Virus record (IMG/VR): IMGVR_UViG_3300009419_000009 | Location: 62,001-121,177 of that record | Direction: 5' to 3' (one strand) | Source of the DNA: an uncultured virus (IMG/VR IMGVR_UViG_3300009419_000009) | Lineage: Duplodnaviria; Heunggongvirae; Uroviricota; Caudoviricetes | DNA: 59,177 bases | Shown: positions 1 to 59,177 of the stretch, one piece after another | How the letters are laid out: each line of letters opens with the position of its first letter | How positions within the stretch are numbered: the stretch's first letter is position 1 | Program-made: the position numbers and the translations under genes | The notes under the pieces: model-generated | Databases searched by the model: none | What the model was told of the DNA's origin: nothing | The model's input: the letters and a program-made list of their open reading frames with translations, nothing else

Positions 1-113
1 TTTGGCATTGCTGCCAACATCACGTTACCTACATCGGCAGTCGTGGCCACCCGGACACTTTGTTTCCAATCGGTGTCAGGTATCTGACTATAGCGCGGTC
101 TTGTTAATGCCAT
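1..113 (-). CDS. N-terminus of a putative tail fibre/virion protein (MALTRPRYSQIPDTDWKQSVRVATTADV...), runs off the window
   Basis: ATG at 113 with the frame open to the window edge; late-promoter motif at 135-142; WKQSVRVATT resembles phage fibre N-termini; absent from ORF track. Confidence 0.65.
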   Translation of the reverse strand, partial: MALTRPRYSQIPDTDWKQSVRVATTADVGNVMLAAMP

Positions 114-134
114 GGGAATCTATCTCGTTTGTAC

Positions 135-142
135 TATTTATG
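135..142 (-). promoter_or_regulatory. T4-type late promoter CATAAATA
   Basis: TAAATA core just upstream of ATG 113. Confidence 0.7.
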
Positions 143-169
143 GAAAAGCGTCCAAATGAAAAACAGCCC

Positions 170-197
170 AAAGAAAAAGGCCCTTGCGGGCCTTTCT
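170..197 (-). terminator. Rho-independent terminator
   Basis: AAAGGCCC-GCAA-GGGCCTTT followed by T-rich tail, just after the stop at 214. Confidence 0.9.
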
Positions 198-213
198 CTC
201 GAGTGGCTTTGGA

Positions 214-3200
214 TTAAGCCTGTGATTCAACGTATGTAACTTGAATGTCAACGTTAGCTTGTGAGCCCTGAGCAGGCACAATGTTAAACGCAACAATTTC
301 GTTACCGTTTGGATAGAAGCCAGTTCCTGGAAGAATAGCACCACCAATTTCCTTAACGTTGGTCAAGTCAATGAAGCCAGAGTTCTGAGCTGACACTGGA
401 ATGGAGAACAACTGCTCACCACCCTGTGCATATGGCTGACCGTTGTGCTGGCCGCTTGCACGTGTGTCAAACAACACGTTGTTAACACCATGTAGTGTTG
501 TTGGCTTGTCACTGGCTGGATACACGTTAGCAACGAACTGTGTAAACGATGGTTGGTTGAAACCACCAGTTTGGTTGGTACCACCAATTGAACCACCTAC
601 GTTGAAACGTTGATTCAACGGTGCCCAGTTACATGACAATACGTTGGTTGGATTCAAAATCGCTTGCAACAAGAAGCGTGGCTTCAAGCTGGCTGATGTG
701 TCAGCAACGTTGATGTACATGTTCTGCAACAACATCTGTGCGCGGTTGATAATGTCTTTGGATCCCAAGTCGCCTGTGATAGCGTTTGTAATACTTGGTG
801 CCAAGCGCATCATGAACAGAGTCTGCACTGCTGTTCCAAGCACGTTAACGTTGGCCAGGTTGTATGTGAACTGGTATGAACGGTCCTTGGTAAATCCACC
901 GTCTAGAATAACAGCAGAGCCCCAGTGATTCAAGTCTGGTGAAGCTGTTACACTGAACAAGCGAACTGCAACACCTACTGCATGCTGAACACCCGAACCT
1001 TGTGGCTGCACACCTATACTCAATGAACGATTTTGACCAAGGTTGTAGTTGGAGATAACTGCACTACGTGTTAGAGTACAAATGTTACCGTTGGCTGCAA
1101 ATGGACCTGCGCTGTAGGTAATCAATTCATCTGTGTCAGTTCCAAATCCAGAAACAAGTACTGTTGCTGGGTAGGTCACGTTGGCTGTTGGGAATCCAAC
1201 AATGCTGGCTAGGTTGATGTTGCCTGTTTCGTTTGGTGCCAGGCCAAGATTCAAACGTGTGTACGCTGTGTTATTAGCTGTCTTATAACGAGCTGGCAAG
1301 TTACCAGAACGCATAAAAGCTTCATCGTTTGTGTTGTTGTTTTTGCTACGATGTGCCCAGATCATTTGACCGTCTGTGGCTCTCATGCCCCAGTCAATAA
1401 AACCAGCACCGTACCAGGTGTACTGAATGGCCACCATCTGCATCTTGGTCTTGTCCATTACATAGCCGCTTGGGCCTGTACCGTCCAGTCGATCTTTGTT
1501 GAACTGGTCTTGTGGAATCAAGAACTCGTCAACCACAACCATACGTGCATCTTCTGCGTTTACCACACCACGATATGCTGGTGAAACGTACATGGTGTTT
1601 TGACTTTCAATGCGACTCACAGTGTGACTCATACCGCGGATAACAATTTGATCACCTGCTAGCACTTGATCCTGGAAGCGAGTGAATTGGTTACCGTTCA
1701 CACGATATGTGTTGGTACCAATGTTCACACGGCCTAGAATTTCACGTGTTGAAGTACGACGACCTGCGTAGACCTTTTGACCATCATAGTGCCAGAACAC
1801 ACCGTTTTGGTCATCAAACATACCCACACGCACTTTACCACCGTGCCAGTTGAGCACTGCGAATTTAGGGAATGTGCCATATTGTGGTGTTGTTGCACCC
1901 AATGTAGCTGTGGCTAGAACTGTGAATGAGTTCTGTGACACCACAGTGGCCACACGATAGAATGTGTTGTAACCTGAAGTTGTAACGCCTGTAATCTGAA
2001 CGTTGGCACCAACTTGTAAACCATGGTCTAGTTCTGTAACAATAGTAATTGCACTGCCAACGCTGGTGCCAGCGGCTGCAATGTTGGTCACAGTAAATTG
2101 TGGACACATGCTGATACCAGTTGTGAACATCATGCCTTTACCAGACTGGTAGCGGAAGTATTTCTTGGTTTGACGAGCAACTTCGTAACCAAACGCTGGA
2201 GCATTAACACCAATGTTTGTACCGCCGTCAATTGGACGGTGACGTACCAAGCTGGTTGGGAACATCACAATGTTACCAAACAATGTTGATTGTGTGCCTA
2301 GTGCGGCAACCAATGCGTTTGGTTGTGTGATAGTTGCACCTGGTTTTGCAATAAACGTAAACTGGTTCAAATACGGAACACTGTTAACTGTGAAAATACC
2401 AGAAGCGTGTGTGTTGGCATTTACTGCACCATACATCACTGTTTGTATCAACTGTCCTGGGAACACACCATGTGGCTCGTTTGTGGTCACTGTGATTGAA
2501 CTTGGTGAACCACCGTTGGACACAAAGCTGATGTACTGAATGTTGGCACCAGTAAACACGCCGCCTTTGCGGATTGTCACGTCAGTTTGATTGCTGACTG
2601 GATTCAACTGCTGACCAATTTCACGATTTGGCCATACTTTTGGATAGTAGGCTGCGTAGTGAATGTCATTGATTTGGTTGAAGTAAACACCTTCTACGTT
2701 GGCGTTGTTTAGACCCAAGGTAGAAACATAAGCGTTGGCGTTGCCTGTACCAGCAACTGCGGCACTTAGACCAAATGGGCCTGCGCCTTGTACAGCACTG
2801 GCAATACCGTGTGAGTTGGCGTTGATACCAATGACCGGAACGTTAATGTTACCTGCTACGAACACACCTGCGGCAGTCACAACCAATGATCCTGCAGTAA
2901 TTGAGCTCAATGCTGTGGTACCCAGTGCGCCACGAACAACAGTTTGTGAACCGTTTAGGCCAACTGCTGGAGTTGTAACACGAACAATTTCAATGTTACC
3001 TGTAGCGCCTGTACCAACTGCGGCAGGGCCATTGCCCATGCCAGGACCACGATCGTTGAACATGTTAACACGTACGATAGCAGAACCTGGATTGAACTGT
3101 GGTGCGGCATTGGTGTTCATGAAGCCACGAGTGACTGTTAGTGAGTTTGTGCCTTGATCCACTGAGTCAACGCGAACAATTTCAATGTTGGATGCGTCAG

Positions 3201-4281
3201 CGGCTGTGGCAGTTGGAATCAAACGCTTCAAACGTGCGCCTGCTGAAAGATTAGCGGCTCTTTGGTTTGTGCCAAGCACTTGGCGAACCACTGTCAATGA
3301 ACTTGTGCCGCCACCTGATGTGACGCTCATCAATTCATATTCACCTGGATCAACAGTTTCAACAGCAATAATATCACCGTTGAGCACAGCAGTACCACTA
3401 ATGGCCACTGTGGTAGTACCAGTACTGGTCAGACCAGCTGTGATTGTTGTTGTGTCTGTGGTTGGAATACCAATCAAGGCTGCAACGTCACCTGCGTTCC
3501 ACGATGTGATATCACGTGTCACAGTGAAAGTACGTTGGCTAGGGCCACCGTTGGCAGTAGTAATACTTCTTGCACCTGCTATAACAGCAGAGTTGGCCAA
3601 AGAAGTAGTACCACGTGGTGCTGTTGCGCCTGTGCCTGTGCCTTGGTTGATAACAATTTTGTAATCGCCAGTGAAGTGTATTGGTGCAGTGTTACCACCG
3701 TAACCAGCTGCTGGTGTAAAACCTTGATTCAACAAGGTCATTGATGTTGTGGTTGCGGCAGAAATTGCAGTGGTAAGCAATGTGGCATAACCAAACACGT
3801 TGGCTTGAACGTCTGTACCAGGAACTTCAAAAGTGGTTGGGTAGTTGAACACTGTGGTCCAGCTGGCCCATTTGGTTTGTTGTAGACCGTATTCAAAGTC
3901 AGCGTCAATCAATGATTCTGGCTGAGCAACACGTTGGCGTTCAACCGCATCAATACCAAAGTCATGAGTGCGAACACGCATTTCGGTGGCTTCAACATAG
4001 ATCATCAGCTTGTCATTGGCGCTCATGGCGCTGGTGTCAAGATCCAAAGTCAGTGTTGTTACACCGTTTTGATAGTTAGGGAATGTGGTTGTATCATTCT
4101 CGTTGTACGAGAATGCAAACGCACCGCGAGTGGCGTCGCTGAAGTTGTAGATCACCGTGTTTGTGGTCACGTTTGTGATCATTAGGATGTCTTTTAATTG
4201 ATAAACATCTGGAATTTTCACTGTTCCGGTGTTAGCGGCTCCAGGTGTGAAAATATAGTATTGTATGCTCTTTCTTGCCAT
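214..4281 (-). CDS. Large virion structural protein, probable fibre/appendage (1355 aa)
   Basis: Long G/T/N/A-rich ORF with repeated E.(V/I).V...LTV.RG..GT units and HG(L/V)..G motifs; TATAAATA upstream. Confidence 0.7.
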   Translation of the reverse strand: MARKSIQYYIFTPGAANTGTVKIPDVYQLKDILMITNVTTNTVIYNFSDATRGAFAFSYNENDTTTFPNYQNGVTTLTLDLDTSAMSANDKLMIYVEATEMRVRTHDFGIDAVERQRVAQPESLIDADFEYGLQQTKWASWTTVFNYPTTFEVPGTDVQANVFGYATLLTTAISAATTTSMTLLNQGFTPAAGYGGNTAPIHFTGDYKIVINQGTGTGATAPRGTTSLANSAVIAGARSITTANGGPSQRTFTVTRDITSWNAGDVAALIGIPTTDTTTITAGLTSTGTTTVAISGTAVLNGDIIAVETVDPGEYELMSVTSGGGTSSLTVVRQVLGTNQRAANLSAGARLKRLIPTATAADASNIEIVRVDSVDQGTNSLTVTRGFMNTNAAPQFNPGSAIVRVNMFNDRGPGMGNGPAAVGTGATGNIEIVRVTTPAVGLNGSQTVVRGALGTTALSSITAGSLVVTAAGVFVAGNINVPVIGINANSHGIASAVQGAGPFGLSAAVAGTGNANAYVSTLGLNNANVEGVYFNQINDIHYAAYYPKVWPNREIGQQLNPVSNQTDVTIRKGGVFTGANIQYISFVSNGGSPSSITVTTNEPHGVFPGQLIQTVMYGAVNANTHASGIFTVNSVPYLNQFTFIAKPGATITQPNALVAALGTQSTLFGNIVMFPTSLVRHRPIDGGTNIGVNAPAFGYEVARQTKKYFRYQSGKGMMFTTGISMCPQFTVTNIAAAGTSVGSAITIVTELDHGLQVGANVQITGVTTSGYNTFYRVATVVSQNSFTVLATATLGATTPQYGTFPKFAVLNWHGGKVRVGMFDDQNGVFWHYDGQKVYAGRRTSTREILGRVNIGTNTYRVNGNQFTRFQDQVLAGDQIVIRGMSHTVSRIESQNTMYVSPAYRGVVNAEDARMVVVDEFLIPQDQFNKDRLDGTGPSGYVMDKTKMQMVAIQYTWYGAGFIDWGMRATDGQMIWAHRSKNNNTNDEAFMRSGNLPARYKTANNTAYTRLNLGLAPNETGNINLASIVGFPTANVTYPATVLVSGFGTDTDELITYSAGPFAANGNICTLTRSAVISNYNLGQNRSLSIGVQPQGSGVQHAVGVAVRLFSVTASPDLNHWGSAVILDGGFTKDRSYQFTYNLANVNVLGTAVQTLFMMRLAPSITNAITGDLGSKDIINRAQMLLQNMYINVADTSASLKPRFLLQAILNPTNVLSCNWAPLNQRFNVGGSIGGTNQTGGFNQPSFTQFVANVYPASDKPTTLHGVNNVLFDTRASGQHNGQPYAQGGEQLFSIPVSAQNSGFIDLTNVKEIGGAILPGTGFYPNGNEIVAFNIVPAQGSQANVDIQVTYVESQA

Positions 4282-4313
4282 TTTGGTCTACCTTATGGTT
4301 AATATGCTTCTTT

Positions 4314-4321
4314 TATTTATA
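4314..4321 (-). promoter_or_regulatory. T4-type late promoter TATAAATA
   Basis: Exact T4 late consensus overlapping the stop of the upstream gene. Confidence 0.8.
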
Positions 4322-4688
4322 CACCGAACACAATTCCAATGGAATCCACGTAACTTTTAGGCACAATTGAATTGGCCGTAGTTGAGAAGGTTCCAAGGGT
4401 TGGATTGTTAAAAGTTGCGGCGGTGAAAGTTTCTACACCACTGAAAGTTGCAGTTCCTGCAAAAGTCGTATTGTTTAGTGTAGCACTATTGATCGTAGGG
4501 CTGGTCAGTGTCTTGTTGGTCAGCGTTTGGTTGGCAGTTAGTCCAACCATTTGTTGACCACCTGCCGCGGAGCCGTCATGCACACGCAGTACTTTTAGCG
4601 TGGTGTCAACGGTAACTTCACCGACAGCGCCGGTAAAACTGTTGTTTTGGGTCGTTGTCCCTCTTCGGAACTGTACTTGTGTTGGCAT
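4317..4688 (-). CDS. Small fibre-associated protein with Mtd_N/hyaluronidase-N-like domain (123 aa)
   Basis: QVQFRRGTT..N.SFTGAVGEVTVDTT..VLRVHDG...GG matches the major-tropism-determinant N-terminal motif; AGGAG upstream. Confidence 0.75.
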   Translation of the reverse strand: MPTQVQFRRGTTTQNNSFTGAVGEVTVDTTLKVLRVHDGSAAGGQQMVGLTANQTLTNKTLTSPTINSATLNNTTFAGTATFSGVETFTAATFNNPTLGTFSTTANSIVPKSYVDSIGIVFGV

Positions 4689-4710
4689 TTGTTAACCGAC
4701 TCCTGATTCG

Positions 4711-4718
4711 TATTTATA
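4711..4718 (-). promoter_or_regulatory. T4-type late promoter TATAAATA (second CATAAATA at 4722-4729)
   Basis: Exact consensus in a short intergenic gap. Confidence 0.8.
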
Positions 4719-4724
4719 TGGTAT

Positions 4725-5123
4725 TTATGCGAGCTCGCCTAGATCCACTGTTTCAATTGACCCAATGGGCTCCATGCAATCATAAATGTCTGTTGCGCCG
4801 CCGGCGCTTTCTGCGGTAACAACGCCAAATGCATCTGTTACAGCTATTAAAGTTGCTAGCCCTGCCACTGTTTCGTCAACGGTTGTTGCTACTCCGTCAA
4901 CTGTTGTGGTAGTTTGGGCATAATCTGTTGACCCGCCTTGCACGCCTGGAAAATACAAAGTGGTTGAATTGACAAATCCAGTGCTGGGGGATGTAATTGA
5001 AGTATCTGGGCCACTTTGTGTGTAAACAATATTGCCGCTGGTTCGTATATCGCCGTTTGAGGCAAAGATTGTCAATGGTCCTACCACTAACCCAGTGTCA
5101 ACTACAAATTTACTGTTAGCCAT
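4725..5123 (-). CDS. Hypothetical virion protein (132 aa)
   Basis: ORF with ACAGGA RBS and AATAAATA at 5142-5149. Confidence 0.65.
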   Translation of the reverse strand: MANSKFVVDTGLVVGPLTIFASNGDIRTSGNIVYTQSGPDTSITSPSTGFVNSTTLYFPGVQGGSTDYAQTTTTVDGVATTVDETVAGLATLIAVTDAFGVVTAESAGGATDIYDCMEPIGSIETVDLGELA

Positions 5124-5157
5124 TTTTATTCCTGTCCATCTTATTTATTCATTTAGA

Positions 5158-8100
5158 TCAGAACGGCTCCCATGGTTGGTCATTGCTGATCATGTCTGCA
5201 CGAAGTTTTATTGTGCAGTTGCTGGTAACTGCTGATGTATAATACAAGCTGACATTTCCAGCACTGAGTGCCGCAGTAATTGACCCAAGAGCTGCCGCAT
5301 TGGCAAATGTACTGATCATGTTGTATTGTGTTCTGTATGCATAGGTGCCATTGTGAATTACCATCACATCACTGACTTCATATGCATTAACTGTGTCATT
5401 TTCAACCTGCACAACATATTTTGCACTGCGATATCGTCCAGCATCAAATGTGTGAATCAGTGTTGGTGTGTTGTATGCAACAGGAATTTGTGGTGTTCCA
5501 TTCCACCCAACTGTGCCGTCATGTTTGAACAATATGGTGTTGGCAGTGAGAGTACCGTTGGCTCCGGTGACTAGTACACCTTCGTCAATTGATTGTACAG
5601 TTACCAAACCTTGTGCAGCCGACATACCTGCTGTGACTGACAACGCCAGGTATCTACTGCTAATCACATCGCCCGGAGCAGGTGGCTCAGTGAATGTAAT
5701 CACATTTCCGGTCACACTGTAGGCAGTAACTGGTTGTTGTAGTGTACCGTTAATGGCAATAAATGTGGCGGCTGTGGTTGCTTCACGAGAAGTTGTGAAC
5801 TGTGTTGTTAAGCCGTCACCGCTGAATGTTTCTGCCACAATGGTTGCTGTTTGGCCGCTTTGTGGTTGATACCATTTGCCGCCATCCCAATATTCCATGT
5901 CATTGACAATGGTATTGAAACGCATCATACCAGCACTTGGCGAACCGTATCCTGCAAAGCCTGGACGTTGTGCTTCTGTACCACGTGGTATTAGAATTGC
6001 ATCAGTTGAGTTGATTTGTAACTTTGCACCGGTTACCAGGTTGGCACCAATTGCTGAATTACCAATTATTACTTGATTGTATGCACTTGATGTGCTGGCC
6101 CAGATCAGTGTTGCATCATTGCCACCACGAACATAAAAATCTCTGTTGTGGTTCTGTTGATCGTTAAAACGTGCGCCTTGGCTGACGTTTAGGTTACCAC
6201 CAATTGCTGTGCCACCCTGTACATAGAATGCGCCACTTGAAGTGGTTGTGCTTGCGGTACTGTTGGCAATAGACACTTGACCGTAGAAGGTGGCTTTCTG
6301 ATTGTTGTCCACACGCAGAGCAAGAGTAGTTGACGCTAGGCCATCTGTCTTGGTCCAAAGTTGAGCTTCACCGCCGAGGCCGTTGCTGACAACTGTGGTG
6401 CCTTGTGCCACATGGCGCCAACCAGACAGTTCTCTATATGCACCAGCACTGTATCCGTATGCGCCAACCACACCAGTGAAATCACCGTCTTGTAAGTTGG
6501 CAGGAGCATGGCCTGTGCCACGACTTGATGATGTGGTCCATCCAGGTGCTTGTCCCACAGTGTTTGCAGAGATTGCGCTCTGTGGCAAGTAAGCATCACC
6601 TTGATAGTAGATGTTTAGCGTGTCAGTACCAGTGAAGTCGCCATTGGTACCAATGCTCAGGCTCACAGTAGAAATTGTGTTGCCAGTTGCACGTTGGTAA
6701 TTGAAGTTTTCGTTGTTTTGATCAACTGCTAGATTGCCGCTTGGACTCATGAACAAAATAGAGTTTGCTTCAAATGATCCTAGTAGGAAATCGTATTGTA
6801 CATTGGCAGTGGTGAATGTTGCACCACGTGGAGTACTGTTACCAATGTAGATATTGTTCATATCACCTGGCAGTGTTGGATTCAATACCAAGTTACCAGA
6901 TGGAGAAATGTTACCGCTACCGCTGCCACTGATAGTCAATGTATCAGTGATTGTGACGTTGGTAAAGGTTGCCCTAACTGGCGTACTGCTGCCAATGATC
7001 ATGTTGTCAATGGTGCCAGTGGTTGTTGGGTTAATTGTTACATAACCATTGGCAGTTGGAGCAAATGTAATAATAGCATTTGATCCACTTGCTGTTAGAT
7101 TGTTGTCAACAACAGCGTTGTTGGCAGTTAGTCTGCCTTCAATACCAACTCCGCCCACAACTTGCAAGGCGCCGGTTGTTTGACTTGTGCTGGGATTTAC
7201 ATTGCTGAGTTTCAGCTGACCAAACTGTACGCTGCCATATGTGCCTGTGAACACGTTACCAGCACTTTCAACTGCGGCTTGCAGGTAAACCAAGTTGCTG
7301 GTGGTATTTTGCCAACCCAGGAAGGTACTGCGATCAGCACCTTCATAATAGTGCATGCGCAGGCCACGGTCTTTGCCATCATTGGTTGTTAGTACGCTGG
7401 CATTGGCTAGTCCACCCATTTCAATAACAGGATCAACCACAGTCATGAACGTGGAATTGATTGTGCTTACTGTGCCAATCACATTCAAGTTGCCTGTAAC
7501 TGTTAGGTTGCCACCAATGCGTGTGTTCTTGTAAACACTCAGTCCACCGTCAACAATCAATGCACCTGTGCCAATTGAATCAGTTTCGACTGTGCTGGTG
7601 ATTTCTGTAGAACCTGTGTTGGTGATGTTGATTCTGGCAATGCCTTGACCATCAGCAATGATAATTTGGTTGCTCAACGTGTCAATTGTGCTGCCAGTGT
7701 TACCACCAAGAATCACATTGTTGTTGCCTGTTGATATTTGGCTACCAGCACGATAACCAAAAAATTGATTCTGTAGTGCTGTGCTTTGTAGACTCAAGCC
7801 AGCTTGTGATCCAATGGCAGTTGTGTTTTGTCCAGGACCTGCGGTACCAGTACGATAACCAACCAGGGTTATCTCAGCGCCGTTTGTGTTTGTTGCGGCT
7901 GCTTCGCTACCAATGATAGTAGACTTGGCGCCAAAATTTGTGCCACTGCCAATCTTCTGACCAATAATAACTGAGTCTGTTGATAGGTATGATGTGGCAG
8001 TGTTGCCTGCTAGTACAATAGAAGTTTGAGTTGCTTCAAGAACAGCTCTGCCGCTTGATACACCAATCACTCCACCAACATTTAAGTTGCCACCAATACC

Positions 8101-9474
8101 AGTGCCACCTTGAACAACAAACGCACCAGTGTTGGCAGTTGTGGAATTTACACCGCTGACAACAAATGTGTTGCCAGTGGCATCAATGCGAATACGTGGA
8201 GCACCGCTACCATCTGCCACAACCACTTGATTGTTCAAGTCAGCAATTACATTGCCGTCATACGAGCCAAGGATTACGTTAAATGATCCGCTGGTGATCA
8301 GTCGCCCGGAGTTGTGACCAAAGAATTGATTGTCTGTGCCTGTGACAATGTTGCCAGAGCTTTTACCAACCAAGGTAGAGTTTGCGCCAGGAGCACCTGC
8401 GCCTGCACCCATACCAATGATGGTTGTGTTTTCGCCAATGCTGGTTATGCCTTGTGCGGCGCCCAGTGCTGTTACATTTGCACCAATGCCTATCTTGAGT
8501 TGATCTTTACCAATTACAACGTCATTGGTCTTGTTGCTTTGAACATAAACATTTTTGCTTTCAAAGCTGGCGCTGGTACCAATATTCAAATTGCCGCCAA
8601 TGCCTGCGCCGCCTGATCCAGTCACTACCAGTGCGCCAATGTTTGCACTTGAACTGTTGAGACCGTTGTCTACCAGTACACTGGCATTGCCTGCGGGCAA
8701 CCAGATGCTCTTTTTACGATCTGGCTGTATGTATATGTCGTTGTTGGTTCCACCAAATGTGTGTATCTCTGCGCCAGAGCCTGTACTTGTTTTGACAGCA
8801 AGCGCACCAGCATTGCTGGTATCTGTTATCATCAGACCATAACGTGTGCTTGACTCTTGTGTGATTTGCACAACAGGTATGTTGCCGTTGATTGCAACTG
8901 CACCTGTGTTGGCTCCAAATACTGATCCGCTGCCACCAACCTGCAAATTTTGTGTAAAACTTGCTCCGCCTTTTACCTGCAGAGCACCTGTGTTGGTGTC
9001 AGTTGCTTCGACCACGCTGGAGTCTGTTCCAGCTGTTCTAATTGTGGTATTGCCAATTATCAAATTGGCATAGGCTGTTCTGTTGATTACACCCTGTGTG
9101 GTTCCTGTTTCTGTTGTTAGCAGGCCTTGAAAACTGCCATCTGCTTCGCGCCAGACCCAGGCTGAATTCAGTGGGCCATAATTGGTTGGTGTAACTGGTT
9201 GAAGGTTTCTATCTATTAGAATACCCACATCATAGCTGGGAGTGCCTGCGTATCCATTGTTGAATATCACCAGCGGATCATTGACCAGTGTGTTTGTGCT
9301 GTTGATTGTGTTGGTGTTTCCAGAAACCGTAAGGTTTCCAACAATAGCAATATTAGAATTGATTGTTACATCTGGGTTAAACAAAGACCCAACGATTGTA
9401 CCTGGAGCAATTTTTACGTTAGCAAAAATAGTTGCATCAGTGATCTGATTATTTTTAATCCGCGTTACGGCCAT
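5158..9474 (-). CDS. Long tail-fibre-like protein (1438 aa)
   Basis: Repeated GAL.V.GG.GIGGNLN units, YadA-head-like N..IG..AG repeats, GTEAQRP...MRFNT module, C-terminal YRSAKY domain. Confidence 0.75.
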   Translation of the reverse strand: MAVTRIKNNQITDATIFANVKIAPGTIVGSLFNPDVTINSNIAIVGNLTVSGNTNTINSTNTLVNDPLVIFNNGYAGTPSYDVGILIDRNLQPVTPTNYGPLNSAWVWREADGSFQGLLTTETGTTQGVINRTAYANLIIGNTTIRTAGTDSSVVEATDTNTGALQVKGGASFTQNLQVGGSGSVFGANTGAVAINGNIPVVQITQESSTRYGLMITDTSNAGALAVKTSTGSGAEIHTFGGTNNDIYIQPDRKKSIWLPAGNASVLVDNGLNSSSANIGALVVTGSGGAGIGGNLNIGTSASFESKNVYVQSNKTNDVVIGKDQLKIGIGANVTALGAAQGITSIGENTTIIGMGAGAGAPGANSTLVGKSSGNIVTGTDNQFFGHNSGRLITSGSFNVILGSYDGNVIADLNNQVVVADGSGAPRIRIDATGNTFVVSGVNSTTANTGAFVVQGGTGIGGNLNVGGVIGVSSGRAVLEATQTSIVLAGNTATSYLSTDSVIIGQKIGSGTNFGAKSTIIGSEAAATNTNGAEITLVGYRTGTAGPGQNTTAIGSQAGLSLQSTALQNQFFGYRAGSQISTGNNNVILGGNTGSTIDTLSNQIIIADGQGIARINITNTGSTEITSTVETDSIGTGALIVDGGLSVYKNTRIGGNLTVTGNLNVIGTVSTINSTFMTVVDPVIEMGGLANASVLTTNDGKDRGLRMHYYEGADRSTFLGWQNTTSNLVYLQAAVESAGNVFTGTYGSVQFGQLKLSNVNPSTSQTTGALQVVGGVGIEGRLTANNAVVDNNLTASGSNAIITFAPTANGYVTINPTTTGTIDNMIIGSSTPVRATFTNVTITDTLTISGSGSGNISPSGNLVLNPTLPGDMNNIYIGNSTPRGATFTTANVQYDFLLGSFEANSILFMSPSGNLAVDQNNENFNYQRATGNTISTVSLSIGTNGDFTGTDTLNIYYQGDAYLPQSAISANTVGQAPGWTTSSSRGTGHAPANLQDGDFTGVVGAYGYSAGAYRELSGWRHVAQGTTVVSNGLGGEAQLWTKTDGLASTTLALRVDNNQKATFYGQVSIANSTASTTTSSGAFYVQGGTAIGGNLNVSQGARFNDQQNHNRDFYVRGGNDATLIWASTSSAYNQVIIGNSAIGANLVTGAKLQINSTDAILIPRGTEAQRPGFAGYGSPSAGMMRFNTIVNDMEYWDGGKWYQPQSGQTATIVAETFSGDGLTTQFTTSREATTAATFIAINGTLQQPVTAYSVTGNVITFTEPPAPGDVISSRYLALSVTAGMSAAQGLVTVQSIDEGVLVTGANGTLTANTILFKHDGTVGWNGTPQIPVAYNTPTLIHTFDAGRYRSAKYVVQVENDTVNAYEVSDVMVIHNGTYAYRTQYNMISTFANAAALGSITAALSAGNVSLYYTSAVTSNCTIKLRADMISNDQPWEPF

Positions 9475-9504
9475 TATTCTGGTTCCTAGAGCATCGGTTA
9501 TAGC

Positions 9505-9512
9505 TATTTAGC
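9505..9512 (-). promoter_or_regulatory. Late promoter GCTAAATA
   Basis: TAAATA core upstream of ATG 9474. Confidence 0.65.
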
Positions 9513-9568
9513 AGACCAAATAGCTTTTGATTCTAGCTTGGTTTTGACGCAAAATTTGTAAATTTTGG

Positions 9569-11506
9569 TTAGATAACTGGGTCTGTGATGTACATCGCGT
9601 GATATTTTATCTGCGTGTCTGCATTGGTGCCCTGTGCTTTGATATTCATTATAGCAGTAAAGCTAACTTCAGTGCTCCAGGTTAGCATGGACGACCCAGT
9701 CTTGCTCACAAACGTGCTGGTGTGAAATCCTGCCAGGTCATCATGCACAACATACAATTCACCTATTTCGTAATTGTCACCTGTTACAGTTTTGGCTGTG
9801 TAGGTATATTTGGCAGCACGGTATAAATGAATGTCCCAAGTGTCAACAGTAAAAGTAGAAACACCTACATTGGCATACGCTGTGTCCACCACAATTGGAT
9901 TTGTTGCAACCGATATTCCAGCTGAAAGAGAACGTATTTCAATAATGTCTGTGGTCAACGGAACTGTGGAAAAAGTAATTATGTTTCCTGCCACAGAGTA
10001 TGTGGTGCTTGGTCGCTGTATCACACCGTTGAAATTGACCAGTACAGATGTTGTGGTACTTTCTTGTGCCAGGCTAAACGATGCTGATGTTCCGTCTGGA
10101 ACTATAGTTTCGCTAGTGATTACATTGGTTGTGGGATTGATCCAGCCAGCACCATCGTACCATTCAATTGATCCTAGATCTGTGCTGAATCTAAGATCGC
10201 CCACTTGTTCCAGTCCTGGAGTTGGACGTTGTGCTTCTGTGCCAACTGGCAATCTCAAAACACTGCTGGTATCAATTACCACACGATCATTGTTGAAGCC
10301 AGTTAGTCTTAGTTCACCTGCAACAGTGCTAACAGTGTTGTCAGCGATGGTTATGTCCTGCCAGGTTATTTTGCCATCTTCAATCCTGCCCTGTTCCACA
10401 CCTCTCACGCTAAAAATCACGTTGCCTGCAAAGATTCCGCCTGCGTCACTGTTGTCGTTTACAATAACTCTACTGCGTCCCAATGGACCATCAAAAATAC
10501 TTCTAGTAGATGCCGCGCTAACACTGATAAGAGAATCAACATATGATTTGGTTGCCGCATCACTGGCCAGCGTTGGCACACCAACATCTGTTACTCTGTG
10601 GTTGTTAACAGTGATTACGCCATTGCCGTTGGGATCTAAAATCAAGTCTTGATTGGTAGTAGCAGTTCTTATTCTGTTGTTGAGAACTTCAACATCACCC
10701 ATTCTGGTAATACCGTTGGCTCGTAAATTTTGCCCGTCATAGGTTAAAAAGCTGGTTCCTTTGATCTTGCTATTTTCAGCTGCATCAGCAAACAACACCT
10801 GATTGGTGTTGACGTTGTCCAATCTTATATTGCCAGTTCTTAATAAACTGTTGCTGTTAAAGAAGGTCAAGTTGGTAGTGGTCACTACCCAGTTGTTTGC
10901 CGCAATGTATGCAATACTGGTTGGATTGCTGTTTTGTATCACTAGGTTAGCAGGTGCTAGTGTGTCAAATGTTTGAGAACCTGTGACAGTGAGATTGGCC
11001 AAAACCATGGCACTGTTGGCATTAAAAAATTTAAGGCCAGGGTTGTCAATCAATATGTTGTTGTTGGCAGCAACAAAGGGAATGCGATCAGCTGATAAAT
11101 TACTGATGTTGGCTGTGGCAAATGTTCCTAGTACATTTGCATTCAAATATGTAAAAGTAGCTGGACGAGGATCTAGTCCACCAATAACAGTTCCGTCCAC
11201 ACGACCACTGATAACATTTGCATTGATAACTGTTACGTTGGCAATACCATTGGCTTGTAGCGTAAGATTTTGATTTAGTCCTTGGGTAGTAACTAGAGCA
11301 CCTGCGTCTAGCACCACGTTGCCTATTGCGGCATTGCCGCCAACGTTGAAAACATATGGACCACCGCTGCCACCTCGCAACGCCATTATGAACTCTGAGA
11401 AATTCAAAGTAACCAACTCAAACGAATTGGTCGTAAAAGTCAGATCTATGCCTTGCCGGTCTAATTCCTGCAATAGCATGGGTCCTGCAACTCTTCCAAT
11501 GGCCAT
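9569..11506 (-). CDS. Tail-fibre-like protein (645 aa), paralogous to 5158-9474 at the C-terminus
   Basis: DAATKSYVD motif, GTEAQRP...LRFST module, YRAAKY C-terminal domain; AGGAGG RBS. Confidence 0.75.
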   Translation of the reverse strand: MAIGRVAGPMLLQELDRQGIDLTFTTNSFELVTLNFSEFIMALRGGSGGPYVFNVGGNAAIGNVVLDAGALVTTQGLNQNLTLQANGIANVTVINANVISGRVDGTVIGGLDPRPATFTYLNANVLGTFATANISNLSADRIPFVAANNNILIDNPGLKFFNANSAMVLANLTVTGSQTFDTLAPANLVIQNSNPTSIAYIAANNWVVTTTNLTFFNSNSLLRTGNIRLDNVNTNQVLFADAAENSKIKGTSFLTYDGQNLRANGITRMGDVEVLNNRIRTATTNQDLILDPNGNGVITVNNHRVTDVGVPTLASDAATKSYVDSLISVSAASTRSIFDGPLGRSRVIVNDNSDAGGIFAGNVIFSVRGVEQGRIEDGKITWQDITIADNTVSTVAGELRLTGFNNDRVVIDTSSVLRLPVGTEAQRPTPGLEQVGDLRFSTDLGSIEWYDGAGWINPTTNVITSETIVPDGTSASFSLAQESTTTSVLVNFNGVIQRPSTTYSVAGNIITFSTVPLTTDIIEIRSLSAGISVATNPIVVDTAYANVGVSTFTVDTWDIHLYRAAKYTYTAKTVTGDNYEIGELYVVHDDLAGFHTSTFVSKTGSSMLTWSTEVSFTAIMNIKAQGTNADTQIKYHAMYITDPVI

Positions 11507-11524
11507 TTGCTTCCTCCTACTCTG

Positions 11525-11532
11525 TATTTACC
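11525..11532 (-). promoter_or_regulatory. Late promoter GGTAAATA
   Basis: TAAATA core in a 33-nt intergenic gap. Confidence 0.7.
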
Positions 11533-11539
11533 GAGTAGA

Positions 11540-11956
11540 TTATGCCGCTACTGTGCTGGCGTATCCGTGCAAAACTATTACAGTTTGTCCAAACGGAGGT
11601 GCTGAAGTAAATGTAATTGTTGTACCGCTGACTGTGTATGCCACACCAGGATTTTGAAAAATGTTACCAACAACCACAATAATACGAGTTTCTTGTCCTG
11701 CAGAATAACTCTGACTCATTGTAAATGGTGTGGTGAATCCATCGCCAGTGAATGTGTCTTTAGTAACGTTAACCGGACCTTCACGTGTGAGCGTGTTCCA
11801 TTGAGCACTGTAGTATACTTCTACCAAGTTGGTATCTGTGTTGAATCTAAAGTCACCTGAAATTGGTGTGAGTGGACGTAGACTTGTTGGGCCAAATGGC
11901 ATGACTGCGCCACTGCCAGCTGTTCTAATCCTGTCGTTTTTAAGATGTCGTCCCAT
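11540..11956 (-). CDS. Small virion protein (138 aa) consisting of the RFNT + FTGDG modules
   Basis: GDFRFNTD..VEVY...W and DTFTGDG.TT.FT...Q.PG.AYTVSG..ITF..AP shared with neighbouring fibres. Confidence 0.7.
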   Translation of the reverse strand: MGRHLKNDRIRTAGSGAVMPFGPTSLRPLTPISGDFRFNTDTNLVEVYYSAQWNTLTREGPVNVTKDTFTGDGFTTPFTMSQSYSAGQETRIIVVVGNIFQNPGVAYTVSGTTITFTSAPPFGQTVIVLHGYASTVAA

Positions 11957-11957
11957 A

Positions 11958-12284
11958 TTAGATATTTGTAAAGCTCACTGTGGCAATGAGCAAATTGTCA
12001 GTTAGATTATCCACCCCCACGTTGCCTTGAATTGAATCGCCTGTGTCTAATAGAATACGTTCATTTTCTAAAATGTATGTATCACCGCCTGCAATTCGCA
12101 AGTTATGGTAAATGACTGTGTTTGCATAATCTGTACTGCCGCTTGGCATTAAAAATATATTGCAAGTCAAAGTGTTTGCAGATTTATTACACAAGTACAT
12201 GGTGGTAACCGCAACATTGCTGTTTGCAGTCAAGATAGGCAATGCTGTTGCCGAGTACTTCATTGGAGAATTGGTAATTGCCAT
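11958..12284 (-). CDS. Hypothetical virion protein (108 aa)
   Basis: Tightly packed ORF in the late operon, AGGA RBS. Confidence 0.65.
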   Translation of the reverse strand: MAITNSPMKYSATALPILTANSNVAVTTMYLCNKSANTLTCNIFLMPSGSTDYANTVIYHNLRIAGGDTYILENERILLDTGDSIQGNVGVDNLTDNLLIATVSFTNI

Positions 12285-12296
12285 TCTTTATTTTTC

Positions 12297-12965
12297 CTAA
12301 AATATAATTGAGTAAACGATTGCTCTTTTTTTGCTAATAAGTTCTTCGCCAACCACTGTGCCATCACCGGTGGTAACATACACACCTGTTCCACCAGCGG
12401 CAACATTGCCACCGTGAACGGTATTTCTGTCGCTGACCACGGCAGGAGCACTTGGATATATTTGCAAAGCTAGATTGCTGTTTACTTTTATATACTGAGT
12501 GGTAACTCCTTCTGCGGCAATGCTCACATTGGTATTACTGGTCACCCAGTTTGGTCCTACATTCAAGTTGGCGCTCAACTCTGGTGCAAGATCTTCGTTT
12601 AATTTTGTTAGGCCTGTGCTGGTGGCAACAATGTTAGATTCAAGTCCGCTAGGGTCTTTTACTGTCCACGAATCAAAATCTTCATTCCACAACAAATATG
12701 TGTTTGGAGAGCTGCCACGATTGACTTCAATACCAGCACTTAATGAAGGTGCCGCATCTGGCGCCAAATTTGCAGTAAGTGTAATCTGGTTGTCAGTTAT
12801 GTAAGTGTTTTGGATGTTTGCGGCAGTGTAGTTCAACAGGTATGTATCGCCATTGATACGCAGATTTCCGTTGATAATTACCACATTTGAATCCAAAGTG
12901 ATAGGATCACTTCTATTGACTGTGTTAATTGTGTATGGACCGCTAACGTTTTTAATAATGCTCAT
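12297..12965 (-). CDS. Fibre-like virion protein (222 aa)
   Basis: ITDNQITL...AGIEVNRG...LLWNE..DSW motif also seen near the N-terminus of the 1438-aa fibre; CATAAATA at 12985-12992. Confidence 0.65.
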   Translation of the reverse strand: MSIIKNVSGPYTINTVNRSDPITLDSNVVIINGNLRINGDTYLLNYTAANIQNTYITDNQITLTANLAPDAAPSLSAGIEVNRGSSPNTYLLWNEDFDSWTVKDPSGLESNIVATSTGLTKLNEDLAPELSANLNVGPNWVTSNTNVSIAAEGVTTQYIKVNSNLALQIYPSAPAVVSDRNTVHGGNVAAGGTGVYVTTGDGTVVGEELISKKRAIVYSIIF

Positions 12966-13005
12966 ATGAATTCGCCATTTGCTTTATTTATGCGGTAAGG
13001 AGCTC

Positions 13006-13033
13006 AAACAAAAAGAGGGCCGAAGCCCTCTTT
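13006..13033 (-). terminator. Rho-independent terminator
   Basis: AAAGAGGGC-TTCG-GCCCTCTTTT followed by TGTTT. Confidence 0.9.
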
Positions 13034-13056
13034 AGGATCCACTGCAAACGAGGATA

Positions 13057-13785
13057 TTAAGCGTTGGCTAACACAACAGTAGGTAGTTCTACTACTGATG
13101 GGCCGTCTGCGGCTGATGGGTTTCCACCGCTGGTGCCTGCTTCTGCAGATCCAGTAATGGTCCATTTTGCAGTATCACCATCAGGAACATCAAATCCTGT
13201 GCCGCCGTCGGTGTTTTGTACCAATTCAACTTTGTTCTTGTTGATCTTCTTGACCCAGTATGTGCTGCTTTGGCTGTCTGTAGCAACAATGGCCATTTCG
13301 CCAGCGGCGCTTGGTGTAGCGGCCACTAGCTTGCAAACTGCGGTGCCGTCTTGCGATCTAACTCTAAAACGCTTGCTACCAACTTGTTTCAAAATGTCGT
13401 TGCCAGTGGTGCGGTTTGTGGAACTGATACGCACTTGCGGTGCCAGTGCATTAGCACGAGCAGTTGCAGCCGATACGGAAGTTAATACTGCTGTCAAAGT
13501 TAGTGTACCTTGTGTGCCTGTGTCTGCAGAGATAGTTGCTGATGTGTAGCCAGAACCAACTGTGCTAATGGACACGTTGCCAATTACACCGTTTGCAAAA
13601 GCATTGACAGTACCAACTGCTTGTGTACTACCTGCAATCTGCGGTGCAGAAATTGTTAGTGCATCACCTGTTGTGTAGCCAGATGAATTGTTAGTGCCAC
13701 CTAATGTGACACTGGAGATACCTTCACCGCCAATGTTGTCGGGGTTTGATTCACCAAAGAATTTTTTATTTAGAGGACGTCCCAT
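13057..13785 (-). CDS. Virion protein following gp23 (242 aa, MGRPLNKKFFG...), possible head decoration
   Basis: Start moved to ATG 13785 (AAGGAG at 13793-13798); GSGY-type repeat; own late promoter and terminator. Confidence 0.7.
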   Translation of the reverse strand: MGRPLNKKFFGESNPDNIGGEGISSVTLGGTNNSSGYTTGDALTISAPQIAGSTQAVGTVNAFANGVIGNVSISTVGSGYTSATISADTGTQGTLTLTAVLTSVSAATARANALAPQVRISSTNRTTGNDILKQVGSKRFRVRSQDGTAVCKLVAATPSAAGEMAIVATDSQSSTYWVKKINKNKVELVQNTDGGTGFDVPDGDTAKWTITGSAEAGTSGGNPSAADGPSVVELPTVVLANA

Positions 13786-13804
13786 TTGTTTTCTCCTTAA
13801 TATG

Positions 13805-13865
13805 ATTAGCGTTCTAGGCCTACGCGGTGGGTACCGCATAAGTTACTTGAGTGTCAAGTGAACAT
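13805..13865 (-). promoter_or_regulatory. Structured 5' leader (two adjacent hairpins)
   Basis: Hairpins at 13842-13863 and 13821-13840 between late promoter and RBS. Confidence 0.55.
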
Positions 13866-13867
13866 TA

Positions 13868-13875
13868 TATTTACC
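13868..13875 (-). promoter_or_regulatory. Late promoter GGTAAATA
   Basis: TAAATA core upstream of the structured leader. Confidence 0.7.
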
Positions 13876-13882
13876 TAATAGT

Positions 13883-13911
13883 TTGCTTTGTAGTTGTGTC
13901 TGCTATATAAT
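13883..13911 (+). promoter_or_regulatory. sigma70-type promoter TTGCTT-17-TATAAT
   Basis: -35 at 13883-13888, perfect -10 at 13906-13911, 17-nt spacer. Confidence 0.75.
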
Positions 13912-13916
13912 AGCTA

Positions 13917-13985
13917 CAGGTGCTAGTCAGACAGCATCCTGTTTAGTTGGTACCCGAGTGTAGAAATATGCTCGGGTATTTTTTT
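13917..13985 (+). ncRNA. Candidate ~68-nt small RNA
   Basis: Bounded by a sigma70 promoter and an intrinsic terminator; no ORF; 5' hairpin AGGTGCT...AGCATCCT. Confidence 0.65.
13951..13985 (+). terminator. Rho-independent terminator of the candidate sRNA
   Basis: 12-bp stem TACCCGAGTGTA/TATGCTCGGGTA (two G-U pairs), GAAA loop, then T7. Confidence 0.85.
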
Positions 13986-13990
13986 AGCCA

Positions 13991-14015
13991 ACAAAAAAGC
14001 GCCTTGCGGCGCTTT
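13991..14015 (-). terminator. Terminator of the head operon
   Basis: AAAGCGCC-GCAA-GGCGCTTTTTT after the gp23 stop. Confidence 0.9.
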
Positions 14016-14054
14016 CTTGCTCTTCCCATCCCTGAGTCGATTTTACTTTTGTGA

Positions 14055-15236
14055 TTACTGGAAAGACAAAGTACCAGAAGTGATACCAATCTTGCCCAGG
14101 TAGTCGCCAGCATTGCCAAGAGACGATGCTGTGTTGGTCAATTCTACATAACCATAACGTGTCATAAAGCCCACGACTGGTTCGAATGTAGCTGGATCCA
14201 GCACAACGCCAGAGCTCATTAGCGGTACGTATGGGCAATAGAACGCGGCAGCATCTGCCTCGCTAGAACCTTTGTAACCGATAAGAACTGCTGTGCCTGT
14301 GTTAGCATAGCTGTCAACGTAAACACGCATTGCGCCGTTCAATGTACCAACAAACTTGGTGTTTGTAGGTGCTTCGAAAGTGCCTTCTGTAGTGCGAGCA
14401 AAAGCAGAAGTTGTAGCAGACTGAAGAACTGTTAGAGCCTCAGCAGATACAACTGCCCAGTTTGCCGCGCCACGACGTGTACGCTGAGCGATCAAGTTAG
14501 CAGTACGGTTGATTAGAACTGCCAATGCGGCATGCTCGTCACCAACGAATGTAGCTGTACCAGAAACGCTTGACTGGTCATATGTGAATTCAGTTGCGGC
14601 CAAAGAACGTAGGCTAGCTAGGATTTCTTGGTCAATTTCAACTGTGATTTCTTGTGCAAGTGCGGCCATGATTTCTGCCTCAACATCCAAACCATGCATG
14701 GCTTGTGCGTCTTGAGCAGCTTCAAATGTCCAACGTGCTGACAACTTACGAGTCTTAGCTTCAACAACTTGTTTCAAGATTTGAACATTGATACGATTAC
14801 CTGGTACGCCTTCTAGTGTAGCTGTGTTGCTAGCTCTAGAAGTTGCGCTGTTACCGGAGTAAGCAGTAGCAATACGGAATGGGCTTAGAGCCTCATCACC
14901 GGCTGTTGCGCCATCACCGCTTGTGGTTGCGCTAACTGTGTCAGCGTAACGTACACGTAGTGTATGGATTTGTGCAACTGGACCTGTCATAGGTTGTACA
15001 CCAACGATTTCGTTAGCAATAACGGTTGGCATAACGCGACGGATCACTGGCAGAATCACGCGATTCAATGTAGCTACGTTGCTTGAAGCTGTAGCGCCAC
15101 CTGTTGCATTTTCTGACAGATACTTGCGGGTGTTCTCTAGGATTACACCCATTGTAGTTCTTTTAGAACCATTTAGGCCTTCTAACAGGGCATCTTTTGT
15201 TTCGCCCCAACGGCTCTCTAGTAGTGCGGTTGTCAT
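14055..15236 (-). CDS. gp23: Major capsid protein, T4 gp23 family (393 aa)
   Basis: RRVMPTVIANEIVGVQPMTGP, EAKTRKLSARWT.E.AQD..A.HGLDVE, GYKGSSEADAAAFYCPYVPL, F.P.VGFMTRYG. Confidence 0.97.
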   Translation of the reverse strand: MTTALLESRWGETKDALLEGLNGSKRTTMGVILENTRKYLSENATGGATASSNVATLNRVILPVIRRVMPTVIANEIVGVQPMTGPVAQIHTLRVRYADTVSATTSGDGATAGDEALSPFRIATAYSGNSATSRASNTATLEGVPGNRINVQILKQVVEAKTRKLSARWTFEAAQDAQAMHGLDVEAEIMAALAQEITVEIDQEILASLRSLAATEFTYDQSSVSGTATFVGDEHAALAVLINRTANLIAQRTRRGAANWAVVSAEALTVLQSATTSAFARTTEGTFEAPTNTKFVGTLNGAMRVYVDSYANTGTAVLIGYKGSSEADAAAFYCPYVPLMSSGVVLDPATFEPVVGFMTRYGYVELTNTASSLGNAGDYLGKIGITSGTLSFQ

Positions 15237-15263
15237 TTCTTTTTCCTTCTCCTGTTTAGGGTT

Positions 15264-16361
15264 TTACTTTAGCCCTGCTAAACGCTTGATTTCAATCACG
15301 TTAGTGAAATCTTCAGTGGCGCTGACCTTAGCAGTCTTATCACCAGTTACTGCCGAACGACCTTCGCTGAGCATAGCTTTTGGCTGCGCTTTAACTGGGG
15401 TGTTGTTCAACACGGCTGGAAGATACTTATCAAATGCTTGCTGAAGTTTGTCAGCTTGCACTGATTCAAGAAGTTCGCTCATGATTGAAGCTTTCTCCTT
15501 GTTCAAAGGCTTCAACAAGTTTACAAGGATTTCCTTGCGAGTTGTTGACTCTTTGATAATCTTAATTTCTTTTTCTTTACTTTCCACCAGTGCGGTTTTT
15601 TCTTCTGCCGCACGTGTAGCTTCTGCTAACTTCTGTGACTGAGTGTTCATTTCTACACGTAGTTTAGCAATCTCACGATTCTCATTGAGGTGTGTGACTG
15701 CAAACTCACTAGCAAAAGCTTCAAACAAACGACGACCAAACATGTTCTCGCGAGCAACTTGGATGTCTTCTTTGAGCTGAACCATTTCAGTTTGTAGATT
15801 ATTAGCAATAGCTTCCTTTACCAACTTGGCGCTACGTGTAACAAACTGACCTTTTAACTTGGTCAATTCTTGCTTGGCTTCTGACACCAAACGAACACGA
15901 GCTTCTACCACTGCTCTCTTATCTGTTTCAAATTCTTGAATTTCTTCGGCCAGAGCAGAAACAACAAACTTCTCAAGACGGCTTACGCTTTCTTGATAGT
16001 TTTTGCGATCTGCACGTAGTTCTTTCAATTCTTCGGCTAGCTTGCTAACCATGAACTGATCAAACTTGTTTGCGTTCTCAACCATGCGAGTTTGGAACTT
16101 CACACGATCTTCAGCAAGGGCACGTTTTTCTTCTGCGAACTCTTTAATTTCAGTAGAGAGAGCTTCGGTAACCATGTTGTCTAAGGCATCAACCATTACA
16201 CTTTTATCATGCTCGTAGCGTTGCGCAAATTCTTCACGCAACTCTGCACGTATAGTTTCACGTGCTTCGTGAAGCTTGGTTTCCCATGCTTCTGAAATAG
16301 CTTGATGGGTGTCTTCGTTAACAATACCGGCGTCAACCAGCGGTTTGATAGCATCAAACAT
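15264..16361 (-). CDS. gp22: Prohead scaffold/core protein, gp22-like (365 aa)
   Basis: E/K/A-rich coiled coil between protease and capsid; GRRLFEAFASE motif. Confidence 0.8.
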   Translation of the reverse strand: MFDAIKPLVDAGIVNEDTHQAISEAWETKLHEARETIRAELREEFAQRYEHDKSVMVDALDNMVTEALSTEIKEFAEEKRALAEDRVKFQTRMVENANKFDQFMVSKLAEELKELRADRKNYQESVSRLEKFVVSALAEEIQEFETDKRAVVEARVRLVSEAKQELTKLKGQFVTRSAKLVKEAIANNLQTEMVQLKEDIQVARENMFGRRLFEAFASEFAVTHLNENREIAKLRVEMNTQSQKLAEATRAAEEKTALVESKEKEIKIIKESTTRKEILVNLLKPLNKEKASIMSELLESVQADKLQQAFDKYLPAVLNNTPVKAQPKAMLSEGRSAVTGDKTAKVSATEDFTNVIEIKRLAGLK

Positions 16362-16371
16362 TACCTATCTC

Positions 16372-17007
16372 CTATAGTTTCAAATCATTGATCAGGCGCA
16401 CAACTGCCTCTTTCAGATACTTCTGAACTTTTTGATTATGTACTGCATCACCTGCTACCTCCATCACTCTATGACCGCCTCTCATGTTGAGTAGACCTTC
16501 ATAAATTGCTTTTGGATATGCGTGAGGTGCAGATGGTTGTGCTACAATGTCCACAGTGATTATTTCAAAATCACTGACATGACCAGAGCCTTCGTTTACG
16601 TTTCCGCTTCCACGACTGCTCACTCCTAACTTAACACCACTAGTTAACATGGCTTTCACCAGTTCACCCATTGGGGTTGGTAGAATCTTTAGTTTACCTA
16701 TGCCCGCATGTCCGTCCATGTACATTTCTGTAATCATGTGGCTCACGCGGTCAAGGTTAATTTTTAAGTCATCTGGATGATCAACTTCACCCAGTACACT
16801 TTTTCCGCTTCTTAGTTGCTCGTTGATTTGGCCTACAGCTTTTTCAATCTCAGGAATTGGATAGATACGTTTGTTCTCGTTTCTAATTCCACCCTCGATG
16901 CATGTACCCTTAAGATACCAGTTTTTCTTGCCGTCTGGAGCTTCTTCGTTGAGAAGCTCCAGCTTGGCTGCATCAAAGGTAAGATTTTCTTTTAAGTACA
17001 CTGCCAT
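16372..17007 (-). CDS. gp21: Prohead protease, T4 gp21 family (211 aa)
   Basis: N.NKRIYP, LGEVDHP, INLDRVSHMI, LPTPMG, GVSSRGSG, DIVAQPSAP.AYP. Confidence 0.95.
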   Translation of the reverse strand: MAVYLKENLTFDAAKLELLNEEAPDGKKNWYLKGTCIEGGIRNENKRIYPIPEIEKAVGQINEQLRSGKSVLGEVDHPDDLKINLDRVSHMITEMYMDGHAGIGKLKILPTPMGELVKAMLTSGVKLGVSSRGSGNVNEGSGHVSDFEIITVDIVAQPSAPHAYPKAIYEGLLNMRGGHRVMEVAGDAVHNQKVQKYLKEAVVRLINDLKL

Positions 17008-17020
17008 ATAATTTGCCTAA

Positions 17021-18013
17021 TTACTTTGCGCGGCCAGGTGCGCCATTTAGTGGGCTGTTAGCATTTACGCTTTGCTCACCAGTTTTAGCACTTGCTTTGC
17101 TGTTGTAATAGTCTTGAGCACCCTTGTTGCCGCCTGGTTTGTTGACATTGCGCTTGGCAACATCAATCTCTTGTGGGCTCTTTAGAAAACCGCCTGCTTT
17201 GCCTTTTGGTGATGTACCGCTTGGATCAGCTTCGCTGCCTTGACGCATCATGTTAGCACTTGTGCCGCCCATGTCGTTTTTGCCAGCTACTGGGCTTTTG
17301 GTGTTCTTTTCACCTTGGTTTTCGCTTTTGTTGCCGGTACCGACGTTTTCGCCTTTAGGACCCTTGTAGGCTCCTTTGTCCCAGTCTGTACCAACTTTTT
17401 CTACGTATTCACGAATACGCTCTGCTTCTGTCATTGTGCTAGCATTACGCTTTGCACGGCTTTCAGCAACAGGCTTTTCTTCTTCTTCATCATCAGCAGG
17501 TTCGTCGCCTTCTTCGTCGTCGGCGCTAGCAAATGGATTTTCACCACCTTCGTCGTCGCCGCCTTCGTCGTCGCCTTCTTCACCGTCCATGTCCATTTCG
17601 TCATCAGCTGAACCACCTTCGTCGCTCATCAAACGATCAAATTCTGCTTTGAGTTCGTCAATTGCTGACTCTAGGTCCATGATGTCGTCTTTGGTAGCAG
17701 GAGCACTGCTATCGCCGCCCATGTCGTCACCAGGCATATCGCCCATGTCACCGCCCATGTCGTCAGGCTCACCACCCATGTCGTCGCCAGGCATGCCTAG
17801 CTCATCGTCGGCTTCGTGCATGCCAGTTTCGTCCATCTCAATTTCGTTTTCGAGATTACCGACTGCATTGTTGCTCACTGCTGGTTGTTCTTCGTCCATC
17901 AATGATTCATAGATTTCGCGACTGCGCTCAATTACAATTTGGTGGAAAAGAGCGCGAGCTTTGGACTCGTCATCATTGATAATGTGTTCTATAAGCTGTT
18001 CATATTTGTTCAT
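17021..18013 (-). CDS. Very acidic low-complexity protein, probable prohead core component (330 aa)
   Basis: D/E/G/M-rich middle, K/G/N-rich tail; sits between portal and protease like T4 gp67/gp68; CTTAAATA at 18045-18052. Confidence 0.6.
   Translation of the reverse strand: MNKYEQLIEHIINDDESKARALFHQIVIERSREIYESLMDEEQPAVSNNAVGNLENEIEMDETGMHEADDELGMPGDDMGGEPDDMGGDMGDMPGDDMGGDSSAPATKDDIMDLESAIDELKAEFDRLMSDEGGSADDEMDMDGEEGDDEGGDDEGGENPFASADDEEGDEPADDEEEEKPVAESRAKRNASTMTEAERIREYVEKVGTDWDKGAYKGPKGENVGTGNKSENQGEKNTKSPVAGKNDMGGTSANMMRQGSEADPSGTSPKGKAGGFLKSPQEIDVAKRNVNKPGGNKGAQDYYNSKASAKTGEQSVNANSPLNGAPGRAK
17710..17796 (-). repeat. Degenerate coding repeat encoding (G)DDMGG/DMG units
   Basis: CCCATGTC recurs four times; protein MPGDDMGGEPDDMGGDMGDMPGDDMGG. 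Confidence 0.7.
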
Positions 18014-18107
18014 GAGAACTCCTCTTGGTATATGGCTGTTAAGTTATTTAAGATAACGGCTAAGATTTAGCCAGTTATGTGGATGTTTTTGAATAATTTG
18101 CAACTTT

Positions 18108-18353
18108 TTATAGGCTTGCAGGTGCTCCAGCGCCTGCCGCACCTTCTTCTGACGGTGCTTTGTACTGTTTACTCACTCGTTTAAGTTGCTGTTCGTGTTC
18201 CACTTTGCGCACATCATTCATCATGCGCAAGCGGTTAATTTGTGCTAGGGTCAGGCGTGTTTTACGTCTGTCGTCTATTTTGATCGTGGAATTGTCTTGA
18301 GACGGATCTTCTCTTCCGGGAATGGCTGCATCAAAAAATTCATAAATCAACAT
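18108..18353 (-). CDS. Small head-module protein (81 aa)
   Basis: RKTRLTL.QINRLR motif; GGTAAATA at 18362-18369. Confidence 0.7.
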   Translation of the reverse strand: MLIYEFFDAAIPGREDPSQDNSTIKIDDRRKTRLTLAQINRLRMMNDVRKVEHEQQLKRVSKQYKAPSEEGAAGAGAPASL

Positions 18354-18380
18354 GGTATTGATATTTACCTAATGTTGAGT

Positions 18381-20114
18381 TTATACTGGTGCTGGCATGC
18401 CGCCAGCTGGTGCCGCGCCTGCTACAGGACTGGCTAATCCTGTGGCGCCTGTTGCATCTACCGGAGCACCAGGGTCTCCTTCTGCACCTGGCTCTGGTGG
18501 TGTAGCGGCATCTAGATCACCTTGAATGCCACCTGGTGTCACGCCCACACTGCGCAAGCCTGCTGGATCTGCTGGAGCAGATTCTACATCTCCTTGCTCT
18601 TGTGCCCACATGGTTTCGTTTTCTGTCATTTCTTGTTCTGTTAGGCCCAAGAAACGTTGCATCAAGAAACGTTTGGAGAAGTAAGGATATTGTTCTAGCT
18701 GTGAAAATGTGTTGATACGTGCCATATCAACGTCAGCTTGACGGTACTGTGCAAAGTTCTGTGGCGGATTAAACTTCAAATCAAACAGTTGTCCGTCAAT
18801 GCTAATGCCGCGCCAGCGCATGTACAGCTTGAATTCTTTGTCCAGGTATTCGCCCACAATCTTTTGCAGTCGCAAACAATACTGGTTAAAGCGCCATTCT
18901 TGAATCAGTGCTGTGCCTACTTTGCCGTCTGTAAAACTGCCGGCTGCACCGTCATCAAGCCCTGTAGGCAAGTAGCTGGATGGAATACGCAAGCCTCTAA
19001 ACAGCTTGTTAGTGAAAAAGTGCAAGTCAGTTATTTCACCTAGATTCTGTCCGCCCTGTAGTGTTTCCACACTAGAACCACGTCCATCAGCTGTGGTTGG
19101 AAAAAAGAAGTCTTCGTTTTGACTCAATGGATTGTATGTGGCATCCATCATGTTGGTACCACCACCTGTTTGTGTGGGTATCCTACGCTGATGCACTTCG
19201 TTCTTGATACGTTCCACAAACGCCATGGCCATGTGGCTGGGCATGTTGCCCACGTCAATCTTGAAGATTCTGCGCTCTGGAGCACGTTGCACACGATAGA
19301 TAATAATAGCATCTTCCAGCAGTTCTTTTTGCTTGAACACTTTGAAAATGTTTTCTAGTACTGAGTTGCCAAAGGGCCAGTACACATCCAGGCCTTCTGT
19401 TAGACTCATGTGCAACACATGTTCTGCGTTGACTGCCAGTTCATTTTGTGCTTGTTGGAATCTACTGCCACCAGCAAAAGGTGCGGCTGGCTGTATGTAG
19501 CTGCCACTAGGACCACCCACCTGTGGGTGATTCAAGAATGTGTCTGTTGCGGCCACAGCAGTCACTGAGAGATTCTGCAGATTTGGATTCAAATCTTTAA
19601 TAATATACTGCTCAGGTTCTTTGCCCTTGGCTTCATTCACAATGATCTTTACAACCTTGCTCATTTCCACCCAGTACATTTTGAATGTTTCTGGATCACG
19701 TACAAACACTTGGTCGCCGTATTTGATCACTGAACGGAAAATTCTAAAGATACGTTTGTTTAATTCGTTCAGCTTGACCCACTGCTGTAGCTGTTCTTTG
19801 ATGATTTTGATTTCGTTCTCTGTGGGTTGCTCTTTGAAATCAAGTTGAAAAGCAGTACCGTTTTCGTCATTGTCCTGTGTTGAAAATTCTGCTAGAATAT
19901 CCAGTGCGGCATTGACTTCTGAGTCCATGTCCATTTGTTCATACTGGTTGTAGCGTTCCACACGGTTTGGATGTCCAACGTAGATCTCTGGCAGATTGCT
20001 TTGCCAGTTACGATAACCAGGTGCGGCCATTTGACTGTTGAAAGTAAATGGGCTGACTGCTCCCCCCATGTTCTGGGGAATGTTACTGCTCTTAAAATAT
20101 TTTTTCCAAGACAT
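18381..20114 (-). CDS. gp20: Portal protein, T4 gp20 family (577 aa)
   Basis: LLEDAIIIYRVQRAPERRIFKIDVGNMP, EDFFFP, G.SVETL.GG.NLGEI.D, LFRGLRIPSSYL; CGTAAATA at 20137-20144. Confidence 0.95.
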   Translation of the reverse strand: MSWKKYFKSSNIPQNMGGAVSPFTFNSQMAAPGYRNWQSNLPEIYVGHPNRVERYNQYEQMDMDSEVNAALDILAEFSTQDNDENGTAFQLDFKEQPTENEIKIIKEQLQQWVKLNELNKRIFRIFRSVIKYGDQVFVRDPETFKMYWVEMSKVVKIIVNEAKGKEPEQYIIKDLNPNLQNLSVTAVAATDTFLNHPQVGGPSGSYIQPAAPFAGGSRFQQAQNELAVNAEHVLHMSLTEGLDVYWPFGNSVLENIFKVFKQKELLEDAIIIYRVQRAPERRIFKIDVGNMPSHMAMAFVERIKNEVHQRRIPTQTGGGTNMMDATYNPLSQNEDFFFPTTADGRGSSVETLQGGQNLGEITDLHFFTNKLFRGLRIPSSYLPTGLDDGAAGSFTDGKVGTALIQEWRFNQYCLRLQKIVGEYLDKEFKLYMRWRGISIDGQLFDLKFNPPQNFAQYRQADVDMARINTFSQLEQYPYFSKRFLMQRFLGLTEQEMTENETMWAQEQGDVESAPADPAGLRSVGVTPGGIQGDLDAATPPEPGAEGDPGAPVDATGATGLASPVAGAAPAGGMPAPV

Positions 20115-20144
20115 TGAGAATATGTTCCGTGTTGTGTATTTACG

Positions 20145-23100
20145 TTATCTAAAGGCGTTGGTCATGTTTCTGAGGTAACGTTTGGAATCGCCTTGTGTTT
20201 CCAAAGATGCACCCATCTTCTGTGCCAGACTACGCATGTCAACAGCTGATTCGGCAGCAATTTTTGTCAGTTTACCAATTGCATATACCACTGGGTCACC
20301 TTTGCCTAGTTCAGCAAAGTCTGCTTCTGTCACTACAGCACCTTTTGGATTCAGTTTGGGTTTATAGAATCCTGTGCTAGGGCTCGTGGTGCCCAGTGAA
20401 CCAGCACCGCCTTGAGCACTTTTCAATGCGGTAGTAAACGCTTCTGCAAATGCTATTTTGCCTTGTGCATCCAATGATACAAAATTACCATCTTTCATTA
20501 AACTCACACCAAGCCCGCCGGCATACATTGCAAGTCCTTTTGGTAATGCTGTGGTAACTTGTGTTGACACCGGTACAGGTGCTGGTGGCTGTGAAGACGA
20601 TGCCTGTTGAGCAGGTGTAGGTGGTTGCTTGGGTTTGTCTCCAAAGTTAAACCATCCGGTGACTGTTTTATAAGCACCATCTGCCCAGTCACTGACCACA
20701 GTCATGGCACTGCCAAGTCCTTTACCAATGCTGTCCCATATGCCTTTGAAGGTCCAGCTCTGCCACCATTTGGAAAATCCTTCACCAATTTTCTTTGTCC
20801 AGGTCTGTAAAGGTGAAAGATAATACAACAAACCGCCACCAATGGCGCCTAGTATACCACCAATGATAGCGCCCGGGCCTGCACCCACACCACCAAACCA
20901 CACACCAATGCTAGCACCCATGATAGCGCCAATTTTACCGCCGGCGGCTGAACTGCCAAGTGCGCCTGCAAAGTCAAATGCTTCGGCTGTGACTTTGGCA
21001 TTGGCGTCTGTTGCACTAATTTTGCCTTCTCTCTCTTGTTGACGAATGTCAGCCGCATTTGAAATGTTTGTAACACCTTGCACTGCTACACCTAACGCAC
21101 CAGCACCTTTTATGTACTTGCCATACTTGGCTGTTATTCTGGCTGTTCTTGCGGCTTCAATCTCAGCAGGAGTCGCATTGCCACTCAGCCCAAGTTGCAT
21201 TCGTGCAATATCTAATTGGGCACCGCTTGGGGCCTTGGGTTTGACTTTTTCTGCTAATTTTGACAGTCTGCTTTGTTCTTGCGCTTTGGCTGTTTCTGTT
21301 TTAGCTGTTTCAGTTGTTGTGGTGGTAGTGCCAGTGGGTTTACCGCCAGGTAATATGGCCCTGATAGCGCCATATGCTTTGGACACTATCAGTGCGGCCG
21401 CTGCCAGGCCTGTTAATATCGTAGCTAGATCCGTTACTTTATCCAACGGCCCTGTGTTGACAGTGGGACCTGTCTTTAATAATTTTTCAGCGTCTTCCAG
21501 AGCCTTTTTCAACAACTTGGCAATCTGTGGAATCCTTGTAATAATTTCATCTTGAAACTTGGCAGAGAATTCTTCACCAATGCTTTTCATTGACAACAAC
21601 ACCGAAGTCAAGTCGCTACCATCTAGTTGGGCGTTTTTACCTTTTGCAAATTGCTCATCTACTATCTTTTTTTGCCCCTCTACTGTTTTGCCAGCTGATG
21701 CCAAGGTTGAATCTATTATTTTTGTAAATGCGTCAAGAGGTGCTTTGAATTTAGTGTTAGCTGCCGCAAGAATAGTCAACATCTCGTCGTTCTTTAATGC
21801 GTATTCCAGCTGAGGTGCTAGTTTGGCTCTGAGATCTAATTCTTTTTGCCTGTCAACATTGCCCTCTTTGAACAAAATAGCCATGTCGGTTAGATAACTT
21901 TTATACGCAGGTATCACCTCTGCTAATTTGCGAGTTTCTTCATCACTGATATATCCTAGATTGGCAATGTCTACAATAGCGCGGCGAACTGTGGCATCCA
22001 GGTCATCCATGGTGCCTTTTTGTTCTTTGTTGGCTTTTTCACCCAGTCGTGCCATAGAAGATCTGTAGGCATAATCACTTTGTGCCGCGGCTCTGTTGGC
22101 CAGTAGATCTTTTACTGTTTTACCTGACAGGCTGGCCATCAATGCAAGATTTTTAGCATACACTACAGTCTGTTGTTCAACTTCTACTTGTCCAGGTGTT
22201 CGGCCTTGTTGTGCAATGTCTCGCATGACAGTGGCAATGATAGTTCCTGTTTCTTCAAAGCCAATACCCAGGGCCTGCAGACCTTTATCTATGCCCTGCG
22301 ACTTGAGTTTGGCTGCTACTTTGCCCAACAACTCTGATGCCTGGGCCATTCCCATCCTGGAGTTGGCCAATAGTTCTGTGTTGCCTGCTATCATTTTTTC
22401 AAATGTTTGAAAACTGATCTGCATGGTACCATTAACTGCTAGTGACCTTCTTATTTGATCTGCACCACCGGCCAGTACCACACCACTTCTGGTCAAGTTT
22501 TCAAAAGATTTAAGCAACTGGTCGCCACCTGCCATCAGCAGGTTGTTGAACATTTTCTTGGCGTCTGTTTGCAGTTGACTGGATGATTTTTTAGCTTCAG
22601 CACCTATGATCAAACCAAATCCTACCAGCTTGCTGGCAATACCAGGTATCATGGCAATAGCACCACCAGCGGCCTGTGTGGCACCGGCTAGTTGTTGCAC
22701 ATGCACATTGGCCACATCCAGTTGCATGGCCATTTGAGCATTGGCAATAGCAAATCCACTACCACCTGCTTGCACTGTGCTGAGTACTTGTCCTATGCCT
22801 TGCAGTGTGGCCTGTTGAACAGCAGTATAGTAACCAATCAAGAACTTGGCACCGTCTTGCAATTTGTTCACAAACGTTTGTGCTGCCGTACTCTGTTGTG
22901 TCATGCTCTCCAGTTCTTTGCGTCTGGCTTCAACAGATTTTAATTGAGCATCAGTCAATAGATTGGTGCCTCGACGATGCTTGGTCAGTGCTAGTTCTAG
23001 TTCATACAACTCATCGTTGGCTTCTTTCATGGCCATGCGATGTTCATACTGTGCCCGACTGGTTAATTTGAGTCCACCGTTTAGTTTGTTAAAACTGTCA

Positions 23101-23252
23101 CCTGCTTGTTTTGAACTTTTGATCAGATCGTCCATGCGCTCTTTATAAGAACGGTTGTCTGTGTTGCCCGCACCAGCTGAGCCAGCAGACGGGTTACGCC
23201 CTTCGGACATGAGCTCTCTGAGCATTCGTTTTAGATCTTCAGTATCAGACAT
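20145..23252 (-). CDS. Probable tape measure protein (1035 aa)
   Basis: Long helical A/K/Q-rich ORF with glycine-zipper hydrophobic segments (GAIIGGILGAIGG); divergent from a chaperone-like pair. Confidence 0.65.
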   Translation of the reverse strand: MSDTEDLKRMLRELMSEGRNPSAGSAGAGNTDNRSYKERMDDLIKSSKQAGDSFNKLNGGLKLTSRAQYEHRMAMKEANDELYELELALTKHRRGTNLLTDAQLKSVEARRKELESMTQQSTAAQTFVNKLQDGAKFLIGYYTAVQQATLQGIGQVLSTVQAGGSGFAIANAQMAMQLDVANVHVQQLAGATQAAGGAIAMIPGIASKLVGFGLIIGAEAKKSSSQLQTDAKKMFNNLLMAGGDQLLKSFENLTRSGVVLAGGADQIRRSLAVNGTMQISFQTFEKMIAGNTELLANSRMGMAQASELLGKVAAKLKSQGIDKGLQALGIGFEETGTIIATVMRDIAQQGRTPGQVEVEQQTVVYAKNLALMASLSGKTVKDLLANRAAAQSDYAYRSSMARLGEKANKEQKGTMDDLDATVRRAIVDIANLGYISDEETRKLAEVIPAYKSYLTDMAILFKEGNVDRQKELDLRAKLAPQLEYALKNDEMLTILAAANTKFKAPLDAFTKIIDSTLASAGKTVEGQKKIVDEQFAKGKNAQLDGSDLTSVLLSMKSIGEEFSAKFQDEIITRIPQIAKLLKKALEDAEKLLKTGPTVNTGPLDKVTDLATILTGLAAAALIVSKAYGAIRAILPGGKPTGTTTTTTETAKTETAKAQEQSRLSKLAEKVKPKAPSGAQLDIARMQLGLSGNATPAEIEAARTARITAKYGKYIKGAGALGVAVQGVTNISNAADIRQQEREGKISATDANAKVTAEAFDFAGALGSSAAGGKIGAIMGASIGVWFGGVGAGPGAIIGGILGAIGGGLLYYLSPLQTWTKKIGEGFSKWWQSWTFKGIWDSIGKGLGSAMTVVSDWADGAYKTVTGWFNFGDKPKQPPTPAQQASSSQPPAPVPVSTQVTTALPKGLAMYAGGLGVSLMKDGNFVSLDAQGKIAFAEAFTTALKSAQGGAGSLGTTSPSTGFYKPKLNPKGAVVTEADFAELGKGDPVVYAIGKLTKIAAESAVDMRSLAQKMGASLETQGDSKRYLRNMTNAFR

Positions 23253-23268
23253 GGTGGAGTTTTTTGCC

Positions 23269-23298
23269 TATAAATAAGTGTGTATTTCAATATTTATG
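23269..23298. promoter_or_regulatory. Face-to-face late promoters: TATAAATA (+, 23269-23276) and CATAAATA (-, 23291-23298)
   Basis: Both motifs within the 57-nt divergent gap. Confidence 0.75.
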
Positions 23299-23309
23299 AG
23301 GATCAAAAT

Positions 23310-24185
23310 ATGAGCACAGAACCAAACGCAACAGCCAGCGTAAACCCACTGAGTAAATTTTTCCGTACTCCGGCCATTTACTTTTCGCTGCCATCTGGTG
23401 GAAAATGGTGGCCAGAGGGCAGTTTGGACCTGCCCGAATCCAACGAAATTGCAGTTTACCCAATGACCAACAAAGACGAAATTTTAATTCGTACTCCAGA
23501 TGCGCTGATCAACGGGCAGGGTGTGGTAGAAGTCATACAAAGTTGCATTCCCAACATCAAAGATGCATGGAAAATGCCAGCTACCGATGTGGATGCGGCT
23601 CTTATTGCCATGCGCATTGCCAGCTACGGACACAAAATGGATTTTTCCAATCAGTGCCCACACTGCAAAGAAGAGCATGATTATGCTCTAGATCTACGAC
23701 ACATGCTGGAAACTATCACTGCACCAGACTATGAAACCAAACATCTAGACCTAGAAGTGATAAAAATTCGATTTAGACCGCAAAAGTACTGGGAAGTAAA
23801 TCACGCTAACAAAACAGCATTTGAAGTGCGCAAGCTACAGATGGCCTTGGAAAACTTGCCGGTTACCGAAGAAGACGAAGAAAAAACTCGTGCAGTAACA
23901 CAACAACTCAAACGTGTTAACGAAATCAATCACAACATCATGGCCAAAAGCACAGAGTACATTGAAATCATTGACTCTGGGGAGAGGGTTGAAAGTCCTG
24001 AGCAGATTGAAGAATTCTACGGACAGATTGGTAGAATAATGTTTGACAAGATTCAAGACGAAATCACAAAGATACAAAAAGAAGGTTCAGTTAAACCTGT
24101 GTCTGTCAACTGCTTGAGTTGCCAAAAGCCCATGGAAATAACCATACTGTTTGACTACGCTAATTTTTTCGTAGTCGGCTCTTGA
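23310..24185 (+). CDS. gp26: gp26-like baseplate hub/tail assembly protein (291 aa)
   Basis: NPLSKFFR.P.IY..LPSGG, PMT.KDE, D.DA.LIA.RIASYG, CPHC and CLSC; start at ATG 23310 with GAGGA RBS. Confidence 0.8.
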   Translation: MSTEPNATASVNPLSKFFRTPAIYFSLPSGGKWWPEGSLDLPESNEIAVYPMTNKDEILIRTPDALINGQGVVEVIQSCIPNIKDAWKMPATDVDAALIAMRIASYGHKMDFSNQCPHCKEEHDYALDLRHMLETITAPDYETKHLDLEVIKIRFRPQKYWEVNHANKTAFEVRKLQMALENLPVTEEDEEKTRAVTQQLKRVNEINHNIMAKSTEYIEIIDSGERVESPEQIEEFYGQIGRIMFDKIQDEITKIQKEGSVKPVSVNCLSCQKPMEITILFDYANFFVVGS

Positions 24186-24400
24186 CTCTCGACGATGATG
24201 AAATTGGTCTACTCCTAGAAGAGTACGATCAGCAGTCAAGGGCCATACGAGAAGAGATGTTGCGATTTACCTGGTGGATGCGTGGAGGATTGAGTTATGA
24301 TGATGCTTATTCATTAAGCTCAGACGAGAACGATATCATTCGCAAGATCATCAAAGAGAATATGGAAGCAACAAAAACTTCAGGTATGCCATTCTTTTAA
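24164..24400 (+). CDS. gp51: gp51-like domain, probably made as a -1 frameshift extension of gp26
   Basis: WWMRGGLSYDDAY.LS..E..II..IIKEN; frame opens exactly at slippery T TTT TTC (24164-24170); only a TTG start without SD. Confidence 0.65.
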   Translation, partial: FFRSRLLTLDDDEIGLLLEEYDQQSRAIREEMLRFTWWMRGGLSYDDAYSLSSDENDIIRKIIKENMEATKTSGMPFF

Positions 24401-24830
24401 GATCGCTTGCGCGATCTATTGATTTCGCTATCGCTCATCAATATTGTTTTTTTCTTTACGCTCAAGCGAATTAAGTTTCATCTAGATTCTATGGTCACAC
24501 TTCGCCCTGGCCGGGCAAAGGTTAGCTTCATCTGAGTTCTGATAGCCACATAGCGTTACAACATTACAGAGGCGGTTGTCCGGTACCTCGAGTTGCGTCT
24601 TTATTACAACGGCGGGCTTGTACACATACGCTAACATACATACAAACCGTGTGCTATCGCTAGCACGTCTTTTTGCCTTTATTATCTTCAAACAATCAAA
24701 CCACAGCAATTTGCGATCTTCGTCCTGTAAAGGATAGTGATTGAGTACTCTGTACAGCGCAGAGAATTCCGTCCCTGTGATCCGAGATCCAGGTTTAGAG
24801 CACACGATGTTGGCCTGTGCTAGCCTTAAC
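24401..24830 (-). ncRNA. Candidate large structured non-coding RNA (~430 nt), class not recognised
   Basis: About nine hairpins; GNRA loops and G-U pairs favour the minus strand. Confidence 0.6.
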
Positions 24831-24836
24831 TGTTGA

Positions 24837-25352
24837 TTATTTGCAGAGTTGCTTGACAGCGTCTGCGTTTATTTCCCAAAACGTATCATAGTCCATGATG
24901 AACCAATGACCGTGTTTGGCGGAGCCATAATTAAAATGCCGTGTAAAAGTAAGGGGAGTTGAGTTGGGCTGTGCTTGTACTGCTACAAACATTCCTTTGC
25001 GATTGAACTTCATGAACAAAATGTTGAAATCGCCTTCGTCGGCTACATCCATGGTTTGTTCAATCCATTCGTCTAGTTGCTTACATGAGCCTTGAAAGAG
25101 TTGATGAAATGGAAAGTCTTTGTAACTTTTGCACTCAGCGTTGAACTTCGGAAAACTCTGTCCAGGGATAATGTCCCCTTTGAAGCTTCGAATCTGTCCT
25201 TCGTGCAATACCTCTTTGCGTGAGGCATTTGACCCACCAATATAAGCGCCAGAGTGCGGAACGCGGATAAAGCGTTCTCCGTAGGTTACTGTAAGGTGAT
25301 CTGCTACCCTACGTTCCCATGCGTTGCCTTTGGCTTTTTGTGGTGATGTCAT
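24837..25352 (-). CDS. Holliday junction resolvase-like PD-(D/E)XK nuclease (171 aa)
   Basis: KAKGNAWER.VA..L, R.P.SGA, GDI, ECK.Y, W.EQ; CATAACTA variant late promoter at 25363-25370. Confidence 0.75.
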   Translation of the reverse strand: MTSPQKAKGNAWERRVADHLTVTYGERFIRVPHSGAYIGGSNASRKEVLHEGQIRSFKGDIIPGQSFPKFNAECKSYKDFPFHQLFQGSCKQLDEWIEQTMDVADEGDFNILFMKFNRKGMFVAVQAQPNSTPLTFTRHFNYGSAKHGHWFIMDYDTFWEINADAVKQLCK

Positions 25353-25404
25353 AATGCTAAGTTAGTTATGTTAAAATTGTGCCATGATAAAATTTCATAT
25401 TTTG

Positions 25405-26421
25405 CTACCATTCGGTAGCATATTCTTTGTTTACAACCTGTTTAGAACACTTGGTTTTGCACTCTTGCCAGCGGAAAGTTTGGAATTCTGTAGTCCAAAA
25501 AACATCATCTAACACGTCTTTCAACGTGCGCTGAGTGAGGTCAAAGTAGCGACCTCGTTCCTGCCATTCTGCGTTATGTTCGTATCTATTTGCCACCCAA
25601 CAGCAAGGAAACAAGTGACCCTGCGAGTTTATATACACGCCCTTGTTGCCTACTGCACACAGTGGAATCACTGGTTTATCACGATATTCTGCTTGTGTTT
25701 TGTGCCACGCGGCAGTGTTTTCTGCATGCACACTCGCTGGCACACGATCGCGCAGTTGTTTAATAGTTCGCTCAAAACGTTGATTTTGAGCTATGTGTTC
25801 AGCTCGAGGTTGCAACACATCTGTTGGCCCGTATATTGGGTATACCTGTGCAAACTTGGTTGAACGTGTGATTTGTAAAAAATCAAATCCACGACTTGTG
25901 GCATGACGTTCAATTTTGTCCAAATGATCTTGATTGAATTCAAATGCTATAGCGGCCCAGGTCATTTGCACTGAACTGTGAGCTCTAAGCACATCAATAC
26001 CTTCCATGATACTGTCCCAATCAGAATTAGCCCTGTACTGGTTGTTGCTGATGTTGTCGTAGCCATCAATGCTAAAGTGTACATGATCACGATGTGTCAA
26101 CACATGAGCTAGACCGCGCCACCAGTCGGTGCTTTTGTAACTGCCATTGGTAATAATGACAATTTCAACATCAGCCAGGCTTTTCAAATAAGCAATGATA
26201 GATATCAAGTCATGTGCATAGATAGGGTCACCGTCGTCACCGCAGAATGTAATTTTACGCACTTGCTGTTCGACAAACTGCTGTGTGAAGTTTCGTTTGA
26301 AAAACTCTAGATCTAATTCTGTATTCACAAGTCCGTTGGGAACTTCTTGCCTGGCACAACGTGGGCAATGTAACGTACACTTGCTGGACACTTCAATGTG
26401 CCAATGCCACGTGGCTAGCAT
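25405..26421 (-). CDS. Radical SAM protein with C-terminal twitch/SPASM-like domain (338 aa)
   Basis: CTLHCPRC, GDDGDP, TNG, FSIDG; C...YINSQG.LFPCCW...C...C. Confidence 0.9.
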   Translation of the reverse strand: MLATWHWHIEVSSKCTLHCPRCARQEVPNGLVNTELDLEFFKRNFTQQFVEQQVRKITFCGDDGDPIYAHDLISIIAYLKSLADVEIVIITNGSYKSTDWWRGLAHVLTHRDHVHFSIDGYDNISNNQYRANSDWDSIMEGIDVLRAHSSVQMTWAAIAFEFNQDHLDKIERHATSRGFDFLQITRSTKFAQVYPIYGPTDVLQPRAEHIAQNQRFERTIKQLRDRVPASVHAENTAAWHKTQAEYRDKPVIPLCAVGNKGVYINSQGHLFPCCWVANRYEHNAEWQERGRYFDLTQRTLKDVLDDVFWTTEFQTFRWQECKTKCSKQVVNKEYATEW

Positions 26422-27320
26422 AATGCGGTGTCCTCTTGAAACTGACTTTCAAATCTTGTTTGGTCATTTGTGGTTGCACAAAACTTGGTGCATACAGGGT
26501 GTGGATTGTCTTTCCAGCTAGCAATCAGTGTAACAGGATCTGCTACTAATTGCTTGAGTCTTTTGTCCATGCGAAAAACTTCACTGCCTATAAAACAACA
26601 AGGCAGTATCTCGCCTGTGGCGGCCATGTAGATACTTTGTTCGCGCATGGCATGACAGTCCACAGGACCATCTGCTGTTACCGGCACAAAGTCCTTGGGT
26701 GGAGCAAGAAATTTAATTGGTCGCTCTTGAAAGCGTGAACTGACTTTGGTACGGAAACGCACAAAGCCCATCTTTCTAGCATGCTCTCTGCAGGTGTCAA
26801 CATGATGTTGATTGTGTTGGAACACCAGCATGTCCCAGTGTGCTCTACCGCCAGCTGAAATAAATGTTTCTGCATTGAGCATGATTCGATGCCACATCAC
26901 ACCTTGGCGATATATGTCATTGGTGCTGGCCATGCCGTCAATGCTGAATACACAGTAGTCTAGCTCACGGCTTAATAGCTTGCCCATGTCTAACCAAAAC
27001 AGTGTGTCACGTAGCGCACCATTGGTATTGAGTCCGATCACAATGTCAGGATTGACTTCACGGAACCACTGAAATATCTGCAGACATTCTCGCGCCGCAC
27101 ATGGATCACCAAAGTTACCACATGCAAATACCTTGCTTAGATTACGTACAAATTGTTCAGGAAATGTACGTTTAATAAGTGCAAGACCAACATCGTGATC
27201 CGTAGTGTACCCTGACTCGGGATCCATTCTAGCACATTGAGGACAGCTGGCTTGACAGCGAGTGGTTAGCTCAAGATGCAGAACTTGGATGTCTTCAAAC
27301 AATGTCGGTGTCTGTACCAT
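26415..27320 (-). CDS. Radical SAM protein with twitch/SPASM-like domain (301 aa)
   Basis: CQASCPQC, GNFGDP, TNG, FSIDG; C...IYM..TGEILPCCF...C...C. Confidence 0.9.
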   Translation of the reverse strand: MVQTPTLFEDIQVLHLELTTRCQASCPQCARMDPESGYTTDHDVGLALIKRTFPEQFVRNLSKVFACGNFGDPCAARECLQIFQWFREVNPDIVIGLNTNGALRDTLFWLDMGKLLSRELDYCVFSIDGMASTNDIYRQGVMWHRIMLNAETFISAGGRAHWDMLVFQHNQHHVDTCREHARKMGFVRFRTKVSSRFQERPIKFLAPPKDFVPVTADGPVDCHAMREQSIYMAATGEILPCCFIGSEVFRMDKRLKQLVADPVTLIASWKDNPHPVCTKFCATTNDQTRFESQFQEDTALC

Positions 27321-29064
27321 AACTTGTGAATCCGTTTTCTTTTGTGACTGTTAGCACGTTGTTTACTCGACTGGTCAGTTCGTCTTTGTGTGATACCAAC
27401 CAAACAGATTTATTACGATCACGTGACATCTTCTTGAGAATAGACAAGGCGGCTTCTACACCTGAACTGTCCATACCTGAGTCAACCACTTCGTCAATAA
27501 ACATCAAATTGATAGGCTGATACAAACTTTCCCACACATCACGGAACGCCCAGGACAATGACAGGATCAAACGATTGCGTTCGCCTCGGCTCAAGTTATC
27601 AAAGTCCAGCTCACGTCCTAGCTCTGTGATGTTCACTGTGAGATCGTTTTGGAATATCACAGTGTGCGGTAGTCCAATCTTGTCCAAGTAGTGACTCAGT
27701 CGTTGATTTAGATAAGTTAAATTTTGATCAATGATGCGTTTGCGCACATAACTGTCTTTGCTGGTCAAGAGCTTGAGCAAGAAGTCTTGATGATCACGCA
27801 AACTTACCAAGCGGTTCATTTCATCGTAATCAATTTCTTCTACTGCTTTGTTTTCCATTTCTGTAATTTGTTCAGCATAAGGATCTGCTTCGTCCTGTTT
27901 GGCTGTGATTTGACTCAATATATTGCCCAAGCTCGCACGATGTTCAAATGCATCTGCTTCTTTGTCGTAGAATGTTTCTGGAACTGGTCCAAGCTCGCCT
28001 AGTGCCTGTAGTGCATCAGTATGCTCCATCCACTGAGTATTTGTTGCCAGTGCTTGTAGTGCGGCTTCTTGCAGACTTTTACGTTTGTCAGCCAACACCT
28101 GCTCATGCTTTTCATCATGCATTTCCTGTCCACAAGCATAGCACTTGTGTTCTTCCAGTTGAGCAATTTCTGCTTTGAGCTTGGCAATGGTCTTGTTTTC
28201 TTTGGCTTCGTCAACTTCGCAACGTGCAATATATTTTTGTAAATCAGCACGATCCTTGACCAATTGAGTGTGCCGCACCAGATCTTGATGTGCTAGCAGT
28301 TCGGCTTCGATGTCAATCTTGCCCAGCTCGTCATAGGCTATTGCTAGCTTGTCAAGATCTTCTTGCTTTTTACGTAGCCACAAAGTTTGTCGTCGACGCA
28401 GATTTTCAATTTGATCTTCCATGCGTTTGTTGGCATCACGCACAGCATTGATACGATATTCTTCCTTGGTTATAGATTCTTTGCCAAGTTTGATTTGTTC
28501 TTTGAGATTTTCTGCTTTTTCACTCAGTTGTGTAACACCCAACAGTTGCTCAATCAACACACGCTGATCCGCGGCTCTTAGACTCAGGAAAGGTTCAGTG
28601 TAGGTGTTCAGTGCAACAATATGTTTGAACATTTCATGGCTCATGCCCAACAGTTGTTCAATTGCATGCTGTGTTTCGCGACTGTCACCTTGGCTTTCGT
28701 CTTTGACTTCTTGTTCTTGGTCGCCAATAAAAAACTTCATGATGTTGGGCTTGCGTCCACGTTCAACTCTATAGGTTTGTCCGTTGTTTTCAAACTCAAG
28801 ATTGACTATCATGGCTTTGCCATTGGTCTTGTTAATCAAGTTTTCTTTGCGAATACGAGTAAGAGCTTCACCGTACATGGCATAACTCAGGGCATTGATA
28901 ATTGTAGTTTTGCCTGTGCCATTACGTGCGCCAGTATCATCTCCGCCTAGATCCAAGTTTTGTCCTAGTACCAAGGTCAAATCATTTCTATTGAAATTCA
29001 CAGCCTGAGTTACATTACCCACGCTCATGAAGTTTTTAACAGTTAGAGTTTTTATTTTGAGCAT
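27295..29064 (-). CDS. gp46: Recombination endonuclease ATPase subunit (Rad50/SbcC-like, 589 aa)
   Basis: KNFMS.G, Walker A GARNGTGKT, coiled coil with CYAC zinc hook, LSRGE signature, FIDE Walker B, VSH. Confidence 0.95.
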   Translation of the reverse strand: MLKIKTLTVKNFMSVGNVTQAVNFNRNDLTLVLGQNLDLGGDDTGARNGTGKTTIINALSYAMYGEALTRIRKENLINKTNGKAMIVNLEFENNGQTYRVERGRKPNIMKFFIGDQEQEVKDESQGDSRETQHAIEQLLGMSHEMFKHIVALNTYTEPFLSLRAADQRVLIEQLLGVTQLSEKAENLKEQIKLGKESITKEEYRINAVRDANKRMEDQIENLRRRQTLWLRKKQEDLDKLAIAYDELGKIDIEAELLAHQDLVRHTQLVKDRADLQKYIARCEVDEAKENKTIAKLKAEIAQLEEHKCYACGQEMHDEKHEQVLADKRKSLQEAALQALATNTQWMEHTDALQALGELGPVPETFYDKEADAFEHRASLGNILSQITAKQDEADPYAEQITEMENKAVEEIDYDEMNRLVSLRDHQDFLLKLLTSKDSYVRKRIIDQNLTYLNQRLSHYLDKIGLPHTVIFQNDLTVNITELGRELDFDNLSRGERNRLILSLSWAFRDVWESLYQPINLMFIDEVVDSGMDSSGVEAALSILKKMSRDRNKSVWLVSHKDELTSRVNNVLTVTKENGFTSYGTDTDIV

Positions 29065-30011
29065 TTTTGTGTACAGATTAAATTAGGTGATTGATTGAAA
29101 CTTGCCGGATATCTTTTTTGCCACAGGTCACCATTGATTATGTCCTCTAATGTGCTAGTGTAGAGATTTATTTGGTCAAAGTCAATAGCCAGCGTGTTCC
29201 TAAAATGATAGTTGACCACTTCATAGGTTAGTTTTTGTTGTGTGGCCTTGTGCCACCCCATGAGATAACAGCAGGGCCATACTGTGCCATCAGCATAGAT
29301 AGATATCCATCCTTCGCGCTGACTTTCGCATGAAATTTTTCCAGTTGTGGGTTTTATGAAATCTTTTTCAACAAAAGTCACTGTGGCTGGCACAAGTTCT
29401 AGATTGGCAGGCTGTAGGTGTGCCTGCGACTGGTCTTTCAAGTTGAATCTATCTTGCCGCAGTACAAAAAACTTTTCAAAATTCAGTTGCTCACTCAACT
29501 GCTTACAAGACTCTATTTGATGTGCATTGTGTTCAAACAAAATAAACTGCCAATGTGCATGGCCACCACCTTGCACAAATGCCTGGGCATTGTCAATAAT
29601 CTTTTGCCAATTGGTATTGGTTCTGTAGATTTCGTGTGTATCTTCAAGTCCGTCAATGCCAAATACCACACTGTGATTGTGTTTGCTCAATAGTTTGCCC
29701 AGTTGTTGCCACCAGCTGGTACTGCGCAAACTGCCATTGGTGTGTATGTTGATCTCAGCGGTGGTATTGCAAACAACCCACTCAATGATATTGAAAATAT
29801 CTGGGTGCATGATGTTGTCACCCGTGGTACCATTAAAATTGATTGTTTTGAGATTTTGCCATACATGCAACGGAACCTGTTTGACAACGTGATGCCAGTC
29901 CAGCGTGTCATTGGTACGCATGCCCGGGTGTCGCAAACACTGGACACATCCTGCATTGCAGTTGTTTATGGTTTCAACGTCTAACACAACTATGTCGTTA
30001 ACAGTCAGCAT
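29052..30011 (-). CDS. Radical SAM protein with twitch/SPASM-like domain (319 aa)
   Basis: CNAGCVQC, GTTGD, TNGS, FGIDG; C...ISIYADGTVWPCCY...C...C. Confidence 0.9.
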   Translation of the reverse strand: MLTVNDIVVLDVETINNCNAGCVQCLRHPGMRTNDTLDWHHVVKQVPLHVWQNLKTINFNGTTGDNIMHPDIFNIIEWVVCNTTAEINIHTNGSLRSTSWWQQLGKLLSKHNHSVVFGIDGLEDTHEIYRTNTNWQKIIDNAQAFVQGGGHAHWQFILFEHNAHQIESCKQLSEQLNFEKFFVLRQDRFNLKDQSQAHLQPANLELVPATVTFVEKDFIKPTTGKISCESQREGWISIYADGTVWPCCYLMGWHKATQQKLTYEVVNYHFRNTLAIDFDQINLYTSTLEDIINGDLWQKRYPASFNQSPNLICTQKCSK

Positions 30012-31122
30012 TTAGTCGTTCAACCAGTTCTGGAAAAGACTCTGCAACACTGTTGCCACGACGGAGGTCTAGTTTTTGGCAATAGTCAAGTATGTCCTGC
30101 GCGGCACTGTAATGCGGCGTGTGCAGTTGTGTTTGTATTTGTTTGATTGAAGGATTATCAATGCCGTTGAGTCGACTGTGTATCCAGGCTCGAGTTTTTA
30201 CCGGAGCTCGATGCATGTTAAGAATCAATGGATCCTGCAACTTGTTGTAGAACACTTCAAGATCATTTGTTTTGCAAAATTCTTCTACTTCTGCAAGATA
30301 ACCCACATTGAATATACTGGTCGTGTGCAAGATCAGCAGTCTAACTTTTTGTAGCTTTTTATATTGTTGAATATTTTTAACCAAAGTATCCCAACTGGCC
30401 GGAAATCTTAAATATTCAAATCTACTACCAATGCCATCCATGCTGATGTTTATATCAACTCGTTTGAAGTGCTGCCAGTATTCCAATTGCTCATCAGGCA
30501 TGCGTGTACCATTGGTGGTGTACAACAAGGTAATGTGTTTGGAATGTCCAGATTCAACCAAGTACTTGAATAAATCAGCTTGTTCTTGTTCCAACATCAT
30601 GAACGGTTCACCGCCAATAAATTCTATCATACCAATACCTGCGGCACGGTCTCTCAAACTCTGCCAGACTGGATCAGTTTTTTTCAGCATGATAGGACGA
30701 CTGGCTGGATCACCAAACTTTTTGTTTTCGCTAATCCAGCCAGTACTTACATCATCATTACAGGTAACACAGCGAAGATTGCAGTGATTTCCCAATCTTA
30801 CATAGTAACGAACAAACTCATCCTGTACAACATCCAATGCTGGCTTGTACTTGTAGTCAAACACTTGACTGTAGAGTTGATTGTCTCGCAATCGCTTACT
30901 GGAATATCCTTGTGATTCTTCCTCCCAGCAATGCACACAATCTTTGACAGGAACTCCGTCTAGTAATTGTTTTTTAAGCGTGGCAAGTTCAGTACTGTTG
31001 GCATATTCATTGATACTTGCAAATCCGTGGGACGAGGCGTAGACACAACAAGGGCTATAACCTTGCCCAAATTGATAGTTTATAGAAATCCATGGATTAA
31101 CGCAAAAGGTTTTTTCATTCAT
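29998..31122 (-). CDS. Radical SAM protein with N-terminal Cys-rich (twitch-like) domain (374 aa)
   Basis: FCVNPW...PCC...CVHCW then CNLRCVTC, GGEPF, TNGT, SMDG. Confidence 0.9.
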   Translation of the reverse strand: MNEKTFCVNPWISINYQFGQGYSPCCVYASSHGFASINEYANSTELATLKKQLLDGVPVKDCVHCWEEESQGYSSKRLRDNQLYSQVFDYKYKPALDVVQDEFVRYYVRLGNHCNLRCVTCNDDVSTGWISENKKFGDPASRPIMLKKTDPVWQSLRDRAAGIGMIEFIGGEPFMMLEQEQADLFKYLVESGHSKHITLLYTTNGTRMPDEQLEYWQHFKRVDINISMDGIGSRFEYLRFPASWDTLVKNIQQYKKLQKVRLLILHTTSIFNVGYLAEVEEFCKTNDLEVFYNKLQDPLILNMHRAPVKTRAWIHSRLNGIDNPSIKQIQTQLHTPHYSAAQDILDYCQKLDLRRGNSVAESFPELVERLNADC

Positions 31123-32131
31123 AGATGTTTGTAGATATCCAGCAATAGATTTCTATCATAATGCTCACTGGATATTGCGTTTAACTGATTTTGCACTATG
31201 GTATCAACGCTTTCAAATTTGATTTCACCTTGTGTTCCGTCCACCATTTCTACTTCTTTTTTAGGAATCAAACTGAGTTCTCTCAACTGATACGTTTCAA
31301 TGAAAGTTTCTTTGATAAAGTTTGCTTCTTCGTAGCTGAGATCAATGTCAATGTTCACTCGAGCATGCATTCGAGGTTTGAATACCTTTTCTGCATCAGT
31401 GACCACACTGCTCAAACTCAGCACACGATAGGTAGGCTGATCTGGCCATGCGTGATACTCCGGCTCTTTGTCCCATTCCAGGATCATCATGCCGCGATCT
31501 TCGTCACCGTCATCTGCATAGTTGTGCGGAAAACAGTTGCCAATGTATGTGATGTTGTTGGCAGTTTGGCGCTTGTGGAAATGTCCAGTGAATACTTTTT
31601 CAAAGCCCACAAAGTCTTCTCTACGAGCTTCGCCCACATCGGGCATTTGAATCATGGCGTTCATAAAGTAGCCTGGTAATTCAAAGTGTCCAAAGCAGTA
31701 CTTGCCTTTTTTCTTCAGAAGCTTTTTGTGATCATCACCCACTAGCCACGGAGCAATGGTCACATCTCCTTGGCTGAACCAGTCATTGCAAATGTGAATG
31801 TTAGGAAGATGTCGAGCCCATTCTACACTCTGCACATCACGTTTGTCTCTGTAGTACAAGTCATGATTGCCAGGGATAAAATACACAGCATCAAAATTGT
31901 CATTCATATGCTCCAGTGCTTTGAGACTGTAGTTCAAAGTCAGAATGTTCAACGCAGATCTGTTGTTGTGCCAGTCGCCAAGAAACAAGCAGGTTTCAAA
32001 CCTTCTTCTTTGGCTTTGGCGGTGGCCCATTTGACAAACGCCAAACAGTCTTCGTTGTGCGTGATACTGTTGGATTTCAATCCAAAATGGATATCAGTCC
32101 ATACTGCGGCTTTTTTGAATAGATTAGGCAT
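31119..32131 (-). pseudogene. gp47: Recombination endonuclease nuclease subunit (Mre11/SbcD-like), broken by a 1-nt frameshift near 31998 (mutation or assembly error)
   Basis: TDIHFG in ORF 31949-32131; LGDW, GNHD, GHFE, GHFH in ORF 31119-32030; frames join at KEEG|ETCLFLGD. Confidence 0.85.
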
Positions 32132-32139
32132 AGTAACTT

Positions 32140-32168
32140 ATTATAGACACAATTCGTTTGAAATGCAA
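32140..32168 (-). promoter_or_regulatory. sigma70-type promoter TTGCAT-17-TATAAT for the gp47-radical SAM-gp46 operon
   Basis: -35 at 32168-32163, -10 at 32145-32140, 17-nt spacer, ATG 8 nt downstream. Confidence 0.75.
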
Positions 32169-32181
32169 CTAAGTTGGCAAT

Positions 32182-33069
32182 CTACTCTTCGTGACCGCCG
32201 CCTCCACTGCTGGCCATTTGACGTGTGTAACTTGGGTTCAAGTTGTTCATTTGCAAGATGTCGTCCCTTAGATTCTGGTTGCGTTTTTCAATGTTAAGCA
32301 CACGAGTGAATGAGTTGGTAATAGCTGCCGTGTAATAAGCAAATGGATTTTGACTCTTGCTTTCATCAAACTGCAAACCAATCTGACTCAACTGTAGCAG
32401 AGCTTGTGAGCGCATTTCATCATTGTATGTGTAGCCACGCCAGTTAGATCTTGTGGCATAGCGTTCACACAGTTTCATAAACATGTGAGCCAGCTTGTTG
32501 GTCATTGCTCCGTGGTCTCTAGAATAGCATCCTGTGTCTGGATCGCCTTTCCAATGACTGATGCCCACTACCACTTGCAACAGGTTGTCTTCTGTGTCAC
32601 GAGCAAGTTTTATGTGCTTGAACGGCGGAAAATTAACCTTGACAAATTTGGTAGGCTTGGCCGGCTCGTCAGCATCGTACTCGGTGTCTGCGGAGTCTTC
32701 ATCTTCTTCAATCACAGGTTCAGCTTTGCCACGTTTTTTGCTGACTTTTACAATTTCTTGTGTGGGCACATGTTCCCATGTCATGACACGAAACACTACT
32801 TCGTCTTCGGGAATCTTGGTATGCTTGATCAAAAAATCTTCTAGTTTGGCCTTGGTTCCGCCCAGCAAGGCTTCTTCTTGGGCAATTTTAGCCAGGCGCT
32901 CGGCACGATTTTTCTTTGCTTCGGTTATGTCTTTTTTAGTAATTTTTCGCCCGTCAGTGATGATCATGTCGTAATCAGCATCCAGTGGGTTTTTATACCA
33001 GCAGTAGGTGTTCTTACTCTTGTGTATCTCTTTCAAGATATCTTTATTGTTGAGATAATTGTGCTTCAT
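32182..33069 (-). CDS. gp55: Late transcription sigma factor, T4 gp55 family (295 aa)
   Basis: NYLNNKD.L, NWRGYTYNDEM, FDESKS.NPFAYYT....NSF.R.L..EK; start at ATG 33069 with TAAGGA RBS. Confidence 0.92.
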   Translation of the reverse strand: MKHNYLNNKDILKEIHKSKNTYCWYKNPLDADYDMIITDGRKITKKDITEAKKNRAERLAKIAQEEALLGGTKAKLEDFLIKHTKIPEDEVVFRVMTWEHVPTQEIVKVSKKRGKAEPVIEEDEDSADTEYDADEPAKPTKFVKVNFPPFKHIKLARDTEDNLLQVVVGISHWKGDPDTGCYSRDHGAMTNKLAHMFMKLCERYATRSNWRGYTYNDEMRSQALLQLSQIGLQFDESKSQNPFAYYTAAITNSFTRVLNIEKRNQNLRDDILQMNNLNPSYTRQMASSGGGGHEE

Positions 33070-33100
33070 GTTTAGCAGTATCCTTATAAAACTACCACTT

Positions 33101-33129
33101 ATTTTAGCAGGTAAATAGTACAAAAGCAA
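33101..33129 (-). promoter_or_regulatory. sigma70-type promoter of gp55, TTGCTT-17-TAAAAT with extended -10 TG
   Basis: -35 at 33129-33124, -10 at 33106-33101. Confidence 0.7.
33110..33117 (+). promoter_or_regulatory. Late promoter GGTAAATA of the baseplate operon
   Basis: TAAATA core upstream of ATG 33142. Confidence 0.75.
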
Positions 33130-33141
33130 GAGGTTTTTACC

Positions 33142-33978
33142 ATGCCAGACAGATTAAAAAATGCGTTACCCGGAGGCCTGCCCAAATATGTGGACATTGG
33201 CCAGACCAAACTTCCTAACAACAGCGCAATTCTGAATGCGCAAACTGCTCTTCAACGCAAAACTGAAAAACTTGACAAAACAAAAGACTGGCGAGTTCGT
33301 ATCAGTCTTCCTCCAGGTAGCAAATTTGCCTTTAGAGGCCAAAGCGGCCAACCAAATGGCAATACCAGAGACAACGGAGAAGGCGGAACTTATAGCACAC
33401 TAGGCTTTATGTATCCTCTCTCTGACGCTGCTGGCCCAGACGGAGTAGTGTTTCCACAAACACCTTCAATTACTGTTACTCATAATGCAAGATATCAAGA
33501 ACAAGCTCTAACGCATAGCAACTATAAAAGTTACTTTTACGAAGGTAGCGATGTTGCGGCAATTCAGATAGCTGGAGTATTTACCTGTCAAAATGCCGCA
33601 GAAGCAGAATATGTCATGGCCTGCGTACAGTTCTTGAGAGCTTGTACCAAGATGTTTTTTGGAAAAACTCAATCTGGCAGTAGCCACCCATCGGGTACTC
33701 CTCCTACACTGGTAAGACTCAGTGGGTACGGAGATTTTTATCTGCCCGACCTAACCTGTGTGGTCACTTCAGTTGCACACACCATGCCTGACGATTGCGA
33801 CTACATTAAATTTAGAACTGTTGACGGCGAAAACTATGGTTGGATGCCAACAGTAAGCACTCTCACAGTTACCCTACAACCAGTAGTCAGCCGCAAACGA
33901 CAAGCCGAAGAAATAAGTTTAGACAAATTTGTAAACGCAGAATACATATCTAGAAATGGCAGTGGAGGACTTATCTAA
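33142..33978 (+). CDS. Probable baseplate-tail tube junction protein (gp48/gp54-like, 278 aa)
   Basis: DWRVRISL, GVVFPQTP.I, THSNY, FLR..TKM.FG, G.PP..L.GYG; position before a gp53-like gene. Confidence 0.6.
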   Translation: MPDRLKNALPGGLPKYVDIGQTKLPNNSAILNAQTALQRKTEKLDKTKDWRVRISLPPGSKFAFRGQSGQPNGNTRDNGEGGTYSTLGFMYPLSDAAGPDGVVFPQTPSITVTHNARYQEQALTHSNYKSYFYEGSDVAAIQIAGVFTCQNAAEAEYVMACVQFLRACTKMFFGKTQSGSSHPSGTPPTLVRLSGYGDFYLPDLTCVVTSVAHTMPDDCDYIKFRTVDGENYGWMPTVSTLTVTLQPVVSRKRQAEEISLDKFVNAEYISRNGSGGLI

Positions 33979-34277
33979 TGGCCACCTATGGTAAAAACAG
34001 TCCCTACTATAACACTCCGCAGTATGGTACTTTCCTAGACATACTTGAAAAACGTTCTATTCCTTTTAGAAAAGACGACACAATATATGTGATTGAACGT
34101 GCATATCAATATCGTCCTGATCTGCTGGCATATGATTTATATGGTGATGCAGGCTTGTGGTGGGTGTTTATCGTGCGCAACCCAAATATCATCACAGATC
34201 CAATTGGCGATTTTGTGCCCGGGCTTTCAATCAGACTGCCCAAGCAACAGGATTTGATCACAGCATTGGGATTGTAA
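33978..34277 (+). CDS. gp53: Baseplate wedge protein, gp53/LysM-like (99 aa)
   Basis: YRPDLLAYDLYGD..LWWVF..RNP...DP..DF.PG..I.LP. Confidence 0.85.
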   Translation: MATYGKNSPYYNTPQYGTFLDILEKRSIPFRKDDTIYVIERAYQYRPDLLAYDLYGDAGLWWVFIVRNPNIITDPIGDFVPGLSIRLPKQQDLITALGL

Positions 34278-34281
34278 GTCA

Positions 34282-37200
34282 ATGTCTAATCGTAAATTTT
34301 TCAAAGACCTCACACCGGGTGAACTACAATATCTCCGGAGCAATGCTGCCGCGATAGGACTATCAGATCCAACTATTCTATTACGACGTGATGATGGTAC
34401 AACTAAATTTGATGAATATCTCAGTCCGCAACAGAGAGACAATCTTTTTAATCTGTTGGATCGACCATCTGTTCGAGAAGCTACCATCAGATTTGATCAG
34501 GCCTGGAACAATGTCCCCACACTAGATCGCGGAAATCTTACCAATGCTGATCTCAACATCAGTATTGCCAATGGTGGTGTTTTTGTAGCACCAACAGTGT
34601 TGACTGCAGATCAAGCTCGAGCACGAGGCATTGCAGGCTATGATGCCATAAAAGAAGTTGTAACATCAAGGCCACCTGTGGCCAGCGTTGAAGTGACCGC
34701 AGCCGTATCACGGTCTGGTGATTATTTTAGATTGTCACAAAAACAAACTATTGCCGAACAAAGTGCCGCAGAAACTGCAATACGCGGTCGCAATGGTGGT
34801 GCGCCAGTTACTGGTGTACGTACTGATGCCACCACGGGTGTTGTAACTGTTAGAGATAACAAAGGTGATCAGTATGTTCTAAATCGAGACGAGCAAGAAG
34901 TGTTTGTCAAGCAGAGACAAACGCAGTTTTCTGTTGTGGAACAAGAAGAAAACGAACTACGATATTTTAGAAGCTGGGCCGAAGAACGAGGTGTTGATCG
35001 AGCAGAAATAGATGCTGCTTTTAATTACAGAGTACTGAATCCCGCCACTAACACCTTACAGTTGCCAACAACAGTCAATTCAGATTTTCAAAATCACCTG
35101 GCAGAATACAAAGCCGCAAACGGTCGTTTGCCTTTTGCTACACCTGCAACAAATCTTGAACAATTTGGAATAGTGTCTCAGCAAACCCTTATTGCAGAAG
35201 CAGATAGCAGGAGCAGACCACCAGGCAGTGGTGCTGGCGACAAACTTGAATCAACAAACAGTGTGGACACTGCTGTAACGCTGACCGAAGCTGAACGTGC
35301 TCGCTTGGCTGCAAACGCTGCCAATGATTCTCTAAAACGTGAAATAATCACAAACGGAACAGCACCAGTGGTTGCTCCCACAAAGGTTGTTTCATCGCAA
35401 TCGGCTGTGGTTGAGGTAACAGCCGACAGTAGCGTTGCCGCAAATAGCGTTCAAGTTGACGGATCAGGTACAATCAAGACAACAACAGATTCAGCTGGTA
35501 ATGCGGGCAATAACACAGCGGCAATACAAAACAATCCACTGGACGAATACGAAAGTTATACCTATGGAATTGCATTGCATGTGCTAAAAAAAGATGAATA
35601 CGACAGACTAGCACAAAATTCCAAACAATGGACTCCGCAACACACCCTGATTGCCAGCGCCGGTCGTTGGAATGAGTCAGGGGATCCCGACAACTCAAGC
35701 TATACTGGCGGCAATTTCAAAAGAGCAAAAGGTTGGGAAGATAACTTTTATTTTGACAACTTAAAAATGACTCAGTTGCAGTCGCCCAGTATTATTGGAC
35801 GCGGAACCAACACACTGGACATGGAATTTACCATTATTGAACCATATGGGTTAACACTGTTGGATCGCATGATACGAACTGCAAATGACCTCAAACAATC
35901 AAGTTACATGCACCTGTGCTACATGTTGCAGATAGATTTTTTTGATTCAGTAAAAGGTCTACTGATTGATCATAGAAAATACATACCAATACAACTAATT
36001 GGTATGAATATTAAAGTAAGTGGGAAAGGCTCACAGTATGTTGTCAATGCCGCACCGTTTCATCACAAGGCATTGATGAACACAATTACTACCACACCGC
36101 AACACATGGATGTGATGTCTGGAACTCTTCGTGAAGTTTTTGCCGACACCAATGCCAGCAGTGAGTCGGCAGGCGGCGAAGCAGCCACCATCAACTTTAG
36201 AGAACAACAAGATAATACTGGTCCTAGTAATACCTCGTCTTACACTGGTACCGGTAATGCTAATGGAACAAGGGTAGCAACTGCTGAAGGAAATCCCAGC
36301 GACAAAGTATACCAAGTAAACAGTTATGTTGCAATGTACAACGGCTGGTGGAAAAAAATGAAAGAGCTAAATGCAACTGATCCCCAGTGGGAACCACAGA
36401 ATATAAAAGTTAGGTTCGCAGACGAAATTATCAAATTTGAAAAACTTACTAAACCAGCAAACGCGGTAGTTGCTAAAGGCCCAATGGCCAGGTCTGATGC
36501 CAAGCAAGGTGTTGCTGTGCCTGAAACTACTAAATTTGAAGGGTTTCATTTCAAAGCAGGATCTAACATTATTGAAGTAATTAATACTGTCATGCTGTCA
36601 AGTGAATACATTCGCAGGCAGGTGTTGATATCCAACAAAAACGAAAGCAAGACAGGTCCTATACTCAACACAGTAGACTGGTGGAAAGTTTTGCCACAGG
36701 TGAAACTAAATGGGTTTGACAACGTGCTCAATCGCTGGAGCTATTCTATAACGTATTTTGTTGTACCTTATACAGTCTGGAATACTAAACATCCTAATTT
36801 GCCCAAAAAAAGTCCTGTTCGCGCCAACTGTGTAAAACAATACAATTATCTCTACACAGGTGATAATAGATCAGTTATTGATTTTCAGGTTGAATTTGAC
36901 ATGTTGTATTTTACTACCGTGGCAGGACTCAAACAATACAATATTGATAATACTGGTCGTAAAGAATCTGGTGGCAAAGAAGGCGCAGATCAAACTAACC
37001 CTCAAATAATTTCAGACTCTCGCGGAGCCAACAGCAACACTCTCACACCAGTCACACACAATCTAATACCACATGATGCTAGAAATGCAGGCAACAATCT
37101 TCAGCAGGATCCTATAGCAGTGGCGCTGGGCACAATACAAGACAGTATCTACAGTGGTCCCAATGGGGAGATGCTGACAGTTAATATGAAAATCATTGGA

Positions 37201-37836
37201 GATCCGACATTGGTCAAACAAGATGATTTGTTTATTAACATTGGTGAATACTATGATCCAAACGGCAGAAGTCAAAGTTCAGATGGTATAAAACTAAACA
37301 GTTCAAATCTTAAAGATGCTTCTCTAAATAATAATAGTATTATTACAGATGCAGGCGAAGTGCTTGCATGGGTGCAAGTTCTTGTGCCACCCGATATTGA
37401 TGAAAACACTGGCGGCCTACGGCTTGGCGCCAGCGCAAGTAGCGTAAACAGTTTTACTGGTGTTTATAAAATCATGGAAGTGCAAAATGAATTCAGTCAA
37501 GGTAAATTTGTACAAACACTGATTCTCATACGTTACCAAGAACAAGAAGCTGACAAGGCCTATAGAGACGCATTGGCTGCGGAAAGTCAAAGAACAACTG
37601 GCGCTGGATCAAATGATCAATCCAATCTTGCAAGAAGTTCAGACACTGTAGCTGATGCAGTTAGTTCTGTAGTTTCCGTAGATCAATCATCACAGGTGGC
37701 AACTTTGTCAAATGGCACAAATGAAGAGCCAACTATTCCACAACCAACATCAGTAAATCAGCCACCAACGCAACTTGCTCTATTGAACACAGGCGACTTT
37801 CCTGAGTCAGTGATAGAACAAACAGATCTAGCTTAA
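34282..37836 (+). CDS. Probable baseplate hub protein (gp27-like, 1184 aa)
   Basis: NPL..Y.SYTY, F.IIEPYG.TL, YNYLYTG.N..VIDF, IIGDP, FTGVY.I..V.N.FSQG.F.Q.L; between gp53 and gp5. Confidence 0.6.
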   Translation: MSNRKFFKDLTPGELQYLRSNAAAIGLSDPTILLRRDDGTTKFDEYLSPQQRDNLFNLLDRPSVREATIRFDQAWNNVPTLDRGNLTNADLNISIANGGVFVAPTVLTADQARARGIAGYDAIKEVVTSRPPVASVEVTAAVSRSGDYFRLSQKQTIAEQSAAETAIRGRNGGAPVTGVRTDATTGVVTVRDNKGDQYVLNRDEQEVFVKQRQTQFSVVEQEENELRYFRSWAEERGVDRAEIDAAFNYRVLNPATNTLQLPTTVNSDFQNHLAEYKAANGRLPFATPATNLEQFGIVSQQTLIAEADSRSRPPGSGAGDKLESTNSVDTAVTLTEAERARLAANAANDSLKREIITNGTAPVVAPTKVVSSQSAVVEVTADSSVAANSVQVDGSGTIKTTTDSAGNAGNNTAAIQNNPLDEYESYTYGIALHVLKKDEYDRLAQNSKQWTPQHTLIASAGRWNESGDPDNSSYTGGNFKRAKGWEDNFYFDNLKMTQLQSPSIIGRGTNTLDMEFTIIEPYGLTLLDRMIRTANDLKQSSYMHLCYMLQIDFFDSVKGLLIDHRKYIPIQLIGMNIKVSGKGSQYVVNAAPFHHKALMNTITTTPQHMDVMSGTLREVFADTNASSESAGGEAATINFREQQDNTGPSNTSSYTGTGNANGTRVATAEGNPSDKVYQVNSYVAMYNGWWKKMKELNATDPQWEPQNIKVRFADEIIKFEKLTKPANAVVAKGPMARSDAKQGVAVPETTKFEGFHFKAGSNIIEVINTVMLSSEYIRRQVLISNKNESKTGPILNTVDWWKVLPQVKLNGFDNVLNRWSYSITYFVVPYTVWNTKHPNLPKKSPVRANCVKQYNYLYTGDNRSVIDFQVEFDMLYFTTVAGLKQYNIDNTGRKESGGKEGADQTNPQIISDSRGANSNTLTPVTHNLIPHDARNAGNNLQQDPIAVALGTIQDSIYSGPNGEMLTVNMKIIGDPTLVKQDDLFINIGEYYDPNGRSQSSDGIKLNSSNLKDASLNNNSIITDAGEVLAWVQVLVPPDIDENTGGLRLGASASSVNSFTGVYKIMEVQNEFSQGKFVQTLILIRYQEQEADKAYRDALAAESQRTTGAGSNDQSNLARSSDTVADAVSSVVSVDQSSQVATLSNGTNEEPTIPQPTSVNQPPTQLALLNTGDFPESVIEQTDLA

Positions 37837-37849
37837 CTCAAGGTAAAAA

Positions 37850-40042
37850 ATGTCAGACAAATTATTTGGAAAAGCACCACCAAAAGAATTTGATAGAAAT
37901 CAAAGCAGTACTCCTGTGGACACAGGAACCTATATTGGTGTAGTAAAAAATGTAAATGATCCCAAACGCAATGGACGATTGAGTGTGTGGGTGCCAGAAC
38001 TAGGTGGCGCTGAAAATGATTCAAAAAGCTGGATCACAGTACGTTATGCCAGTCCTTTTTTGGGCAGTACAGACAATCCCGGAGTACCAGGAAAATACAA
38101 CAAGGACAACACCTATAGAAGCAGTAGTCAAACCTACGGATTCTGGGCAGTGCCGCCAGACGTTGGCAATCAAGTGTTGATAACTTTTGTTAATGGTCAG
38201 CGCGACAAAGGCTTTTGGTTTGCTTGTGTGTTTGATAGAGATGGTCATCACATGGTTCCTGGCAATCCAGGTGGCGCACCCGGTAAGGATTTTGACGCAT
38301 CCAGTGTGTCCGATCCTGATCTCAAAAGCATTATTAATTCTACCAAGGGCGATGTTAATACTCCACTAAGCGAAACCAATCAATACGCTTCCAGTGACAA
38401 TCCGTTGTTGTATCGAAAGAAAACTGTGCATGAGGTACAGGCATTTACCTACATCAATCAAGGACTTGACAGAGACATCACACGAGGTCCTGGTAGAAGC
38501 AGCAGTCAACGAGATATGCCTAGCAATGTTTATGGGTGGAGCACCCCGGGCCGAGGAAAGAATGATCCTGGCAAAGGTGACGGCGATGCAACCAAGCCCA
38601 TATATGAACGCAAAGGTGGACACACGTTTGTAATGGATGATGGCGACTTTTACGGACAAAATCAACAGATACGTTTGCGCAGTTCTACTGGGCATCAAAT
38701 ACTCATGGACGACACCACTGGCGTCATGCACATTATAAATGCAGCCGGCAGTTCGTGGGTTGAAATGACACCAAGCGGACACATAAGCGTGTACGCCGGC
38801 GGCGGAATAAATTTACGGTCTCGTGGAGATTTTAATATTCACAGTGACAGTTATGTAAAAATATATGGTGATGCCGGAATTCAAATGTACACCGACGGAA
38901 AGTTTATTATTGAAGGCAAAAAAGAAGTTGGTATTACCGGCGGTGGTTCTCTTACACTTCATGGCTATCAAAAACTTGCAATGTTCAGTCAAAATGGGCC
39001 AGTACAAATTGATGCTTCGGGAAAAGTTACAATCAAAGGCAAAGGAGAAGTCTTGGTTGATTCTGGTAAAGAGGTAGCTTTACAAACCGGTACAACACCA
39101 GCTCCTCCTAAGGCAACAGAAGGTATTAGCATTTATGATCACGACGACACATTCAACAATGGTCGTGGATGGAACAGCATCAAACGAAGCAGTAAAAGCA
39201 TTGTGTCAATATTCCCAACACATGAACCCTGGAATCGTGCTGGGTACGATGCAATATCTGGGGCACCAGTTCAAATTGACAAACAGCCTATTCCTGCACA
39301 GACCTATGTGGGCGGCGAAGCATCGTCTAGTAGAAACGTAATTGGAAATATACCTCGTGTGGGCACTCCGTTGCCGGCAGACTTTTTGAGCAAGTTTCCA
39401 GGCGTTGATCGAGCAATACTGGAAAATATTGGTCTTGATCTTTTGCCCAAAACAAATAGTTTTACCGCACTGACTGCTCCTCGCGCTAGCCAGGCTATTG
39501 GTACACTGAATGTTGAACAAATGAGTTCTGCATTGATTGGTATAGCATTCACCGAAACACGTGGCGATTCAGCCAGGGATGGTAGTGATTATCAAGTGAT
39601 TAATCCCAGCACACGACAACTAGGCCGCTACCAACACAGTCCGCAAACCCTGGAAACTCTTGGATACATCAAAGCAGGAAGTACATCGTTATACGGCTCA
39701 CAAGCAGTGGACAGGTCAGATGTCTGGACTTCTCGTGCTCGCAGTGAAGGAGTGACCACTGGCAGAGATTATTTACAAAGTCCAGGACTACAAGAAAAAG
39801 CACAAATGGAATATATGAATCTTGCACACAAAACAATGACTGCGTCAGGTGTGATCACCGCCACTAGTCCTCCGGAACATGTAGCAGGCATGTTGTCTGT
39901 AGCGCAAGCAATTGGACCAACAAATGCAGTAAAATGGGCACGAGGTGATTCTAGCGTGACAGATAGAAACCCAAGCGGAGTTACCGCAACCAGTTATTAT
40001 GCAGTCGGGCGCAACTCTATTCTAAGCAACTACAAGTACTAA
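37850..40042 (+). CDS. gp5: Baseplate central spike, gp5/Vgr OB-fold + beta-helix + lysozyme-like C-terminus (730 aa)
   Basis: DP.RNGRL.VW.P, YGFW.VPPDVG..V, GGHTFVMDDG, RLRSSTGHQI.MDD, PTHEPW; TET...N....GRYQ. Confidence 0.85.
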   Translation: MSDKLFGKAPPKEFDRNQSSTPVDTGTYIGVVKNVNDPKRNGRLSVWVPELGGAENDSKSWITVRYASPFLGSTDNPGVPGKYNKDNTYRSSSQTYGFWAVPPDVGNQVLITFVNGQRDKGFWFACVFDRDGHHMVPGNPGGAPGKDFDASSVSDPDLKSIINSTKGDVNTPLSETNQYASSDNPLLYRKKTVHEVQAFTYINQGLDRDITRGPGRSSSQRDMPSNVYGWSTPGRGKNDPGKGDGDATKPIYERKGGHTFVMDDGDFYGQNQQIRLRSSTGHQILMDDTTGVMHIINAAGSSWVEMTPSGHISVYAGGGINLRSRGDFNIHSDSYVKIYGDAGIQMYTDGKFIIEGKKEVGITGGGSLTLHGYQKLAMFSQNGPVQIDASGKVTIKGKGEVLVDSGKEVALQTGTTPAPPKATEGISIYDHDDTFNNGRGWNSIKRSSKSIVSIFPTHEPWNRAGYDAISGAPVQIDKQPIPAQTYVGGEASSSRNVIGNIPRVGTPLPADFLSKFPGVDRAILENIGLDLLPKTNSFTALTAPRASQAIGTLNVEQMSSALIGIAFTETRGDSARDGSDYQVINPSTRQLGRYQHSPQTLETLGYIKAGSTSLYGSQAVDRSDVWTSRARSEGVTTGRDYLQSPGLQEKAQMEYMNLAHKTMTASGVITATSPPEHVAGMLSVAQAIGPTNAVKWARGDSSVTDRNPSGVTATSYYAVGRNSILSNYKY

Positions 40043-40051
40043 GGAGCAAAC

Positions 40052-40429
40052 ATGACAGTATTCAAAGGATTTAGCACTTACAATCGTACCAAGCGATACA
40101 CACTGACTGACTTTGATTTGGTCAAACAAGATATCTTTAATCATTTCAACATTCGCAAAGGCGAAAAGCTCATGCGTCCTGAATTTGGCACAAGCCTGTG
40201 GGATTTATTGTTTGAGCCTTTTGGCAACGAAATATCTTCAGCAATTGAACAAGAAGTTAGACAAATTGTTTCCGTTGACCCTCGTGTGCGCCTAGAAAAA
40301 GTCATTGTTGACACCTATGACAACGGCATCAATATAGCAATTAGCCTGGTGTTTGTACCGTTGAACCTTGGAGATGTTCTTTATTTGAAGTTTGATTTAG
40401 AAAACAAAGCTGTTAGCCTAGCCCAATAA
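40052..40429 (+). CDS. gp25: Baseplate wedge subunit gp25 (125 aa)
   Basis: KQD..NHFNIRKGEKLMRPEFGT.LWDLLFEP, DPRV. Confidence 0.92.
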   Translation: MTVFKGFSTYNRTKRYTLTDFDLVKQDIFNHFNIRKGEKLMRPEFGTSLWDLLFEPFGNEISSAIEQEVRQIVSVDPRVRLEKVIVDTYDNGINIAISLVFVPLNLGDVLYLKFDLENKAVSLAQ

Positions 40430-40448
40430 AGTACCAGATTTACTCAAC

Positions 40449-40456
40449 GGTAAATA
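40449..40456 (+). promoter_or_regulatory. Late promoter GGTAAATA
   Basis: TAAATA core upstream of gp6 and its ACAGGA RBS. Confidence 0.75.
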
Positions 40457-40476
40457 CACAATACAGGAATTAACAG

Positions 40477-43400
40477 ATGGCCGCCACGACAAGACAAACT
40501 AACCTGCTGGTGCAACAGGATTGGAAAAAAGTATATCAGAGTTTCCAGAACGCTGATTTCCAAAGCTATGATTTTGAAACATTGCGCAAGACAATGATTG
40601 ACTACTTGCGCACGTACTATCCTGAAGATTTCAACGACTTTATTGAATCCAGTGAATACATAGCCCTGATTGACTTGATTGCGTTTTTAGGGCAGAGTCT
40701 TGCATTCCGTGCTGATCTAAATGCTAGGGAAAACTTTATTGACACAGCAGAGCGCCGTGACAGTGTGTTGAAACTGGCTCGTTTGGTAAGTTATGTACCT
40801 AAGAGAAATGTAAGTTCCAGTGGTTTGTTGCGCATTGAAGCAATCAGCACCACAGAAGACATTGTGGACAGCAACGGAATAAACCTTGCAAACTTCCCAA
40901 TCAACTGGAATGATCCTGGCAACGACAACTGGCTTGAACAGTTTAATCTGTTGCTAAACTCCGCTTTGGTAGATAGTCAGGTGGTTGGAAATCCTGGAAA
41001 CAATCAAATAATTGGCGGCATTGCCACAGACGAATACAGTCTCAACATATTAAACAATGTGATTCCTACTTTTAATTTTGAAAGTCAGGTCAATGGTACT
41101 GTGATGCGCTTTGAAGTAGTAAGCCCTACCAGCGTGAATCAAGAATATTTGTACGAAGCAGAGCCAAGACCACGCAGTTTGTTTAACTTGTTGTATCGCA
41201 ATGATAACCTAGGAAACGACAGCACCAACAGCGGCTGGTTCTTGCACTTCAAGCAAGGTGAACTACGTAACTTAGACTTTACACTGGATCAAAAACTGCC
41301 CAACCGGGTGGTCAACGTGCAAGTTGACAACATCAACAATGATGATGTTTGGTTGTACCAATTGGACGATGCAGGCAATTACACACAGCTATGGGAAAAA
41401 GTAGACAGCGTAAATGGAGTCAACGTGGTATACAATACCAGCGCCACTCGCACATTGTATCAGGTCAACACACGTGTTGGCGATCAAATTGATCTAGTGT
41501 TTGGCGATGGTGCATTTGCAGATATTCCAAGTGGAAGATTCCGTTTGTTTTATCGAGTAAGCAATGCACTAGACTACAAAATTTCTCCAAGCGAAATGCA
41601 AAACATATTGATTCCCTTTACCTATGTGAGTCGTCAGAATCGCAGTGAATCGCTGACCGTACGTGCTAGTTTGTACTATACGGTAAACAATGCCAGTGGT
41701 CGCGAATCTCTAGCAGAAATTAAAAACAAAGCACCACAGCAGTACTACACACAAAATCGCATGATAACTGGCGAGGACTACAACATCCTGCCATTTACAA
41801 AATTTAATAGTATTCTTAAAATAAAGAGTACCAATCGTTCTAGTTCTGGTATCAGTCGTTATTTGGACACAGTTGACGTAACTGGAAAATATTCCAGCAC
41901 CAATATCTTTGCTGAAGACGGTATTTTATATCGTAACGAAACCATTGACAGCGTGGAATTTATTCCACGCACCAGCGGTGATATTATTGGACAAATCAAT
42001 GAGGTATTGAACAACCAACTGTTGGTTGATAACTACGTGGCATTTAGTCAGTTTATCTATGCCAAGCTACGCAGATTCACCACAACTGACGTTGAAATCA
42101 ACGGCAGTATCTTTACGTCAGCCTGGCAGCAAATGACAGTGAGCACCAATCAAAGCACAGGATTTCTAACGTTGAATTCATCGTACCTTGCTACAATTAA
42201 TCCTGCCACTGGCAATCAGTCTGCAAATACTCTTGCACTGCCTGCACTCAAAGTAGGACAAGCCAGCTCCAATAGTCTACGTTATGTCAAGCCTGGATCA
42301 ATTATCAAGTTCCGTGCCAGTGGTAGTAATTCTCTTGTGGCCAAGTATTTCAACGCGGCAAATGAAATAGTCACTGGCTTTCCAAGCGTAACAGGTGACA
42401 AGTTATTTTTGTATGCCACTGTTGTCAACGTTGCTGGTGACGGCACTGGCAACGGCGTGCTAACAGTCAGTGACAGCGGTCCAATTACATTGAGTACCTT
42501 TGTGCCAACTGGTGCATACATTGAGGAAATTATTCCTAAGATATATAATATTATTCCGCAAGATGTTTTGCGTAGTGCAGTGACATTGATTTCTAGTAAG
42601 AAAAACTTTGGACTCAGACTTGACCAAGTGCTAGGCACCTGGAATATTATACAACCACAGAACTTAAAGTTAAAACAGGATGACTCAGTGCTGATTAATA
42701 CTGATGGATACACCGCTGAATATTCAGATACCAATTCTGGTGATGTGTCTAGCGCAAGTCTTGACAGTTCGTGGATCATTTCGTTCGTGAGTGGAACTTT
42801 TGGTTACAATATCTATTATCGCCAAATCAATTATATTTTTGAAAGTGCGCAGGAAACTAAATTTTATTTTGATCCCAGGGTGCGTGTGTACGACAGCAAG
42901 AGTGCAACCACATTGAGCGATCAAATCAAAGTGCTTCGTTCTAATAGTGTGCCTGATGGTAACACAGCGTTGTACGAAGACAAAACTTGGTTTATTTACA
43001 AGATGATTGTGGATCCAGATGGTCGTGAAAACACCAGTAAGATTCTAGTTAAATTTGCAGACAGCAACAGAGACGGCGTACCCGACAACCCAGACATTTT
43101 TGAAGAGTTGGTAAATCCTGCGGTCAACCCAACCAACAAGTATGTGTACTTTGAACGCACTTTCAACACCAACAGTTTTGTTCAATACAAACCAATTGAC
43201 AGCATTTTGGTATCCACACTGTATGGATCGCAGGGCGAAATTGTGCAGGCTTATAATTTGTACGAAGATGGACAAATTTTTTATGCCACTGACGAAAACA
43301 AATTCTATGATTTGACCGTGACTTCTGTTAGGGGAATTGAAACACGCAGTCTCACACAAAGCAACAACGGTGACAAGTATCTTTGGTTGTTTGGCCGTAC

Positions 43401-44010
43401 AAATGTGTATTTCCAATACCGCCATTTAAGCCCAGCCAATCGCAGAATTGATCCAAGCCCCAACAACATTGTGGACTTGTATATTCTAACCAAACAATAT
43501 GCAGATGATTATTCAATTTGGATTAGAGACACCAGTGGTAAAATTGCTGAGCCTGAAAAAACTGATGTTGAACAACTTCGTCTTGCATATGGAGAATTGG
43601 AAAATTTCAAAACTATCAGTGATACAATTATCTACAATCCTGCAAGATTCAAGCCAGTGTTTGGCGCCAAGGCAAACGAAAGCCTGCGGGCAAAGTTCAA
43701 AGTTGTAAAAAACAGTGAAGCTGTTATAAGTGACAACGACATAAAGGTAGCAGTAATTACTGCAATCAACAAGTATTTTGATACTGCCAACTGGGACTTT
43801 GGTGAAAGTTTTTATTTTAGTGAACTTAGCGCATATCTACATGCCGAGCTCAACACAAGGATTAGTAGTATTATTATTGTTCCTAAAAACACACAACAAA
43901 GTTTTGGTAATCTTTATCAAATCAACGCAGAACCAGATGAAATTATTATCAGCTGTGCAACGCCGGATGACGTTGAAATTATCACAGCTATCACAGCAGT
44001 ACAACTATAA
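40477..44010 (+). CDS. gp6: Baseplate wedge subunit gp6 (1177 aa)
   Basis: YDFETLR, FNDFIESSE, ENFIDTAERRDSV..LA....Y.PKR, FGDG, ES...IK..AP..Y.TQNRMITGEDY, FGE.FYFSEL. Confidence 0.9.
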   Translation: MAATTRQTNLLVQQDWKKVYQSFQNADFQSYDFETLRKTMIDYLRTYYPEDFNDFIESSEYIALIDLIAFLGQSLAFRADLNARENFIDTAERRDSVLKLARLVSYVPKRNVSSSGLLRIEAISTTEDIVDSNGINLANFPINWNDPGNDNWLEQFNLLLNSALVDSQVVGNPGNNQIIGGIATDEYSLNILNNVIPTFNFESQVNGTVMRFEVVSPTSVNQEYLYEAEPRPRSLFNLLYRNDNLGNDSTNSGWFLHFKQGELRNLDFTLDQKLPNRVVNVQVDNINNDDVWLYQLDDAGNYTQLWEKVDSVNGVNVVYNTSATRTLYQVNTRVGDQIDLVFGDGAFADIPSGRFRLFYRVSNALDYKISPSEMQNILIPFTYVSRQNRSESLTVRASLYYTVNNASGRESLAEIKNKAPQQYYTQNRMITGEDYNILPFTKFNSILKIKSTNRSSSGISRYLDTVDVTGKYSSTNIFAEDGILYRNETIDSVEFIPRTSGDIIGQINEVLNNQLLVDNYVAFSQFIYAKLRRFTTTDVEINGSIFTSAWQQMTVSTNQSTGFLTLNSSYLATINPATGNQSANTLALPALKVGQASSNSLRYVKPGSIIKFRASGSNSLVAKYFNAANEIVTGFPSVTGDKLFLYATVVNVAGDGTGNGVLTVSDSGPITLSTFVPTGAYIEEIIPKIYNIIPQDVLRSAVTLISSKKNFGLRLDQVLGTWNIIQPQNLKLKQDDSVLINTDGYTAEYSDTNSGDVSSASLDSSWIISFVSGTFGYNIYYRQINYIFESAQETKFYFDPRVRVYDSKSATTLSDQIKVLRSNSVPDGNTALYEDKTWFIYKMIVDPDGRENTSKILVKFADSNRDGVPDNPDIFEELVNPAVNPTNKYVYFERTFNTNSFVQYKPIDSILVSTLYGSQGEIVQAYNLYEDGQIFYATDENKFYDLTVTSVRGIETRSLTQSNNGDKYLWLFGRTNVYFQYRHLSPANRRIDPSPNNIVDLYILTKQYADDYSIWIRDTSGKIAEPEKTDVEQLRLAYGELENFKTISDTIIYNPARFKPVFGAKANESLRAKFKVVKNSEAVISDNDIKVAVITAINKYFDTANWDFGESFYFSELSAYLHAELNTRISSIIIVPKNTQQSFGNLYQINAEPDEIIISCATPDDVEIITAITAVQL

Positions 44011-44019
44011 AATGACCGT

Positions 44020-47000
44020 ATGAGCATCAAAAGCATAAATCTTTTACCCGAAGTATTTCGTACAGAGCCTAACCGCAAGTTTCTGGCAGCAACCATTGAT
44101 CAGTTGATCAGTGAAGGCGATCAAAGTGTAAGATTAGATTCCTACATTGGTCGTAAAAATGCTCCCACTTGGAAAACTGGTGACACCTATGTGAAAGAAA
44201 CCAATAGCGATAGACAAAATTATCAGCTTGAAACATCAGTCATTGTTGATGGTGGACAAGGCCGCACAGATTTTTACAGCAGTTATCTAGACCTATTGCA
44301 ACAAATTGCATACTATGGTGGTATTACCACAGACCATAGCAGATTATTTGCCAATCAGAGTTATACATTTGATGGATGTTTTGATGTTGATAAATTTGTA
44401 AACTTCAACAATTATCTATGGCTTCCAAATGGCCCACCAGAGATTACTATCACGGCTGGCAATCAAGACATTGCATTAGAATACAGTGTTGTTCGCAATC
44501 TCAATGCACGTGGATATCAGTTTACCGAGTATGGAGACAACAGAAATCCCATTATTACATTGGTAAAAGGTCAGTCTTACAAATTCTTAATCAACCAAAC
44601 AGGAAATCCTTTTTGGATTCAAACAGCCGCTGGTGTATCAGGCACACTAGGGCCTGTTGCTGAACAGTTGAACAGACAGATACTGGGACTAAGCAATAAC
44701 GGAATTGATTCAGGCATACTTGAATTCAATGTGCCACTAGGTGATGCACAAGACGTACAGGTCACTGCTGTGTCTGCAGCCACAGTGGACTTTGCTACCA
44801 CTGCCAGCTACAGCAAAATTCAAAGTTATTTGGTAAATCAACTGGCCAAACAAGGCGGCATTGACGGAGTAAGTCAAGGACTGAATGGAAAAACCCTTGT
44901 GTTTGCAAATGCAGATGTGGACAACGAACTGTGGAAAGATGCCGGCAATTTTGATTTTGACAAGTTTGACGAAACACCATTTGAATATGGCGAACTGGTG
45001 CCAGGCGAAAAACGTCGCTGGGTGTTCCGCATTCGTACAATTGATGTAGGAAACAATCGCCAAATTATAAAACTTGATCCTATCACTGAAGTATTACCTG
45101 GCCAGAAAGTCTATGTAAAAGCCGGACAAAGATATTCCAACGTTGAATTATTGTTAAACAACAGTGGGTTCTATGAAACTATAGATCCTATCACTGCACC
45201 GTTGGACACACTGTACTATCAAGACAATTCAGAGCCTGGCTTCTTTGGCATCATACGTTTGGTCAATCCAGGCACAGAAACCATCAACATTGACAATGAC
45301 ATCATTGGAACAGAAAACTATACCAGCCCTAATCAAGTTGTATTGACCAATGGCATGCATATCAAGTTTGATAACACTGCTACTCCAGCAAGATATGCAA
45401 ACAACAACTATATTGTTGAAGGTGTTGGCACAGCAATTAAACTAATCAACGTTGGTAATTTCACTGTGCCAGAACAATACGCAGTTGACAGCGGATTAGC
45501 GACTCCGGACTACATCACTATCAATCGTGCCAGCAAAGATCTCAATGCATGGAGCCGTAGCAATCGCTGGTTCCATATAAGCACCATTGAAGACGCCGCC
45601 AAATATAGAGAAGATCCAACACTGTTGGATCTATCAATGGTTCAGCGTGGCAAACGCCCAATTATTGAGTTTGATCCAAACATCTATTTGTTTGACTATG
45701 GCCGTACATCCAAGAGCCCAGTGGACATTATTGATTTTACAATAACCAATGCTTTCCAAGACGTTGAAGGTCAAGAGTACTATACAGTACGCATGCCTAA
45801 CGGAATTGTTCGTCAGCTGACACCAGGTGTTCGAGTAATTTTTGCAGCCGACGATGATCTTGAAGTGCGCCGTAGAATATATCGAGTGGATTTTATCACA
45901 ACATCAACTGGTAACAGAATTCACTTGGTAAGCCAAAACACACAAGATTTACCTGCATACGAAGTTGCTGGTGTAACTATTACCAGCAACTTGTCTTATA
46001 ATTTTATACCAACTGTTACTTTTGCCAAGCCATTGCCAGGTATCGGCACACGAGTTGCACAAGGCAATGTGGTACTTAAAAATAGTGGAATTGAAAGCAT
46101 TGATATTGCTTACGGTGGTGTCAACTTTATTGCTGATCCCTATATTAAAATCAACAGCGACTACATTGATCAAGTTCAAACAGAAATTAACTATCGCACA
46201 TTCAAACAGATAGATTATGTTAGAATTGATTCTGCTGGTACCGGCTATACAACTACAACTCCTAACATCAGCATTAGCAACCCAAATCAATATTGGGCAA
46301 CAGTAACAAATGTGAGTCTTGGCACATCAGGTTTGACATTTGAAGTGGCAGCAGGTCCATTAATTAATCCTCCGACCACTGGTGTGATTCAAGTTGACGG
46401 ATCTGGCAATGTGGTTGCTACATTTGGCAATATTGGACTTGGGTATTACCAAGCAAACGTGAGTGCAAGCATCAGCGCCCCAACTGCACCTGCAGGCACA
46501 GTACCAGTTGTAAACAATGTTTATTTGTATGCAAATGGAGCAATTAAATCTATTAGATTAAGCAGTTATGGATCCGGATACCTAACTGCGCCTACTATTA
46601 CATTCACTGGCGCAAACACCTACACTGCTTCAGTAACTACAGTTGGTCGAGTTACAACATCTGCCACATTGTGGGATTTCCTAACACCGGGATATCAAAT
46701 TATTGCCAATGGTATCATTGGTGGCACAATCGTTTCTGCAATTGACAATGAAGCAAATTTAATTACAATCAATGCGCCAGCTGTGTCTGCAAATCTAGAA
46801 GCTGCCACTCCATTAACTGGAGTAAGCACAGTTTCAGTTGGTGATTTGTGGACCTTCAAAGCCAATGCAACTGCTGGCACATTTGCAACTGCCACAGCAA
46901 CACAATTGGCCAGCAAATCAGTCAAAGTCAACGATACCAGCATGTTAGATGTTGGAATGGTTATAAGTGGCGGTATTGACCCAGTATTGATTTCTGATAT

Positions 47001-50000
47001 TCGTATTGATGTTGTTCCAACAAGAATTATTACTGCGTCTAACCACGGATTTGTTGACAAAGACCTTGTCTACATACGAAATATTGTAGGCACAGTAGAA
47101 CTAAACTTTTCTCGATACTATGTCAAGCGCATTAGTGAAAATGCAATTGACTTGTATGCAAGCAGTGACTTGTCAGACGCATCAGCGCAAGACTCTCGTA
47201 ACTTTACAGATTATCTAAGTGGCGGACAGATAACTGCGTACACCATTGACTATGCAACTACTAGAGTAACAAAAGTATTGAGCGAAACTGAATTTGAAGT
47301 TAATCGTGAAATTAGTATTCTTAACGGAACCAAACTAGTGTTTGGTGGTGTGCCAGCACAGTCTGTTGCTCGCAGTGATGGTAACGCAATCTATAACATC
47401 AGCATTACGGAACCTGGCAGTGGATATACCACGGTTCCAAACGTAACAATTGAATCTAGCCTTGGCAATCAAGCAGTTGCATCCGCTATTACAAATGATA
47501 ATATCATTAATTATATCCGTATTGTTGATCCTGGTACAGGATACACAGTGACGTCGGCTACCACAGCCGACATTATCAGTGAAGTAGAAGTTTTAACTTC
47601 GGCAGTTTCTACCTACGGATCAACAACATTGTATTTTGACAATGCCGACGATTTGCTTCCTGTACAAACAGGATGGTTGGCATTTTTAGTATCAACCATT
47701 AATGGAGAAGAAATTCTCACAGACTTTGGACAAGAGCCATATGCGGCAACTGATACCACAGGACCAAATACAAACACGTTCCAGTCATTCATGGACGTGA
47801 GTAAAACTACTGCCATTGTTCGATCAGTTATCAATGTTGACAGTGATCAAATTATTCTAAGCGGTCCAATTAATGCTCAGGACAGCGACGGCGAGTTGAT
47901 TGACCTCCCAGCTGGGTCACGTATCGTGTTCACTGCCCAGAATAGATTTTTTACCACAGAAGGTGTAGGAAGTAGCGCAAGATTTAACGGCCATACAAAA
48001 ACTGGATTTATTAGTGTTAATGAATTGGTTGACGAAACTGTCATGGCACTAGATAATGTAAATGGTGTCCAGCCAGGCATGTTGGTTGGAGATCTGGCCG
48101 GGTTACTGCCTGCAGGTATTCAAGTCCGCACAGTTGATGCATATACCAGAAGAATTACACTAAACAATTCTGTTACCCTTCCGTCGCTGACGCAGGTAAC
48201 ATTCAGTGATTTTGTACAAGCAACACCAGCTGTGGCACCTGCAGAAATTAGCAGTATCACCATTACTGATCCAGGACTGGGTTATGTGCATGCACCTGAG
48301 ATAATCATACAGGCGCTGGTGCCTGTGGTAGAATTAATTGGTGCCTGCACCGGAAGTGATCAATTGGCCACGTACCTGGATCCAATCACATTAGATCCAG
48401 TGCTTTATCAATCTGGAAACGTAATTATTGTTGATAGCTATGATGGTGTAGTGATTGACAGCAAGTTGACCAGTAACTATAATAATCAAGGCGTAGGTGT
48501 AACCACTGGTGCAGATCGACCAACAGTTGTGGCACTGGTATTAGAACAAACAGCCAGCGCAGTGTTTGAACCAAGAATTGTAATTGATAAAAAACAGTCA
48601 GAGTTCAACGACATCATTATTACATTCACACAAGCCGCTGAAGGTGTGGCACAGATTGTTCAATTCAATAATGCAATTGATTATCAAGATGACACACCAG
48701 AAACATATGATGTTGACGACACTGTTGTTGTCAACATTCCTGCCAATCAGGAACAAACAACAACAAATGTGATAGCATACAATCAATTTTATTTTGATGG
48801 TATTGCTTGGTCACCAAGTCAACAAAAACAAGATACAAATCAAGAACCATTGTATGATGCATTTGATACCAATGGGGATAGTGCCGGTGACACATCAGTG
48901 TACCAGGGAACTAAATTTATTGGAACTAGAATTTTTGGTTACAAGTTGGGTGCTGGAAAAAGCGACAATGTATTGAATTTTCCATTGAGTTATAAGAATT
49001 TTGAAAACGTTGGTGATATTGAATTTAGTAATTATTTCCAGACTGACTCGTTCAACTTCTTGGACGGATTTGCTGAAACAAATACTCCTATCAGTAACTT
49101 TGTTCTAAAACAACAAACAGAATCTGGCAATGTACAATTGAGAAATATTTGGACGCCAATTGGAACTGACAGCAAACAGTACCAATTGATTTCTCATGAA
49201 TTTAACGGAACTACCAATTACTTTGAATTGGATGTAAAAGAAGAGATCAGTCAAGAAATTCCTTACCTCAAAGTATATGTAAACAACACTCGTTTATTAG
49301 AAACGCAATACACTGTTGAGCAATCTGGTGCAAGAACCGCAGTGGTGATTCCTGCTAGTTCGTTGGTCGTTGGACAGCAAATAACAATCAAAGTATACAG
49401 TAAACAGCAAAGTCTATTGGGTCATTATCAAACTCCGGTGAACCTAGATACCAATCCGCTGAATAGCAATTTTGAAAGCCTGACCCTAGGACAAATTAGA
49501 AATCATCTAGTAACCAAAGTAGACAATCATTATGGCATTGTTGGACCAGCTCTTGGCAAAAACAATCTACGAGATCTGTACAATAAAAATTGGCAAGGAA
49601 GTATTCTCCAACACGCAAGTCCAGTGAGTCTAGCAAGTTTGTTCTTGGTAGATCAAGACCTAAACATTATACAAGCCGTTGAGTTTGCACAAAAAGAATA
49701 CACCAAGTTCAAGAACAAATTCATTGACATGACTTCTAGACTGCAAATTGATACATTGGATATTCCAGGAAGTGTAGATCTAATATTGAAGTCATTGATG
49801 TCAGGCAAGAGTCCGGCAAGCCCATGGTATGACAGCGACATGGTGCCTTACGGTAACAAGTTCCGTAAAGTAACAAAATTGCCAATCCTGAACATTAGAC
49901 AACGAACATATCTAATTCCTAGTGCATTTGATTTGTCAACAATCTCTCGACAGTCGGTATTAATATACATTAGAGACTCTGCAACTCGACAGCACCGCCA

Positions 50001-53000
50001 GTTACTTAATGAAATAGATTTTGATTTTTCACGTGAAACATCAAGCATTGTTCTCAACGCCAATGTGGATTTAACATACACTAGCGAATTGCAAATAGTA
50101 GAATATTCAACCACCGTTGAAAATTACATTCCTGAGACTCCAACCAAACTTGGAATGTATCCAAAATACACTCCTCGAATTTATGTAGACAACACCTATA
50201 GACAACCAACTTTAGTTGTTGAAGGGCATGATGGCAGTATCACACCTGCATTCAATGACTACAGAGATTTATTGTTACTGGAACTTGAATCTCGCATCTA
50301 TAATAACATCAAGGTTCGTTACGAAGATACCTTGCTTGAGATATACGATACGATTCCTGGCAAATACAGAGAAACTGATTACTCTCGTCAAGAGTGGAAT
50401 CAACTGTTGAGCAGATCTTTCTTGGGATGGATAGGGACCAACAGACTAGACTACAGTGCCAACGATTTCTTTAATGCTAACGATCCATGGACATGGAATT
50501 ACGGAAAATTTGTTGATCGCACTGGCGAAAAACTGCCAGGACACTGGCGTGGAGTTTACAAGTACTACTACGACACAGACCGTCCACACACCCATCCGTG
50601 GGAAATGTTAGGCTTCAGCGAAAGACCTAGTTACTGGAATGATCGTTATGGCCCAGCACCATACACTAGTGGTAACAGAGTACTATGGGAAGATATTCAA
50701 TCAGGCTACATCCATTCAGGTGCTAGAGCAGGTATTGACAAAAGATTTGCTCGCCCTGACCTAACAAAAATAATTCCGGTGGATGACACAGGTGAATTGC
50801 TTGATCCTTTGAGACTTGGACTGAGTAGTATCACTGCTCTTGAAACATCGTCACCATTCAGTATTGGTGACAATGGCCCAGTAGAAACTGCATGGAGGCG
50901 TAGCAGTGACTATACCTATGCAGTTCAGCTGGCATTGATACTAGCACGACCAGCATTCTATCTTGGAACGCAGTTTGATAATAGTCGATATCGCTTTGAC
51001 TCAGGCCTTGGGCAGATCACCGACAGGGAAACTCGTCAAAGATTAATACCAAGACTAATTAAAGTGCCAGAGTCTGGCCTTAAAGGTCAGGAAGTTGTAC
51101 TAACTGCTGGTTACAGCAATTGGATAAGAGACTATCTTGCACAACAGGGTGTAGATGGTAGTGCCAAGATGCGTGACTATTTCTTGCGTATGGACGTGAG
51201 ATTAAGTTACAAGATGGGCGGCTTTACTGACAAGAAAATGTTAGAAGTGGTGGCCGAGCAAAGCAGTCCCGGCGGCAGCGGACGAAATATCATTGTGCCT
51301 GATGAAAACTATCGTGTGTACTTGCACAAGAGTACCCCTACCAAACGTTTGGCCTATAGTGCAGTTATCATTGAAGTCAGTGACAATGGTTGGAAAGTCA
51401 GCGGTTACAATAGCACAACTCCATATTTTACTATTATTCCTAGTCAGGTCAACAACAACGGTTACGCACTCAAGGAACTAAAAGTTGGAGTAACGGTGTA
51501 CAAGGATTACCAGCTACGAAAGCTGATAGTGCCGTACGGTTACGAATTTAATACTCATCAACAGTTGTCAGACTTTTTGACCAGTTACGGTAGATATCTG
51601 ACATCACTTGGATTTGTATTTGATGAATTCAACAATGATCTTGAAGTTGTAAAAGACTGGGATCTAAGTATTAGAGAATTCCTAACCTGGAGTCAGCAAG
51701 GCTGGAAACAGGGAAGCATTATTGTAGTAAGTCCAATTGGCGGTAAAATCAGTGTGGCGTCTGACTACGGTGTGGTTGATCAAGTGACCAATAAAAATAC
51801 TGGCAATCGTTTACTTGATCAAAATTTCAGCTTGATTCGCCAAGGCAACTACAGCGTGAGTCGCGACGGTGGATTGTTCACTGCATCGGCAGCATTTGGA
51901 AAAATGATTGCGTTGGCAGACCTAAGTTTGGTCGAATACGAACATGTTCTAATTTTTGATAACCAAACAGTTTTTAGTGATGTTATCAATCAGCCCGAAA
52001 TTGGCAATAGACAATACCGCTTGAAACTGACCGGCTACAAGAGTGGAGAATGGAATGGGCAACTCAATGCACCTGGTTATATCTACAACAATGACACTGT
52101 TAATGCATGGCAAGCTGGCAAATCCTACAATATAGGAAGCCTGGTAGAATACAAAAATCAATATTTTATTGCACTACAAAAAGTACCAGAAACAACCACG
52201 TTTGACTTTAACTACTGGAAGCCAATTGATAGGAACAAGATAAAAACTGGTCTATTGACCAACTTCTCTAATTCTGCAAATCGTTTACGTCAGATCTATG
52301 ATACTGATCAAATGAAACGCAATGAGGACTTTGACAACTATTCTACAGGACTGATTGGTTTTAGAAATCGTGAATTCCTGCAGGATCTAGGCATTGACAA
52401 AACTTCACAGGTAAAGTTTTACCAAGGCTACATCAAACAGAAAGGCACAAAAAATGCCATCAACAGTTTGACAGCAGGTCAATTTGATCGTGTGACCAGT
52501 GCAATTACACTTTATGAAGAGTGGGCATTGCGTGTGGGCGAGTACGGAGCAACTGGCAGTGATCAGTACATTGAAGTTGAGCTGGACGAACAATCCTTTA
52601 CTGATGATCCAAGTACCATTAACTTCTTGAACTTTGGCGATGCTAATGCACCTGGTGCTATCAACTTTACACCTTACACAATCTATCGCGGCTCAGAAGA
52701 AGTGTACAACAAAAACATTGTTAAGGCTAGAAATGATCTATTGCCTCGCATTGGAGATAATGTAACAGCAGGATATCCTCGACTGGACGATGTTGATGGA
52801 ACCATATACGATATTTCAAATTATCAAAATTATTTTGGACTGGTAGACACTCTTGGCTCAGGATACAAGCTCTGGGTTGGTGTTGACAATGACAAGAGTT
52901 GGAATGTGTATCGAGCAACAGAAACTGACGTGTTGCTACTCAGTATCACTAGAACAAACACAAGTCAGTTGTTGTTTGTGTTTGACAAACCTCACGGAAC

Positions 53001-56000
53001 TGCCGCTAAAGAATTAATTGTTATTAAAAACTTTGACGACAATCAATTTGACGGATTTTATGTTGTAACATCTGTGCAAGACAACTTGAGTGCATTAGTT
53101 ACTGGTTACAGAAATCTTGATACATTTGCGCAGATTCAAACTGTGGAAAGTTCGGGTGTGTACTTCCGAATGGTCAATGTTCGCTTTGATCAAGTGAGTG
53201 AAATCATTGATTTTACTCCACCACATGGATGGAGAAATGAAGATCGTGTGTGGATTGACAATGACACCAGTGATAATTATTGGGGCGTGTTCCAGAAAAT
53301 AGACGGATGGGAATTCAATCAACTATTGCCACTTCGTCAGGGCGAAGATCGTTTTCTAGAAGGGTACGGTAAAGAAGTTAGACTCAGTGTTGACAATCAG
53401 ATTATTCTTGCTGGTACACCAAACTACACAAATGGTTCGTTGAGCGGATTGAAAGTCCTTGATCCAGGTGCAAACTATGATAGCCCTACGGTTAGAATTG
53501 GATCTCCAACAGGACTAAACGGTCAGCAAGCATTGTTCTCTGTAGTTAAAAGCAATGGGGCATTGACCAAAGCCAATGTATTGGTTGCTGGATCAGGTTA
53601 TACTATTGCACCAAATGTAACAATCATTGATGAATGGAATACTGTAACCACAGCAGAAACATTAAACACCGCCGAGATTTATTTGTCCTCGGGTGATATG
53701 AGTAAAATATATGTTGGTGACTATGTGTCTGGCACTGGCATTCCGTTTGAAACTCAGGTTACTGAAATTGACGTACCCAATAATTTAATTGAAGTACAAG
53801 GTCCAAATTACAGCGGGTTGGTATCTGCGACCAGCATTACTGTGGCAACAGGTACAATATCATTTACCACTGGAATAACAGCAACGTCAACTCCAATTGT
53901 GGCAGGCGATGGTATTCGAGCTTATGTATCAGGCGACCTAACCACGTATCTTGAAGGTTATGTTGAAAGTTTTGTGGGAACAGTATTGACAGCAAACATT
54001 CAAATCACAGCTGGATCTGGTACCCACAGCAGTTGGCTTATTGCAACATCATTGAGTGTTAGAAACAATACTCCTATTCGATTCTATAGAGGTGCTGGCG
54101 GCCGCGCAATCGCCAGCCTCACACCCACTGGAGTTGATGCTATTCAGGTAATTGATGGCGGCAGCGGATTTGTACAAACACCAGTGGTACAAATCATTGG
54201 CGGTGGCGGATTTGGCGCACAAGCAACTGCGGTACTGTCAGGAAACTTCATTGAAAAAATTACTGTTACCAATCCAGGCAGCGGATATACAGAAGCTCCT
54301 TCTGTGCTATTGCTTACCAATAACCCAACTCCTGTTAATTTAGTAGCACGGTTACAGTTAACCACAGTAAACAGCATAGTGGTAACTGACAAAGGTGAAG
54401 ACTATCGTGATCCTACAATTAATATTTCTACACATTCTTTAGACACAAGTTCTAGTGCTATTGGTACACTGGCATTTTATGGCAACGGTGGCGTACAAAG
54501 TATTACATTTGCCAGCAGTACTGATCGAGGTACCAGCTATGGCTCAGGCACTACCGTTACTATTGCCAACAGTGCAACCGGAAGTGGATTTGTTGGAACT
54601 GTTGCAACATTTGCCAATGGTAAAGTAAATTCTATAACTGTATCAGTTCCAGGCAGCGGCTACGAAACTGCATTTGCTAAAGCTAACATTTTTTATGCTG
54701 GCGGCAGCGGCGCAACAGGAAATATTGGTAGAACTATTGATGGTATTAGTAACTTTACCGGAGCCACAGTTGTCAGCTACGGACAAGGCTACCTAGCGGC
54801 TCCTACTGTGGAAGTGATTGATCAAAGTGGTGCAGGCGCTGGAGCCATTGTAGAGCCAATTTTCCCAACTGGTCAAGTGAAAACATTCTTGCGCCCAGAT
54901 CAAGGATCTTACACAATTGAAGAAACTCAGCTGATCAAGCCATTTAACAGTGATGCTCGAGAGTTTGGTTTCAGTATTGATATTGGAACCATATTGGCTG
55001 CAATTGGTGCGCCAGGCACATATAAAGAACAAGGTGGTGTGTTTGTTTCACAAACACTAGGAAGTCAGTGGATCAGTTATCAAATGATTTTCCCTGGTGG
55101 ACTAAGTGACGGCGATAGATTTGGCCACAGTGTGGCCATGAGCAATGATCAACAATGGATATACATTGGGGCACCGGGTGCAAACAAAGTGTATTGTTAT
55201 GGTAAGAAAACTCAAACTTTTACACGAGTAACTCTTATTCCAGTAGTTGGACAAATCACATACGGCACAAATTTGCTTGGACTCAAGAGTGCAAACGAGA
55301 TTAAAGTTCTAGGAGCCAATGGTAAATTATTTGAACCAAACTTTGACTACACTGTGGATAATGCAGGTGGTATTTTCTTTGCTGATTTTGATCGCATTGC
55401 ATCACAAACGGCTGTTTATATCACACGTCAACGTTTACAAACCACAATAATTCCAACAGTTATACGTAACTTGACCACACGTAGTTATGCACTTGAGTCA
55501 ACTCCAGAAACCATTGACCAGTTACTGGTGTACGGTGCTACTGGTCGAGTGTTTGTACCAAACAAAGAATTTATAGTGGTTGGCAGTAATATTGTATTCT
55601 TAGATGATGAATTTTTAACAGAACCAAGCATTGTGGTTGTTCAACGAGATCTATTCTATCAGTTGGTTGATGTAATTGAGCCACCAGACGCTATCAACAG
55701 CGATGCCAACTTTGGGTGGGCAGTGCGTTGCGATCAAGGTGGTTATAGAATTATTGTTGGCGCACCCGACACAGATGACCTGGATGAGGAAGACAACACA
55801 ATTCCATCTGCTGGACGCACATATGTGTTTAGCCGCAGTTATGAAGTTATTCTAAGTCTAGGCGATAAGAAAGTCTTTACGTTTGATCAATTGCGAAATG
55901 TAGCATCATTTAGTATTGACAACACATTATTGACCAATTTGGTAGACTATACAATTGAAAACAATTCTGTCATCTTAACTAATTTTCCGCGCAACGGCGC

Positions 56001-59000
56001 AACAATCACAGCCGATACAAACTTTTTTAACTTGATACAAACAATTCCATGTCCAACTGTTGTTAATCTAGGACGATTTGGTGCATCAGTTGATATTGCT
56101 CCTGACAACAAGAGTCTGGCTGTTGGTAGTCCTGGTTATCGTGACGAGAATTATTACAACGGGCAAGTATACCGTTATGTAAACAAAGGATTGTTCTATG
56201 GCACTGTGACCACAGACAAAACTTTCCTACAAACAAATGTTGAGCTGGGCCAAACAATCAGAATCAACAATAGACTTGCAACCTTTACTTCAGTGGTACC
56301 GGGCACTCAAACCAACGTAACAGCGGCGTATGGTTCAACCGGAACTGAAATTTCTCTAGTGAGCAATGTTGGCTTAGCCATTGGTGATAGAATCATCGGA
56401 CCAGACATTGATGCTGGATTGGGTTTACAAATTGTTGGTTGGGGTCCTGCAACCCCTGGCATGTTTAGTAATATTGCAGTCAATACTCCAGTTACAGTCA
56501 CTAGTGGTGATTCATTACAATTTACTAGATTTGGTGATAATATTTCTAAAATTAGACGCAACATTGAGTCTGCCAATGCTGTGGCTGTGGAAACAGTGCA
56601 AAACGAAAACGGAACACTTACCATTAGAGTCAGCGAAGACAGCAATCTTCGAGTACTTGACATTTTACCAGGCAACAGCGGCACAGCACTTGACGGCATC
56701 GGATTACGTATCTATGAACTAACACAAACAATTGGTCACCCACGCTACGGTGTACCAGAAAAGTTTGGTACAAAAGTAAGCATTGACGACACAGGTCTAA
56801 CTGTGGCAATTGCCAGTGAAGGCGGTAACACACTAAAGACCAGTACCTTTGACAAACAAACAACTGAGTTTGATACAGATACCACACGATTCATTGACAG
56901 TTTGAATGCATCTGGTGCTGTGTACCTTTATGATTATTTGAATCCTCCTGGCGAAACTTTAGAAAATCCAGGCAAATTGCTATACAATCAAGTGTTACAA
57001 AATGCCTTTGTATTAACTGGTGATAATTTTGGTAGTTCAATTGATATCAATCGCGGATGGGCATTGGTCGGCGCAGAATTCAGCAACTACCATAGCATCA
57101 AAGCAGGCGCAGTACACATGTTCATCAATGAAGGAAATGTCAAAGGATGGAGCAGATTACGCAGCCGCGGCGAAGAAGTTGATATTGATTACATTAACAG
57201 TATCATGCTTTATGATAAAGTTAAACAAGTTAATGTTCAAGACTTGGATTACTTTGATCCAGCAAAAGGAAAAATACTTGGCATTGCAGACCAAGATTTA
57301 GATTACAAGAGCAGTTATGATCCTGCTGCCTACAACCGAGGAACTCGTTCTTCTGTGACTATTGCGACAGATTCATACTGGACTTCGTTACAAGAAGGCC
57401 AAACCTGGTGGGATCTAAGCCTTTGCCGTTACGTCAACTATGAACAAGGCAGTTTGAATTATAGGACCACACACTGGGGAGAACTATTCCCAGACAGTAA
57501 AATTCAAGTTTGTGAATGGGTGTCAAGTTTAGTGTTGCCAAGCGAGTATGCAAGTACCACCGGCGACGGCGAAGCCAAGTACCCTGACAACAGTGCCTAC
57601 ACTGAACAAACCTATTACGACAGTTCTAGTAGTTTAATTAAAACCAGATACTACTTCTGGGTAATTAACAAACAGATGTTTGACCGTACTAAGACTTCTC
57701 GAAACAACAGTATTGTCACACTTGAAAGTTTAATTCGAGATCCACAAGCTCAGGGTATTGCGTTTGCAGCCGCGATTGCCCCTAATGCATTCAATATCTA
57801 CAATTTCAAACAATACTTGAAATCGTCTGACACTGTGTTCCGCGTGGATTATAGTCGCAGACTTGGTGACATTATTAGTCACAACGAATTTGAATTAATT
57901 CAACAAGGAAATAGAAATAGCAGTATTCCTAGCAAATTAATTAGCAAACTGATTGACAGTTTGTCTGGTGAAAATAGCACAGGCGCAGTGGTTCCTGATC
58001 TAAGACTAACTGATGCAGACGCTTATGGCATCAGTGATCTTCCTCGCCAGAGTATGATACGCAACAATCTTGACGCGGCAAAAGTTTTTGTGTCTTTTGT
58101 AAACAATGTGCTCAGTTCACAACTTGTGACCAATAGACGAAACTTTACCCGTTTACTTAAAGAAGAACCAATTCCGGCTGCTGGTGTAGGATTTTATGAC
58201 GCCTCTGTAGACAGCGTTGACCAACTGTTGTATATTCCAGATAGTGAACTGTTTGTAGGATTCAAAGTTCTTGTCACAAGTGACAGCGATTTTTACAATT
58301 ACTGGACTGTGTATGAATACAGTCAGTTTGTTGGTTTCCGAATGATTCGCATTCAAAGCTATGATACCACACGTTGGTGGAATTATGTCAACTGGTATGC
58401 ACCTGGCTATGATCAATATCTCAACATTGATTTTGTAGTTCCTCGCTATGTAGATGTCTATGCCTTGAGCCTGCAAGCAGGGCAAACAGTTAAAGTTTTA
58501 GACAGCGGCAAAGGCACGTACACAGTATATGAATATACCACTAGCGGTAACCTTGTTGAAGTTGCAGTTGAAAACGGAACAATACAACTAAGCACTGGTT
58601 TGTATGATCCTGCACAAAGTCGCATTGGATTTGACAACAGTGCGTTTGACCAAGTTGGATTCAGCACAACACAAAGTGTAGAACTGCGTAACATTTTTGA
58701 AGCCTTGGTCAATGACATCTTCATTGATGAGAATCTGGTAGAGCTAAACAACTTGTTCTTTACCTTGCTGAACTATATCTTGAGCGAGCAAATTGTGGTT
58801 GATTGGGCTATCAAAACCAGCTTGATTACCATACTGCACAGAATTCGTAAACTAGAACAGTTTACAAACTACATCAAAGACAATCAGGACTACTACGAAC
58901 AGTACATCAATGAAGTCAAGCCTTATCGTAGTCAGATACGTGAATATCTATTGGACTACGAAGGACTTGACGAACTAAATGCTGGTGTAAGTGATTTTGA

Positions 59001-59177
59001 CTTCCCTAGCATCTACGACAAGGCCACCGGGACTTATCGTGTGTTGAATAAAAACAATCCAAGAGATTTAGTTTTTATCAATGCCAGCAGTCGCAAAGAC
59101 TGGTTAGAAAATTACACGTATCAAATTCAAAGCATTGCTTTGAATTACGGTGGTACTGGATACACAGTTGCACCACG
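44020..59177 (+). CDS. Giant baseplate/virion protein (gp7-like position), >5,050 aa, 3' end outside the window
   Basis: ATG 44020 (MSIKSINLLPEVFRTEPNRKFL...); same frame reads cleanly at every spot check through 59175 (...YGGTGYTVAP); the ORF track has no stop-terminated ORF in this frame; GSGY repeats and FG-GAP repeats. Confidence 0.9.
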   Translation, partial: MSIKSINLLPEVFRTEPNRKFLAATIDQLISEGDQSVRLDSYIGRKNAPTWKTGDTYVKETNSDRQNYQLETSVIVDGGQGRTDFYSSYLDLLQQIAYYGGITTDHSRLFANQSYTFDGCFDVDKFVNFNNYLWLPNGPPEITITAGNQDIALEYSVVRNLNARGYQFTEYGDNRNPIITLVKGQSYKFLINQTGNPFWIQTAAGVSGTLGPVAEQLNRQILGLSNNGIDSGILEFNVPLGDAQDVQVTAVSAATVDFATTASYSKIQSYLVNQLAKQGGIDGVSQGLNGKTLVFANADVDNELWKDAGNFDFDKFDETPFEYGELVPGEKRRWVFRIRTIDVGNNRQIIKLDPITEVLPGQKVYVKAGQRYSNVELLLNNSGFYETIDPITAPLDTLYYQDNSEPGFFGIIRLVNPGTETINIDNDIIGTENYTSPNQVVLTNGMHIKFDNTATPARYANNNYIVEGVGTAIKLINVGNFTVPEQYAVDSGLATPDYITINRASKDLNAWSRSNRWFHISTIEDAAKYREDPTLLDLSMVQRGKRPIIEFDPNIYLFDYGRTSKSPVDIIDFTITNAFQDVEGQEYYTVRMPNGIVRQLTPGVRVIFAADDDLEVRRRIYRVDFITTSTGNRIHLVSQNTQDLPAYEVAGVTITSNLSYNFIPTVTFAKPLPGIGTRVAQGNVVLKNSGIESIDIAYGGVNFIADPYIKINSDYIDQVQTEINYRTFKQIDYVRIDSAGTGYTTTTPNISISNPNQYWATVTNVSLGTSGLTFEVAAGPLINPPTTGVIQVDGSGNVVATFGNIGLGYYQANVSASISAPTAPAGTVPVVNNVYLYANGAIKSIRLSSYGSGYLTAPTITFTGANTYTASVTTVGRVTTSATLWDFLTPGYQIIANGIIGGTIVSAIDNEANLITINAPAVSANLEAATPLTGVSTVSVGDLWTFKANATAGTFATATATQLASKSVKVNDTSMLDVGMVISGGIDPVLISDIRIDVVPTRIITASNHGFVDKDLVYIRNIVGTVELNFSRYYVKRISENAIDLYASSDLSDASAQDSRNFTDYLSGGQITAYTIDYATTRVTKVLSETEFEVNREISILNGTKLVFGGVPAQSVARSDGNAIYNISITEPGSGYTTVPNVTIESSLGNQAVASAITNDNIINYIRIVDPGTGYTVTSATTADIISEVEVLTSAVSTYGSTTLYFDNADDLLPVQTGWLAFLVSTINGEEILTDFGQEPYAATDTTGPNTNTFQSFMDVSKTTAIVRSVINVDSDQIILSGPINAQDSDGELIDLPAGSRIVFTAQNRFFTTEGVGSSARFNGHTKTGFISVNELVDETVMALDNVNGVQPGMLVGDLAGLLPAGIQVRTVDAYTRRITLNNSVTLPSLTQVTFSDFVQATPAVAPAEISSITITDPGLGYVHAPEIIIQALVPVVELIGACTGSDQLATYLDPITLDPVLYQSGNVIIVDSYDGVVIDSKLTSNYNNQGVGVTTGADRPTVVALVLEQTASAVFEPRIVIDKKQSEFNDIIITFTQAAEGVAQIVQFNNAIDYQDDTPETYDVDDTVVVNIPANQEQTTTNVIAYNQFYFDGIAWSPSQQKQDTNQEPLYDAFDTNGDSAGDTSVYQGTKFIGTRIFGYKLGAGKSDNVLNFPLSYKNFENVGDIEFSNYFQTDSFNFLDGFAETNTPISNFVLKQQTESGNVQLRNIWTPIGTDSKQYQLISHEFNGTTNYFELDVKEEISQEIPYLKVYVNNTRLLETQYTVEQSGARTAVVIPASSLVVGQQITIKVYSKQQSLLGHYQTPVNLDTNPLNSNFESLTLGQIRNHLVTKVDNHYGIVGPALGKNNLRDLYNKNWQGSILQHASPVSLASLFLVDQDLNIIQAVEFAQKEYTKFKNKFIDMTSRLQIDTLDIPGSVDLILKSLMSGKSPASPWYDSDMVPYGNKFRKVTKLPILNIRQRTYLIPSAFDLSTISRQSVLIYIRDSATRQHRQLLNEIDFDFSRETSSIVLNANVDLTYTSELQIVEYSTTVENYIPETPTKLGMYPKYTPRIYVDNTYRQPTLVVEGHDGSITPAFNDYRDLLLLELESRIYNNIKVRYEDTLLEIYDTIPGKYRETDYSRQEWNQLLSRSFLGWIGTNRLDYSANDFFNANDPWTWNYGKFVDRTGEKLPGHWRGVYKYYYDTDRPHTHPWEMLGFSERPSYWNDRYGPAPYTSGNRVLWEDIQSGYIHSGARAGIDKRFARPDLTKIIPVDDTGELLDPLRLGLSSITALETSSPFSIGDNGPVETAWRRSSDYTYAVQLALILARPAFYLGTQFDNSRYRFDSGLGQITDRETRQRLIPRLIKVPESGLKGQEVVLTAGYSNWIRDYLAQQGVDGSAKMRDYFLRMDVRLSYKMGGFTDKKMLEVVAEQSSPGGSGRNIIVPDENYRVYLHKSTPTKRLAYSAVIIEVSDNGWKVSGYNSTTPYFTIIPSQVNNNGYALKELKVGVTVYKDYQLRKLIVPYGYEFNTHQQLSDFLTSYGRYLTSLGFVFDEFNNDLEVVKDWDLSIREFLTWSQQGWKQGSIIVVSPIGGKISVASDYGVVDQVTNKNTGNRLLDQNFSLIRQGNYSVSRDGGLFTASAAFGKMIALADLSLVEYEHVLIFDNQTVFSDVINQPEIGNRQYRLKLTGYKSGEWNGQLNAPGYIYNNDTVNAWQAGKSYNIGSLVEYKNQYFIALQKVPETTTFDFNYWKPIDRNKIKTGLLTNFSNSANRLRQIYDTDQMKRNEDFDNYSTGLIGFRNREFLQDLGIDKTSQVKFYQGYIKQKGTKNAINSLTAGQFDRVTSAITLYEEWALRVGEYGATGSDQYIEVELDEQSFTDDPSTINFLNFGDANAPGAINFTPYTIYRGSEEVYNKNIVKARNDLLPRIGDNVTAGYPRLDDVDGTIYDISNYQNYFGLVDTLGSGYKLWVGVDNDKSWNVYRATETDVLLLSITRTNTSQLLFVFDKPHGTAAKELIVIKNFDDNQFDGFYVVTSVQDNLSALVTGYRNLDTFAQIQTVESSGVYFRMVNVRFDQVSEIIDFTPPHGWRNEDRVWIDNDTSDNYWGVFQKIDGWEFNQLLPLRQGEDRFLEGYGKEVRLSVDNQIILAGTPNYTNGSLSGLKVLDPGANYDSPTVRIGSPTGLNGQQALFSVVKSNGALTKANVLVAGSGYTIAPNVTIIDEWNTVTTAETLNTAEIYLSSGDMSKIYVGDYVSGTGIPFETQVTEIDVPNNLIEVQGPNYSGLVSATSITVATGTISFTTGITATSTPIVAGDGIRAYVSGDLTTYLEGYVESFVGTVLTANIQITAGSGTHSSWLIATSLSVRNNTPIRFYRGAGGRAIASLTPTGVDAIQVIDGGSGFVQTPVVQIIGGGGFGAQATAVLSGNFIEKITVTNPGSGYTEAPSVLLLTNNPTPVNLVARLQLTTVNSIVVTDKGEDYRDPTINISTHSLDTSSSAIGTLAFYGNGGVQSITFASSTDRGTSYGSGTTVTIANSATGSGFVGTVATFANGKVNSITVSVPGSGYETAFAKANIFYAGGSGATGNIGRTIDGISNFTGATVVSYGQGYLAAPTVEVIDQSGAGAGAIVEPIFPTGQVKTFLRPDQGSYTIEETQLIKPFNSDAREFGFSIDIGTILAAIGAPGTYKEQGGVFVSQTLGSQWISYQMIFPGGLSDGDRFGHSVAMSNDQQWIYIGAPGANKVYCYGKKTQTFTRVTLIPVVGQITYGTNLLGLKSANEIKVLGANGKLFEPNFDYTVDNAGGIFFADFDRIASQTAVYITRQRLQTTIIPTVIRNLTTRSYALESTPETIDQLLVYGATGRVFVPNKEFIVVGSNIVFLDDEFLTEPSIVVVQRDLFYQLVDVIEPPDAINSDANFGWAVRCDQGGYRIIVGAPDTDDLDEEDNTIPSAGRTYVFSRSYEVILSLGDKKVFTFDQLRNVASFSIDNTLLTNLVDYTIENNSVILTNFPRNGATITADTNFFNLIQTIPCPTVVNLGRFGASVDIAPDNKSLAVGSPGYRDENYYNGQVYRYVNKGLFYGTVTTDKTFLQTNVELGQTIRINNRLATFTSVVPGTQTNVTAAYGSTGTEISLVSNVGLAIGDRIIGPDIDAGLGLQIVGWGPATPGMFSNIAVNTPVTVTSGDSLQFTRFGDNISKIRRNIESANAVAVETVQNENGTLTIRVSEDSNLRVLDILPGNSGTALDGIGLRIYELTQTIGHPRYGVPEKFGTKVSIDDTGLTVAIASEGGNTLKTSTFDKQTTEFDTDTTRFIDSLNASGAVYLYDYLNPPGETLENPGKLLYNQVLQNAFVLTGDNFGSSIDINRGWALVGAEFSNYHSIKAGAVHMFINEGNVKGWSRLRSRGEEVDIDYINSIMLYDKVKQVNVQDLDYFDPAKGKILGIADQDLDYKSSYDPAAYNRGTRSSVTIATDSYWTSLQEGQTWWDLSLCRYVNYEQGSLNYRTTHWGELFPDSKIQVCEWVSSLVLPSEYASTTGDGEAKYPDNSAYTEQTYYDSSSSLIKTRYYFWVINKQMFDRTKTSRNNSIVTLESLIRDPQAQGIAFAAAIAPNAFNIYNFKQYLKSSDTVFRVDYSRRLGDIISHNEFELIQQGNRNSSIPSKLISKLIDSLSGENSTGAVVPDLRLTDADAYGISDLPRQSMIRNNLDAAKVFVSFVNNVLSSQLVTNRRNFTRLLKEEPIPAAGVGFYDASVDSVDQLLYIPDSELFVGFKVLVTSDSDFYNYWTVYEYSQFVGFRMIRIQSYDTTRWWNYVNWYAPGYDQYLNIDFVVPRYVDVYALSLQAGQTVKVLDSGKGTYTVYEYTTSGNLVEVAVENGTIQLSTGLYDPAQSRIGFDNSAFDQVGFSTTQSVELRNIFEALVNDIFIDENLVELNNLFFTLLNYILSEQIVVDWAIKTSLITILHRIRKLEQFTNYIKDNQDYYEQYINEVKPYRSQIREYLLDYEGLDELNAGVSDFDFPSIYDKATGTYRVLNKNNPRDLVFINASSRKDWLENYTYQIQSIALNYGGTGYTVAP

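Follow-up and report, generated by a model that had tools for sequence, protein, structure and literature searches.

Behind the major capsid gene gp23 of an uncultured jumbo phage lies a small RNA gene that is real, conserved and self-contained, and its predicted product, a trans-acting RNA, on balance likely represses translation of gp23 and of a distant early gene of 108 residues by base pairing. The window, i.e., the whole stretch of 59,177 nucleotides analysed here, is part of a virus record (G000; 121 kb, 35% complete by rating) whose genes for portal, protease, capsid, late sigma factor and baseplate are T4-like. The cultured capsids closest to the window's gp23 are those of Sinorhizobium phage Phosso (69% identity), PA5oct and Paride (67.5%) and GAP32 (65%); from these, and from the 355-kb length of G001, a complete relative that carries the small RNA, we infer that the window comes from a jumbo phage, as yet uncultured, in the GAP32/PA5oct group. 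The RNA runs bearing the region are labelled freshwater or lake.

A sequence-only reading had noted that positions 13937-13946, in the small RNA, are identical to 15250-15259, and this holds: the window has exactly two copies of the 10-mer TCCTGTTTAG, at these two places and both on the plus strand. Its complement stands at -23 to -14 of gp23 and overlaps AGGAG, as that reading had also said, covering AGGA.

Table 1. Features of the gp23 and small RNA locus, and the proposed gp55 site (window coordinates)
Feature	Position	Strand	Basis or remark
Freshwater-2 RNA (13783-13860) and TAAATA box (13868-13873)	13783..13873	-	Rfam RF02980, 60 bits
Sigma70-type promoter TTGCTT, 17-bp spacer, TATAAT	13883..13911	+	Sequence; conserved spacing
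Predicted small RNA, about 67 nt	13919..13985	+	Start inferred from -10 box and invariant G
5' hairpin GGUGCU / AGCAUC, loop AGUCAGAC (13925-13932)	13919..13938	+	Fold, covariation
Invariant seed AUCCUGUUUAG	13936..13946	+	13937-13946 complementary to gp23 leader
Intrinsic terminator of small RNA, stem and U7	13949..13985	+	5 of 10 pairs changed on both sides
gp23 terminator, converging on small RNA terminator	13992..14019	-	RNA-library contigs end at 14036 in 3 of 4 runs (weak hint)
Major capsid protein gp23, 393 aa	14055..15236	-	phrog_138, E 2e-100
A-rich spacer GAAGGAAAAAGAA with second Shine-Dalgarno-like AAGGA (15244-15248)	15237..15249	-	Outside the 10-bp helix
Predicted target CUAAACAGGA, -23 to -14 of gp23	15250..15259	-	Complementary to seed
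365-aa gene upstream of gp23, phrog_10922, unknown function	15264..16361	-	Scaffold by position
Nearest TAAATA late-promoter-like box upstream of gp23	18045..18050	-	Three genes away
Proposed gp55 site	33069..33075	-	Present in window, not conserved, rejected

A self-contained small RNA gene

The gene stands alone with its own promoter and intrinsic terminator, as expected of a trans-acting base-pairing sRNA. Its promoter was overlooked by a consensus scan because the -35 element matches at only three of six positions; the TTG-N20-TATAAT spacing is nevertheless fixed in 19 distinct copies, and the spacer sequence varies. A middle promoter of the T4 MotA type was rejected on the spacing known for the MotA box: the candidate box lies 15 bp from TATAAT, and a spacing of 17, which suits sigma70, is conserved.

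The predicted fold has a z-score of -4.4, with none of 200 shuffled sequences equally stable. Part of the seed was thought to lie in the 5' stem, and U13937 and C13938 indeed do so; the remaining eight seed bases are predicted to be mostly unpaired. Features of the Hfq type include the U7 tail and the U-rich GUUUAGUU, along with the A-rich spacer on the gp23 leader, and the U-tail and spacer together suggest the host's Hfq; a search of five phage records found a phage Hfq in none of them.

The sole start codon on the RNA strand within 13919-13985 falls inside the terminator, and no ORF of at least 30 aa begins in this interval. A small ORF on the opposite strand was dismissed as not conserved between subtypes. 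Contigs of four RNA libraries are near-identical across the upstream gene and gp23 and none extends over 13868-13988, where contigs of this kind cannot show a 67-nt RNA. A search of Rfam 15 over 13919-13985 gave no family at or above its gathering threshold, and blastn of the small RNA against 50,697 phage records gave no match. The best sub-threshold Rfam match was NsiR1 (RF02399; 27.5 bits vs a 39-bit cut-off), likewise a short RNA with a hairpin and a terminator; the score comes mostly from the terminator.

Conservation of the small RNA

Pattern scans yielded 19 distinct promoter-plus-RNA sequences, all of which keep the sigma70-type promoter, 5' hairpin, seed and terminator. Every copy with enough flanking sequence lies behind gp23 (capsid identity 84-100%), and all copies belong to a single clade of GAP32/PA5oct-like jumbo phages. 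It was absent from all 80 other gp23 loci, and a pattern search of the nearly complete non-carriers G012, G072 and G014 returned none. As to copies elsewhere, G001 alone among 44 records matched strongly, alongside three weak matches with E of 0.01-0.08; in G012 this search scored 84 of 266 candidates.

Over the 19 sequences, 98.4% of alignment cells are paired and 8 of 16 pairs have changed on both sides, a covariation score reached by none of 500 shuffles, with 36-45% paired in sliding controls; because the alignment was fitted to the structure model, these pairing counts lean towards that model. In subtype 2 (L252, L327, L332 and L450) the 5' stem is different, the loop UCAGAC and AUCCUGUUUAG are retained, and the seed is wholly unpaired. 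When the search left the seed free, it was unchanged in 11 of 11, 9 of 9 and 12 of 12 true copies (three scans), and five pattern scans revealed no seed variant in a true copy, which also held when two seed positions were left free; matches lacking the layout of the RNA were dropped as chance (28 of 39, 9 of 18 and 7 of 19 in three scans).

Exchanges between G-U and A-U are present in both stems, and these point to RNA rather than to an element acting as DNA or in cis. The latter could be a direct repeat around gp23, a transcription-start operator, or the leader or attenuator of a methyltransferase gene, and we regard it as very unlikely. The two 10-mers are, to be sure, direct repeats flanking gp23, and L096, L101, L106 and L115 have a methyltransferase gene after the terminator; but no downstream gene is present in the window and in most copies, the distance to gp23 varies with inserted genes, and the element does not hold the constant position upstream of a regulated gene that a methyltransferase riboswitch or attenuator would have.

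Pairing with the gp23 leader

By itself the match to gp23 is weak, and its conservation carries the case. Matches to the 10-mer with at most one mismatch are not enriched in the window (6 seen vs 3.5 expected), and of 2000 shuffles of a 30-nt RNA, 13.8% have a 10-base Watson-Crick complement in the start region of some gene among the 139 called in G000, vs 0.1% for the gp23 start region specifically. In the window, the 10-bp helix is worth -13.8 kcal/mol, or a modest -6.6 or so after the opening of both RNAs, and gp23 ranks second of 139 as a partner of the small RNA in G000 and sixth of 1643 in G001. In each of the 16 carriers a second, weaker helix is predicted at the start codon of gp23, and it requires the small RNA's own hairpin to open.

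Among 65 distinct gp23 genes with a CCCTAA-n-AGGA leader, 60 were kept (five non-carriers with less than 300 bases downstream were dropped), and CUAAACAGGA with AC at its variable positions is found in 16 of 16 carriers vs 2 of 44 non-carriers (L016 and L455). The carrier L140, whose leader is cut, stands outside the 16, and its visible part agrees. A leader-first scan, covering 120 of about 430 stretches, found the small RNA at three of four loci with AC and at none of 41 others with enough downstream DNA. The nucleotide tree places the carriers in a single clade (support 0.93), joining two groups that a quick version of the protein tree had split, and since they are a single clade, the association between carrier and site is a single evolutionary event and counts once.

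What weighs most is the rate of change within that clade. The variable bases of the gp23 site show 0 changes over 1.48 units of carrier tree vs 20 over 5.59 elsewhere, i.e., 0 vs 5.3 expected in carriers (P about 0.005), and the two flanks show 7 and 5 changes in carriers vs 7.7 and 9.0 expected. The conservation in relatives on which the sequence-only reading had staked its pairing is therefore borne out, both in presence and in rate. The compensatory changes that it had looked to are found in no copy, because the seed never varies; and it counts against the gp23 case that a different target, by constraining the seed, would keep it invariant in any event. In the predicted CCU-N-AGG mini-hairpin the variable bases make up the loop, which would explain both their drift in phages that lack the RNA and their freeze in those that have it. 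Across six carrier records, whose median protein identity to G000 is 51-75%, no orthologue except gp23 has a long helix that is conserved, and in 8 partial carrier records gp23 is the only start with CTAAAC.?AGGA. The seed is conserved, accessible and complementary to a target that does not overlap its gene, as in other trans-acting sRNAs.

The target begins 5 nt past the stop of the 365-aa upstream gene, spans the AGGA of the distal AGGAG (-17 to -13), not the second site AAGGA (-12 to -8), and includes a predicted CCU-AAAC-AGG mini-hairpin. This geometry leaves room for an opposite effect, in which the small RNA would raise capsid output by opening the CCU/AGG mini-hairpin, by steering ribosomes to the proximal AAGGA, or by shielding the message from cleavage. 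The helix ends 1 nt before the proximal site, which is found in 16 of 16 carriers vs 29 of 44 non-carriers, and the AGG of the target is predicted to be 60-73% paired in the free leader. Activation is nonetheless distinctly unlikely in our view: the covered AGGAG binds the anti-Shine-Dalgarno motif better than the proximal AAGGA (-7.4 vs -5.7) and is the only Shine-Dalgarno-type site in 15 of 44 non-carriers, and pairing this near a start codon usually blocks 30S loading. That the RNA blocks premature capsid translation, as was originally supposed, is plausible.

A predicted partner in a distant early gene

In the complete relative G001, a gene of 108 residues is predicted to be a stronger partner than gp23. 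Its start (G001:49618), about 190 kb from the small RNA, is the best of 1643 G001 starts with a Shine-Dalgarno-like motif, with a pairing energy of -14.8 vs -9.7 kcal/mol for gp23. The leader, AACUAAAC-U-AGGA-GUAUGU-AUGUCUGAC, would pair with small RNA bases 8-30 such that the seed lies on the ribosome site and the loop on the start codon, and both invariant segments of the RNA are used. The helix is bulged and pairs 23 nt, and the evidence at the DNA level comes from one carrier, G001. Because the gene has its own TTGACA-17-TACAAT promoter and terminator, it is likely to be early.

With target opening counted, this pairing is better than 60 of 60 shuffles, and its raw hybrid energy is matched by 6 of 60; the two-site motif is expected 0.08 times by chance. 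Helices of 8+8 bases in G001 compare with 3-5 bases in five orthologous leaders (three from non-carriers, two of unknown status). The codons read by the loop give an MSD start, which occurs in 83 of the 93 closest homologues and in none of the next 27, homologues being counted whatever their small-RNA status. The window's small RNA has a chance partner at -17.6 in the non-carrier G012, better than its -15.1 on the 108-aa candidate; energy by itself is therefore no proof.

The G000 record stops short of that region and does not include the gene. The contig that encodes one homologue with an MSDK start (P0066) measures 371,055 nt. This is also the length of the contig from which L123 derives, and the gp23 of L123 is 100% identical to that of the window; from this match we infer that the window's phage has the gene. 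The protein gave no Pfam hit, no PHROG below E 0.001 and no match among cultured phages; its model has a pLDDT of 76, BFVD returned only uncharacterised phage proteins, and the best PDB match reached Z 3.4. It ends in a Lys/Ala-rich tail and has no known family or fold. A paralogue of the candidate, 40% identical, is encoded at G001:329235-329516.

If this early gene were the sole real target, the gp23 match would be a relic of the RNA's origin in an ancestral phage, perhaps through inverted duplication of the gp23 leader. The early gene alone would account for both invariant segments and for the GUU after the seed, all carriers fall in a single clade, and subtype 2, read on its antisense strand, resembles a shortened gp23 leader plus start (CUAAACAGGA-UUU-AUGACA). 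We think this account unlikely, however, since two variable gp23-site bases stayed fixed over 1.48 substitutions per site while their neighbours changed, and since the helix is a perfect 10 bp on gp23 and bulged on the early gene.

A role directed at the host is a further possible reading. Known phage sRNAs, PreS and VpdS, act on host messages (PMC12197685), an invariant seed fits a slowly evolving host target, and an anti-Shine-Dalgarno-like seed (UCCU) might meet phage leaders as a side effect. It is improbable that host RNAs are the main targets, given that the gp23 site on the phage side is itself frozen and that the motif stands at two phage starts in G001 and at none in the non-carrier G012.

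Other candidate partners

The shorter match TGTTTAG, previously pointed out next to the gp55 start, is present and includes the A of the AUG, with 9 of 10 bases matching the seed at 33066-33075 and seven contiguous pairs. As a target, gp55 fails: the leaders of both carrier orthologues, G001 and G002, are without the site, and the predicted energy is -5.4 kcal/mol, rank 18 of 139 in G000. That gp55 is also targeted, delaying the late programme, is consequently extremely unlikely in spite of the 9 of 10 matches across its start in the window.

Two further candidates were set aside. A gp32-like gene tops the G000 ranking at -9.6 through a long broken duplex with no long helix, and pairing of the loop with the start of a 1035-aa gene (AUGUCUGAU) is kept in none of three orthologues. 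Scanning the whole genome by raw hybrid energy gave mostly noise. At G001:351641 (+), a 541-aa gene has CTAAACGAGGA in its leader, the third CTAAAC.?AGGA start, and is a possible third partner.

Relation to known RNAs

The small RNA appears to work like a trans-encoded base-pairing sRNA, and it belongs to no Rfam family. With the Hfq-type sRNAs of this kind from bacteria and temperate phages, such as PreS (lambda), VpdS (VP882), 24B_1 and DicF (PMC12197685), it shares its own promoter, a short seed and a U-rich stretch before an intrinsic terminator, as well as, by prediction, short pairing at translation starts and several targets. Unlike these, it is encoded by a jumbo phage that is T4-like and has a late sigma factor, and its predicted targets are the phage's own capsid gene and an early gene; in the main text of the review PMC12197685 the words "capsid" and "jumbo" each occur 0 times.

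The cis-antisense RNAs of phages, including sar (P22), OOP and aQ (lambda), PAK_P4as15 and STnc6030 (on the BTP1 tailspike), are described there as lowering expression of the phage's own genes, STnc6030 and PAK_P4as15 doing so on late genes (PMC12197685). Whereas RNAs of the sar/OOP type overlap their targets, the small RNA is predicted to pair 1.3 kb and about 190 kb away, over 10 and 23 bases; it ends at 13985, gp23 ends at 14055 and the target lies at 15250-15259, so the two do not overlap. CisR, a Vibrio cholerae sRNA, pairs with the phage structural-gene message cep and, with Hfq, lowers phage output (PMC13250501), but it is host-encoded and acts on a filamentous phage, whereas the small RNA is encoded by the phage.

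From the same phage group as the window, Pseudomonas phage PA5oct makes the abundant ncRNA001-004 (236-619 nt), to which the sections of PMC7318152 that describe them assign no function. They use host polymerase and TTGAC/TATAATA promoters and, by the coordinates in that paper, none lies beside the capsid gene, unlike the small RNA. The literature searched held no description of the small RNA; four supplementary files of PMC10690425 are without a match, and its other files may list the motif.

Proposed mechanism

In the mechanism that we propose, host sigma70 polymerase would make the small RNA from early in infection, its promoter being read by host polymerase as is reported for PA5oct (PMC7318152). 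The GUUU of the seed would first pair with the AAAC loop in the gp23 leader; the helix would then extend to 10 bp across the distal Shine-Dalgarno site and impede 30S loading, probably with assistance from host Hfq. gp23 is the fourth gene after the TAAATA box at 18045, which we take, from T4 biology, to be a late promoter. On the capsid message the small RNA might absorb leaky transcripts and set a threshold; or it might adjust the level of capsid relative to that of the scaffold and protease, which come from one late transcript with it. At the early gene, the seed together with the loop would mask the ribosome site and start codon, limiting the protein to a pulse.

A more speculative extension, which we hold as tentative and rather doubtful, is that the small RNA serves as a timer, for which the early message, through 23 paired bases, and the capsid message, through 10, compete such that capsid synthesis is coupled to decay of the early transcript. 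No such timer circuit was found for any jumbo phage in the literature searched. In T4-like phages, timing is attributed chiefly to promoters and sigma factors, and base pairing of the kind proposed, if true, would add a post-transcriptional layer and supply the first function for a non-coding RNA of a jumbo phage; the class of mechanism is well known, and the family is limited to one clade.

Surroundings of the locus

The site behind gp23 takes many different inserts. In L096, L101, L106 and L115, a methyltransferase gene of 230-242 aa lies between the small RNA and gp23 (PF08241 for L101 and L106), and in L016 / L233 an endonuclease-like gene, with an HNH-type motif recognised by eye, follows the gp23 terminator and is succeeded by a second terminator of the usual type. 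L002 / L231 and L243 have another insert between the gp23 terminator and freshwater-2, consisting of TTGACT-17-TATAAT on the small RNA's strand and then a hairpin; it is identical in two phages with different gp23 leaders, is without the seed, and is possibly a second small RNA. The freshwater-2 RNA leads the gene after gp23, and its TAAATA box and the small RNA promoter are arranged back to back. A conserved GGGAUGGGAAG, at 14020-14032 of the window, follows the gp23 stop and precedes the gp23 terminator; it occurs in many relatives with and without the small RNA.

Farther along the window, four radical SAM genes are interleaved with the gp46 and gp47 nuclease genes at 25405-31122 (-), and a Polynucleobacter-1 RNA (RF01718, 120.5 bits) lies at 24690-24825 (-). 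The last 15 kb or so (44000-59177), where a different genetic code, an assembly join or DNA of foreign origin may be involved, has no ORF above 130 aa under table 11, and the remainder of the window is dense.

Follow-up and report, generated by a model that had tools for sequence, protein, structure and literature searches.

The 436-nt intergenic gap described here lies within a 59,177-nt stretch of DNA, referred to as a whole as the window, which comes from a 121-kb linear virus record. The gene content of this record (portal, gp26-like, gp46-like and PD-(D/E)XK resolvase-like genes, detected with Pfam and PHROG profiles) is that of a T4-related jumbo myovirus. The gap separates a minus-strand gene that encodes a 171-aa Holliday-junction-resolvase-like protein of the PD-(D/E)XK type (24837..25352; Pfam PDDEXK_15, E 1.9e-25; PHROG 244) from a convergent 72-aa ORF (24182-24400, plus strand), which is preceded by a gp26-like gene (23280-24185, plus strand; Pfam T4_baseplate, PHROG 150). 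We call the 72-aa ORF gp51-like by analogy of position and not from a profile match. Together, the gp26-like gene and this ORF (23280..24400) are a syntenic landmark outside the element. The preliminary description of this DNA had singled out the gap as the longest intergenic stretch (~435 nt), which was borne out, the next longest being 215 nt; apparently bigger gaps were discarded as an artefact of a 5055-aa open-ended ORF. The element contained in the gap occurs as a single copy within its own record. Among other features of the window, a TTTTTTC run (24164-24170, plus strand) lies in the terminal part of the gp26-like ORF, which overlaps the 72-aa ORF; an open frame of more than 5000 aa (44011-59175, plus strand) leaves the window at its edge; and the Rfam freshwater-2 motif (60 bits; 13783-13860, minus strand) is found directly 5' of the start of the gene that follows the major capsid gene.

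All nine stems that had been named for the minus strand are present, as are both AGATGAA copies (24527-24533 and 24477-24483, minus strand). The fold of the single sequence beats chance only modestly, with a z of -1.97 for the minus strand (4 of 100 shuffles as good) and of -1.01 for the plus strand. Comparison of 51 of the 57 homologues that carry the window's 5' domain, a set from which longer forms were left out, yielded a 46-pair structure in which 91% of the cells are paired and 33 pairs have changed on both sides; none of 500 shuffles reached its score, and slid controls were 37-46% paired. This comparative evidence confirmed the proposal of a conserved structured minus-strand RNA, and the 436-nt gap does contain a real folded RNA. 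The codon conservation of a 107-aa ORF, the check that could have counted against an RNA, found no footing, because the ORF is open in only 1 of 102 homologues; it also lacked any Pfam or PHROG match. The RNA starts about 11 nt past a stop codon, and no promoter-like site was found near the window copy. In metatranscriptome contigs of near-identical relatives, which are uninformative on strand, ends or expression level, the stretch from the nuclease stop codon to the 5' part of the RNA was bridged in two of four runs; at the low depth of these data, positions 24412-24546 were without coverage in all four, and the flanking genes were covered too. The bridging contigs agree with the suggested co-transcription with the nuclease, and they do not prove a single transcript.

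The RNA had been called unclassified. Its variable 5' domain (24690..24825, minus strand) nevertheless matched the Rfam family Polynucleobacter-1 (RF01718) over the full model (positions 1-141) with 120.5 bits (E 1e-25), passing the gathering cut-off of 37 bits. In the available part of the original report, this motif is a probable cis-regulator from Burkholderiales and fresh water for which no function is given, and many of the 16 rows of its supplementary alignment reach past a GGUAC core to about window position 24549, with a pseudoknot (PK2) marked (Weinberg et al. 2010, PMC2864571). The window RNA has a 3' extension with a matching GGUAC core and pseudoknot (PMC2864571). Thus, the RNA is not unclassified, and about 280 of the 436 nt correspond to a published motif of then unassigned function because the 2010 alignment, as available, spans them. 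The whole Rfam model accounts for the 5' 136 nt of the RNA. Two differences separate the published motif, as far as that source is available, from the element studied here: the 2010 alignment lacks a second pseudoknot (PK1), a repeat module and DNA-type hairpins, all three of which the window element has; and Polynucleobacter-1 was listed for Burkholderiales and fresh water, whereas the window element belongs to jumbo phages and has a replaceable 5' domain. Of 20 homologous loci, only four matched RF01718, the remaining ones having other 5' domains, and the Polynucleobacter-1 domain was present in 5 of 23 records. No other Rfam family (known ribozymes, tRNA/tmRNA, GOLLD/ROOL) was matched at gathering or relaxed thresholds, and the earlier statement was that hallmarks of tRNA, tmRNA, RNase P and group I/II introns are lacking. 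The element is, accordingly worded, a known RNA motif that is newly extended, assigned to jumbo phages and provided with a testable mechanism.

Downstream of the 5' domain, and all on the minus strand, the RNA forms a GNRA-capped hairpin (24651..24666; covariation helix 1), present in the 2010 structure too, and a long G-U-rich stem (24615..24648; helix 2) with two-sided changes in 12 of 13 pairs. The loop at 24628-24633 pairs with 24551-24556 as PK2 (helix 3; 98.8% paired, 5 of 5 pairs two-sided), which was already in the 2010 alignment. PK1 joins 24606-24610 with 24575-24579 (24575..24610; helix 4; 98.8% paired, three two-sided pairs), and in 116 of 118 sequences each of its pairs, between an ACAA loop and GTTGT at 24606-24610, is 90-100% formed. 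This second covarying pseudoknot is absent from the 2010 structure and is new here. It replaces part of an earlier assignment, since the inner CGG-ACAA-CCG stem is without compensatory change and its loop pairs as PK1 instead. The conserved core (24558..24596) consists of a helix (24592-24596/24558-24562; helix 5) and an invariant helix (24586-24589/24569-24572; helix 6) around GGTAC, with invariant columns. The last RNA hairpin (24500..24520; helix 7) stands between two copies of a 7-nt repeat, and its loop lies 24-25 nt 5' of repeat 2 in 98 of 102 homologues. The compact invariant GGTAC core and the nested pseudoknots would suit a self-cleaving or ligating ribozyme, with the repeats as its site of action or with the release of the RNA from the mRNA upstream as its role, a task for which the RNA start soon after the stop codon would also be apt. 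We consider such an activity quite improbable, because no ribozyme family was matched even at relaxed E-values, the RNA contains no internal complementary guide, and copies in cultured phages have their own TATAAT-type promoters and so need no release from mRNA.

Homologues were gathered by nuclease-based sampling (80 IMG/VR loci out of 116 confirmed) and by a nuclease-independent DNA-pattern scan, which gave at least 120 further stretches. Profile searches located the element in 72 of the 80 nuclease-fetched loci; the other eight comprised four with less than 300 nt of downstream sequence and four with 3 kb and no match. In a pattern scan of bacterial genomes, none of the matches listed (at least 120) was a full element, the best partial match having an E of 3e-4, and no Polynucleobacter chromosomal copy was among them. 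Cultured phages, searched by blastn with the window element, gave no match. Element matches were apparently in excess near contig ends. The same slot also holds two divergent RNA classes with other cores (L052-L063 and L064-L079), which had no Rfam match; by eye, both appear to retain the repeat around the last hairpin, with a bulge of 1-2 nt in class C.

The gene upstream of the RNA most often encodes a GIY-YIG protein; in some loci it encodes EndoVII, and in others no nuclease. Among the matches listed, 68 pattern-found loci had a long ORF just upstream, which encoded a GIY-YIG protein in 48 (the 142-aa family was called SegE GIY-YIG from one member), a PD-(D/E)XK protein in 6 and another product in 14. 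A set of 38 partial records, i.e. fragments recovered through one gene or the pattern, contained a full-length GIY-YIG gene in 13, PD-(D/E)XK in 23 (two of them with weak partial GIY matches) and neither in 2. The presence of a nuclease directly upstream in 54 of the 68 loci, and the fact that full-length GIY-YIG and PD-(D/E)XK genes were never found together in the 38 partial records, might suggest that the RNA is the guide or partner of the adjacent nuclease, as had been proposed, or else the template of a reverse transcriptase jumping between the repeats. However, the slot is occupied by proteins of three unrelated folds; each of the four combinations of RNA subtype and nuclease fold exists (26, 12, 9 and 15 loci, with 16 other, in 78 of 102 loci); a gene intervenes between nuclease and element in 14 of the 72 loci; extra copies of the element have no nuclease neighbor; and in cultured phages the resolvase is oriented away from the RNA. 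As for the reverse transcriptase, RVT_1 was detected in none of five long records, one of them 99% complete, with a profile that was positive in 3 of 14 controls and that a divergent enzyme could escape. Both versions are therefore very improbable. With PD-(D/E)XK, GIY-YIG, EndoVII or no nuclease at all being interchangeable upstream, and no fixed co-evolving partner, the nuclease is a syntenic neighbor of the RNA and not its partner.

With regard to the slot itself, PD-(D/E)XK, SegE-type GIY-YIG and EndoVII genes seem to swap beside gp46 (38 IMG/VR records; loci L391 and L425), a replacement which suggests that the 142-aa GIY-YIG protein is a junction resolvase. The label resolvase is, for this protein, an analogy that we assume; it is often annotated as a homing endonuclease or NAD synthetase.

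The AGATGAA copies that flank the last hairpin are the most informative feature of the preliminary description. Repeat 1 (24527..24538, minus strand) consists of the 7-mer at 24527-24533 with ACT and a bulged C (24534) on its 5' side, and repeat 2 (24477..24488, minus strand) has its 7-mer at 24477-24483. In 118 non-redundant sequences, the strongest covarying pairs were identity pairs 50 nt apart, seven of which are among the top mutual-information pairs. When both positions were anchored on features that ignore identity, the two 7-mers were identical in 102 of 108 homologues, against a shuffled mean of 12.5 and a maximum of 27; the ten of the 118 sequences that could not be anchored show repeats by eye, and the six non-identical cases include three that look mis-anchored, two with G/A at the first position and one that differs at the last. 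The 7-mer varies often among homologues, yet the copies within a locus match. On a tree built from upstream sequence (102 sequences, selected with identity in the score), position 1 changed 26 and 27 times in the two copies, with 28 joint changes, and in 17 of 19 sister pairs that differ both copies had changed. Moreover, record G005 carries two elements with different 7-mers, each matched internally and one of them away from any nuclease.

No third copy of the 7-mer, direct or complementary, was found at a constant place within 2 kb (56 loci), and therefore its natural complement would be the template strand. The geometry is asymmetric: 23-26 nt (SD 0.6) separate the hairpin loop from repeat 2, and 11-24 nt, plus one outlier, separate repeat 1 from the loop (SD 3.6). 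Because the linker on the 5' side is flexible and the spacing on the 3' side is fixed, we infer that copy 1 may act as a tethered guide and copy 2 as a fixed site, the two being compared via the template strand. Rare variants (L088, L182, L187, XbC2 and K64-1, by eye) have a one-base bulge in copy 1, so that copy 1 can be described as copy 2 plus one bulged base. The direction of pairing is weakly supported, with wobble-type mismatches of 2 versus 0 and a lower energy for model A in 70 of 102 sequences when RNA parameters are used as a proxy. Few G/A intermediates exist (2 of 102 sequences at position 1 and none at a position that changed 18 times), a scarcity that could point to one repeat being copied onto the other instead of to selection on pairing, and mismatched intermediates are less frequent than in the stems of ordinary RNAs. 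Site-specific recombination between the repeats was rejected, as they are 50 bp apart, in direct orientation and without inverted arms.

Past repeat 2 the sequence contains an AT-rich spacer (24444..24476), with an imperfect inverted copy of a hairpin motif (24459-24469) and an A-run, and two hairpins on the minus strand. In H1 (24417..24443), tandem G.A pairs lie beneath a GCGNNAGC mini-hairpin (motif as defined in the available text of PMC13037366), and H2 (24400..24417) has cGCAAg in the window and a cGNAg triloop in most homologues (64 of 90). The spacer has a mean AT content of 72%, versus 54% in the RNA (90 loci). The GNRA loops that had been taken to favor an RNA thus hold for the hairpin at 24651-24666 and not for these last two, whose loops are of DNA type in the homologues. 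In 73 loci, the RNA-sense strand had 51 cGNAg hairpins within the 130 nt after repeat 2 and the template strand had 12, and none was found in the RNA or the flanking genes; similarly, GCGN1-2AGC had 62 and 17 occurrences on the two strands, at 8.6 kb each, versus 16 in the flanking strands, which total 112 kb. According to the available part of PMC13037366, such mini-hairpins are very stable as DNA and much weaker as RNA, and they are found at the priming sites of G4, St-1, alpha3 and RSF1010 and at N4 promoters. Both hairpins of the window, H1 and H2, conform to the motif shared by the G4/St-1/alpha3 origins, RSF1010 ssiA and the N4 promoters; unlike G4-type sites, they come after an RNA gene in double-stranded jumbo-phage DNA, and primase binding to them is a proposal. 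On these grounds, H1 and H2 are read as hairpins that would function in single-stranded DNA. On the plus strand, where it lies 5' of a T-run, H1 may also be the terminator of the convergent gene, and a terminator-like match was found at H2 on the same strand. RNA and DNA origin had been offered as alternatives, and both are probably partly right, an RNA gene being followed by a DNA-structure region.

The terminator-like matches on the plus strand, the elaborate fold with its two pseudoknots and the near absence of mismatched intermediates would also be accommodated by an ornate RNA or RNP scaffold, in which a dimeric protein or parallel homo-pairing reads the repeats, gene conversion keeps them alike, and H1 and H2 are terminators. 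We regard this as rather improbable, since different 7-mers coexist within one genome, the invariant bases beside the 7-mer differ between the copies and have not been homogenized, and the DNA-type hairpin loops are kept where the next gene is co-directional.

In the cultured jumbo phages PA5oct, PBECO4, XbC2 and GAP32, the slot between gp26 and the resolvase is a gene-poor gap, and the slot gene is PD-(D/E)XK or EndoVII. All four appear to have look-alikes of the window architecture in several co-oriented copies, the main one of which adjoins gp46/47 and the resolvase. The PBECO4 gap matched 73 records at 294 places, including one weak Bacillus-phage match. PBECO4 has four copies and XbC2 five, in each case on one strand, and the minimum spacing between copies was wide compared with random points (p 0.047 and 0.002, respectively, two tests that are not independent because the genomes are related); in PA5oct, whose three copies are not evenly spaced, p was 0.68. 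A descriptor made of PK1 and the core helix found, in a relaxed form with a background of 2-10 matches per 300-345 kb, 14 of the 15 cultured-phage loci, missing the one at 76 kb in PA5oct; a first, stricter form found 2 of 15. The covariance model R1 scored none of these 15 loci; the lake classes A2 and B and the second copy of G005 were scored. Rfam gave no match in any of the cultured-phage loci. A repeat of 6-7 nt was detected by script in 11 of 12 enterobacterial or Xanthomonas copies and by eye in the twelfth, and these copies share a loop-to-repeat-end distance of 31-37 nt (31 in the window), the bulge in copy 1 and coupled changes; the 95-kb copy of XbC2 has a 7-mer unlike that of its sister copies, matched within the copy. 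A TATAAT-type hexamer was present upstream of 11 of 11 cultured copies examined. In several of them a terminator-like hairpin with a U-run directly follows repeat 1, and the RNA may thus end before repeat 2.

One of the PA5oct loci has been detected as a transcript. In the available text of Lood et al. (2020, PMC7318152), ncRNA004 is an RNA of about 620 nt that is annotated from RNA-seq, with neither structure nor function; it peaks early in infection and makes up 0.02-0.08% of phage reads, a share that speaks against a scaffold. PA5oct has three paralogues of the element, with an ambiguous repeat in two, and ncRNA004 is a paralogue of the copy in the gp26-resolvase slot. It shares with the window the core, both pseudoknots, the repeat and the downstream hairpins (descriptor and by eye), and it differs from the window copy in having its own promoter and a different 5' part. 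Linked through synteny and the descriptor, outside the covariance model, ncRNA004 is probably a copy of the window element. Its published 3' end (PMC7318152), a boundary from short-read RNA-seq that may be imprecise, coincides with the final base of repeat 2 and lies 57 nt short of H1; the RNA is annotated to end there although no U-tract terminator follows repeat 2. In the literature outside subscription papers, neither the repeat module nor multi-copy RNA origins were found to be described for these phages: as available, the main text of PMC5259590 lacks the words intergenic, non-coding and ncRNA, PA5oct is not among the phages of PMC10914365, and bioRxiv 10.64898/2026.09.22.753630 does not mention the motif.

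We lean, with moderate confidence, toward the element being a transcription-primed (R-loop) replication origin of the ColE1 kind. An RNA of about 350 nt with two pseudoknots would be produced on the minus strand, and repeat 1, the proposed internal guide on a flexible U-rich tether 5' of the last hairpin, would pair with the template DNA at repeat 2, with one base bulged. This proposed DNA target, 50 nt downstream, would also be the place where the transcript ends. The persistent RNA-DNA hybrid would keep the duplex open and supply or protect a primer, the AT-rich spacer would melt, and the exposed strands would form GCGNNAGC/cGNAg mini-hairpins that mark the loading of primase or helicase. 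The fold, the coupled identity of the repeats, their geometry, the DNA-type loops, the independence of the nuclease and the multi-copy look-alikes are observations; pairing with the template, the R-loop, priming and replication are what we infer from them.

In ColE1, a stretch of RNA II pairs with the template strand and seeds a persistent hybrid, which requires rG/template-dC pairing (PMC4412123), and helicase and primase load on the displaced strand (PMC4412123, PMC5043065); T4 origins are R-loops (PMC4412123), all as described in the available parts of these sources. RNA II is a long folded transcript, like the window RNA, and uses a short stretch against the template of a like-sense downstream site, as is proposed for repeat 1. 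The window RNA has no sequence or Rfam similarity to RNA II or RNA I, its tether would be a variable, bulged 7-mer 50 nt upstream rather than a G-run far upstream, there are several copies per phage genome, unlike in ColE1, and no counterpart of the antisense RNA I was found at the window element, which is known here from sequence alone. By sequence, it is not a member of the ColE1 family. T4 oriF and oriG combine a promoter, a persistent hybrid and an AT-rich unwinding element, with several origins per genome, an arrangement that the element, from a T4-related myovirus, may share; in the part of PMC4412123 available, they are described as promoter plus unwinding element, without a dedicated pseudoknotted RNA, an internal repeat or mini-hairpins.

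Besides these R-loop precedents and the mini-hairpins of priming-site type, an origin would be in agreement with the identity coupling (102 of 108), the joint changes on the tree and the fixed spacing between loop and repeat 2; with the lack of a third or complementary copy; with the bulge in copy 1; with different 7-mers each matched inside its copy in one genome (G005 and XbC2); with the co-oriented, spread-out copies of PBECO4 (4) and XbC2 (5); and with the early peak of ncRNA004 and its end at repeat 2. Other observations count against it. GC skew, proposed as a check on a DNA origin, tracks the coding strand and does not switch at the element, either in its own record or in three long records (G004, G005 and G002); the hybrid would be short (7 + 2 bp) and its pairing direction is weakly supported; the rare G/A intermediates possibly reflect repeat copying; N4 promoters use such DNA hairpins too (PMC13037366, as available); and from the cultured phages come the failure of the covariance model at all 15 loci, the ambiguous repeats and uneven spacing in PA5oct, the terminator-like hairpin with U-run after repeat 1, and the possibly imprecise 3' boundary of ncRNA004. 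All of the repeat evidence would fit equally well an R-loop between repeat 1 and the template that serves transcript release or anti-termination, the initiation of recombination, or a mark for packaging or late transcription. The location of the main copy beside gp46/47 and the resolvase and the end of ncRNA004 at repeat 2 without a U-tract terminator are consistent with a role of this type, which by itself explains neither the mini-hairpins on both strands past the RNA end nor the spread, co-oriented copies; we judge it unlikely.

The wider proposal, that jumbo myoviruses as a clade use self-guided RNA origins, in which the two-pseudoknot RNA of each copy has a freely variable guide that invades only the DNA site downstream of it and several co-oriented copies divide the replication of a 290-370 kb genome among them, is put forward tentatively, as a possibility that falls a little short of an even balance. 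If it is true, the orphan motif Polynucleobacter-1 would turn out to be the 5' part of a primer RNA, an RNA motif catalogued in 2010 without a function would receive one, and replication start sites would be named for a large group of giant phages, among them the cultured phages PBECO4, 121Q, PA5oct and Paride of E. coli and P. aeruginosa. Standard scans for RNA structure overlook covariation of the identity type between a segment of an RNA and its DNA locus, and the variability of the 7-mer lets matched mutations test the pairing model. Should the element prove not to be an origin, the repeat rule and the division into RNA and DNA parts would still call for an explanation.

Some further observations were made in cultured phages. 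Core-pattern matches in Salicola phage SCTP-2 (three, inside paralogous coding genes) and in Atu_ph07 (at the start of a protease gene) were dismissed as chance. SCTP-2 has three dispersed, near-identical small genes (L406, L407 and L408), each with a promoter and a terminator. In Sinorhizobium phage Phosso, a 1-kb structured gap (L379, 3487-4500; z -3.9) lies between the genes for RNase HI and resolvase, with mini-hairpin motifs on both strands and no recognizable core. Finally, four tiny ORFs are annotated in PA5oct over a strongly folded region at 75.7-77.2 kb (L381; z -9) and are probably not proteins, and similar small ORFs are annotated across the element in other records.
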